DNA of 52,691 nucleotides, from NCBI GenBank assembly GCA_001938485.1, contig MQRK01233167.1:30285-82975 (forward strand), written 5' to 3'. A model generated the notes under the pieces. The model did no database searches, was not told where the DNA came from, and worked only from the letters and a program-made list of their open reading frames with translations. Shown in pieces: positions 1 through 52,691 of the stretch. The translations under genes and the position numbers were made by a program. Origin of the DNA: Girardia tigrina (Eukaryota). How positions within the stretch are numbered: the stretch's first letter is position 1; every line of letters begins with the position of its first letter.

Positions 1-157
1 ATATATATATATGTATATATATTGTAATACTACTATTTTCTGTAATGGTAAAAAAAACAATATTTATTTTTTTATAAAAAGAAAAAAATCAATATTTAAT
101 TATTTATAATGAGAAAAAAACTGGAATTAAATAAAGAAATTAGGAAGACCAGCAAAC

Positions 158-2295
158 TGTATTTTGAAATATTCACAATTATTGGAAATTACTAATTTAA
201 ACAAAAATTATTAAATCACACTCTCCTTTGCCTTCAAGGCACAAACACAGACGCTGTCCGTGTACTGCAAGGTTCCGCTTTTCTTTATTGGCTTCATGTC
301 TGGGTAGAAGTAGTCCGTGAACTTTGCTGGTCGGACAACTGTTCGTTGCGGCCTCAGTTTGATCATGTCGTCAGCCGGTAGCTGGTCCTTTAGTAGTTGT
401 CCCTTGCTTGGTCCAATGGTTGTTCGTATTCATTGTCTGAACTTTCACTGAGATAACCAGTGTTCTACATTGCGGGGCAATTTATGGCTCTAAAAGTCTC
501 TGCACTCGCTCTGTTGTCCGGCACTGGTGCACACGCCTGACATGCGACATGTGGTATGGAATGCCATTGATCTCTACTTGATTAAGTCAGTGAACCCATA
601 TCACTACTGCACATATCCACTAAGTCGTGCATGACGCGTTCACCGGTTTCACGAAATGGCATCTCCCACTCGTATTCTTCCTGTTTCCACGATTTTGCTG
701 TCCTTTAAGGGCCGTACGGCAAAGTCAATCGGTAGCGGCAGTTGCCACCGTTGTGCAAATACAATGGACGCCGGTATAATTAGAGTAACATTGTACACGC
801 TATCATGTCGTGGATTGACTTCTTGCTCCGTGCCGCTATGCGCTTGATGGTCCCATGACAGCGTTTGACTATGCAATTTTCACTAGACTGGTTTGCACAC
901 TGAAACCGCGCTTCGATTCCCCTTTCTGACAGCAGTTTCCTAATTACATCTCCATTATATGCCATGAAATTATCCAATAGAAGCTCTTGTGGTGGCCCGA
1001 ACTCATTGAACATCGCTCTTAGAGCTATGCAAAGATCTCCGTCGCATTCTGATGCAATTTTTCTCCAAATCGCTAACCTCCCTGGCCCGCAGTTGACCAG
1101 CGTCATGTATTTCCCCTCTGAGGTGTTTCTCACGTCCATGGCAAGCTGCTGCCATGTCTTTTTCATGCCAAGCTCACCTCTCTTCCATCTGACCGGGGCT
1201 GGATCGATTGATGCACACTGAGGTCATCCTATTACCATTTCTCGCACTTGCTTTTCGGTCACTCACCCTGGGCACTACATTTTTCTCGCCAGGAATGACA
1301 TTCGTGGAGCGCTTTTAGACCGTCTGTCGGCCCCTGTTCCTCCTTGACTACCACGTCCATTTTTTCTTTTAGTGCGGTAAGCCAGTCACTGGAAACTCGA
1401 GTCAGACGGTCTGTCTGGTTTTCTGCTGAACCAACCAGTCTCCACTCAACGCTTAGCTGCTCCTCTTCGATTATCTGCTTGATCGTGCCGATGCGCTGCT
1501 TTATGAGAAGCTCGCTCATCCGCTGGATTTGATTTGTTCATCACCCTTTGTTGCATTCCTTAACCACCGGAACCCGGAGGCAGAATCGGGTATCATTTCT
1601 ACTTATTTTAACCTCTAAGCGAAAAGCTGCTTTTATTGCCTCGCTGGCCGTCTCGAGCTCTGCAAAATTGATGTGAGCGGCATCGTCCTTTTTGCGCAGC
1701 CATGAAAAATCTTCTTCAACTGCTCTCCTTATCTCTAAAGAGATACCAGTTGTGATCGGACTTGCTTCACACCACACTCGGCCTTGATTGTGATCGGGTA
1801 CTTACCGCAGCAGCAGCCTCTCGGTCCTCCTGTATCCGGTAATGAAGGCAGTTGAAACCGATTTATCGACCATTCGGCAACCACCGTCTCTTCCAAGGTT
1901 TCACGTCTTACCTTAACGGGACTCTAGCCAGTCGGACCAGTGTTTCGAGATCTGGTGCTTTCCCAAAGAGTCTCGGCCTCCACGTTCCTCATTGCGGTCT
2001 TGGGTAGCCCATTGACGAATTTTTGGGCTATGAAGGCCCATTGCCGCAAATCTCATTAATTTGTCCATAAAAACGTCGACGCTTTCACCGGTAACCAACT
2101 ATCGGAATGCAAACGTCGCCCATGACTGTCTCTAGCTCAGTGTAAAGGCTTCGATGAGCGCAGCTGCATTTTATCGAAGTCCCTCCGCGTCTCCTCGTTG
2201 AAACCTTGAAACACCACTGAGGTCTAGCCAGTTGTATTTTGAAATATTCACAATTATCGGAAATGACAAATTTAAACAATAATAATTAAATTACA
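158..2295 (-). mobile_element. Internally deleted Ty3/Gypsy-type LTR retrotransposon with 63-bp LTRs
   Basis: Direct repeats at 158-220 and 2233-2295, both TG...CA, 57/63 identical. On the minus strand a PBS-like AC-TGGCTAGACC follows the 5' LTR and a purine tract (CAAAGGAGAG) precedes the 3' LTR. The interior has frameshifted gag (GESVDVF), RNase H (WCEAS...SWLRKKDDAAHINFAELE) and integrase pieces. No RT was seen and there is no TSD. Confidence 0.85.
780..1240 (-). pseudogene. Gypsy integrase core, degenerate
   Basis: WQQLAMDV...YMTLVNCGPGRLAIWR...FGPPQELLLDN...VKRCHGTIKRIAAR matches an rve integrase core, preceded by CPQC (end of the Zn finger). Confidence 0.85.
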
Positions 2296-2520
2296 TATAA
2301 TTTATTAAAAAATAAAAAGTACCCCTACACTCAATAGTTATCAGCAGATGTCAAAATCAACTACATTCATACACCTGGATATTTTAAAAATTATAATTTT
2401 GAAAGTGAAAATTTTATTTGTGAATATTTAAACAAACCTTATAATAATTATTTCGGATTAATTGTATTTCTCGGAAGGAAACTTTAATTACGACTTTAAC
2501 ATTAACTTTTTATTGAAAAC

Positions 2521-2900
2521 GAGGGGGATGTTAGGGTTCCTTTTGGTGAACTTTAAATTTTTGATATTTTTAAAAATCATATTTTTATTTTAAATAAATT
2601 AAAAATAATGTTTGAGTAATTAAAATGAAATAATTCGTTAAAAAAATTTAAATATTGCTAAATATTTTTTATTTTAAATTTATAAGTTATTTTTGAAATT
2701 TTATTAAAAACAAATAAATTTTATAATTAAGGAATCTCTATTAAATAATAATAAATTTAAATATTGATAAATATTTTTGTATTTTAAATTTGTAAGCTAT
2801 TTTTGCTATTTTATTAAAAAACAAATTAAAAAGAAATAATTGATAATCGAATGATTTAAAATCAAAGAAAGATATTTAAGACTTGAATTTTTAAAATATT
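2521..2900 (+). repeat. LTR-like dispersed repeat preceded by a polypurine tract
   Basis: GAGGGGGA followed by TGTTAGGGTTCCTTTTGGTGAAC. An inverted related copy ends at 14608. Contains an internal ~70-80 bp duplication. The right boundary is uncertain. Confidence 0.45.
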
Positions 2901-3176
2901 TTTAAAGGTCTGAATTATTGCAAAATTGAATAAAATAACATATTTATATATTTATCGATATTATTATTTATATTTAGAATTTTGAGATCTGGATTATGTA
3001 ATTAAAATATTGTTCCTCATAAATTTGTTTCAATAATGAAAATTGTAGTAGAAATAAAGTTTACAAAATTATGACTTTCAATTTTAATAACAAACCCAAT
3101 ATAACTAATTTCTTTGCATTGCAGACAACTGAAGTTTTCATACTCATGTTATATGAGAAAACATCATAATTAAGAG

Positions 3177-3754
3177 TGTGAGGAATATTTTGAATGTTTG
3201 ATGTTTTGTGTTTGAATGTGTATGTTGATTTGGAAATGTGTCTCTCCTACCCAGATGGATGATTAATGTTTTAATTCTTATTTTCTAAAAATAAGTAATG
3301 TTTAAATTTATTTTTAATTTCATATAATTTTAAAATTTTAAATAACTTAATTAAGTTTTATAATATTTAATAAATAAATCAAATTAATATTTTTTAAATA
3401 ATTAATTATCATTTTTAATTATTATGCAATAAGTTTTGAGTGAATATTTTATTTAAATATTTGTTTCCCCATTTTCTAAAAAAGTAATGAGAATTAAACC
3501 ATTAATCAATTTTCGCTTTGAATGCAAATCTACGAAAGTTTTGACAAAGATTGTCTTGAGGACAATCAAAATTGGTGTTTAAATAAAAATATAAAAAATC
3601 AAATTGGTGTTCTTAATAAATGATGTTCCTGATAAATAAATTTATTACTAGTAGCGTATGTTATGAATTCTTATTGTAATGTCATGAAAAACGAAAACTT
3701 AAAATCATTTTATTAAAAATTTATTAACAAATTCATGATAAAAGAGGCCTAACA
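3177..3754 (+). mobile_element. Solo-LTR family A copy
   Basis: Starts TGTGAGGAATATTTTG, contains the family core CTCTCCTACCCAGATGGATGATT, and possibly ends CTAACA. The flanking GAGTG(T) is repeated but the boundary is ambiguous. Confidence 0.6.
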
Positions 3755-4463
3755 GAGTGTTAAAAACACGCATTATGGGCAAATACATAGGTGTTCAGTT
3801 ACTTTAAGTATTGAAAAGTATAAGAACAATTATTATAATTTGATGTTTAAAGTGAATATTTTGTTAAATTTTAACCACTTGCATGATATACCGAAGTAAA
3901 ACATGGTATTGTAATTTTTCACATTTTTGACAAGGGGTTTTCAAAAAATTCATATTTGTTCGATATGAACTTTTACCGCGTTAAATACAGAAGGTAGACG
4001 CTTCAAAAGATCTTTTCAATTAAGTGGTTAAAATATATAAATAAATAATTTAAATATAAAAGTACTTGTTTTTAGCTAAAATAATCGGTTATATTGACAA
4101 GAAATGGATGAAAGGTATTTTGTTATAATAATAATTATCATTACTTTAGTAGAATTTATTTTGTACCATTATTTTCCATTAAAAAATAATTACAAACATT
4201 ATAGTTGACTTAAAAATCTCAAATTTGATATTAAGAACACAAGCCAGTATCAAGAAACTTTTCAAAAGTAAAACATTTTGAAAGAAGTATAACTTTAAAT
4301 ATTTGGTTATTAAGACAGAATTTTTATTAGGTCAAATAGTAATTTTAAATTTAATTTTCATTGTTTTAACTAAAAGGATTTAATTTATTTATGTTAGTAG
4401 TTTAATTAAAAGTTAGTTAAGAACGACATTTGTCATATTAAACTCTTCTGTAGCCATATTCAC

Positions 4464-4700
4464 TGTGAGGAATATTTGGAATGTTTGATGTTTTGTGTGT
4501 GAATGTTGTATGTTGATTTGGAAATGTGTCTCTCCTACCCAGATGGATGATTAATATTTTAGTTCTTATTATCTGAAAAAATGTAATGTTTAAATTTATT
4601 TCTAATTTAAAATAATTGTTATATATTAAATAAGCTATTTATTTTATTTACAAATGTTAAATAAATAAATTGAATTAATATTTCAATAATTAATATTCAT
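4464..4700 (+). repeat. Solo-LTR family A copy, truncated
   Basis: Near-identical to 3177-3330 over the first ~150 bp. Confidence 0.7.
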
Positions 4701-4814
4701 ATGTATTTTGAACCAATAAAATTTTAAATAATTTGTAAGTAGCGTTTATAACACTTTCAGTATTTTCAAATTCAGTACTCATAATTTAACACCACAATCT
4801 TTAATAATATCAAC

Positions 4815-5155
4815 AATTCCCATATTTAAACAAATTTCTTGTTAATTCAATTTTTTCGCCCAAAATTAATCTATTAATTTTTTTCCATTAAATTTTGAAA
4901 ACTTGTTAATTTTAAATTTTAAAATTATTTCTACATTTTTTTCGAAATTTTACGAATTTTTACAAAATTTAAACTTTTACATATTTTTTATATTTTTTAG
5001 AAAATTTTACAAAATTTTCAAAATTTTAAACTTCAAAATAATTCTTACATTTTACGAAACTTTATCATAAAAACTAATTAACTTAAATTTACTATAAGCC
5101 TTTTATTAAAAAATTATTTCTTAAAATATTAATCCGTAAATTATCTATTTTAATA
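4815..5155 (+). repeat. AT-rich dispersed repeat
   Basis: Aligns with 38155-38405 (TTTCTTGTTAATTCAATT..TTCGCCCAAAATTAAT...ATATTAATCCGT). Confidence 0.7.
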
Positions 5156-5158
5156 TTT

Positions 5159-5397
5159 AGAACAAAACATTTAAATTGATTCCAAATAGAATTTCATCAA
5201 CAGCACAATATTCCACATTTGCATGTAGAAGTATGCATAATAATGAGAGAAAATAACAAAATCATTTCAAACATGTATAAAAACATTTCAAATACATTCC
5301 AGAATCGTGCATATTGATAAATTGTTGTCTGTTGATTAAAATGTTTCTTTAAAATCAGAACAAAACATTTAAATTGATTCCAAATAGAATTTCATCA
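5159..5397 (+). repeat. Perfect 41-bp direct repeat pair
   Basis: AGAACAAAACATTTAAATTGATTCCAAATAGAATTTCATCA at 5159-5199 and 5357-5397. Confidence 0.85.
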
Positions 5398-7010
5398 TTG
5401 AGGTGACGATTTGTGTCTCTGATATTTGAGTTTTGATAAAATCCCTGAATTTTAAATTTATTTACAAGATTAATTATATTGAACGATCAATTCTGAACTT
5501 CGCCTTATGGAAGTCTTTTACTTTTGATGTTACTGACTGTTCGGGATTCAATTATTTTTATTTATTGCTATTACAAATTATAATATATATATATATATAT
5601 ATATATGAATATTGAATGGATCCTGCACTTTCCTTATTTGCCTTTAAAAAACTAGAAAAACAAAACTTTTTTTGTGATTCTAATTGTGTTTTTATTTAAA
5701 AATGAATTTATGGGTTTATATGAAATGTAAAAAAACCATTATTTGTAAAAACTATTATTATTAAATTTATTTTTTATTAAGAAATTAATTGGATTATGTA
5801 AAAAAGATGAATTTGTTTTATTAGATTAAATGAGATTAAAGATGAAAATTTTAAAATAAAATCGATTCATTTGCCTTATTTTTTCTATTGGAGATTTTGA
5901 TTTCGACAAATTGATATTAACAAGAAATATTAATGGAGGAAGTCGAGTTGCCTTATTTATTATTAAATTGGCTTCGAGGTGTGTACTGAAGAAATGCAAT
6001 TGTCGGCCCTCGAACAACTGTGTCTGGCACTCTTGCAATACGAGACATTTTTATGTCAAGATTTCGATATTTCATTTGCGTTTCCTCACGAAATGATCAA
6101 TCGATTGATCAATGCCAAAAGATCATTAATTGCCATTTGTATGAGATTGGAGAATCCCAATATGAATAATCCCATTAGTCGGATCAAATTAAAATTGGCC
6201 CAGCACATCGAGAAAGGTTCCCTGCGCAACACTATTACCTCCGTCCGATTCTCGGGGCTACCTGAGTGTTGGGCGGAACACTGACATAATAGTAACATTG
6301 ACAATATATTTTTAAGGGTTTTTCTGAAATTTTTAAATCTTTAAAGTATTTTTAAATATTATTTATTTAAATTCGTTCAGATTATTAATGAAACTAACTT
6401 TTTAATATTTTAATTTTGTTTGAATAATCAGTTATCGCAAATATAACAAGGCGCTAAAAGATTGATGATTATATGAAATCTGTGAGCTCACGTTTAATGA
6501 TAAATAATAATCAAAGATGAGATAAAATACTTGAAATATATTATTTAAAAAAGATATTTTCTACCGGAAAAAAATGAAAAGGTACAAAATGAAAATAAAA
6601 ATGTAATATGAATTACAAGAAATGTAAAATAAAGTCACTTTATCTTCGGTATTCAAATATGTAGTGTCTGAATTTTGTTTGACTTTGGGTAATAAAAGAA
6701 TAGTCAGTTTTGTATTTTGTTTAGTTATAAAATGTTAAGTGTCTGAAATTTGATCGTTTTTTGATAATAAATAGAGAATCAATTTCGTATAATCGTTTAT
6801 CTCGTGACTAAATTTAGTTTTGGAGAATTACGTGTAAAATTAAATAACATTATATGACCTCACAAATAATAAATCGAACGTAATCATAACATGCAAATCG
6901 TTTTAAGCATACATAAATAATAATTCATAAAATACTCATAAGTAATAAATAATGAATTTCAATTAAATTAAAATTTTATAATTATCATATAGCGATATCT
7001 ATTCGCAGTG

Positions 7011-7470
7011 TGTTAAGAGAACTCACACATTTGACAGACATTTATTACATTCACATTTCTTATCATCTTTATGATGATCAATATTATTGCTTTCACTAGA
7101 ATCCATTAATCAATTTTCAATATCTCCCATTATAATCTGAACTAACTTGAGAAAATTATTTTATTTAAAAATATTTAATTTAAATTTTATTGGCTGAAAT
7201 AAAATATTTTTATAGTCATTCTTAAACATTAATTTGATTTTAAGTATTTAAAAATTTACAAAAATAAAATCAATAAATTTATTTAAAAGTTGCAATAATA
7301 AAAATTAAAAATTTGAATATTAAATCTAAATTAAATAAATTAGTTTCAGATTATAAGAATTAAAATATTGATCATCCATCTTGTTAGGAGAGGCACAATC
7401 CCAAATCAACATATAACATTTAAACATGCAAACACTGCAAAAAGCAATTACACACCGCATAATCCTCATA
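7011..7470 (-). mobile_element. Solo-LTR family A, complete, 5-bp TSD
   Basis: TGTTAAGAG...ATCCTCATA (the terminal CA has mutated to TA), flanked by CAGTG at 7006-7010 and 7471-7475. Aligns end to end with 25893-26353. Strand is given relative to the 3177 copy. Confidence 0.8.
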
Positions 7471-7616
7471 CAGTGCAAATTCAAAATATTAATAATACAA
7501 TAAATATAAATAATATTTAATTTCCTTATAATAATGATATCCCATGTAGAGTGGTTGCTTAAGTAAGGCCTTCAACTCGGGACTAATAAAAAAAAGCTTA
7601 TATATATATATATATA

Positions 7617-7829
7617 TTATTGAGTCTTGTGAACGCAAGTTTAGTATTTCGAAAATATAATTTGATTAAAGCTTTTTTTATACAACTATTGGGAATTTGA
7701 AGTATACTATTGAAGGATTTAGAGCGTTTAAGAAGAGTATTTGTAGAACAATAAGTAGTGCTAAAGTAGTCTCTGTCACATCCAAAGTTCAAAGTTTCCT
7801 CTCAAACAAATCGAAAACAGTTTGTCATT
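7617..7829. mobile_element. Penelope-like element fragment (3' tail joined to an inverted internal piece), adjoining (TA)n
   Basis: 7617-7691 aligns with 8347-8438. About 7712-7810 is the reverse complement of ~8920-9020. Runs into an N gap. Confidence 0.75.
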
Positions 7830-8314
7830 NNNNNNNNNNNNNNNNNNNNNNNNNNNNNNNNNNNNNNNNNNNNNNNNNNNNNNNNNNNNNNNNNNNNNNN
7901 NNNNNNNNNNNNNNNNNNNNNNNNNNNNNNNNNNNNNNNNNNNNNNNNNNNNNNNNNNNNNNNNNNNNNNNNNNNNNNNNNNNNNNNNNNNNNNNNNNNN
8001 NNNNNNNNNNNNNNNNNNNNNNNNNNNNNNNNNNNNNNNNNNNNNNNNNNNNNNNNNNNNNNNNNNNNNNNNNNNNNNNNNNNNNNNNNNNNNNNNNNNN
8101 NNNNNNNNNNNNNNNNNNNNNNNNNNNNNNNNNNNNNNNNNNNNNNNNNNNNNNNNNNNNNNNNNNNNNNNNNNNNNNNNNNNNNNNNNNNNNNNNNNNN
8201 NNNNNNNNNNNNNNNNNNNNNNNNNNNNNNNNNNNNNNNNNNNNNNNNNNNNNNNNNNNNNNNNNNNNNNNNNNNNNNNNNNNNNNNNNNNNNNNNNNNN
8301 NNNNNNNNNNNNNN
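7830..8314. other. Assembly gap
   Basis: Run of N. Confidence 1.
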
Positions 8315-8346
<32 letters not shown>

Positions 8347-8349
<3 letters not shown>

Positions 8350-10200
8350 GTTGAATCTCCTGAACGCAAGTTTAAATAATTTAAATAAATTTATAAATAG
8401 TTTAAATAATTTAATTAAAGCTTCTTTTATAATTATTGAACATGTTTCGATGTTTCATACATCATCATCAGCAATATTTGAATATTTGACATGTTTTGAT
8501 TAAATAATATGATTTTAAAATTTTATTATTGATAAATGGTAAAAATTATTATTAATATTATAATTTATTAAATTTTTTTGAAATAATAAAGTCAAAAAAT
8601 ATTTTAATTAAAAATTTTAAGTATTGAAATAACCTTACTTTGCCCATTCTGAATGTTAATTGATGGGTTGTAGTATCTTAGGAATAGAGATTCACAAAAC
8701 TGTCGTTCGTAATGTGAATCAAATCCATTTTGTAGAACAGAAAACTCATCTTTTGAAATGGATGAGGTTCTATCCTTACAACATAACCAATGATCAAGAA
8801 CCTTACTCGATCGACTCATTTGCGAGTGCTCGCTAATCCGGGTTTTGAGATGACGATTAGTCTCTCCGATGTACGAGTTTTGACACGCGTGACAATTAAA
8901 TTGTTTTACCAGATTACCTTGCAATTTATTTGAGAGGAAACATTGAACTTTGGATGTGACAGAGACTGCTTTGACACTACTTATCGTTCTACAAATACTG
9001 TTCTTAAAAGCTTTAAATCCTTGAGAATATTTTATTTTAATGATTTTTTTGTATGTTTTAATGTTTGTTTTTTTAATTGTTTCTTAACCCGTGTATCTGT
9101 ACATAATTTGTCTGATGTTACCCTAATGTTGTGTTCTATTTGTTTGTTTGTGCACACATTGTCTTTCAATGTCATATAAGAATATTTAAACCCTGATTTG
9201 CGATTTCAAAATTGGACGAAAAATTCGAAACTCTGTGAACAAGGCCTTTTATCATACATTCTCTATATTTTTCCTCACAAAAACTCTGAGGTATTGTGTA
9301 ACTATCTGTATATGTTTTCCTTTTGAATAATTCAGTTTTATAACATCCAATTAGTATGTACAGAAAGGGAAGTTTATTGTTTACTTAAAATTCTGTGGTA
9401 AATTTCATATTAGGATGAAGACCATTCATAAATTTTAGGAATGGTTCTATGAGGGATTGATTTCTGAAAACCAAAAAGACATAATCTATATATTTCTTGT
9501 ACAACACAGTTTTCTCACCAGGGTATATTTCAATTTTATTCTCAAGCGACTTCCTAAAGATTGATTCCAAAGTTGGTGTTAATGGGGAACCAATTGAGAC
9601 ACAATCTTTCTGAATGTACCATTCATCATCAAAAAGAAAAGGCACATTTGTCTTTATACATTATTATTTTTTATGATTTTTGGTATAATAAATAAATAAA
9701 AAATTAATTCGGCTGCGTAATAGTATTTCTGTAGGGAACTATTAGCATATTCTCAAAGAGCGCTTTGTGTACATCAATTCTTTCCTCGTTTCTGGAGACA
9801 GATATTTAGTTATAACTTCTCCTGAGATATTTCTGTTAGTCATTTGATGTTTTCGGAAAAAGCAAATGTAAATGTATTTAAAGAATATAAAAAAACGTTA
9901 AAGAATATTTTAAAGAAGTTTCTACACATAGCAAGCCTCAATTTTAATCATATTGTTTAATCCTCGCAAATATATACCTAACCCAAATATATCATTAACC
10001 AGTTACTTTTCAAAACATCTTCTAATGTATGAGCAATATAAAAGGAGGCATAGAGTCAATAAGTTTCGTTATCACTAGATTATGGCTCAAATGTTCTAAT
10101 GACTTCAAAAATTTGTTCAAAATGTTTAATATGCTCCAAAAACAGAGGGGAGAGAGACTTCTTTATCGGTTCTATTAAGATTTGACTTTTTAGATAATAT
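8347..10200 (-). mobile_element. Penelope-like retroelement (RT + GIY-YIG), decayed
   Basis: RT motifs FLFDDEWYIQKDCVSIGSPLTP...YKKYIDYVF...MNGLHPNMKFTTE (9385-9645). C-terminal GIY-YIG with CCHH residues: CHACQNSYIGETNRHLKTRISEH...H (8604-8924). The 3' tail carries a hammerhead and ends at (TA)n. The 5' boundary is approximate. Confidence 0.9.
8434..8476 (-). ncRNA. Minimal type I hammerhead ribozyme
   Basis: Minus strand: UAUUG CUGAUGA U GAUGU-AUGAA-ACAUC GAAA CAUG UU^CAAUA. Stem I 5 bp, stem II 5 bp, palindromic stem III ACAUGU, GUU triplet. Confidence 0.85.
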
Positions 10201-10748
10201 TTTTAAATGTTAACGTTATTATATTAATCTTTTACTATCGAAGTTTATAATTACAATATATTTTAAAATATGTAACAATAATTTTTCGAATATTTTCGAA
10301 TCACTCAAATCCATTTGAGCCCGATTTTTGAGAGTCCTTCTTTTCGATATTCTTTTTATATAATATTTTAATAGCCAAACTAATTTTATTAATTTTAAAA
10401 TGTATGCGACACGAGACATATTATAAATAACTTTGTGAAACAGGATCATACTATTTGTGACTTGCTCTGATCAAGGTTTGATCTGGTGTACAAGAGCAAG
10501 GGTTGTTGGTCAGTTCAAGACATTATTTACCACAATCGATTCTTCCACTGAAATAATAAATAAATATTTTGAAAACGGATTGGCTAATATTTAATTGACA
10601 TTTCATGAAGGAAGAGATCTTGATCAATTATTATTGTTATTCGATCATACAAACTCATTACATCACTCTCATTCTTTACATTGCGCAACATCGTGTGCCC
10701 TTTTTTGAGGTATATATTCATCTGAATATTCATTTATTTCATCACAAA

Positions 10749-10919
10749 ATGAACACCGAACAAAACGAAATCGTTGCGGAAGTCGCCGAAATCATCGAGA
10801 ATGTCGATAATGTCGAATCGGCGGCAGTCGACGAATCGAAAGAAGTTGTGAAGTCGACCGAAGAAGCCTCGACTGAAGGAACAGAAGAAGCTGAAGAAAA
10901 TATCGAAGAAGCTCAATAA
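10749..10919 (+). CDS. Putative 56-aa highly acidic orphan peptide
   Basis: CAAAATG start context. GC/CpG-richer than the flanks. 19 of 56 residues are D/E. AATAAA overlaps the stop and occurs again at 10933. Confidence 0.5.
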   Translation: MNTEQNEIVAEVAEIIENVDNVESAAVDESKEVVKSTEEASTEGTEEAEENIEEAQ

Positions 10920-11769
10920 ATTTAATCTTTTTAATAAAATTGTTCATTTTTATTGTTACTGATTTTTACATTTTCATTTGATTTTTTCAAATAGTTTTAA
11001 AATAGTTTTAGCGTTTCTAAAGAATTAAGTAAAGTTATTTTGAGTACTTTAGTATTTTTTAAAATTGTTGCCGTTTGATGAAGTACCCTCGTTCAAGGAG
11101 ATTTTATCTCTTGATGAGGTTCAATACGCCTTTGTATTCTCAATGAATTCCAACGAAGTAAAGATGTGGCAGGAGAGTACAATTTTTGTAAACGTTGAGG
11201 TTCATTTAAAGAAAGACCTCTTAATTTTTTTTTGTTTTCTCAAGTAAGGCTTCACCATTTTGGAGTTTCGTTTGTCTTTTACATTTTTAGTATTATTTTT
11301 CAAATTTGCTCATTTAACACTTTCAAAATATATTATAAGCTTTATTAGTTTTTCATGAGTTTTTTGATATCAAGTAAATTGATCTACGATAAGGAGTCTT
11401 ATGCTCAGTTACTAGTTCAAAATATGTTCATACTTTGATGATCAGGAATCATTCTCCTTTCTACGCAAAATGGCCAGTGTACTGGTCACAATTAGTATTA
11501 CTAGAAGACCGAATGTAGAAATGCAGAGAATTTTTTACCCTTTAATTTACTTCTTGTTTTATAATTCTAGTGTAAATAAAAAGGTTATCACAAGTTTGTC
11601 AACTCTACTTCTAAAAATTGACTTTCTTTTCATTATACTTATTGAAATTAAAATGCGGAATTTTAATTTAATCTATAAAATTTTGTAAAAGAAATTAAAC
11701 CATTTTGATAACCTTTACTCATTTATAATCAATCGGTTTTTGCTACCTTAGAGGCTATAATAAGTTCTT

Positions 11770-11848
11770 TTAACCCTTTGAACGCGTTAAACATTATTAA
11801 ACATTAAATCCGGGCGGCTAAAGTCGATTTACGCGTTCAAATGGTTAA
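11770..11848. mobile_element. 71-bp piggyBac-type MITE with TTAA TSD
   Basis: TTAA-CCCTTTGAACGCGT...ACGCGTTCAAATGG-TTAA; the 14-bp TIRs match 13/14. Confidence 0.75.
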
Positions 11849-12223
11849 ATAAATAATCTTAGAATAGTATTTTATAGATTGATTATTCTGAATAGAAATA
11901 ATATTGATTATTTTTGTTAATTGATTATTATGTTAATATATTTTAAAACTCAGAACAATGTTCAGTGAAAAATCATTTTAAACTTCAACACCAGGTTCTG
12001 ATGGTGTTTTAGAATATAAATGTATTTTGTTGCAATGCCACAGTGACAAAATAATATCGATTTATGACATTCATTCCTCCGTAAAATACAATGTGAATTT
12101 CACCCGCATTTTTTTATTTATTTAGTTCCGTTAAACAACAAAAAAAATTGTTGATGATTTTTAGAGCACCACAATCATGATTGTTCGAATGTAATTTAAT
12201 TAAAAATAGGAAATTAACCGCAC

Positions 12224-12465
12224 TTAACCCTTTATTTCCCAAATTAATTAAAATAATAATTCTTAAACTTACATGTTATTTTTAATTATACTCCAAGCGT
12301 GAAAACATAAAATTAATTCATTCAAGTTTCCATAAATCAATATAAATATTCGCAATGTTCTTGTAGCGCAACACTAAAATAAACAGCGGAATTTTTGTTG
12401 CTTAAAATTTCTCAGCTAATAAATTTAATGTTGTTGTAAAACAACCCTGTGAGAGAAAGGGTTAA
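12224..12465. mobile_element. piggyBac-type MITE
   Basis: TTAA-CCCTTTATTTCCCA...TGTGAGAGAAAGGG-TTAA; imperfect TIRs. Confidence 0.55.
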
Positions 12466-13434
12466 TATTTGATTTTCCTACGACACTTGACTTGTTGTTG
12501 ACCAAACTAGTTCTACCTCAACACTTTATCGCAGCAATAGGGGTCAATGCGGAGAATTTAAACAAACAAATAAACTATACATAAACAGAATCTCTCCTTT
12601 TGGTGAAAAATACAATAATGATAGAGTTTTTCTTAACTTCTATTTTTGTGATTTCTTGTGGAATCCTTGGAACACAGACCAATTTACACAGGGTTTTTGT
12701 ATTGACAGACAGTGCGATTCAGCCATTGAACTAATTTGATGGGTTTAAAATATACAAGTTGTACAAGTCCATTTTGGGAAAATTATTCAAAATACTTATT
12801 ATTTAATCAGAATAATTATCATCTGATAAACAACACACTTCATTCATGAATTTTTATAAAATAATGACAAGTTTAAATTCTACTTTTTGATGATCTAATA
12901 GTCGTCCTAACGTTAAAACGTGAATGATGGGTGATTCCATTTTTTATCACGGTCGATTTTTGGTCTATCAAAATGTGATATTAATATTGATAATTTCAAA
13001 ATTATGTGTAAGCATTTCGATAGTTATTGGGAGAAAGTTCCGTATGAAGGTAACGTTTTGGGTAACGTTCATTGGGTAACGTTTTTCCTATTCAATGTAA
13101 AGGACAGAGTTAACCAGTTTTGTTAGAATTTTCGCGTAGCGTGATTTCATGCACCTGATTACACATTCATAATTTTGTATTTATAAATTCGGATTAATTA
13201 AATAACACTTCAATGAGAGGATAATGACGCGTGTTTCATCAAAATACATTGTTAAAAATTTTTTTTGAAATGGTTGCGCTTTGTTTCTTTTAAATTATAC
13301 AATGCGTTTTTTCAATTGAAATAAAATTTATTTTCCAAATTGTCTAAGGTATATTAATTTATTGAGTTTTGGCAATCACCCAGAATGACACAATCACGGA
13401 TCGACGAAATCTCGAAAGGCGATGTAAGACACTA

Positions 13435-13738
13435 CAGAGATGTCGGAATCATTCTGAATGTTAATACAACTATTGGACATGTTTCAATTTTTAAAAAAAT
13501 CATCATCAGCAATTTTCTATTGAATTGTTTGAATAATACAATCTTTCACAATTTTAATAAATACAATTTACTTTAAATGGTAACGAAGAAATTAAACATT
13601 TTTATTTATCAAAGTATTATTGGGTAATATGGCAAAAGTTTTTTAATTAAAAATTTTAAGTATTGAAATAACCTTACTTTGCCCATTCTGAATGTTAATT
13701 GATGGGTTGTAGTGTCTTAGTGTTCCAGAGATGTCGGA
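13435..13738 (-). mobile_element. Short 5'-truncated PLE insertion (same family as 8347-10200) with 13-bp direct repeats
   Basis: 13642-13720 is nearly identical to 8602-8681 (end of the GIY-YIG ORF). Hammerhead at 13471-13514. CAGAGATGTCGGA at 13435-13447 and 13726-13738. Confidence 0.8.
13471..13514 (-). ncRNA. Minimal type I hammerhead ribozyme
   Basis: Minus strand: AUUG CUGAUGA U GAUUUUU-UU-AAAAAUU GAAA CAUG UC^CAAU. Canonical GUC triplet; stem III ACAUGU. Confidence 0.8.
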
Positions 13739-14269
13739 GAAAAGAAAAAGAAAACAAAAATGATAAATATCGAAATACAAAATATTTCTAATTATTACAA
13801 AACAAATATATTATTAAAAGATGTAATGTTGAGATTATGATCCAAATGTACCTCTACTGTCAAAATCCCGATACGTGAAAACTATGAAGTACCAAAATCT
13901 TGAAAATATGAACAGTTAAATTTAACTCTTTTAGAGCAGTCAGAAATTTTACTATTATTTAATTGAAAATAAAAATCAGATTAAAAGCCCGAATGACAAT
14001 CATTTAATATGTGGTAATTATTTTCTAACTATTGGGTTTTTAATCAAAATACGTTGTCATTAACACAAAACTTTTATTTCTATCAAACAATGATTTTTTA
14101 AACCAATTTCATTTTAGCATAATCAGATATCAAATTTCAAATATAAATATTTATATATAATTTTATGTAATTTAAATGTTACACTTTAAGTATAATAAAT
14201 TATAGCTTTAAATTTTTTTAAGGAAATTAAATCCCAATCTGTTTTTTTATTCTTTCATCATACTTTGGT

Positions 14270-14608
14270 AACTTTTATTATAAATTAATTTTCTTAAAAA
14301 TAAACTTCCTTAATAATTCAAACTATTAAAAGCATATTCATTTTTTACAGAAATTAAATTATTTTTAAAAACTAATTTTTACATATAGTAAACTCTTTAA
14401 TAATTCGATATATTAAAATATTCATATTTTATAGAAATTACATTATTTTAAAAATTAATTTTATATATAGAAAACTTCTTTAATAGTTCATTTTATAAAA
14501 ATCGTTTTAATTAGTAAAACATTATTTTTAATTTATCTCTAATGTAAATATGATTTTTTAATTTAAAAATATCAAAAGTTTACCGTTCACCAAAAAGAAT
14601 CCCTAACA
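14270..14608 (-). repeat. LTR-like repeat related to 2529-2900
   Basis: Minus strand begins TGTTAGGGATTCTTTTTGGTGAAC; internal tandem duplication at ~14335-14490. Confidence 0.45.
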
Positions 14609-14759
14609 GTAACATTATTCAAAATTTAAAATCAAAAATTATTAAAAAAAAGATAAAAATACTTTTTATTTGAAGTCTTAAAAAAATTTCTCAATTGATT
14701 AAAATATTGAAAACATAGAATTATTAAATGAAAGAAATTATCTTAAAATAATGAAAATA

Positions 14760-15650
14760 AAGCCGTGATAGTTGGACGACTTATACGATCATTAATAATC
14801 GTTCGAAGTCTTTCATTAATATCAATACGTTGTTTTTTAGAACATTGCTCTACATGAAGAAATGCTGCCAATTCGTCCTCTGGAAAATTAGAGGATTTAA
14901 TACATAAACCAAGAATTATAAGAGAAAATAAATTCCTCCAAAATACTTTAGGAATCCATATAACGATTTTTTGGATCCAAGAATTATAGAATTAAAATAG
15001 AAATCAATTTTAGAAGAAATGTTTTTAGAAAAACATGAATTATCATCCATGACCTATCAATTTTATGATTAAGAAGAATACAAGAGAATACCTTTCTGAA
15101 CCAATGTTGTTGGGATAAGAATGACAACCAATCGCATATTTTCGTCCTCACCAATTCGAATTGTATTTTGATCATTATATTTTTTTAAATTAAAACATTT
15201 ATTTATTATTGTATACACTCAAAGCTGTTTTTATGCAGTCTTTTTTGTGCAATTTATTTTTTCAAATTTTTTGTGCGATTTTTTTTGTACGATATTTTAC
15301 AAAAAATTATATTATCAGATCACACAAATAAAAAATCGTATAAAAACAGGTTTGGGTGGTAATGATATGTTTGCCTTCAAAAGAACCCATTCGAAAGAAA
15401 ATAAGAAGAATTCGGCTTGAACATCGACCTTCTGAACCAAAAAACAATAATTGCTGGTCGAGACAATTTATGAAGCACATCAATCTCCTCAATGCTTCAC
15501 TGAATTCTTCACAAGCAATGCAGCCGTCTCACCCTATGATATTGATATCAACCCCAGTCTATTTTAAAGTTGGACCTCCAGTTTTCTTTTCTTGTACCAT
15601 CTCAGGAGGAAGTCATGCTATGTTCCAGAATCTAAATATCCATTAATTAT
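14760..15650. pseudogene. Possible Mutator-like (MULE) transposase relics
   Basis: LPSKEPIRKKIRRIR..RPSEP (+) and KKQRIDINERLRTIIND (-) resemble MULE transposase segments. Short TTTTTGT(G/A)C repeats lie between them. Similarity is weak. Confidence 0.3.
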
Positions 15651-16009
15651 ACTTCATTTTTCGCATTAATTAGTAGACCAGTAGGAAGAATTTTTCAAGT
15701 TAATTAGTTTATTTTGATTCATTTGATAATGAAGTAATTTATTTATATATTATTTTTCAGTATTCCCTTTTGATTATAACTAATTTTTAATCATTTTTTA
15801 AATCTCCTTTGTTGTTTTAATTTGAATTTAGTGTTGAAGATCTTTTATAATTCAATAGCAATTCATAAACTTTTGGCAAGTATTTTCTTTGTAAAAGAGA
15901 GAGACTAAACACTTTTGAACTAATTCTTTATTAAATATATTGAAGGTTCTTGTGTCAGAGTATCATTTTCTTTATCCTAATGTTGAAACATCAATAAGGA
16001 GATTGTTGG

Positions 16010-16680
16010 TAATGTGTGTGTGGAGACAGTATGGCTGGAGCGCATTGGCGTAGAGATTTCAGCATCTCTGGGTCGAGAGGGAAATACATTCCGATCTCAC
16101 CCGCGACGAAGGAGAACAGATTCATTACCTCCAATCCGACGTTGGCGAATTTCGAATCCGGAAAGCTGCACAGCTTTAGTAATGTCTCCTCAGAATCATG
16201 AAGAGCGACTTTTGGAAATGTTGATAAAAGAATTTCAGCATGAAACCCCGTGTTTAGAGTTCACTTTCCCGAGCAGGTCGTAGGTTTTCCGTTTCTCTTC
16301 ATTGGAGATCGCTTTGTACCTTTCGTCTTTTCTTTTAAATCGACTTTCATCCTTCAACAATCATGAAATCAACATCAAGTCTTCACATCTGTTTCTCTCT
16401 CCCGCGAAACTATCGAGCTCGAAATCTGCTTGATCAAACGCTTCTTTCACCGACTTACACGCATTTTCTTATTGACTTAAGATCTCGAAAAAAGTTTCCG
16501 AGCATTTCAAACTTAATGTCTGTCGAATCAAGACATTTATGATAAATAATTGAGGTTCCTCCGATTTCATTTGATTGCTCTTTGCTGTGATCTCCTCACA
16601 GTCTTCTTTTACGGAATACTCGGCATCAAAGGATAATGAAATTTTAGTAGCCGGCGATTTTGATATTTTCAGTTGGTTAA
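16010..16680 (-). pseudogene. Decayed reading frame of unknown origin
   Basis: GC-richer block. One minus-strand frame reads ~220 codons of charged sequence interrupted by several stops. Confidence 0.3.
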
Positions 16681-17279
16681 TTTATCATTTATCGATTCGA
16701 TATTTTCGTTTCTATAGAATTTATATTCGAAATTCTGAATTTGCATAATAAATCTATATTATCCCTTGTTAAGTGACATTTTTTTCTTTTCAACGCACAA
16801 AAGTCATTTACGAAATATTTTTTATTCTAACAAATTTAACCGCCAAATCTTTTTCAAAACAATAATCATTCAATATTTTTTTTACCGATCAACCGACAAT
16901 TTCGTTTTTCCGTGAAAATTACAAACACTTTGATTTGAACAAACAAATTACCAATCTTTATAAATTTTTAAAAAACTCTGACTTCTGTTTACATAGGCCC
17001 ATGAAAACACGAACAACATTAAACTGGTCAAACACAAAGGCCTCAAAAAAACAATCAAAAATTTTAAATAAACATTTATGTTTTGTTACTTTATATATTT
17101 TTTGTGAATTCTTTTTCTCTTTTTTTGTTTATTATTTTTTTATTTAATTTTTTGTTGAAAATTTTATTTATAAACAGTAGGAAAATCAGTCATCAGCAAT
17201 AAAATTTATTAAATAATTCAAAAATGACACGCAATTACATAATCAAATAATTATTAAAACAACGTTTCATCTAACTTAC

Positions 17280-20200
17280 CTCTCCATTAGAATTTAGGAT
17301 GCACTTCAACCATTCAATTCTTCTTGGTTTTGGTTTTCCTGGAAAATCAATCAACACTTGATGTGACTTAAAAATTCAAGAATTTGAAAAGGACCATCAT
17401 ATCTGTTTCCATTTTTCTTGATGTTGTGAGGTTCTTTCTTTAATAAAACTTTTTCACCGATCTAAAAATCTCGTTGGTGTCTTCTGCTTGCTTCTAAGTT
17501 TTGAAGTTTGTCTGTTGCCTTTCCTGATTCAAATTTCGTTTCCAAAATTATTCTCTCGTGATCAATACTGCTTGATGATGGTAACCCATTTAAAATAAAT
17601 TTCCTCCCAAATACAATTTCAAACGGTGAACGTTTAGTTGGGCTCTGATATGTTGCGTTTATTGAAAACTCTATTTTTGGAATCATCTTCTCCCACGCTA
17701 TTTTTTCTTTCTTACTCTTCAAAGATGTAACCAACATATCTCGTACAGTTCGAATGGCTCGCTCTGCTAATCCATTTGCTTGATGTTGATACGGAGAAGT
17801 AAATTCTTGTTTAATTTCAAATATTTCTGTTAGTTTCCTTAAAATAGCTCCTTAAAATACTCGGCCTCGGTCTGACAATATAGATTTAGACTTCCGAAAC
17901 TTGTAAATCCAGTGATCTTTTATAGCTTCTGCAACACTCAATTCATCTTGTTTGGTCAAAGGTACAAGACTCACTAGTTTGCTGAAACGGTCTATCATCA
18001 CAAGTAAATATTTGTATCTGGATTTGAATTCTGAGAAGCATGCTACATCAATTATCATTTGTTCCAGCAGACCAAAATCTTCTCGTGGTATCAATAACTA
18101 TTTTTTACACCCCGAATATGTTTTCCTTTTTGCACAAATTTCACATCTCTGTACCATGAGTTCGATAGTTTTGCTCATGTTTGGTCAATGATAGCTTTCC
18201 TGAATATATTCAAGTAACTTTTCTTGCTTCCCAGATGACACAACTCCTCGTGAATATACTGGGTTAACTTATCTGCATAATTTTCTGGGACTAATATCTG
18301 TACTGTCTTTTCATTCTTACTCATAACAATTCCATCTATCAAATCATATTTATCTAAATTCTTGAAATATTTACTTTTCTTCACTTCAATATTTATATTT
18401 TGAGAGGAAGCTCCAAGCCATTGATGTTTTTATTTCAGTATTGAGTCTGACAGTTGTATCGCTCTGATGTCTTCATTGTTCAAATCTCTTGTTTCTATGG
18501 TGTTTATGAACTTTACTTTTAATTTATTTGACTTTGCTCTTTGATAACGTGTTAAATATTGAGTACATAGTTTTTCATCAATTCTTGAAAGTCCATCAGC
18601 ATTAGTATGCTCTTTTCCTTTCCGATATTTCAAAATAAAATTAAAACTAGATAAATTAGCGATCCCTGTCTGGAATTGTGGACTAATAGGCTTGTTGGTT
18701 TTTGTCATGTAAGTTAAAGCTTAATGATCAGTGCGGACTAAAAATTTCTTCCAATAAAGATAATATCTGAAATACATTATAAACTCATGAACCGCCAGCA
18801 ATTCTTTTCTAATTACACAATAACCTTTTTGAGGTCATTTAGAGTTTTAGATGCAAATGCAATGACTTTCTCGTTCCCAATATAATCATTTTGACTCAAA
18901 ACTGCTCCGATAGCTCCAAAACTTGCATCAGTATCTAAAATCATTGGTTTTTCATATCCGGATATGCTAATATTGGAGCTGTTGCCAATTAAATCTTCAA
19001 CTTATTAAAACTCGACTTTCAATCATCCGTCCAGTGATTTTTTTTCTTTTTTTCACTCAGCATAGCATACCACGTGCGGTAATCAATGCATAATCTTTAA
19101 TGAACCTCCGATAATAGTTTGCTAACCCTAAAAATGACATCAGCTGTGTAATACATCCTGGGCTTGGAGCTTGCATAATCTTTTTGATTTTATTATCGTT
19201 CGTTTCAACGCCCTTGTTGCTGATTGTGTGTCCTAAAAACTTTAGTCTTCTGGTTCCAAAAAAACATTTATCTGGGTTCACAATCAAACCAGATTGCTTA
19301 ATTATTGTAAATACTTGTTTTAATATACTTAAATGGTTTTCCTCATTCTTCGCATAAATTAATATATCATCTAAATATACAATAACTCCTTTATAAAGCA
19401 AATCCTTAAACAATAAATTCATAAGGCTCTGGAAAGTTACTGGAGCTGTGCATAATCCAAACGGTAAGCGATTGAAACAAAATTGACCGATTTTAGTACT
19501 AAAAGCTGTTTTTAATTTTGATGCTTCATCCAGTTCCACCTGATAATACGTTTGACCTAAATCAATGGTCGAAAAAATTATTGACCCCCATAATGTAAAT
19601 ATTCGGCACAGGAAATGTAAATTTCTCTGTAACATTATTCAGTCGTCTAAAATCTAAGCACATTCTGATAGATTCATCTTTTTTCGGTACAATAACCAGA
19701 GGAGAATTCTAAGGACTCTAATATGACTTAATAATATTAGCTTTTAATAAATCAACAATCAATTTATCAAACTTATCTTCAAGATGCATGGGCTGGCGTC
19801 TCTGATTTGCAGAAATTGGTGGACCGGTAGTCCGGATTTCATGTTTGATTACCGTTCTGTGGCCTAAAATTGAAGCCAAATTTTGAAGCCATAAAAATTG
19901 ATCCATATTATTTAACAAGTAAAGTTAATGGCAAGTTTGACTTGTCAATTAAACTCCTTAACGCGACAGTAATAAGATCAAGATTATTAAATTTCAATTC
20001 CACATACGAAGTATCTATAGTATTCACTTCTGTTAACCCTATACCACACATTCTCATCATATCGATTCCTCCAATAAATCCAGGATATATATTTCGCACA
20101 ATCACGATTCCTTTTTTCTCCTTTACACCATCCCACAAAATATCAACATATATTTTACCTAAACACATTTCAGGACTTGTAGAAAAGACACTTGAAAGTT

Positions 20201-20640
20201 TAATGTCTGATCTCTGCATATCTGGTCTTCCTATCCGATGGCAGTTATCTCCGCTCATAATTGTGATTGAAGCACCGAAATCCCATAACATTTCAACATT
20301 AATTCCATTACAATTCATCAAACTCCATATTCTACCATTTGCCTTCTGGAACATCCCCTCTTTCATCATTTGTCTCATTCTTTGTCCTCTATCTCTGCCT
20401 TCAATCATATTTCTGACTAAACCCCACCGACGAGATAGGTACGAGGAGTTGATATCGGTTTTTTTCGTCGTTATCTTGTTCAATTTCCTGTGATTTTTCC
20501 TCGATCGGGTCATCAGTTTCATCATCATGAATGTACAATATTCGTCTTGGGGAAATTTGATTTGGTTTTATTGCCAAATAACAAACTTTGAATCTATGAT
20601 CGTGCTTATCGCATATTAAACAACGATTTCACAAGGGACA
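17280..20640 (-). mobile_element. Ty3/Gypsy retrotransposon gag-pol, decayed
   Basis: Domain order: CCHC knuckle (CLICDKHDHRFKVC, ~20582-20625), protease (LWDFGASITI), RT (KTAFST...RLPFGL...VYLDDIL), RNase H (LDTDAS, YRKGKEHTNADGLSR), integrase (HEELCHLG...IDRFSK...SDRG). Many stops and frameshifts. Confidence 0.95.
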
Positions 20641-20649
20641 TTATCTCCT

Positions 20650-20976
20650 TTGATGGCTTATGCCTCCACAATAGAAACGTGCACCGGGACGGAGAACCTC
20701 CGGATTCAGCGGGGCAATATCTCTAAACTTATTATAAAACTCCTTTGCTATCATTTTCATAGATCACTGAGGCCTATTATTCTGACCATATCGATCTTCA
20801 GGCTGATTTCGAGATGGGGTTGTGTGACGCAAATATCTATTATTAAAAAAACGATCATTATTACGGATAATAGTCTGTGATCTGTCTGAAATTCAGGACG
20901 GTAGTCGTACAGAATGACTGGGCTGTGTAAACTGACGCGCATACTCATACACGCATATGACACGCATACTATCATA
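20650..20976 (+). mobile_element. 3' end (PPT + LTR) of a different LTR element in the opposite orientation
   Basis: GAGATGGGG purine run just before TGTGTGACG (20821). The ~155-bp GC-richer LTR-like segment ends at about ATCATA. Confidence 0.4.
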
Positions 20977-21467
20977 TTTTTATTACTTGGTAACTGATTT
21001 TAATCTATTTTAAAAGTTAACTTTTTAGGAAGTCGTAAAAATGTCGATCAATCTAAATTTATTTTATTTTAATTCATTTAATTACTTTAACCTGTATATA
21101 ATTCAATATTGATGATCGAATATTACTGAAATATTTACAAAACTCTTTGACCAACTATTTTTAATTTAAATGTCTCAATGGTTAAAATATCAATGAGTTC
21201 GCTGTTAAATAAAATGGAAATTGAGCGAGTTATGACATAAATAGAGGTTTACAAATAAAAAATTACTTTTTAATAAAATTCATTTTTAGTAAAAAAATAA
21301 ATCTAAACAAAAAATCTGAATCGAAAATAGACAATCAACATATAAAATCTTAAATCAAATAAAAAACTTAAATATAAATAAAAGTCAAAATTTAAGACAA
21401 AAATTTCTCAATTTAAAATGAAAATATTTATTTAAAATATTGTTCGATCATTCAATTTTTAGATCAC

Positions 21468-22089
21468 GTATTGCTTAAAACTTTTTAAATTGTTGTTTAA
21501 AAATATTTGTCAAATACAAGGTTTCCCACTTAATTTAATCCGGTGTGCAAATAATTAAATTTATGTGTTTTAATATTGTAAAATAATTTTTTTAAATTTT
21601 TAAATAAAAAAGTTTGAATTAAGTTAATTTAAATGTTTTTTAATATAAAATTTTAGTTAAAAATGCTCTTACAAATTCAAAATATCCATATTAAACGCAA
21701 GGTTTCTGATGATGAGAAATAAATGGCTGCAATAAAGCAAAGCGATGATTTTATTTTTGAAAATTACATAAAAAATATTTTCGCAGTTAAAGGAATAAGA
21801 AGAAAAGAATTTTAATTAGAATTTTGTAATAAAAATAATAACTGATATTTGTTTAGTTTTTCTAATTTATATGGTTAATATATTGTATGTAATTCTATTC
21901 TTTTATTAATTTCTTTTTCTTGTTTATTTTAAATGAAAAACACAACAAATCATGTATAAATATTGTATGGATTAAATTATTTGAATATCGGATGAAATTA
22001 TTTACACGATGGATTAAATTAATTGGAAAATACTTTATATATTTAATAATTTCATTCTAGAAACTAAATATTTTTAGATTAAGCAATGT
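21468..22089. mobile_element. MITE with imperfect TIRs
   Basis: ATTGCTTAA / TTAAGCAAT at the ends. TAATTTAATCCGGTGTGCAAATAATT is inverted as AATTATTTACACGATGGATTAAATTA. Confidence 0.55.
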
Positions 22090-22569
22090 TTTTTGGTGGG
22101 TTATCTATAACCATCTTCAATCAATAATTAGCATCGACTGTTCTGTCTTATGCAACGATTGTATATTCAACTTATACAATAATAAAATTACTACTTTAAC
22201 AAAAGGAACTAGAGACTTGCTTGGGAATTGAATAATGATAAAGGGATTTTAATCAGTAATGAATCTCAAGAAATTATAACTTCACAAGATTTTAGAATCG
22301 GTTATTTTTACCTCCATAAGTCCAGTAAAATTGCTTCTTTCATCCTTGAGTTATTCAATGTTCCTGGCTCCATTCACATAAATTGATTAACTAAATCGAA
22401 ACATTTACTTAAAGAACATTTATTAAAAAAATATTTTATATTTCTATATGATTTTAAAATCCAAAATTTTATACCAAAAGATGTATTTTTTAGAATTTTC
22501 TGATTGATGTAATTTTGAATATAACTTACAGGGTTTTTCATTCACTTTTGGCAATTTTTTATATAGTTT

Positions 22570-23830
22570 GGACAATTTTTCAAATGCATTTGATATCTTT
22601 ACAAATGATTTTGTTATTTTTTTATAGGTTTTAAACTTTTTCAAAAGGTTTTGACAATTTATAAAATAATTTTAAAACATTTTAAAATATTTTTTTAATT
22701 TTGCTTTTTAACGAAATATAAAAGATTTTAAAACTTTTGTTAGTCACATAATATTAAATTTGTTGTCTTATGAAACTAACTTATTATTTTGCTGAATAAT
22801 ATTGGAATATGAAGAGTAATGTGACAAAGGTAGGACTAAGAGTCTTGGACTCATGGAACAAAACTAATAAAATTTATTCATGCTTGGGTTTCCTTTAAAA
22901 TTGTTTTTTAAATAAAATACTTTTTGTTTTGTGTATTGTTTAAATTATTATTTTTAATTCTCAAAATGTTATTTGATCTCTCAAATGTTATTAACATCTC
23001 TTAAACCTTTAACAATAATTTTAATTACCATGTGAAATTATTTATAATTATCTTTAATTATGTCATTTTCAATATAAAAATAATAGAAATATCAATAATT
23101 TGTACAAATAACACAAATAATGATTTCATGAAATATAATAATATTAAAATTCAGTTTAATATGGTTAATTGTAAACACTAAAATATAATAAATAAATCTT
23201 TCCTAAATTATCATTGTTGTGTTGTAACTTTTGTAAGAATTCGTTTAACACCAAATTTTATTTTTTTTTTGCATAAAATTATGTAGATGAAAAATTTAAA
23301 TGTAAATTTAATTATGTAATTAATTTTTTATGTTACTTATTCATGTGTTACTCAAGATGTGTTTTGTATAAATATAATATTTTTAATCTCTTTAATTTTT
23401 TTTCAAATTCCTATATTATAAACAAACAATACCCTTTTACTAAAATGATTTAAATTGAACAAAATAATTTAAAATAAATAATGTAAATGAAGTTAATTTA
23501 TAAATTTTATTATTCATCAATTATATATTCTTTATCTATACATCTTGTTAATAAATCCAAGCGTATGACTATAATATTCTATGAAATACATAATAAAATA
23601 GTAATAAAATAATTATATGTAATCAAAATTAATTTCATTCAAAACTTGTTTATTATAATTTGACTAACAAAGGTTTTAAAATCTTTTATAATATATTAAA
23701 AACCCAATATTAATGTTTTAAAATTATTTTATAAATTGTCAAAAACATTTGAAAAATCGTCTAAACCATTTGAAATATTTACAAATTTACAAAAATTATT
23801 TACGATAAAATTAATTAAAAGTTAAAATTT
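22570..23830. mobile_element. Foldback-like element with long inverted arms
   Basis: 22640-22755 is the reverse complement of 23652-23757 (TTTTGACAATTTATAAAATAATTTTAAAACAT; TTGTTAGTCA). Outer ends are uncertain. Confidence 0.6.
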
Positions 23831-24815
23831 TTGCCGAAACACAATTTAAAAAGATATCAGTAGTTTATAAAATTAATCATGATCCTTATTATAATTTTAT
23901 ATATTTGATAATTTAATTTTAATATAAATAGTAATATATTAGTTAATTTTCCTCACAATTATGATGTATAGGATGATGCAAATTATTTGATTTTTTTATA
24001 ATATGTGAAAAAATAAACATTGAGAAAATATTAAAAACACTTTTTGATTTCGTATTTTAAAGAAAATTATGAAATGAAAATAAATGAAAAATATCTATAA
24101 TCAACAAAGTGTTTTTATCATTTTTATATATAATAATTTTTTATGAAATTTTATAATTTAAAAAAATTTATTATTAAGGCATATTTTGTCTTATTAATTA
24201 AAAACAATTTATTATTTAAAATATCCGCATGTATTATCTCTATAATGATTTTTTTAACATTTTTTAAAATAAAATAATATTATACAATATTTTGAAAATG
24301 TCAGAATTCTGCTGATTATTAAAACACAGGAGATTTTATTAAGAATACTTTTGATCCATTAAGATATTATAATTATAAATAGAAATATGGTTTTTTAAAT
24401 ATATATAAATATTTAATAATCTTCACAATCAAATAGTTATATTTAAGTAATATTTTAATATAATATGAATAATAATAAATAATATTTTAATATTTTAAGT
24501 TATATTTTAATAAAAAAAATAATTTTTATATTAAAAATGAATACAAAGATAAGTATACAGTGATCGCTCTCTAAATTGAAAACTAAGCTATATTCTTGGT
24601 GCTGTTCACTTTTGGGAACTGTATAAAATTCTGTATAAGCGTTTTTAATTCTCGAAATCTTTTTATTTATTATTTTTTTTAATTCATACACAAATACATT
24701 AACGTAAATCTAAAATTTTTGTATGTAATTATAAATCTATTAAAATAATTAATTATTTTTTTAGAATTTCTAACAAAAATTGTTTAAAAATCAAATATTA
24801 AATTTATATTTATAA

Positions 24816-25673
<858 letters not shown>

Positions 25674-25892
25674 AGGATTAGTGGTTCTTCCTGTTTGTTG
25701 TTCTATATGATTTGAAGTATATATGTCCTATTTTTTTATGAATAAATTATATTTGATTGAAATAATGACATAATTATTTTTTGACTCAATTATTAAAAGT
25801 TTTTACTTACTAATAAATAAATAATATTCTTTCATTATAAGTTACAAAAAGATTAAAGAGAACATGTAAAAATGCAACTTAGTTATTGATAT

Positions 25893-26353
25893 TGTTTAGA
25901 GAACTCACACATTTGATAGAACATTTATTACATTCACAATTTTGATCATCTCCATGACAATCAATAGTATTGCTCTCATTTAATTCAAGCACTCAATGTT
26001 TAATACTTGTCATCTCAAATCTGAACTAAATTGAAAAGAATTATTTTATTTAAAATATTTACTTTAAATTTTATTGGTTAAAATAAAATTACTTTTTCAT
26101 ATCATTTGAAAACATTAGTTTGGTTTAATTATTTAAAAATTTACAAAAAAAAAGTTTATAAAATTTTTTTAAAAAATTTACAATAATAATAAATTTAAAT
26201 ATTAAATCTAAATTTAAATAAATCAGTTTCAGATTATAAGAGTTAAAATATTGATCATACATCTGATTAGGAGAGGCACAATCCCAAATCAACACACATC
26301 ATTTAAAGTTCCAAACAATACACAAAACAACAACATTCCAAATATTCCTCGCA
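25893..26353 (-). mobile_element. Solo-LTR family A, complete, 5-bp TSD
   Basis: TGTTTAGAG...ATTCCTCGCA flanked by GATAT at 25888-25892 and 26354-26358. Confidence 0.85.
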
Positions 26354-26531
26354 GATATAGAAGAATTATTTTGAATTTAATTTATTAATACAGATTACTC
26401 TTTGAAAAAGAAAAGGTAATACATTCAATGCATATTTAAAAGATGATATTTTTGTATTATTCTTATTGTATTATTCTTCGTGTTTAAATGCAAAAAGTAC
26501 ATGTATTTAATGCTATACTTAAATAACTAGA

Positions 26532-26567
<36 letters not shown>

Positions 26568-26890
26568 NNNNNNNNNNNNNNNNNNNNNNNNNNNNNNNNN
26601 NNNNNNNNNNNNNNNNNNNNNNNNNNNNNNNNNNNNNNNNNNNNNNNNNNNNNNNNNNNNNNNNNNNNNNNNNNNNNNNNNNNNNNNNNNNNNNNNNNNN
26701 NNNNNNNNNNNNNNNNNNNNNNNNNNNNNNNNNNNNNNNNNNNNNNNNNNNNNNNNNNNNNNNNNNNNNNNNNNNNNNNNNNNNNNNNNNNNNNNNNNNN
26801 NNNNNNNNNNNNNNNNNNNNNNNNNNNNNNNNNNNNNNNNNNNNNNNNNNNNNNNNNNNNNNNNNNNNNNNNNNNNNNNNNNNNNNNNNN
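26568..26890. other. Assembly gap within a (TA)n microsatellite
   Basis: Run of N flanked by (TA)n. Confidence 1.
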
Positions 26891-27229
26891 TATATATATA
26901 TATATATATATTGGTCATATCATAAAGGATATCAATAAATAAAGAATGTTAAAAAAGAAAGAGAAAGACAAACAAGTTACCTTATTTCTCTTAGTGCTTA
27001 ATTAGAGCCACATGTTCCATTAGACCGACATGTTGACTACCACTCAAAACAATAGACCGATACTGCTTAATTAACGGATGTAAAGGCAAAATCTAGACAT
27101 TTTTGTCAATCTCAAAAAAAGAAAAAGTAAAAGTCTAATCGAAGTAAAACCTTTTTTAGCAAATGAACAGGACAAGTAGAACATGTAATAAACATCAAAC
27201 AAGAGACAACGGTTCAGTAGATTCAGAAA

Positions 27230-28080
27230 TCTTATTCCGACTTTGACAGTCCTATATTCATTCCACAAATACGACATCTCCATTTCATTCAATGATTTCT
27301 TCCCCTTACGATCCAACTGCATGATGTTCGTGGCCTTCCAACCTCGCTTGCAAACTTCGGATTTAAAATTGGCCACAATCCTCCACTGGACGGCATTGGG
27401 GAATGTTTGTAGGGTTGGATGTCTTGGGCGCAAATAGGATATGAAGTGACTCTAACAGTTGTAGTATGGAATTGGCTTAATGTATTGACACAAAGTCGGG
27501 TTCACTAACCTTTACATCCTCTGAAACACAGATCCAGACTATCAACTGAATGGAGAACTTCTTTTCAGGTCGATATTTCCCCAGAAGGGGGATTGGTTTG
27601 GATGTCCGAGGTGTAAAAGGGATCGTTTACGGATAGATAATTAGATTTGAGTTTGAAATAACACTCGTCATCCATGAGAATTATTTTTATTTTCAAAACT
27701 TCAAGTAATTTTCCGGGAAGATTTTTTGCAGTCTTCTCTTGTTCAGAGGTATCCTTCGGAGCTTTAATTCATTTATAACATCGAATTCATTGAGAACATT
27801 TATGATGGTTTGGTGACTCACATTGTGTTCCCTTGGTTTTTTGTCGGAGTGACACACCACTTTTGTTTACTGACCATCGACAGATACTGGCTCGTTGGGA
27901 GTTTGTCAGTTTCTTATTATGTCCACCACTCTATGGCTTGCGAGAAACATCCAAATTCACCTGTAGTATTGTAAGGATGGAGTAGATTGTCGAGCGTGCA
28001 AATCCCTCTTCTAAGAAGTGTTTCACAATGAAGAATTTTCCTTTCGTGTAATGCATTCTCTAAAATTTGCTAACACTGTC
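27230..28080 (-). pseudogene. Tc1/mariner-superfamily transposase relic, maT (DD37D)-like
   Basis: Minus strand: KFFIVKHFLEEGFARSTIYSIL (HTH), ILMDDECYF, and PKTSNPTNIPQCRPVED..KSEVCKRGWKATN. Confidence 0.75.
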
Positions 28081-28179
28081 TCGGAGCTGTTACCCTTTCA
28101 AGATGTCGTAGAAAAATTACGAACTGCAGCATGACGAAATGTTTTGTAATCAACACATGACAAATCAGAATTGTTTACC

Positions 28180-28561
28180 ACGATGATTATAACATTGGAA
28201 AATGCATTCATCGCTAAATATAACAGAATACCAAGTTTCTTTATCCCAATTTCGATATAATAAATCCCACTACATTCTTCTTTATCTCTGTTTAGCTGTA
28301 AGGAAAGGTTTCTTTACAGCTTTGAATACCCGTATTCTATATTTCTGTAAAATCATTTCGGATGTTGACTTACTTATGGCTATCGAGGAAGAAGAACTAA
28401 ATATCCTTGTAATATTTAACGTGGAAATATCATTGTTTAAACGACTTATGCGTTTAATCACTCTTTCTGATCTGGCGCTCAGTTTATGAGGTCTGTCTCC
28501 ACTTCTCCTGTTTTTAAATACTTCGTCCATGTATTTTGCATTCCACGTTTTGAAATATTTC
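28180..28561 (-). pseudogene. Tc1-like transposase N-terminal relic
   Basis: RRSGDRPHKLSARSERVIKRIS...AVKKPFLTAKQR, then IFSDE further on. Cut off at 28562 by another element. Confidence 0.8.
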
Positions 28562-28563
28562 TA

Positions 28564-28827
28564 CAGTGCGTTCAGAAAGTCACTGTGCACCTTTCATTGT
28601 CTGGTTTATGTTTAGATAATCAGCGTTGTAGCAGACTTTTTAAATGCAAATTTCTATGAAATCGAACTACGAAATAGATTCGTGAACAAAAAACATACCT
28701 ACACACTTTGACCTTGACACTGAGCGTTTTAAATTTTTTTAAAAAAATATCATTTTGATATTCAATCTAATCATTGACGAAAGTCAATTTATTGCGAAGT
28801 TAATTCCAATTGAAAATGGTTTTGTCA
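28564..28827 (+). mobile_element. 5' end of the mariner-like element seen at 31136
   Basis: TA + CAGTGCGTTCAGAAAGTCACTGTGCAC; nearly identical to 31136-31399; stops just after the transposase ATG. Confidence 0.9.
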
Positions 28828-29141
28828 TTGTTTTAAAATAATGACCAACTTAATACATATCATTAAGCCAGTGACATTTTCTTCTGGAATCTTTTTTACT
28901 AGCAGAATTGTCTTCTTGCTTGGCATTTGCAAATCTGTGTAAATTACCATTAATTACAGTCAACGAAAGCTATCATCAATTCAGATTATTACCTCAATTA
29001 AGATTAAACCTAAAATTTTTATATTTGTGGGAAGTTTATTGCACTTTTAAAATTCAATCAGTCTATTAATTATATAAATAATTAAAAATTTTAAAATGGT
29101 AATATGATTATCTAGTAATCATACCAAAAAATTTTTTGGTG

Positions 29142-29500
29142 TACAAGCCTTTATAATTTGTCATATGTTTGCGGTTCTGTATCTATTTCAACCACTTCCC
29201 ACATTTTGTTACTGAATTATCAAAGCCTACTAGGTGAAAGCCCGCTTTCTATTTGCATTTAGATGTAGCAATTTTCAAAGCCCACTACTGAGGAAAACAT
29301 GAGAACGACATTTTATTCACTTTTTGCGGCCAAACTAAAGGCGGCAGATGAGCAGTGCCAGCGAAAAAGTGTATTGTCACCTAGAATACATCAGTCCTGA
29401 AAGTTTCATGTCGCTAGGTGAACGGAAAGTGGGTGAATTTTCGATCGCAAGATTTGATGCATCAGACAGACAAACAAATGAAACGTAATAAAAGCTTGTA
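29142..29500. mobile_element. Non-autonomous element with inverted ends and a GACA tract
   Basis: TACAAGCCTTTAT / ATAAAAGCTTGTA; internal inverted CAACCACTTCCC / GGAAAGTGGGTG; CAGACAGACAAAC near the right end. Confidence 0.5.
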
Positions 29501-29988
29501 AAAATTGGCTAATCTTTATTAAGGTGTGGTAACTTTTTCTTTTCAAATTTTTATTTGTAGTAAACATTGTAAAATAAAACACACATTTTAAAATTTTTAT
29601 TATGAAAACGCCAAAAAGTTCTTATCTAAAATAAATCCATGTGACGGAACAACAGACACCCATATATAAATAAGAATTTTTAATTCGTAAATATTGAGTT
29701 AAATAAAAATGAATATTGAAAAATTGAATTCTTTACATCAGCTATTGAAGTAAATTTAAAATTCATTATTTGAAACTGTCACAATTATTTTTATTCAATT
29801 TAAAACATATTCAACATTCGAAAGATTTATTTAGTTTCCAATTTACCAAATTCTTTTCTCACACAATCAATCTAACAAACAAAAATACAATTTTTTTACT
29901 ATATATCGATTTTTTTTAAATTAATATAAAATTTTTTCAATGAATCAAATCAGTTTTATTGATTTTTATTTATCAGTTTGGTAGTCCA

Positions 29989-30443
29989 TCTGAGGAATGT
30001 TTTGAATTTTGTGTTTATTCGGATTGTACCTCTCCTGCACAGATAGATGATTGGTATTTTCCTTGATTCCTACTAATTAAAAAAAAATAAAATTTAATTA
30101 TAAAGTAAAAAGATTTAAAATAAATTTTGAATGTATTATTTAATTTTTAATGTAATTTAAAATTTGAATATATTAATTTAATGTGTACTTTTCTAAAAAT
30201 GTTTAGATTTCATTTTAACCAATTGGATTCTTTATAATTAATAATTTTTATTAACAGATTTTCATTTATTGAAAATAATTAGTATGAATTCAAAAATATA
30301 TTGATCAAGAAAAATGTCAAATAGTGAAGGAGTTTGTGATAATTATAAAAATAACAGATACACTCCAGAAATTATCGTGTATGTGGATCTGATATCTTTA
30401 TTGTTTGTGACTAATGAAGAAACTAATCAGGTTGACCTAACTA
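29989..30443 (+). mobile_element. Solo-LTR family A, diverged
   Basis: TCTGAGGAATG start; core CTCTCCTGCACAGATAGATGATT; 455 bp; flanks GTCCA / GTACA (4/5 match). Confidence 0.55.
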
Positions 30444-31135
30444 GTACAGTTCGGTGAACCTGTTTAGTACGTCAAAAATAAAATAAAAAATTAACAAATG
30501 TCAAATAAAAAATAACTGTATTGTTAACAAAATATAATTTTTATAACTCTAACCGATACAGGGAACTGTCAATGAAATTTTTGGGATCGTCAAATGTATA
30601 TAGTATAAAAATTCACCGCTTGATATTGTTTGGGATAAAATATAGTTTTTTGCAATGAAATATTGTAGTTGGCTATAAAACGTTATTGTCGTCAAAAATA
30701 AATGATATTGATAGTCAAATATAGTCAGGATGAAAATAAATTAGTGACCAAACATTGTTCGTAACATCAGTAAATCATAGTTTTCAATTGCATTTTCAGT
30801 AGTATATTTTTTTCAGTTTCAATAATAGTAATTAATGGAAATATTCTTTACGACTTTATTTTGAAACAATGATATTGATCATGGAAATCAATATTTCTAT
30901 GGTTAATTTAAATTTAATTTTTATTATAGCTTCGCTATATTAATTTATATATTGTTGTAAATGACCACATTATTTGATTTAGTTTCTTCTCGTTTACAAC
31001 ACAAGTGACACTTAAAAAATAATCACACAGACACTCAACAGTCGTGGAGGTTGTTGACACGACAATAAAAAAATTAAGGCATTCGTCCTTTGAATAAAAA
31101 CTAAAAAATAATAATTGACATAAAATATAAAAATA

Positions 31136-32552
31136 CAGTGCGTTCAGAAAGTCACTGTGCACCTTTCATTGTCTGGTTTATTTTTAGATAATCAGCGTTT
31201 TAGCAGACTTTTTAAATGCAAATTTCTATGAAATCGAACTATGAAATAGATTCGTGAACAAAAAACATACCTACAAACTTTGACCTTGACACTGAGCGTT
31301 TTAAATTTTTTTAAAAAAAATATCATTTTGATATTCAATCTAATATTGACGAAAGTCATTTTATTGCGAAGTTAATTCCAATTGAAAATGGTTTTGTCAA
31401 CGGAGGAGAGAATATTTTTGATTGAACATGTCTTTCGTGCGAATGATGAATACACAGAACCAGTGAAGGAAAAATTTGCTGAAAAGTTTCCGCAACAGCA
31501 ATACCTCATCGAAATGCAGTTCGAGCGTTAGTGAACAAGTTCAGAGAAACTGGATCCGTTCCTGATGCCTCCCACTCAGGTCGACCAACGATTTTAACGG
31601 AGCAAAAAGTCAATGTTATTTCGAAAGCCATGAGCCAGAGTCCAACAATGTCGATGCGCCGTTTATCTCAAGAAGTGAGTGTATCCGTTGAAACTGCACA
31701 TGCCGCCGTGAGGAAAACTTTAAGCTTATATCCATATCGTATTACTTGTCAACATGAGTTGAAAGACACAGACTTTGAAAAGCGACTCCAGTTTTGTCAT
31801 TGGTTCAAGGAAAATCTGAATGAGGATGACATGCTCGACAAGACTTTTTTTCCGATGAAGCGTGGTTTCATTTGTCTGGATATGTGAGTAGCCAAAATTC
31901 TCGAGTTTGGTCCAGTGAAAATCCGCATGAATTTGTTTAGAAGCCTTTGCATTCCTTGAAAGTTGGAGTATGGTGTGCCATGTCCAGGTGGCGTGTAATT
32001 GGTCCCATCTTTTTTACTGAAACCATAACATCAGAAAGGTACTGCAAGGAAATCCTTTCTGCTTTCATCGACCAGTTAAACTAAAGAAGAACGATCGACT
32101 GGCTATTTTCAGCAGGATGGTGCAACAGCACATACCGCAAACATTTCGCTTCGTTCTTTGAATGAGATCTTCCCGAAGAGAATCATTTCCAAAGGAANNN
32201 NNNNNNNNNNNNNNNNNNNNNNNNNNNNNNNNNNNNNNNNNNNNNNNNNNNNNNNNNNNNNNNNNNNNNNNNNNNNNNNNNNNNNNNNNNNNNNNNNNNN
32301 NNNNNNNNNNNNNNNNNNNNNNNNNNNNNNNNNNNNNNNNNNNNNNNNNNNNNNNNNNNNNNNNNNNNNNNNNNNNNNNNNNNNNCAGCAGTTGTTGTGA
32401 CTCTTTTCTTGTTATTTTTAATAAATTAAGAGACGGTCATTGTTCTTCACATAAAATTGACTATTCAAAATATTTTGTTATTAATTTTTAGAACACAGGA
32501 TATCCTTCTTGTTTTGAAATTGCATGTGCACAGTTACTTTTTGAACGCACTG
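31136..32552 (+). mobile_element. Tc1/mariner-superfamily transposon, full length, frameshifted (DUF4817-type N-terminus)
   Basis: 27-bp TIRs CAGTGCGTTCAGAAAGTCACTGTGCAC / GTGCACAGTTACTTTTTGAACGCACTG with TA on both sides. ATG at 31388; KFRETGSV, FSDEAWFHLSG, PLHSLKVGVWCA, FQQDGATAHT. The third catalytic residue lies in the N gap. Confidence 0.93.
32198..32385. other. Assembly gap
   Basis: Run of N. Confidence 1.
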
Positions 32553-32719
32553 TATTATATCTTGTAAATAGTTCGACCTTTATTTGATTCTATGCACTTC
32601 CTGCATTTTTAAGCGCAACAATAATTCCATGCTCAAATTCACTAAATACTCTTGACATTTAATTTATCCTAAATTAAAAAAAAATAAGTCATTAATGAAA
32701 ATTTCAATATTTATGTTTC

Positions 32720-34550
32720 AGTATGATGATGTTTTAATTTACTCAAAATCAATGAAGGTTCATATGAGACTACTAGAAGAAGTACTGAATAGACTGAAGA
32801 AAGCATGTTTAAAAGTCAATCCAGGGAAATGTAAATTCGGACTGGGGGAGCTGGTATTCTTGGGTCATAAAATTAACAAAGAAGGTATCTCAACAAATAA
32901 ATTGAAAGTGGCAGAAATTCAAAAATTTCCTATTCCAAAGTGTACTCAAAATCACGAGCATTTTTGATCTGTGTAACTACTATCGATGATTTATCAAGAA
33001 TTACGCCGAATTAGCAGCACCTTTATACAGTGCATGTAGCGGAAAATGTAAAGAAATGTTTTAGTTAGACAAGTGCGACAGAAGCTTTAATGAATTGAAG
33101 CAAAAGTAGTAGTACGCCAATGTTAGCATTTGTGAACCGGAATAATAATTTCATCTTACACAGATGAATCATTCTGATTGATGGGAGCAGTTCTAAGTCA
33201 GATATCAGAAGAGAAAGAAATAATAATCGCGTATGCATCGAGGACTTTAACCACACTTGAAAAGGGTACTGTGTGACAAGAAAGGAACTATTAGCTTTAC
33301 AAGAGTTCATGTTACATTTCAAGTAATATTTATATGGCAAGCGATTTACAGCAAGAACTGATCATAAAGCACTGGTGTATATGAAGAGTACTTCCAAACC
33401 AGTAACTCCTCAATTCCAGACATAATTAGAAAAAATGGCGGATTTGACTTTGATTTGAGGTATATAAATGGTGACGAACATGGAAATGCAGATGGATTAT
33501 CATGGCTATACGACGACGTTTGTGCACAATGTGAAACAAAACACGAAGAACCAATATCAACAAAAGCAAGGGTGAAACACATCAATACAGTGATGATTCA
33601 GTCTACAATTCAATGGATAAAAGACGAGCAAGTAAAGTGCTCAGAGTTGAACCAGTTGAAACAAATACAGGAGATGGCAGAGGGTGAAAAGAATGAAATC
33701 ATCAAGGATTTATTACAACTAAAGGACCAATTAGTTTATCAGAATAGGTTATGGGATAGGCAAGAAGGAAATTGTGTGTTACCATTGGTTCCGAAGCAAA
33801 TTGAAGAGATTTAATCAGGAAAATACACAGAGATTTGTGTCATGTAAGGACCAAAAAGACAAAGAAGTATGTCTAAAATCATTTTATGCTACCAGATTTA
33901 GCGAAAGAGGTGCAAATCGTTATAGGAGAATATCAGGAATTTATACGCAGAAAAATTCCCAGTGAAAAAGCAAAAGAGAAGTTGATTCCAATCAGAAGTG
34001 ACGAATTTTTAGAGCAAGTCGTGATGGATATCGCAAATGTGGGTGACAAGAATAGTATGTACCCATATCTATTGGTCATGGTGGACCAGTTTTCGAAATT
34101 GGTCTCTTTGACAGAGATTAGAACTCAAAACGAAGACACCATAGTTCAATGCGTGTTGATAAAATGGATATATAGATATGAGAAGCCAAAAACAATATTA
34201 ACAGACAATGGAAAATGTTTTACTGGCGGAAAATTTAGAGATTTTTGCAGGAAATTTGGAATCGAACAAAGATTTAGTAGTCCATTCCAACATAAATCAA
34301 ACGGGTTGGCAGAAAGAACTATTCGAACAGTGAGAGACATGATAGTAACAAGCAGAGGAGACACAGACAAACGATCATTGTGAAAAATTGTTCCGAAGAT
34401 AGAATTCTATCTAAATACAGCAGTTCAGGGTACGACCGGATATTCGCCCTTTGAAGTTGTTTTTGGTAAAAAAATAAACTTACATGCGGCAGCAGTACAT
34501 AAACTTTATTATATCGTGATAAAAAACGATAATAACATTAAAGTTGGGAG
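32720..34550 (+). mobile_element. Ty3/Gypsy pol fragment (RT end, RNase H, integrase), related to 17280-20640
   Basis: DDVLIYS...LKVNPGKC; RTDHKAL; EHGNADGLS; EQVVMDIA...VDQFSK...TDNG...SNGLAERTIRTVRDM. Confidence 0.92.
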
Positions 34551-35505
34551 TGGCAGCTATGTTTAATAACAATAAAGGTGGAAGTTTATATTTAAAGGAA
34601 ACAAAGAAAGTAAGTAAGTATAAATTTTTAATATATCATATAATTTTGATTGTACTGGAAAGTGTAAGAAGAATAATTTTATGGTTAGCCAAAAAGTTTA
34701 ATTTTTAAATTTATAAAATCATATATTTGTAAATTATAATAATTTTTCGAATGGCCACTAAGACTCTCAACAAAGTGCAAAATCGGTCAGGCGACTGTTG
34801 AATACTTTATTTTGTAATGTTTTAATTAATCAGTTGAATTTAAATATATTTTTATAAAAATAAAGTGTTTTTTATTATCATAATAAATTAAAAAGAGAGC
34901 TCAACACATCTAACACTCAATTCTTAAAATGATTGAGTTGTTAATAAAGTAGCAAATTTTTAGTATTAAGATTTGAAATAAATAACGTATGAATATTTAT
35001 AATTAAATTAAAATTTGTATATTTATATTTATATTTAGCAATTTTGATATCTGCTTTTTGCGAAATAAGAAAACATCATTCCTTATAAATATTGTTTGAA
35101 AAATAGTTTAATTGTTATAAATAAATACTTGTTGTTTGAAATCTCGTCGATCATGAACCCAACACTGATCATTTGTTCATTTTTTCTTTTTTGTACTGTT
35201 TATTTGTATTATTTATATCGCTTGTATAATGTAAAAAGAAAGACATAATATCATGACTTTATATGATTATTTCTTTATTGCATATTTAAACATTGATGTC
35301 ATGATCATTCACGATTCAGTTTGGTTACGACGATTGGGGGAATGACTAAGAGAATTTACTTGTTTATACAGTACAGGGACAGGACAAATTTCAAAGACGA
35401 AGTAATGCATAAACCAGTTACAATTAACTCTTCAAGATATTTTTGATATGATAAGAATTTTCGTTTAGATTTATTAGTTTTCCTGGATAAAACAAAATAC
35501 AATAT

Positions 35506-35710
35506 TGTGACCAAGGGAAATTCTCTGAAACATCTAGTGGTACGAGAGCGGGCGCAGCGTGGTGGTATTTGTGGATGATCTGCGGGACGCGGGGGCTTAA
35601 ATTCATAATCTCCCCAAGGGGAAGCTCAGACTCGTAATCCGTGACACTGTCGAGATGAACACGGATGCCCAGACCACTAATAACACGTCATCACGACTCG
35701 ATCATAACAC
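35506..35710. other. GC-rich island with nested helices (LTR fragment or structured RNA)
   Basis: Five complementary pairs within 145 nt (see findings). The island starts TGTGAC and ends near TAACA. No TSD. Confidence 0.35.
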
Positions 35711-36663
35711 TTGACAATTCCTCCGTATTAACTGTGTCAGGATATTTTTTTTTAAATTCATCTAAAAGGTCACTTGGAAATACCGGTGAGTGAATGCTGA
35801 CGTTGTATTTTTTTACATAAAAGCAAGATCAATTTTTCATCTTCATATTTTTTAAATAAACCATCATGTTATTTGCACACATTTGATTTAATAGAATCTT
35901 TCTCCATGATATTATCTCCTTCGATCAAGTAATTAACAACATATTGATAATTCAATTCATTTCTATCGGAATGACAACACAACGACCGATTGGCAATTTT
36001 CATTGAAAAACAATTGAACGCACACAAATCTTTATTTATTTTCAAAACAGGAACAGATATGGCAACTTCTAGAATCCACAAAGAAAATTTTCAGAAAATT
36101 TTCGCACCAATTTTAATAAAAAAATCGATTAAAACAAATCGAAAAACTGTCGATATTTAATTTAACAAAACACAGTAATTAAAATGTGAAAATTGAATCG
36201 AAATCGAGAGAAAGATTTTCCATTGCGTTTTTGATTTTGTTCGGTTGATGATTTTTGAATTTATTTAATTTCAATTGATATGACAAGAATTTGAAGATGT
36301 GATTGGGATCGTTTCCACCGAAATGACTGGAATTATCATCGTCTTCCTCTTTTAAATCAAACAACATCCTATTCACAACTCTATTAAAACTCAATAGAGA
36401 TTTTATTAAAAACTTGATTCAGCCTTTTTTAAATAATTTCTAGAAAATTAAATAATTAAAATTCAAAATATTAGAATTCGCGCTTTGTGAAAAAGAAGCA
36501 AGGCCGAAAATGTTTGCAAAGATTGTATTCTTCAACTGCATAAAGAGATACAACGAGTATAAATACCCTTAATATAAAGAGAATTATTCATTAAGAGAAT
36601 TACAACTAACAATTGTACAAATTCTGTATCTGTAGCTCTTTTCAATTCCCAATTAATTGTAAT

Positions 36664-37080
36664 TATTAAGAACATTAATTGAGTTTCCTTTACATTTATT
36701 ATTATCACAATTTGAATTGTCACTACAACAATTCTCCGTAAAACTTACGTAGCTCATCATCGTTCTTGATTGATAATCTTTAATAATATTCTTTAACGTC
36801 TTATTATTCAAACAAATTTAAAATACAATTTAATCCTTACAAAAATTATTTATAATTGAAATTTAAAATAATTTTTATTTATTTTAAGAAATTATTATTA
36901 AAATATTATTTATGAGATATTAGTTTAATTTTAACTATTTAACTTTATTATTTAACTTTTAATAATTGATTAAACAACTCGACGTTTTAAAGTATTTAAG
37001 ATATCAATCTTCCATCAGGGTGGGAGAAACACAATCCTAAAACAACACACAATAAACACAATTCAAAAATATTCCTCACA
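36664..37080 (-). mobile_element. Solo-LTR family A, diverged
   Basis: Ends AATATTCCTCACA; core CCATCAGGGTGGGAGA; GTAAT at 36659-36663 and 37081-37085. Confidence 0.55.
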
Positions 37081-38154
37081 GTAATCATAGCCAACATCCA
37101 TTGACAGTGAGAATTTAGTCTGCGATCAATTCTTTTCGTGTTGAAAACAGATCATAGCGACCACATATTAGTTATTATTAGTCTTTAATTGGTTCATAAT
37201 TTTAATCAACATCATATATTTGTATATTCTTTGACGTTTCGTTCATAGTTAACTGAACTCTAGGATTTCTTATAACAAAAATCATTAATCAAAATTGTTA
37301 ATTAATATTAATTTAATTAATTTTTCAAACATTCGTTTTCCATTTCAAAAATAAAAAAAACATTTTTCTTAAAATCATTTACAAAAAACAATTTCTAATA
37401 AAAATTTCCGCAAAAAAATTCATTTTCTGATCGAATGAGACATTCGTTTTACTGAATGTCGCCGAGCGACAATTTGAATTCGGATTTGTAATCGGAGTTA
37501 AATTTGAATATTGTTCAATCGCGAGGGAATGGCGAATAAAGCGCGCGTGAGTTCGATTTCATTCTATTTGCGATTATTCCGTCTAATTCGAGTGAATCGA
37601 TCCAAATAGAACGAAAAATAAATTTAATGTTGGAAATATTTCTTCCACGTGGACCGAAAAAATAAAATAAATATCTTTAAAATAATTTTATTAATATTTT
37701 ATTTATTTTTTTCTGTGTTTTTATTGTTGATTTTTTTTATGTAATATCTTTATATAATTTATTGTTTTCATCTTTTTATTTATTCTTTTTAATATAATAT
37801 TTTTTCATTCTTATTTGTTTATTATTATTATTAATTTTAATAATTTAATTTTCATTTATTAATATTTTTTATTATTTTATTTTGTGTTTATGTGGATTTA
37901 TTCCGGATTTTTAATATATTAATATTTTTATATTATTTTTCACCTTATTTATTTATTCTAAATTTTTCATTATTTGATTTTGTTTTATTTATTATCATTT
38001 TTAACATTTTATATTATCTTTTTTTATTTATTAATCTTAAAATAATTTATGTTTTATTTATTATTATCTTGTAATATTTAATTCTTTTATCCTTCTTTGT
38101 AATTCTCCAAAAATCACTATCTTACCTAAAAAATAATAAAATGTTTTCAGGACT

Positions 38155-38405
38155 TCCCAAATTTCATTAAAAATTTTAATTTCTTGTTAATTCAATTATT
38201 TCGCCCAAAATTAATTCATTAAATTTTGAAAATTTACGAAATTTTAACTTTAAAATATATTTATATTTTTTACGAAAATTTTACGAAATTTAAACCTTAA
38301 AATAATTATTAAATTTTTACGAAACTACCATAAAAACTAATTAATTTAAATTTACATTAAAAAAATTATTTCTTGAAATATTAATCCGTTAATTATTTAT
38401 TTTAA
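38155..38405 (+). repeat. AT-rich dispersed repeat
   Basis: Second copy of 4815-5155. Confidence 0.7.
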
Positions 38406-38597
38406 AATTTATTTAAACTTATTCCATAACTTTTATTAAAATATATCAATTGTTATTACTGTAAGTATATTTTAAATACGTATTTATTTATCATATTTTT
38501 ATTATACATTTTAATTTTTAATTTATTTCTTTGAAATTTTCAAATTAAAAAAATAATAAACTATTTTGGCGAAACTTAAATTTAAACTAACCCCTCA

Positions 38598-39122
38598 TAT
38601 GCCGAATTTGAGTAATTACCGAATTCACGAACTCGGCAATTTTTAAAAAATTTTTTTAATTTAATTATGAAATTGAAAAAAAGTATTTTATATGAAAATT
38701 ATCAATTTAAATATGAGAAAATATCAAAAATTCTGTATTTAATATGAAAAAATATCAATATAATATGAAAAAAATGTTTAAAAAAATACCAACGTTTGCA
38801 ATTCATCTTGTCACCAAGGAACAAGTTTTAAGAACTATGAATAAAAAAATACATTCGAAGTCTATTTTGCATAATAAACTATTTTTTTACATATTTAATT
38901 TATTTTTTCATTAATAAATACATTAAATTATAACATAAATTATTACATATTAAATTATTAATTTCATATTTTTCATAATTAATTGATTTTTTCACGTTAA
39001 ATACAGAGTCTTTCATTTTTAATTGGGAAATTGTCATATTAAAATAAAAATTATCATATAGTTAGTGAATTCGTCAAAAATTGATTAGTTCATGAATTCG
39101 GCAATTACACAAGTTCGGTGTA
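38598..39122. mobile_element. MITE/foldback element with ~45-bp TIRs
   Basis: Left TATGCCGAATTTGAGTAATTACCGAATTCACGAAC; right end reverse-complemented TACACCGAACTTGTGTAATTGCCGAATTCATGAAC. Inner inverted similarity continues. TA at both ends. Confidence 0.75.
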
Positions 39123-41089
39123 ACATAAATAATGGTGAACCAAATTCCTGAAATTTATACAAAAATTATGAAAATTTTATAATTGCAGTCGCTTGCAATT
39201 AAGAGTGATATTTCAGCTTTCGATAGCGAATTTTATATTGTAAATTCCAATCTCAAAAATAACAGCCAATTAAAACTTAGAAAATATCAAAAAACAAATT
39301 TTTAAAATAGCTCACAGCATTTAAGAGCTGTTTTTAATATGAAAAAATACACATACAATGCATGCATACACAGACCCAAATACAACTTATAGATACCTCA
39401 TACACACCAGATTTGCCAGTTTTTAAGAGTGAAGCCCGACTTTAAGAGTAACAAATTTAAATTTAAAAAAATGATGGCAATTTCCAATTTATCGCCTATT
39501 AGTAGTGCTGATCACATGAAAATAATGTATGTCATTGTTTTCTATGATTTTTATCAAATAATTATTGCATCATATCGGAAGACAGCCAAAAACGGAGCCA
39601 TACCGCATAAAAACTCAAAATTCGTAATTTATGTTTTCATTTTCAAATTTAAAGAATAAAAAATTGCAAAATAAGTAAAATGGATAAATGTGTCAGAGGA
39701 CTGTCTGACACTGGCAAGACAGCTCGTTATCTCCTAATCAGCGGCCAAGAATATCATATTGGTCGGAAAACATGGAGGACATGAAAAATCTATTATTACC
39801 GACGAAATCTGGAAGAATTATTCGAAATATTGAGGAAAACCGCATTCGGGAGAAATGAAACGATATATTGAAGAAAACAACAATATCATCATTCATTACT
39901 GACAAATTAGTAAACCGTTAGGATCAGACCAATGATCCGTCAATGAAAGAAATACAGATCGATATTCACGATTATTGATTGAAGAAACATTTAATCTCTT
40001 ATACTACACGTATTGTAAATAAATATTTAAGAAAAATTTTACTTTTTTGATTTATAAAATCAATTTATCACACTGATTCAGCTAAATCCAAATACGCCAT
40101 TTTTACTTAAATTCTCTTTAACCATTGTTAACCACGTGACACTGCATAATAATTTAAATTTAAAAAAAGCTAAAAATTATACATTGATTTTAAGTCTTTT
40201 TAATAATGTGTGAATACCACATGCTGTATTATTAATACCTTTTGATTAATTTGGTTGGTGCTTTTCATTGCCATCGTCCTGGTGTACGCGTTGTAGTTGT
40301 GTGTGTCGGGCGTATATTGTATATATTCGATTTTGTGATATACTACGAATCTTTATATATATTTGTGTATTTTTTGTGTACCTGGAAAATAATGAAATAG
40401 AAAGCTTTATATGGGCCAGCAAGAAATAAATGTTTTAAAAAATCTCTTCCTCGTCTAAACAGAGAATGTCTTTCTATAAATGAACTAATTATCAAGCATC
40501 TTGAAACAAAACTTCGTACATATACAAAAATATCAATTTTTTTAAAGTTAAGCAATATCAGAGAGAACGAGAGAAATGAGTATCAAACAAATAAAAAAAT
40601 TGATTATTTGTACAAGTTATTCGAAATTGAATGAAGATTATTCAAGATGCAATTAAACTAATGTTTATTAAATTTATTTTATTATGAACATTAAAATAAT
40701 TCTCATTTGAATTTTTATTACTATGACATTTAGAGTCATTAAAACTTAGAAGATCTTTCACTGTTTGACATCGTTCTAATTGGTTTTGTTATTTCTATTT
40801 TTAATCGTTTATTCGAACAATTTTTCTGAATCTTTTTAAAGTATTTAATTTCTAAAAATATTAATTAAAAATAATAATTTAAACCATTTTTTAATAAAAG
40901 CCTAAAATAATAAAAATATTATAAAATTAATAAAAATGAATTTAATTTAAACGTTAGTAAGTTTTTATATATATAATTAAATGCTTTTTTCTTAAAAAAT
41001 ATTAAACTTAATTTTAATTGTTAATTAATTATAAAAATATAAACTTATAAAATTATTTTGATTATTTTCGAATATTCAATCACTTTAAA

Positions 41090-41195
41090 TTAAAAAAAAT
41101 AACAATTTCCATCTGGGTGGGAGAATCACCATTCTAAGTTCAACATACATCATCAATACACTCCCACATTCAAAAACTTTAAAATATTCCTCACA
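41090..41195 (-). repeat. Solo-LTR family A end
   Basis: CCATCTGGGTGGGAGA core and terminal AATATTCCTCACA; other end not located. Confidence 0.65.
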
Positions 41196-43397
41196 TATTT
41201 ATTAATAATTTAATTATAAAAATTCAAAAGAAATCAATAATCACTTAGTGATTATTGAGTCCGTGATTGCGTTTGTTATGTCTTGATAATTTTTACATTT
41301 GAATACGAATATCTTGAATATAACATTGTTCTCATTATTTATTTTGTTTGTTAGTAATATTAATACAAAGTAAGTTTTCTTACATTTCTTACAATATACA
41401 AATTAAAAAATTTCGATAAAGTTCCCTGAAAATAATTTTGACTAAAATAAAGGCCTGAAAGGTTATGAAAATATTAGTTTACGTAAGGCTGTGATAAATA
41501 GTATCCATGTATACTTTTTTTCTGGAGAATTATGTCGAAATAAGTATCATTATTATCTATATGAGGAGTTCGTTATTTTTCCTTTTGCTGATCGAAATTT
41601 AAATAAGTTTAAAACTTAAAGTATGATTTTAAAAAATAAATTTCAAAAAGTAATGGTAGTTTGTAATAATTAAAAAATATTAAACGCTATTTTTCAAAAT
41701 TTATTGTAATTAGTTTCAGCGTATTCCTTAATTACATCCTTTACCTTATATACACATCATTAAACAATTTTTCTGTTTTTTCATTAGTTGAATCTTCTTC
41801 TAAAGCCTTTTTATAAGTAGAGCTTGTATATATACTGAGTGGACATGCTCGAGCTTCGCACCGGGTTTTGATATTTTGAAGAGTTACATCTTTTATCATT
41901 ACATTTTCTTTAGTAATCTAAATAAAATTTTTCCTCATGAAATACAAAGGGTTAATTAGGGTGTAAATAAAAACAAGTAATTCTTCTGAAACTTCAAAAT
42001 TTGGGAAATCGAAAAAGATTTGTGATAAGATTGAGAGATTTGTTGTTGATTCAAATGATGATAGTTGTAATTTGTATGATTCGCCATTTCCGACTAATGC
42101 CAACAAATATGACGGTATATTCTATGCACATTTAAGTGATAAGTGCTTATGCTCTGTCGAGTTTAGGTAATTTTAAATAATTTAAGGTTTAAATAAGTTA
42201 CAAATAAAACAAAATACAACATTTTATTTCGGTAACATTGCTGTTTAATACTTATGAGGAGGTAATTAATTTTTGGTTAGCTGATCAAAATTTAAATAGT
42301 TTTAAAAAGGATTATTTTGAATTAAAATCAAATTGAAAATTTGAAAAGTTAATTGAGTATTGTAGATATGAATTAAAAAACATTCTTTTTTAAAATTTTT
42401 TATTAATGTTTGTTATAATGTATTATCTAATTTTAAATTAATTTAATGATATGATTAAAAAAATCTAATATTTAAAAAATAAAAAATTGAATATTAAATA
42501 TAACGTATTTTCAAAATTTCTAAAATGATAACATATTAAAAATGGTTTAAAAAACAACGCAAAATTAAAAAAAACAGTATATAAGATTTTAGTTGGCAAA
42601 CAAAATTTTAAAAACAGTATGAAACGATTAAAGTAAAAAAATATTTAAACATTAAATATTTTTTTCGAAAAATTTAAAAAAGTTGAATGTTGTTTTTCAT
42701 TTGATTAAAATTATTTAAAAATAGAGATCAGCGGATTAATTATTAATTAAGAAAATAGTTGGAAAATTTGTTTGAAAGTTGTTTTATAATAAAGATATAA
42801 TTTGAGTAAAATGAATTATGATATTGACTTTACAAATACTTATTTAAATGTTGTTAATAAACAGATCACCATTTTTTTAACTGTTGTACGCTACATAAAT
42901 TCAAGGACAAATAAATTTGGAAGGCGGTATTAGTTCAGTGTTAGACTAAATCTCAAGTAACCAGCCACCTCTTTCATTAGAAATTTTTATTTATTCCTTT
43001 CTATTTATAAAAATGGTAGCGATTTACTTCATTCTTCATGACTCCACTGTACATTTTCTAAGTAATCTTATGTGAATCTCCAATTTTAAGATGATCGACT
43101 TGCGGCTTTAACAAAACTTTATTATATTAACACAATGACGAGCTTATTAGGAACGTTAAATTCAACGGGGTGGATGGGCAGGCCTGAGTAGAGTCCTAAT
43201 GCTATAACTTTAATAGCAAACTTCTCTTGAACAGCAGTAATGGGACCACAAATATATATCACAAGAGAAATAAATTACCTTTGATCTACTATTTCAGAAA
43301 TAAATTCGAAACTTTTGAATGTTATGCTATAATATTACAATTTATCAATTTATTTGTTTTTATCATTAAAAATTATTTCAAAGATAATCGTTTACAG

Positions 43398-43952
43398 ACA
43401 AAACGGAAAAGACTGTCGAAAAAGATTCAAAGAATGGAAAAGAGCTCTAAGCGAGAATTGGTCAAAATGACAATTCTTAAGATTAAGTATAAATATAAAA
43501 TGATAAAAGTGATCCAAGAAAGGAACTATTTGAAGAATCTGAATAAAAAGTTAAGGCGAGCAACTGTTCCAATTGAAAAAATGCGATTGGTGCAGATGGA
43601 AGCGTGTCTGTTAAAGATGGAAATCAACCAGCTTAGGATGATAATGACAGATGATCAGAGCGAAATGGAACAGCATGAAAAAGAACGCATGGCTCTATTC
43701 GCGGAGTTAAAGACTCTCGAGGAGGACTTGCTCACCATCAGACTCACGAGACTCGAAGAGCGGAGAGAGCGGAATGAAATTAAAGACGCGTCGACTCAAT
43801 GTTTTTTTGCCGATTTTGGTTTGGTTGATGAGTTTTTGGAAAGCGATTTTGATAGTTCCGGAAGCGATTATACTGATAGCGATGAAGACACATTTGAGGT
43901 CGACTTTGAGAGTTTTAAAATCCAAATTGATAAGTACGAAAAGGATCGGTGA
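43398..43952 (+). CDS. Hypothetical coiled-coil protein with acidic tail (last exon, or ATG at 43434)
   Basis: Uninterrupted frame, GC-richer than the flanks, heptad-like E/K/L/M content, D/E/S-rich tail. TTTACAG acceptor at 43397; in-frame ATG at 43434. Confidence 0.55.
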   Translation, partial: TKRKRLSKKIQRMEKSSKRELVKMTILKIKYKYKMIKVIQERNYLKNLNKKLRRATVPIEKMRLVQMEACLLKMEINQLRMIMTDDQSEMEQHEKERMALFAELKTLEEDLLTIRLTRLEERRERNEIKDASTQCFFADFGLVDEFLESDFDSSGSDYTDSDEDTFEVDFESFKIQIDKYEKDR

Positions 43953-44639
43953 TGGGAATACGAGACTCGTTGTGGTATTATTTATATAAGCAACTTGCGA
44001 AAATTGAGCATTTCTTTCGTTCTCATAAAAATTTTACTGATACAAACTCTGTATGATCGATTACTTTTTTAATGTTTTTTTTGTATTTTTAATATAATTA
44101 TAAACAAAAGATTATTGTTTTCATTATCGTTTTTCAAATGCTTTTTTCGTTGTTGAATTTTTGAAAAATATTTTATTTTATTCAAACATTTATTTTGAAA
44201 TAACTAATTCGCTATTTGTATGTCGAGAATTAGAATTATTAATGACTGCGTCACAAATATGCATCACTTTGCACTTCGATATTGAGTTTTCGATGACTAA
44301 TGAGACTCTTTCGGAAGTGTCTCAATGGCACTTGAAGTGTCAGTATTTACATTAAGTATTTACAGGACGTTCATAATCTATTTCAAGTTATTTTCATTTT
44401 TGTAACTTTCTTGTTTTCCATGTAGATTGAAGACTAAGATATTCCTATTCGACGATAAAAATATACATAAAGTGATACATGTTTTGTCAAATTTGCAACA
44501 TCGTCCTTAAAGGATTCAAAGCTTTAACTATAGGGTGCTTTTTGTGGTACGCGATGTTTTTTGACAAAAGTGAAAAAATGAAATAATTTCATGTTTATTG
44601 ATAAAATGAAGTTCGGATGATTTTTTTATTGAAAACAAA

Positions 44640-45434
44640 ACTCATCCATTAAAAAATATATTTATAGACAATATATTTCGACGGATCAATCGTCATCTTC
44701 AGGTCACTGATTAATAATTAATTCACCTGTATATAAATACAAAAATGGTGATTGTGTAATCGATTACGTGAAATCATGCTAATCAAAAATTCTCAATAAG
44801 CTAGTTGAGACTGCCTATTGAACATTGATTTTAGGACAAGTGACCTAATTAACAATGCTTCACACGACACTCTCCCAATAACTGTCAAACTGCTCACACA
44901 GAATTTTGAAATTATCAATATTAACATCATATTTACATTTTTTCCTATGTTTTGCAATATTATTCTCACTCTCTTTTCGATCATGTTCTTGAATTTTTTT
45001 ACAGAGATGACGGGCAGTCTCTCCAATGTATGTGGCATCGCACCAATTACATATCCATAAACAATATCAGAACACAGTGTTAGAGGTGTAATATATTTAC
45101 TGAAAATATTTTGAGATCGTAATATAATTTTTAAATTTAACTCATTGTTAGTTGCTTTTAACAATGTATTTTTAAAGTTTTTAAATCCTTCAGAATAAGG
45201 TACAATTAAACAATATTTAGGCATGTTATTAATATCTAAAGATCCTTCGATTTCTTTCTTAGATCCATCAGGAGAAGCTTTCGAAATATCTTTTAAAAGT
45301 ATTTCAATCGACAGTCTCAACCAGCTTATTGAGAATTTTTGATTAGCATGATTTCATGCAATCGATTACATAATCATCATTTTTGTACTTATATACAGGT
45401 GAATTGATTATTAATCAGTGACCTGAAGATGATG
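44640..45434 (-). mobile_element. Penelope-like element 3' fragment with inverted terminal repeat
   Basis: Frameshifted GIY-YIG (CNWCDATYIGETARHLCKKIQEH). Arms 44691-44823 and 45302-45434 are inverted repeats. Confidence 0.85.
44667..44705 (-). ncRNA. Minimal type I hammerhead ribozyme
   Basis: Minus strand: GAC CUGAAGA U GACG-AUUGAUC-CGUC GAAA UAUA UU^GUC. Palindromic stem III AUAUAU; short 3-bp stem I. Confidence 0.7.
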
Positions 45435-45439
45435 TTTGT

Positions 45440-46055
45440 TTGTTCATTTGATCAAATTTTTGACTTATGCAATTTGTTTGGTCACTTTGAAAACAATATC
45501 TGGCAAATGGTCACCGCCGGCCGTTATGCACAAATCAGCCTATTTTTCGGTGTTTTCCATCACTTTTTGGAGTTTTTTCTGGCCCAATTCTAGCGATTGC
45601 ATTGCAAATGTTGGTCTCAAGTTGTTGGAGGGATTGCGATTGATTGACATAAACCTTTCGTTTCAAGTAGCCCCACAAAAAAGTCAGGAGCCGTTAAATC
45701 TAGAGAGCGCGGTGACCAGTCAAAATCGTCCTTATTCAACATCAATCTTTGAGGAAATATTTTCTTCAACAAATTAATTGTTTCACCTGATGTATGGTAC
45801 GTCGCATCATCCTGCTAGTACCAATAGTCCTCCAGCTTAGGAGTCGAAAATTCGTGGAGCGTAGCCTGTTGTCGTCTTCGAAGAAGTACGGTCCAATGAT
45901 ACTGTTGCAGCAAACACCGCACCAGACTGTAACTTTTGGTGAATGTAATGGTACTTGAAATATTAATTGTGGATTTTCAGTGGCCCAGTAACGGACATTA
46001 TGCGAATCCACGCTTCAACAAAGCGTGAAACGTACTTCATTCGACATGATTAAAC
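45440..46055 (-). pseudogene. Mariner-like transposase relic
   Basis: NVRYWATENP...PLHSPKVTVWCG...IIGPYFFED and WSPRSLDLTAPDFF (WPPRSPDL-type motif). Confidence 0.85.
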
Positions 46056-47607
46056 ATATTTTTAAAAATTGAATTTATATTTCAAATTCAGTTTAAAACA
46101 AACAAATGAAAAAAATTATATTCGTTTTTAAATATTTAAAAACCTATGATATTTATTTGGAAGACTATACTAATGACTTGGAAATGGTATATTACGATTA
46201 ATTTAAGTGGCGAAAAATGTCTTCATACCCAGTTAACCGGTTAAATAATTATGTAAAACTACTTTTACTAAAGATTATCGTCATCCCAAGACATGTTTCA
46301 ACTCCCGTCTCAGTCGTTACGTAGCTTATAAAATGCCTCCAATAATTTCTTCGAAATATTTCTTCTGATATATACTAAAAAAATATTTATATTTGGAGAG
46401 GTATTGGGCTGGCATAAAAAAATCTATTTAGACATTGAATTTTGTTAAGGTATACGTAGTTTACGAAGAATTACCAAATCGCTGAAATAATTTCTTTTAA
46501 ATAAGTATTCATTTGCTGTTTGTAAATGATATGCAAATTTTCTGTCAAATGGACCTTGTCCTGAAATAGACATTGATCTTTACAAGTAAACGAAATAATA
46601 ATGACCTTCACTAAGTCATTTACGCAACATCAACTGCTTCGCTATCTCCTATACTTTGGAAGAAAAAAATACTTTCTTTTTTTTATGCAAAATAACTTCA
46701 AAATGTTAAATGATATTTTTATATAGGAATTTGTAATTGTTTATATTAGTGATTTTTAAAATTGTGGTGAGGCGTATATCCTTGCCAATGTGGACCCGTC
46801 ACTTATATCGGATCACCGCACATGTGTGAGATGTCCACTGAAGTCGCTAAAATAGTGAAATTATTCGACCAAGAATATGGAGGTAAATTAATGTCTCTAT
46901 GAAATTATCATCCAGTTGATGAAGAAACTTTATGAAATTATAATATTGTTGTGAAATATCAAGAACTTATTTCTTCATCGAACGGTGGGCTGGTTGATAC
47001 AAAGTCGAATCTTGACCGGTTTTTTCTTTCTTTTACGTTATCTAATAATCTTCTTTGTAAGATTAGGCTTGCAAGTTATAGCGTCAATATTTCACATTGT
47101 GGCAAACTCAGTTGATTGTCGAATGAACACTCATCGATAAAATAACACTTTGTCATCAGCAGGCGAATTCCTTGTAAATCCAAAACCTTTAAGTAAAAAA
47201 GTAAATATGAAATTTTATGAAAACTTAAAAATTTAATGAAAATAAATAAATATTTTTAAAAATTGAATTTATATTCATTTCAAATTAAAAAAAATTATAT
47301 TTTTGAAAATCAATTGAAAACTAAAAAAATCAGTTCAAAGTTAAAATGAAAAAAAATATTATTGTTTAAATATTTTAAAAATTATGTTAATGATTTAGAA
47401 AATTATACTAATGGTTTGGAAATGGTAAATGCTGCCTGATCTCTTTTTTTCGATGCATTAATGTCAATCAGAGACGTCTCTTCCATATTTCATGACATGG
47501 ATTTTAAGTGATCAATTTATTAATTTTGATAAATTGATAAACACATTACAGAAATTGAAAAAAAATGGGCAGATTATTAAAATCAAAATTCGAAAGCCAA
47601 TTGAAAA

Positions 47608-47648
47608 TATTTATTAATTTCGACGGTTTAACCGTCATCGTCAGAACA
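47608..47648 (-). ncRNA. Minimal type I hammerhead ribozyme
   Basis: Minus strand: UGUU CUGACGA U GACGGU-UAA-ACCGUC GAAA UUAA UA^AAUA. Stem III palindrome AUUAAU. Confidence 0.8.
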
Positions 47649-48193
47649 AATGATTTTTCAAACGAATTATAGTGCAGTTAATGATTATGCAATCAATACG
47701 TAATCAGTACATCATTTAAAAACTCTCAACAAAGTTGTAGAGAATGCAGTTTGAACGTTAATTTTAGGATCCAAAGATCTTATATATAACGCTTCACATG
47801 TCACTCTCTCCCAATAATTTTTAAATTCAGTGCACAGAATTTTAAAGTGTTGTGAAGTTATATCTCCTTTACAATGTCTTCTATGTCCTGCAATGTTACT
47901 TCCACCTTCATTGCGACTGTGTTCCTGGATTCTCTTACAGAGATGACGTGAAGTCTCCAATGTATGTGGCGTTACACCCATTACATGTATATTGGTAATT
48001 GAGATCCGAACACAATGCCAATGGCGTTGGAGATTTATTGCCAAACATGCTTTCAATTTTCTGTGTCCGGGATATTACTTTTAAACTTATTGCATTATCT
48101 AACGCTTTCAAAATATAATTTTTTAAATGATGTACTGATTATATAATGATTACATAATCATTAGCTGCACTATATTTCGTTTGAAAAATCATT

Positions 48194-48234
48194 TGTTTTG
48201 ACGATGACGGTTAAATCGTCGAAATTAATAAATA
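48194..48234 (+). ncRNA. Minimal hammerhead ribozyme, C3U variant
   Basis: UGUU UUGACGA U GACGGU-UAA-AUCGUC GAAA UUAA UA^AAUA; inverted copy of 47608-47648. Confidence 0.65.
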
Positions 48235-50017
48235 TTTTCAATTGGCTTTCCAATTTTGACATCACAGAAAATTGAATTTATTACAAAAAGAGTTTTATTT
48301 CTTAATTTTATGTTATTCATTATAATTTATGTATTGTAAAATCAAGTGATATATTCAATATACCATACTTACAATTTACTTACAACTTACTTTGTAAATA
48401 TTTTTATTTTACATTTTATCATAAATTGTCGCTTTAAACTTATTAAAGATAAAGAAGACTGAAATAATAGTCACTTGTGACATTTAAGTTAAGGTATGAA
48501 CTATAAGGATTAAGACAAAGGTTCATTATAATAGTTACCCTTACCACTGAAAGTAGCTAGAGATTTTTAAATGATGACATTCTTAACCAGTCTTTATAGT
48601 TGTTGGGCTTAACCAAACACAAAAATATTGAGAATCGCAATTATAATTATTGAGATTAAAAGTTAGTGTTTTATAATTATTTATTAAATAAAGCGTTCAA
48701 TTTGAGTTGTAATAAATTGAAATTATTAATTTTATAAAATAAAAAGTCCATTTAGTCATGAATATTACCACAAGTTTCTAATCTTGATAAAAAAATATTT
48801 ATTTAAAATGAAATAATATATTAAGTAATAGTCTAAAGTTTAGACACATAACAATTAGTTAAACATAATTTTCAGAACATGGAATTTTTTTTAAATATAA
48901 CTACATTAATATGAAAAACATTCGTTAATATCACTGTTTATAGTTCCAGATAAAAGTTGTGGTGCAACCTCTATAAAATTCACCAATAAGTTCGGTATTA
49001 TCTAGATAAGACCACTTTAAAAATAATAAAACGGGAATGTGGTTAACCATAATTGTATAAAATGTAGAAGTTATGGAATGTTCCTGTTGGTGGGGAGCTT
49101 TTTTTAACTGTTCTTGTGCAGATAATTCGCCTGCTCGACCAGTGTCCTCGTCTTCGTCTTTCGATCGATTTGAGTCTGTCTTGAGCCAGTGCGATTTCCG
49201 TCCGCCTTTTTGATCAAAGACAGGTTGCTTTCCGCTGGTTGCTTTTTTGATCAGCATGAAAATTTCGCTGTATGTCGAGATTTTCTGGGATTCCTCCGGC
49301 AAGATTTAAGAGAGATTGACTTCCTACCATTTTGACGGATTGCATGGGGCACCGATTGTGATGTGGAGATAGTCTTTTTGTTGGGCCAACATACGCTTGG
49401 GTGCATTATAATTTTTATTTCTCACAACAATTCATTCTTTTGCAAAAATTGCTCAATCATTTCCTTTTCCTTGTCGCAAACTCAAGTCAGAAAATTTTTT
49501 TTATTTCAAATTTTTGTTACTGTAGTGTCCTGTATTTTTTTATTAAAATTTTATTCAAACTTCATTTAAGAAGTTTCAAAATCGAAATTAATTTCTTATT
49601 AAAATTTTTTTTCTATTTTTTATTCAATTTAAGAAGCTTTAATCGAAGTCAATTTCATTGCCCAAATCACTTAATCATTTTTGTTCTTGTTCCTGATCGT
49701 ATTGCTTTCGCATTTTTTGGTATGCAACAAATCGGATTTATAATTACAAAAAAATTAATTGATTAAAATAGAAAAGAAAACAAGAGACTTTGTTTTAATA
49801 TTCAAACATTAGATAATTTGTTTGTGTGTGTTTTGTAAGAATAAAATTATTTTATCAACAATGACCTTAATTTTTTATCTATATTTAATATTTCTTCCCG
49901 ACGTCGCTCCAAGCCAAGCGACACCTGGGTGAGCTCTCAAGTCATCATTCGGTCGATTTGACGGTTCAACCGTTTTGCATTTTTTGGATCTTGGGGCGAT
50001 ATCTGAGTCCAATAAAA

Positions 50018-50032
50018 TGGTGTCAGAAGTGG
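50018..50032 (+). other. LTR-retrotransposon primer binding site, tRNA-Leu type
   Basis: TGGTGTCAGAAGTGG is complementary to the 3' end of eukaryotic tRNA-Leu(CAA). It lies in a GC-rich relic (49895-50420). Confidence 0.6.
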
Positions 50033-50889
50033 TCCCCATTGCTATTCTGAATTCACCTTCGGCAATGGGCGGTCCGCAACGAACTATCCGATGGCTCACT
50101 CAACAGATGCATCACGTTGCAGCCGCAATGTCCAACCGCATATATCGATCAACCTCCGATAAGAATCTCTTAACAGTGCAACACCCGATCGACCACTTAC
50201 AGAACGAGTCACCCATAGCGACAACAATGCCGATTTCGACAATAAACTCCGGTTGCCACACCAATTCCGTCGAAGTTCTCTCCGATACAGAAACGATCGG
50301 CTCAGATCAGCGATATCAACAGAACTCAGATACTGCGGAATTCTTCATGGGGCACCGACCGTCATCTGCCCTATCGGTCGTCCAGGTGTGTCCATTTGAT
50401 TATTATCCACTTTGTGCAGAAGGCAATATTTTTATGGAACAGAGACATAAATGTTAATTTTTAATTAATTTAAATAATGGATTATTGTTAGATTTTTTTA
50501 CGAGTACATATTTTTGGACTGAAATAAGGAGTGGATGTTTTAATCCTGGGGGTGTACTAAAAAAATAAATCACATGGTATTAATACTTATCGACCTAAAT
50601 ACTCCACCACCATCACCACATCATTCCCCAAATGCAACTACATCTCTATAGTACTCCAGGTTAATCTCAGTATCTCTAAACCAGTCGTCGATGTTGACGC
50701 GCGTATCAGTGACACAATTTTGTCAACATCAGAGGAATACGACTTTCGTATCTGGTTCGTGTGGGGCGCCAAGCCACTCCGCTCACATCTTTCCTCTGCA
50801 GCACATGGCGTGCCTGATCGAGCACGCATCACGGTACACTGCGTCTTGCCGGGCGGTGTCAGTAATGATCCGGATGAACAAGATAGCGA

Positions 50890-51850
50890 CGCGATATTAC
50901 TTTCCACGGCGCCACCTCCGTATTTTCTGGACACAAACAGATCCCCTCAGAGCTGGTTGGATATACTGGAAATGCGGTTTAAAATCCAAAGGATTACAAA
51001 TCAGACCCATGCACTGTGTCTTCTACCACCCGAGTTAATGCAGTCTATTTCGACTCACGCGACAACAATTGGATCAACGGCTAAACCATTTGAAGAGTTG
51101 AAACGCCATATCATCAAATCCTTTCAGACATCACTCGACGAAATTTTCCAACATATTTTCAGTCACAGACTCTTGGCAATCAGAAACCCTCAAGTTTCCT
51201 CACGAAAGTAATCATGGATCTAGAATCGATTCAACCGAACATCACGATAGGTGCAGATAAGGAAGTGCTCAACCGTTTCTTCCTAAGATCCCTTCCACCA
51301 CTAGTACAAGCTGTACTAGCTGACACTTACATCTCCGACCTCAATCAACTGGCAATGATCGCGGATAAAATTATGGCAACGCAAGTTACTCAACCATCCA
51401 CATGTTTTGCAGTCAATACACCAGCAACCCAGTAAACTGTCACCACAACCGATGTAACCAACCAAATCGCAATACTTACATCGCAGATTCAAGCGATAAC
51501 AGCCAATTATTAGCTCTTACTACCGGTAACCGCAGGGAGCACTGTCAACGATAATCACCGACAAACCTCTGCTGGTATCACTCGAAGTTTGGGATCCGAG
51601 CACGAAAATGACAATCCGGATGCACATGGAAAGGTGACTCGTTCGAGTGCGATTTGGATAATATATGCATCTATCACTCTCGTTATGGTGACCAGGCCAA
51701 GCGCTGTGCGCCTGGTTGTTCTTTTCAGTCACTAAAAAACTGAGATCCTCTTCGGTCTACGCAGCCGACATAGAAGACGACAACTATTGCTGCAGTATTT
51801 TTTTGTGTAACTCCACTATCAGCGGTCAAGCTACCTCGTCCACATTTTCG
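50890..51850 (+). pseudogene. Gypsy (CsRn1-like) gag relic with two CHCC fingers and a slippery site
   Basis: PQSWLDILEMRFKIQRIT...PFEELKRHII...FLRSLPPLVQAVL..LAMIADKIM; CWYHSKFGIRARK*QSGC and CIYHSRYGDQAKRCAPGC; A AAA AAC TGA at 51734-51743. Confidence 0.8.
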
Positions 51851-52149
51851 AATTCATAGGTCATCATTTCGTATTCCAGCTCAATAAACATTATTATATG
51901 TATTTATGGCCCCCTAAAATAACGATAAAATTTTTCTTATGATTTAATACTTAAGGTCTATAAATTTCTCAAGGAACAATTAAAAATATCACACAGTATG
52001 CTTCTAAAAATTACAAAATTAAACTTTTTTATTTGAAATTGTAAAAATAAAAAAAATAAAATAGAACGCTTAAATATAACTTGTTAAGTTTAAAAAAATA
52101 TTGGTTGAGTTATGGATAACCTGGATTATTTAGGAGATTAACTTGTTTT

Positions 52150-52557
52150 TGGAATTTCTACCAAATAGCGAATATAATTCGATTGATTCATTTAAACGTT
52201 GCTTCAGAAACTTGGCTGATTATAAAAACATCCGCTTTAAAGTTACTTAGAGAATATCCGAACCATTATTTTGGATTGATTCCGGGTCACAGTAATTGTA
52301 ATTATCAGAAAATGATAGATTTAATTATTGAATGTCTGCAAGAATTTAATATTAATTTTAATATAGATATTGTAGCTTCAACATATAATGGAGCAGCACT
52401 AAGGGTTAAGTATGGAGAAACAATTAATTCATTCAGTCAATTATATTTCAATCATGAAATCCGTTTCGCATTCTGTGTGGCTTTTTGTAAGAAAAACCAA
52501 ATCACCAAGCAAAAATATATAATTCAGGATATACGGGATAACACAGTTTTTATTTGA
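52150..52557 (+). pseudogene. hAT-like transposase relic
   Basis: LQEFNINFNIDIVASTYNGAALRVKYG...QLYFNHEIRFA resembles a degenerate hAT TDGA..M / C.AH segment. Confidence 0.55.
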
Positions 52558-52569
52558 CTTACCTTTCTG

Positions 52570-52609
<40 letters not shown>

Positions 52610-52612
<3 letters not shown>

Positions 52613-52691
52613 TAGCGCTCAAAAATAACCGGACGAAGTGAAAATTGGCTATATCTCTTGAATGGTATTAAATATATTAATGAAATTTTGC
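52610..52691 (+). mobile_element. Left end of a Tc1-like element inserted in (TA)n
   Basis: TA-CAGTAGCGCTCAAAAATAACCGGAC resembles a Tc1 TIR; truncated by the window edge. Confidence 0.5.

Follow-up and report, generated by a model that had tools for sequence, protein, structure and literature searches.

Hammerhead motifs in the terminal repeats of decayed Penelope-like elements of Girardia tigrina, with a predicted cut downstream of the start codon

Overview

A stretch of 52,691 nucleotides from Girardia tigrina (contig MQRK01233167.1; hereafter the window) carries five minimal hammerhead motifs, which lie at the ends of Penelope-like element (PLE) copies from three families. They very probably represent type I hammerhead folds in minimal form, located in terminal repeats of PLE copies that have since decayed, and are likely to cleave slowly as dimers, with the predicted cut just downstream of the start codon. 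In two of the families the predicted start codon of the open reading frame (ORF) is likely to lie inside the motif, and cleavage would separate the AUG from its gene. The pLTR duplicates the beginning of the ORF, and this would place an AUG within the ribozyme.

The architecture of the five motifs is already in print, and the observation of an inserted U repeats in one more animal what was described in 2014 (Cervera & De la Pena, 2014; PMC4209133). What is new relative to that description is the predicted start of an ORF inside the ribozyme, although the same overlap has already been published for PAc (Frangieh et al., 2024; PMC11167929).

Identification of the motifs

An initial annotation of this DNA had listed five ribozyme-like motifs, here called 8434, 13471, 44667, 47608 and 48194 (Table 1). 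All five were found where it had placed them, with the sequences it had given; the strands (four minus, one plus) and a stem I of 3–5 bp in each motif were absent from its list. The common pattern is YUGANGA-U-G10.1, a stem II region of 15 or 16 nt, GAA, a six-nucleotide palindrome, H (non-G) and stem I. The type I core CUGANGA/GAAA/UH is exact in four of the five motifs, 48194 having U3, and a G10.1–C11.1 pair is likewise present in four, 13471 having G-U. The U inserted between A9 and G10.1 is found in every motif, as is the palindromic 15.2–16.2 with loop 3. Stem III is always a six-nucleotide palindrome, as had been claimed (ACAUGU at 8434 and 13471, AUAUAU at 44667, AUUAAU at 47608 and 48194), and the triplets are, in order, GUU, GUC, AUU, AUA and AUA.

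A strict descriptor, drafted after the motifs had already been seen, matched five sites in the window and none in any of 400 block-wise local dinucleotide shuffles. Relaxing it (zero to two inserted bases, stem III of 2–12 nt, core variants) returned the identical five sites, with a mean of 0.025 and a maximum of one match per shuffle. A covariance model built from the five motifs, which score 54–64 bits by construction, found no sixth intact motif in the window; the next score was 15.9 bits.

Searches with the Rfam hammerhead families gave no match at E ≤ 5 for the window or at E ≤ 10 for two short stretches, and the minimal forms fall outside these curated models. The descriptor printed in 2014 (gaaannuh) recovered none of the five motifs. 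The expectation that standard descriptors would miss them is therefore borne out for both, but for the descriptor the cause is the six-nucleotide stem III and not the U: an extra base is already permitted there, whereas stem III is confined to its shortest form (PMC4209133, supplement), and widening stem III alone recovered four of the five. Counting such motifs needs searches with a stem III of variable length.

The initial annotation had correctly given an extra nucleotide after A9 and a palindromic stem III as known features; both are described in the available text of PMC4209133. Its further proposal of a special lineage-wide set with an inserted U is not supported. In that text interfamily covariation, a base between 9 and 10.1, G10.1–C11.1 and a palindromic 15.2–16.2/loop 3 are general traits of metazoan PLE hammerheads. 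Counted by eye over the 56 rows of Fig. S3 of the same paper, the inserted base is A in 30, U in 12, C in 11 and G in one, with none in two. The 12 rows with U come from cnidarians, rotifers, flatworms, a fly, nematodes and a mollusc, so that U is no lineage mark. Six-nucleotide palindromes are found there in Drosophila, Adineta, Oikopleura and a shrimp.

Elements carrying the motifs

All five motifs sit in a pLTR, just 3' of the GIY-YIG-type endonuclease end of a PLE ORF, and the endonuclease ends beside them all match proteins with a reverse transcriptase (RT) and an endonuclease (EN). This position, together with the pairing described below, upholds their assignment as PLE hammerheads of the palindromic-stem-III type. 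The three families that had been proposed were confirmed. Motifs 47608 and 48194 occupy the two arms of a single inverted insertion (131 of 140 nt identical), so that the five motifs represent three independent families in four insertions.

For the family A ORF at 8604–9083 one longer relative was found among 291 candidates, P0122, which is 83% identical and has RT and endonuclease; its cluster includes the nearly full-length P0135 (836 residues). The family C end has six relatives among 12 candidates, in clusters that include P0163 (841 residues). Endonuclease identity between P0135 and families B and C is 37–39%. P0135 and P0122 match RVT_1 (E = 6e-11 and 2e-11, respectively) and then carry a YxFxCxxC..YIGET..H end, which we take to be a GIY-YIG-type endonuclease motif; neither protein gave a Pfam GIY-YIG match. 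P0168, a relative, is named as a GIY-YIG endonuclease by a source. A PDB search with P0163 yielded only weak matches to retron and group II intron RTs (E = 0.002–0.03). By eye, no extra zinc-finger-like motif was found in the RT–EN linker of P0135 and P0163, as for the Penelope/Poseidon clade; such a motif occurs in Neptune and Nematis according to the available text of PMC8557442.

Table 1. Positions of the hammerhead motifs and PLE pieces in the window. Core C3/U3 positions are from the descriptor scan.
Feature	Position	Strand	Core C3/U3	Evidence or remarks
Family A hammerhead motif	8434–8476	-	8471	stem I 5 bp, U insertion, stem II 5 bp, palindrome ACAUGU
Family A hammerhead motif	13472–13513	-	13509	U/A-rich stem II closed by G-U; descriptor, frame reading
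Family B hammerhead motif	44667–44705	-	44702	stem I 3 bp, stem II 4 bp, AUAUAU, triplet AUU
Family C hammerhead motif	47608–47648	-	47644	stem I 4 bp, stem II 6 bp, palindrome AUUAAU
Family C hammerhead motif, inverted arm	48194–48234	+	48198	C3U and one G-C to G-U, likely decayed
5'-truncated, decayed family A PLE: RT end, linker, endonuclease, 3' pLTR	8406–9660	-		85% to L001, 1294 nt
Short family A 3' fragment: last 25 codons and pLTR	13461–13720	-		protein and L001 matches
Young family A linker/endonuclease piece	7711–7829	+		99% to L001; inverted to tail fragment; assembly gap 7830–8314
Family A tail fragment	7611–7692	-		97.6% to L001 1840–1921; ends in (TA)n
Family B endonuclease end, decayed	44782–45251	-		protein matches
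Second, inverted arm of family B insertion	45303–45438	+		ends inside stem II; hammerhead 5' half only
Family C endonuclease end, frameshifted	47715–48129	-		69% identical to P0163 over 81 aa
Family C inverted arm	48120–48259	+		carries the 48194 motif
Decayed B-like PLE 3' end	12971–13286	+		71% to 44633–44934; hammerhead core no longer intact
Family A, extents	8406–9660, 13461–13720, 7611–7829			protein mapping
Family B, extent	44667–45438			protein mapping
Family C, extent	47583–48259			protein mapping

Every coding part in the window is truncated or broken, and the copies are probably inactive as elements. We considered 8434 and 13471 as the two pLTRs of one full-length element and rejected this, as the family A protein matches stop at 9660 and resume only at 13646–13720. 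No two motifs of the same family form an intact tandem in the window: in B and in C the two arms face in opposite directions, and each of the two A copies is a truncated insertion of its own. The tail of the larger family A copy continues to a (TA)n repeat near 8345. The short one is flanked by a 12-nt direct repeat (about 13435–13446 and 13726–13737), likely a target-site duplication. Near 13435–13470, 14 nt of sequence from inside the element are repeated, and a further 9 nt match its 5' junction in inverted orientation; these copies suggest template jumps. A very decayed family A endonuclease piece is found at 5398–5472 (minus strand; 77% to the family A sequence L001 over 75 nt).

Family A is very abundant, with a depth that climbs towards the 3' end when contigs of the public runs X1–X3 are aligned to L001; this multi-copy comparison covered family A only. 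A metagenome scan returned one locus from 324 candidate stretches, and only 108 partial reads of run X21 were placed. Family A has two 3' ends into (TA)n, 34 nt apart, at L001 1887 and 1921. These two ends and the inverted 5'-truncated arms (136 nt in B, 140 nt in C) fit the layout published for PLEs, of inverted truncated arms and a tail of 30–40 bp (PMC8557442, available text).

Pairing and predicted folding

The alignment used for covariation holds six related rows, the five motifs and L001, from three independent families. In these rows 88% of the cells are paired and nine of the 14 pairs change on both sides, with all three helices contributing (four of five pairs in stem I, three of six in stem II and two of three in stem III). 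The covariation score of the six related rows is 0.686 compared with 0.275 when shuffled and was matched in none of 500 shuffles; the count of both-sided changes was equalled in 31 of 500. Both controls lean towards structure because the structure was read from these same sequences. The UTRs that flank the motifs in families A, B and C align poorly, yet the core and its pairing persist, and the catalytic boxes and H17 (never G) are retained in all three families. Two variants fall within the motif in family A, both in loop II, among the 40 of 132 variant rows listed for runs X1–X3.

The proposal that stem II changes are compensatory agrees with the pairing kept across the three families, but it fails between 47608 and 48194, the motifs of which differ by two one-sided C-to-U changes (C3U, and a G-C pair turned into G-U). 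The 7-bp stem II suggested earlier for 13471 would leave a loop of 2 nt and was abandoned; at most 6 bp are possible, closed by G10.1–U11.1, and no stable stem II hairpin was predicted at this site (0.0 kcal/mol). With an unstable stem II in the one and one-sided C-to-U changes in the other, 13471 and 48194 look decayed and, on these predictions, are probably weakened as ribozymes.

Calculated folding energies are unfavourable for a monomeric hammerhead (+0.5 to +7.6 kcal/mol). Pairing of the palindromes within a family gave −4.6, −0.8 and −0.2 kcal/mol compared with +0.8 to +2.6 kcal/mol, again unfavourable, across families; the A/U-only palindromes of B and C would form very weak duplexes. 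The calculated values are consistent with cleavage as a dimer rather than a monomer. For PLE hammerheads the available text of PMC4209133 reports no cleavage of monomers and low cleavage of dimers, and a review states the dimer model in its available part, citing Lunse et al., 2016 (PMC6765202).

Overlap with the start codon

For family A the overlap is established by the predicted reading frames. The AUG in the frame of the ORF is at 8443–8441, within the stem III palindrome, and the predicted cut is between 8439 and 8438, that is within codon 2. In the 13471 copy the AUG at 13480–13478 gives MSNSCI, which is the N-terminus of P0135, and over the first 28 residues the frame of the L001 tail agrees with P0135 at 24 positions. 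Out of the ORF frame, family A also has three AUGs in frame with each other in the core and stem II (L001 1810–1818; window 8468–8460), which open a short upstream ORF, 14 codons long in L001, that overlaps the start.

In family C a predicted start at A9-U-G10.1 fits. This AUG of the 47608 motif (47638–47636) reads MTVKPSKLI, and P0163 and P0165 begin MAGNPPKLI. The start of P0163 can encode an AUG, a 15-nt stem II with six Watson–Crick pairs and the family C palindrome, something that none of 754 internal methionines can do; the link is made by back-translation of a relative that is 69% identical. For P0163, as for P0135, the start is the gene-caller start in the protein record. Aligned with each other, these two proteins show an N-terminal offset of nine residues, near the 22–23 nt between the two AUG sites.

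We rejected A9-U-G as the start codon of all families. It is out of frame in family A and fits one of 62 long PLE proteins, and so is not general; since it is out of frame in family A, the start codon cannot explain the U in every family. Fits of the N-terminus to the 3' core were found in five of the 62 against a background of 3.3%, with no clear excess. P0193, a close full-length relative, begins MSTEIYC; codons for these residues could spell the 3' core together with the palindrome of family B, which would place its AUG in loop II. We did not find the overlap as a general rule in the literature surveyed; Lunse et al. (2016), on PLE hammerhead dimers, may already treat the overlap or the present variants.

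The family A tail fragment at 7611–7692 encodes about the first 28 codons of the ORF. Its homology begins at C17 (L001 1840), the base just before the predicted cut (within 1 nt; n = 1), and it is joined to the inverted endonuclease piece at 7711–7829 with microhomology and through an 18-nt filler that repeats the first bases of the tail. The filler looks as if joining had been attempted twice at the cut. Such a structure would be expected if a cleaved RNA had been reverse-transcribed, as judged from this single junction with its short filler and microhomology. No pile-up of cut-site junctions was seen among the 22 of 3761 rows listed, the table of common ends was empty and loose ends were found in three contigs, of run X2; most 3' ends here read through the motif.

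Proposed mechanism and alternatives

Stem III would be too short to form within one motif, and two copies of the same family would therefore pair through their palindromes, either in a tandem transcript or in trans. Whereas the motifs, their position and their pairing can be read directly in the window, slow cleavage of such dimers is proposed by analogy with published work. Cleavage, perhaps assisted by the protein of the element, would release an RNA of unit length and would cut the AUG (in stem III in family A, at A9-U-G10.1 in the family C relative) from the coding body.

A different role is conceivable, though we think it unlikely, in which the motif is kept as a structural or protein-binding signal at the pLTR–ORF junction, for the start of reverse transcription or for translation, and cleavage is rare or incidental. 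The read-through of the motif by most 3' ends here agrees with this, as do published observations, each from the available text of its source: hammerhead mutants of PAc insert normally in vitro and no reads end at the cut, reverse transcription of PAc begins downstream of the motif (PMC11167929), and Naiad PLEs thrive without canonical hammerheads (PMC8557442). A purely structural signal is harder to reconcile with the catalytic boxes and the non-G H17 kept in three families, or with PAc itself, the motif of which cleaves with protein and shows C3/G8 rescue (PMC11167929, available text). We regard it as very improbable that the shared architecture merely reflects inheritance from one ancestral pLTR free of current structural selection, or chance in AT-rich DNA. 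The families are only three, the window copies are decayed and the changes at 48194 and 13471 weaken pairing, as such an account would have it; against it stand the 400 shuffles with no match, the persistence of core and pairing between poorly alignable UTRs and the both-sided changes in three helices.

Possibly, although we rather doubt it, the inserted U owes its fixation to a present or former role of A9-U-G10.1 as ORF start codon in this lineage, with family A later shifting its start to stem III. The start of P0163 and P0165 fits this exactly, and a stem II region of 15 nt in both B and C leads into the same M-x-x-x-x-S-K frame. By eye, the Schmidtea row of PMC4209133 combines U with a 15-nt stem II region, and ten of the 12 published rows with U have G10.1 and so spell AUG. 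However, a G at 10.1 is common in any case, the U persists in family A although its own A9-U-G is out of frame, and 42 of the 56 published rows carry A, C or G instead (PMC4209133, by eye). A full-length relative of family B was not found, and another close relative, P0193, seems to start in loop II (a 3.3% chance per window).

The overlap bears on what PLE hammerheads are for. We advance as speculation, and expect it to be wrong sooner than right, that the PLE hammerhead is a translation switch: the AUG of every family would lie inside the ribozyme and upstream of the cut (at A9-U-G10.1, in loop II or in the stem III palindrome), cleavage would convert the mRNA into a template without coding capacity, and translation would be left to uncut RNA or to circles formed by re-ligation, with the U having arisen as the middle letter of that AUG and 7611–7692 as a genomic fossil of cleavage in vivo. 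If start codons do lie upstream of the cut in many families, at differing places in the fold, cleavage would regulate translation. The high copy number of family A, with near-intact young members, would make the question of translation testable.

Other features of the window

An exon of proteasome alpha-7 at 24939–25673 (plus strand) is unusually divergent, at 54–66% identity to all of the animal matches listed, among which proteins of flatworms, annelids and molluscs rank high. Remains of other mobile elements, comprising RT (RVT_1, E = 2e-29), integrase cores, DUF7041 and a Tc1-like HTH, lie at 19057–19638, 780–1223 and 17462–17851 on the minus strand and at 33877–34383, 50561–51211 and 31483–31887 on the plus strand. 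Two ORFs, 27071–27451 (minus) and 52120–52557 (plus), have weak matches to ATR-like HEAT repeats (E = 0.007 and 0.03) and are possibly exons of related genes. A 267-nt direct repeat (28562–28827 and 31134–31399; 97% identical, 2572 nt apart) possibly represents LTRs or a duplication. AT-rich inverted and dispersed repeats (22610–22758/23649–23785; 2529–2628/14502–14608; 3167–3466, 4463–4731, 7011–7467 and 25893–26354) resemble non-autonomous DNA transposons. Small shares of the words of the window occur in freshwater and litter metagenomes, which is no evidence of habitat.

Comparison with known systems

The closest likeness is to the PLE hammerheads of Cervera & De la Pena (2014; PMC4209133), which in the available text of that paper occupy the same site in the pLTR 3' of the endonuclease and share CUGANGA with an extra base, G10.1–C11.1, a short stem I, a palindromic stem III and covariation between families. 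Individual rows of that paper come closer still: the Drosophila Penelope rows carry the hexamer AUAUAU of 44667, a re-reading by eye allows this hexamer also in the row of Schmidtea mediterranea, which has U and a 15-nt stem II region, and the U3–G8 core of 48194 recurs in the Saccoglossus(1) row. All three families here combine the U with a six-nucleotide palindrome, a form that the descriptor printed in 2014 misses, and the motif is not related to the start codon in the available text.

In the green anole Poseidon element PAc (Frangieh et al., 2024; PMC11167929, available text), as here, the hammerhead overlaps the start of the ORF with the cut downstream of the AUG, and a tail of 30–40 nt has two 3' ends; in G. 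tigrina the 3' ends follow the cut at distances of about 47 and 81 nt, unlike those of PAc. Cleavage of PAc requires the protein of the element and is not needed for insertion in vitro, and in the RNA-seq data described there no reads ended at the cut.

More distant parallels are found outside PLEs. The (+) hammerhead of the viroid CChMVd, with its extra A10, also keeps a base between A9 and G10.1, for a non-catalytic role (PMC1636495, available text); it differs in having A rather than U and a full stem III, and in belonging to a viroid RNA that is active as a monomer and has no ORF. Animal non-LTR retrozymes carry type I hammerheads related to those of PLE pLTRs (bioRxiv 10.64898/2026.07.22.740005, available text), but these are non-coding tandem repeats, whereas the motifs described here lie on coding fragments of PLEs, outside tandem arrays.

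Follow-up and report, generated by a model that had tools for sequence, protein, structure and literature searches.

The window analyzed is a stretch of 52,691 nt from Girardia tigrina (contig MQRK01233167.1, positions 30,285 to 82,975). At positions 47543 to 48276, it contains a cassette made up of a Penelope-like retroelement (PLE) fragment that is truncated at its 5' end and an inverted second copy of the fragment's own end. Its features, ordered by position in the window, are as follows.

47543 to 47559, no strand assigned: left copy of a 17/18-nt direct repeat, of which 47549 to 47559 also continue the frame of the ORF start (codons 27 to 30)
47549 to 47582, minus strand: 34-nt tail present on one side only, extending past the inverted arm and covering about codons 20 to 30 of the next ORF start
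47583 to 47722, minus strand: left arm, the direct pLTR, comprising the last 8 coding nt, the stop codon (47714 to 47712), the UTR, the hammerhead, and the first ~19 codons of the ORF start
47608 to 47648, minus strand: minimal type I hammerhead with an intact core, predicted to cut after AUA at 47612
47638, minus strand: ATG of the ORF start in the left arm
47712 to 48129, minus strand: 5'-truncated ORF end (from protein comparison), namely, part of the linker between RT and endonuclease (EN) and the GIY-YIG endonuclease with its CCHH motif, without RT
48120 to 48129, no strand assigned: inversion junction, 7 to 10 nt that open the right arm and also, on the minus strand, encode H-L-K in the linker frame; likely microhomology
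48120 to 48259, plus strand: right arm, an inverted copy of the pLTR without the tail
48194 to 48234, plus strand: degenerate hammerhead motif, predicted cut after AUA at 48230, with two changes, C3U at 48198 and C to U in stem II
48259 to 48276, no strand assigned: right copy of the direct repeat, which abuts the right arm and is likely the original target sequence

The coding fragment, read on the minus strand from 48129 to 47712, aligns to residues 702 to 841 of P0284, a relative of 841 amino acids, and corresponds to the last ~140 of the ~840 codons of a C-terminal-endonuclease PLE, to which the pLTR is added. Four of 10 candidate proteins matched; these RT- and EN-containing relatives are 65 to 73% identical to the fragment, and Pfam recognized GIY-YIG in three of them and RVT_1 in two, with no match for the fragment itself. 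The endonuclease signature as defined in PMC8557442 is visible in the fragment, including CNGC ahead of YIG, two histidines, and the R, E, and N residues. The GIY-YIG domain at the C terminus of an RT-encoding ORF, which defines C-terminal-EN PLEs, is seen through these relatives, the cassette being RT-less by truncation. The relatives are ~800 to 840 amino acids long and contain the DKG motif. A zinc-finger-like CX2-5CxxC motif is present in the RT-EN linker of Neptune and Nematis (PMC8557442) and absent from that of Penelope/Poseidon; using an approximate C..C..C pattern, we found it in only 1 of the 84 relatives with a delimitable linker, and all of the 12 closest relatives listed lacked it, consistent with Penelope/Poseidon. 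The 10 protein clusters nearest to the fragment carry no element names. A 2-nt deletion with respect to L001 near 47958, just past the YIG, shifts the reading frame, and this frameshift and the missing N terminus rule out a functional endonuclease gene.

The initial annotation had described ~140-bp inverted arms around a GIY-YIG-only fragment. These are indeed present: 47583 to 47722 and 48120 to 48259 match over 140 nt with 94% identity (E value of 5e-57), nine substitutions (6.4%), and no gaps, and RT is lacking between them. After the two PLE cassettes, the runner-up inverted pair in the segment from 44000 to 52691 measures 42 nt with 71% identity. The pLTR of EN-positive PLEs is recognized by a hammerhead motif and the first ORF codons, both found here, whereas the tail of 30 to 40 bp is optional. 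Among 51 full-length relatives, the peptide starting at the ATG within the hammerhead best matched the N termini of P0302 (score of 54) and P0284 (50), the next score being 29, and 0 of 5,000 shuffles reached either of the two top scores. The earlier identification of the locus as a 5'-inverted PLE copy with pLTR hammerheads is upheld. The arms also bear on an assembly or amplification chimera, that is, a fold-back artifact. The assembly is of a scaffolded, short-read type with N gaps adjoining (TA)n runs, and amplification chimeras typically show junction microhomology too. However, the nine differences between the arms and their different outer ends imply that neither arm is an in vitro copy of the other, and a direct repeat flanks the unit; we thus regard an artifact as extremely improbable.

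Two hammerhead motifs lie exactly where full folds had been annotated, but only the minus copy has an intact core. This motif has C3 at 47644, an extra U after A9, a 6-bp stem II, the palindromic AUUAAU at helix III, and a 4-bp stem I, and its A9-U-G10.1 doubles as the start codon of the ORF. It contains every part of the minimal PLE hammerhead core (CUGANGA-N, GAAA, and UH, with stems I and II and a palindromic helix III), whereas the plus copy deviates at C3; its U3, together with G8, makes it the sole one of seven aligned motifs of the lineage without C3. In folding predictions of the isolated motifs, stem II formed with a probability of 0.98 to 0.99 in the minus copy and 0.001 in the plus copy, which is thus predicted to misfold. 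Natural U3-G8 hammerheads are reported to be slower but presumably still active (PMC7151607), so C3U alone is no proof of lost activity. A hammerhead descriptor gave five matches in the window and one in total over 20 shuffled windows. Rfam found no hammerhead at the gathering score in the whole window and, up to an E value of 10, eight weak matches between 47500 and 48350, all to non-hammerhead families; the motif call therefore rests on the descriptor and on the published features of minimal hammerheads. The z-scores of the isolated 76-nt folds (-1.2 and -2.2) are unremarkable and neither support nor refute the hammerheads, since minimal hammerheads are not stable monomers. Minimal PLE hammerheads require a second copy on the same strand (PMC4209133), and the cassette has one per strand. 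The two motifs are likely passengers of the duplicated pLTR, in which the hammerhead normally shares nucleotides with the start codon of the following tandem copy.

A read-through transcript had been expected to fold back into a long duplex, and the predicted folds bear this out: in whole-cassette transcripts, 132 to 135 of the 140 arm positions are paired, with energies of -275 to -285 kcal/mol. In the same predictions, stem II of the sense ribozyme has a probability of 0.000 on either strand, because the antisense arm precedes the ribozyme in the transcript and base-pairs with it. This loss, the C3U change in the plus copy, and the presence of a single hammerhead per strand leave the proposal of a self-cleaving or nonautonomous unit unsupported. 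Such an RT-less unit, copied whole by an intact partner, would have in its favor the pLTR sequence at both ends and the target-like flanking repeat; moreover, pLTRs suffice for mobilization in trans in Adineta (PMC3846280), and nonautonomous PLE derivatives are known, namely, MRC1 of Chlamys (PMC8557442) and tandem retrozymes (10.64898/2026.07.22.740005). We nevertheless consider it improbable. Apart from the predicted loss of the ribozyme fold in unit-length transcripts, (i) no second copy of the cassette was found in the 52.7-kb window; (ii) the junction pattern had no match in genome_contigs and the ribozyme pattern none in metagenome_contigs, both weak nulls in collections that may not include this organism; (iii) neither of the two protein matches of near length has the out-of-frame N terminus of the frameshifted ORF; (iv) all four visible inverted junctions differ; and (v) known retrozymes are arranged head to tail (10.64898/2026.07.22.740005). 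Scans for related loci yielded two from 87 candidates in metagenome_contigs and none from the 19 in genome_contigs or the 27 in viral_contigs. A bacterial promoter scan, inapplicable to a eukaryote, was at chance level (7 found versus 7.1 expected). Words of the segment from 44300 to 49300 occurred at 55 to 59% in 2 of the 24 sequencing runs listed and in small shares in 18, figures that are no measure of copy number, expression, or habitat. The proteasome subunit compared to place the host was 54 to 67% identical to each of the matches listed (at least 120), those with names that ranked best coming from flatworms, annelids, mollusks, and insects, which makes a divergent animal likely.

The four junctions comprise that of the cassette and three further ones of the lineage, two in the window and one in L002. 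The units at 44687 to 45438, at 7611 to 7829, and at the 5' end of L002 share the anatomy of the cassette but have other breakpoints; the four junctions represent three subfamilies, none of the others being a sibling copy of the cassette. Inversion breakpoints that differ between relatives, which the initial annotation had named among its refuting observations, were thus seen at all four junctions, but in a set that contains no sibling of the cassette. For the cassette at 44687 to 45438, only a 10-nt repeat located ~48 nt from the arm end was found, and a target site duplication (TSD) was rejected. Its arms differ at 11 of 136 positions (8.1%), and this value and the 6.4% of the cassette studied here are as expected in the absence of selection. 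Such decay speaks against a hairpin RNA locus kept as a source of siRNA or piRNA that target its PLE family. The predicted ~135-bp duplex of a read-through transcript and the antisense small RNAs derived from PLE copies in Adineta (PMC3846280) would agree with such a locus, but incidental small RNAs would not amount to a system, and we judge it even less probable than a mobilized unit.

A one-off dead insertion is very probably the correct reading of the cassette, where "one-off" is an inference, no sibling copy of its own subfamily having turned up in the window or in the collections scanned. It likely originated in a single insertion event and has likely been inert since. Signs of decay are the frameshifted ORF and the 9 of 140 arm bases that have drifted, one of these changes lying in a ribozyme core. 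The arrangement has already been described in print, and the cassette is likely ordinary dead PLE debris, not a new mobile element.

The ends of the insertion provide information on its formation. The flank had been annotated as a TSD-like repeat of 17 to 18 nt. The direct repeat is present (47543 to 47559 and 48259 to 48276) with one mismatch and one indel; among 5,000 composition-matched pairs, a repeat of this quality occurred in 0.3% if its position was fixed to the end of the right arm and in 11% if it was left unanchored. Positions 47559 to 47549 continue the N-terminal frame of the element, and the left copy is therefore not clean host sequence: 11 of its 17 nt likely belong to the 34-nt tail, so that tail and target would overlap. 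The peptide encoded by this extension is FQFL, as compared with FKFL in P0284 and FSYL in P0302, and 71 of 103,300 random window positions scored equally. The junction likely has an overlap of 7 to 10 nt; 911 of 103,324 random positions scored equally against nine homologous columns. Both features were judged by protein homology to ~70% identical relatives, not by the parent DNA, with chance levels of 0.9% for the overlap and 0.07 to 0.7% for the extension. One-sided tails of PLEs measure 30 to 40 bp (PMC8557442).

The junction overlap fits priming from both target ends followed by annealing of two cDNAs. The RT-endonuclease of the parent element would have cut both target strands, and both target 3' ends would have primed reverse transcription on the element RNA. 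Synthesis at the left end would have begun at the distal site, with the tail included and ~90 nt within the ORF start, and extended over ~580 nt, whereas that at the right end would have begun ~56 nt in, at the proximal site, and extended over ~140 nt. The new cDNA ends, complementary over 7 to 10 nt, would then have annealed, and repair would have filled in the rest. There are precedents: PAc cuts and extends both strands, with RT starting at two sites that bound the tail (PMC11167929), and twin priming accounts for L1 inversions by two cDNAs that anneal at short complementarity (PMC2912911). Alternatively, the same dead insertion may have acquired its inverted arm by fold-back of a single cDNA that stalled at 48129, paired its 3' end with 47713 to 47722, and was copied back to 47583. 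Over 10 nt, the reverse complement of the 3' end matches the 410-nt body nowhere but at the junction decamer (1/161, partly by construction), self-priming has been proposed for PLE inverted repeats (PMC3846280), and the short-arm ends vary among cassettes 1 and 2. Two-ended priming also fits less well in view of the 18-nt filler that replaces an overlap at junction 7693 to 7710 and of the short arm 45303 to 45438, which ends within the hammerhead and not at a defined start site. Conversely, the arm of the present cassette stops 34 nt before the tail end, a distance equal to the published tail size between two RT start sites and for which fold-back offers no reason, and the target repeat directly abuts the arm. 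We lean slightly toward two-ended priming; fold-back, a variant within the dead-insertion reading that takes somewhat less than half of its share, is a possible but less probable route.

More tentatively, and with considerable doubt, the junctions may record how PLEs choose and prime their targets, in that the target resembled the tail end of the element, so that the cut end found a pairing partner in the RNA at the distal site and the opposite end primed synthesis at the proximal site. The tail frame of the neighboring subfamily closes with an AT-alternating run, which adjoins (TA)n tracts in two window copies. If true, pairing between tail and target could be a common cause of the tail on one side only, the inverted ends, and the bias toward microsatellites.

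As a system, the cassette carries little weight, being a known by-product of PLE retrotransposition, and opposite-strand hammerhead pairs should be taken to indicate stubs of this kind. The way in which PLEs generate inverted ends and one-sided tails is, according to PMC8557442, still undefined, and a cassette that keeps both ends, a junction overlap, and a tail-like target has a small mechanistic value. In a stub-rich genome, a simple tally would tell two-ended priming apart from fold-back and also test tail-target pairing.

The cassette can be compared with a number of known systems. PLE insertions often have an adjacent inverted 5'-truncated copy and a one-sided tail of 30 to 40 bp (PMC8557442), inverted pLTRs with a TSD and a 15-bp overlap are on record (PMC3846280), and dual minimal hammerheads occur on opposite strands ~100 to 700 bp apart (PMC4209133). 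(i) The Pen2/Pen2a_Av derivatives (PMC3846280; scheme in PMC8557442) similarly combine a truncated ORF end and its pLTR, which holds the first ORF codons, with an adjacent inverted pLTR, a one-sided tail of 30 to 40 nt, a short overlap at the inverted junction, and a flanking direct repeat. However, the repeat measures 17 to 18 nt here and overlaps the tail, compared with TSDs of 8 to 10 bp in the Penelopes of the rotifer Adineta (PMC3846280), and the junction is a microhomology between the linker and the stop codon region instead of a palindrome between two adjacent pLTRs. (ii) The Cercyon PLEs of Schistosoma mansoni (PMC4209133) contain two minimal type I hammerheads on opposite strands, 100 to 700 bp apart (554 nt between core positions here), and share the extra base after A9, the 4-bp stem I, and the palindromic helix III. 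Stem II has 7 to 8 bp in Cercyon and 6 bp here, and Cercyon has a covariant U3-A8, whereas the C3U of one copy here is uncompensated. (iii) In the Poseidon element PAc of Anolis carolinensis (PMC11167929), the ORF start codon is likewise located at the start of hammerhead stem II, with the cut site 26 nt downstream of the ORF start (27 nt here), and the tail is likewise bounded by two positions within the ORF start. The start sites of PAc lie 111 to 118 nt into the ORF, whereas the cassette ends lie ~56 and ~90 nt in, and initiation was reported to be nonhomologous to the cut DNA, whereas the target repeat here overlaps the tail. (iv) Non-LTR retrozymes (10.64898/2026.07.22.740005) are also derived from PLE pLTRs, lack proteins, and carry type I hammerheads, but their ribozymes are on the same strand. 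Classification as a retrozyme, for which at least two head-to-tail units with complete same-strand hammerheads are needed, was rejected: the cassette is not tandem but inverted, with one ribozyme per strand, one of them C3U, and an ORF remnant. (v) 5'-inverted L1 copies formed by twin priming (PMC2912911) likely share two primings and the annealing of two cDNAs at microhomology; the second priming of L1 takes place internally, and no duplication appears as terminal arms, whereas both ends of the present cassette correspond to the 3' end of the element.

To judge from its sequence, the cassette at 47543-48276, an inverted copy of a Penelope-like element (PLE), is the final sixth of a Penelope-like open reading frame (ORF), since the segment between its arms (minus strand, 48129-47712) aligns in two frames to residues 702-841 of the 841-aa relative P0284, its closest proteins match the Pfam families GIY-YIG (3 of 4) and RVT_1 (2 of 4), and a query with another relative, P0003, returned many relatives of 800-840 aa among its best 150 matches. 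These closest proteins, four matches among 10 candidates, are 65-73% identical to the fragment. The frame break is a 2-nt deletion just after YIG with respect to L001, a related locus from a metagenome contig. The inverted arms of about 140 bp described in the initial annotation were confirmed by self-comparison, and over 140 nt they differ by 9 substitutions and no gaps:

47583-47722, left arm
48120-48259, right arm

An ATG at 47638 (minus strand), made of hammerhead A9, an extra U, and G10.1, begins a 30-codon frame. Among 51 relatives of at least 790 aa, its best matches were the N termini of the full-length relatives P0302 (score, 54) and P0284 (score, 50), the next score being 29; neither 54 nor 50 was reached in 5,000 shuffles each. 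The layout resembles that of Anolis carolinensis Poseidon (PAc), in which, according to Frangieh et al. (PMC11167929), the ORF begins at stem II and the cut lies 26 nt downstream, compared with 27 nt in the cassette. Given these matches and this shared layout, the arms are pLTRs, in which untranslated region and ribozyme are followed by the beginning of another tandem copy. Codon 19 of this ORF start is where the right arm ends; the left end continues to codon 30 (47549), leaving a one-sided 34-nt tail that falls inside the 30- to 40-bp range given for PLEs by Craig et al. (PMC8557442).

At the inversion junction, protein homology reaches 10 nt into the right arm and then ends, so that 7 to 10 nt are likely common to both sides, an overlap derived from proteins about 70% identical and not from the DNA of the parent element. 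The residues concerned (48129-48121, H-L-K) are in register with HLK, HFK, QFK, KFK, and similar residues in relatives, and 911 of 103,324 random positions scored equally. The 17- to 18-nt flank likened earlier to a target site duplication (TSD; 47543-47559 and 48259-48276) would seldom arise by chance if its position is tied to the right arm (0.3%, versus 11% unanchored; 5,000 composition-matched pairs), but its left copy largely continues the element's frame: 11 of 17 nt extend it, reading LPIFFQFL versus LPLFFKFL and LPLFFSYL in relatives. The last four residues of this frame were equaled in score at 71 of 103,300 random positions and the last three at 690 of 103,318. The repeat is best read, on sequence grounds, as a target duplication with tail-like sequence. 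The overlap of target repeat and tail is the one lead worth keeping from the cassette; that it reflects a general priming rule is rather doubtful.

The direct evidence in the cassette covers its anatomy, truncation, and decay, and we infer the route of priming. PAc cleaves and extends both strands, and reverse transcription starts at two sites bounding the tail (PMC11167929); 5'-inverted L1 copies are attributed in PMC2912911 to two primings and annealing of the two cDNAs at short complementarity. Both target ends would have primed on the element RNA, with the distal start site used by the left end and the proximal one by the right, and the two cDNA ends would have met at the 7- to 10-nt complement before repair. 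A one-off dead insertion is very probable, with such two-ended priming somewhat favored over fold-back of a single cDNA, which is close to the self-priming idea of Arkhipova et al. (PMC3846280). An artefact has next to no probability.

With a minimal-hammerhead descriptor in which position 3 could be either C or U, there were five matches in the window and one in total across 20 shuffles. All five lie inside or adjoin PLE remnants, and they include both annotated cassette motifs (47608-47648, minus; 48194-48234, plus), neither of which was detected by an Rfam search. The hammerhead numbering used is consistent with the core consensus in PMC7151607. The full fold proposed for each arm was predicted for the minus copy (stem II probability in the isolated motif, 0.98-0.99) but not for the plus copy (0.001), in which U3 occurs with G8, the sole such case in an alignment of seven motifs that drew on the window, L001, and L002 (a second metagenome locus), and stem II carries a C-to-U change. 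In unit-length transcripts, 132-135 of the 140 arm positions were predicted to pair with the opposite arm, as expected from the proposed fold-back into a long duplex; because of this pairing the predicted stem II probability was 0.000 for both copies, which does not support the suggested self-cleaving element. Hairpin and ribozyme are thus predicted to exclude each other; a transcript begun within one arm and heading outward would free the left ribozyme, which counts against this reading. Minimal PLE hammerheads cleaved weakly and as dimers only (PMC4209133) or, in another study, only with protein (PMC11167929). The few U3-G8 ribozymes found in nature are said to be slower and presumably still active (PMC7151607), which counts against reading the plus-strand motif as inactive. 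A hairpin kept for small RNAs would involve the predicted duplex and is highly improbable. Two sequencing runs contained 55-59% of the sequence words of the cassette region, word sharing that is no measure of copy number or expression.

The window holds at least five further PLE remnants:

44633-45438, second cassette, arms 44687-44822 and 45303-45438 (11 mismatches in 136 nt, 92%); other subfamily, same build; hammerhead at 44702 (minus); endonuclease fragment with stop codons
7599-7829, third inverted junction (cassette part, 7611-7829), an 82-nt 3' end, 18-nt filler, and part of the endonuclease region that continues up to an N gap; adjoins a (TA)n run
8315-9651 (minus), longer decayed L002-subfamily copy, 85% identical; hammerhead at 8471; RT part interrupted by stops, endonuclease frame open over 159 codons; terminates in a (TA)n tract beside an N gap
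13422-13740, short L002-subfamily 3' fragment; hammerhead at 13509 (minus); 13-nt direct repeat flanks; complex left junction repeating 12-nt inverted and 16-nt direct pieces of its own 5' end
12971-13286 (plus), decayed noninverted 3' fragment, 71% related to the 44.6- to 45.4-kb cassette; ribozyme core gone

The short arm of the second cassette begins about 41 nt before the stop codon (versus 8 nt in the 47.5-kb cassette) and ends inside the hammerhead, and its flanks showed no clear TSD. L002 (contig JACCDN010023602.1) is 97.6-99.2% identical to 7611-7829, so this subfamily appears young. The first 24 nt of L002 are an inverted piece of its endonuclease region, and they overlap its RT frame by 6 nt that read F-V, the residues also present in L001. 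No inversion was seen in L001. Comparison of inversion breakpoints among related copies revealed that all four inverted junctions differ; they represent three subfamilies, and none is a sibling of the cassette. A second copy of the cassette was not found in the 52.7-kb window, by its ribozyme pattern in metagenome contigs, by its junction sequence in prokaryote genomes, or by the out-of-frame N terminus of the frameshifted ORF, which neither of two protein matches shared (all weak nulls). An amplified nonautonomous unit, as suggested initially, is very improbable. The third junction and the 47.5-kb cassette are truncated within about 4 codons of each other (SEGF motif), which may reflect pausing of reverse transcription at this site or chance. 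In the L002 subfamily (L002 1836-1925; window 7599-7617 and 8315-8349), the last codons of the tail frame are N-I-Y. They form an AT-alternating run, continuous with (TA)n tracts in both copies in the window, which may connect the tail sequence with the targeting of microsatellites.

The window is AT rich (GC, 19-45% per 2 kb, mostly 20-33%) and contains N gaps. Decayed Gypsy-type LTR retrotransposons, recognized by matches to RVT_1 (RT) and rve (integrase), lie at 17462-20567 and 32656-34383, and 28562-28827 and 31134-31399 form a 97% direct repeat. A proteasome alpha-type subunit exon (24939-25673, plus; 244 open codons) is 54-67% identical to the 120 relatives listed, the best-ranked named ones being from flatworm, annelid, mollusc, and insect. 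These identities suggest a divergent animal as host, apparently lacking close relatives in the protein collection searched. Just left of the cassette and unrelated to it, 46056-46192 and 47297-47430, spaced by about 1.24 kb, are the two copies of a direct repeat that has diverged to ~76-79%. A dispersed AT-rich noncoding repeat family (70-84% identity, both orientations; 3167-3466, 4463-4731, 7011-7467, 25893-26354, and 40985-41204) had no PLE protein match.

In the features examined, the cassette agrees with an endonuclease-positive PLE. The linker finger of Neptune and Nematis, as defined in PMC8557442, was absent in a linker comparison, and its absence points to membership in Penelope/Poseidon. 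The cassette does not correspond to a retrozyme as defined in 10.64898/2026.07.22.740005. Its arrangement is already published: (i) the PLE 5' end is "often" bordered by a 5'-truncated copy in inverted orientation (PMC8557442); (ii) Adineta copies lie between inverted pLTRs and have 9- to 10-bp TSDs, a tail of 31 bp on one side, and 15 bp of overlap (PMC3846280); and (iii) Schistosoma dual minimal hammerheads lie "~100-700 bp" apart "in opposite strands" (PMC4209133). The cassette is real but ordinary: its family is unnamed, and it adds a new copy to a known kind of PLE debris.
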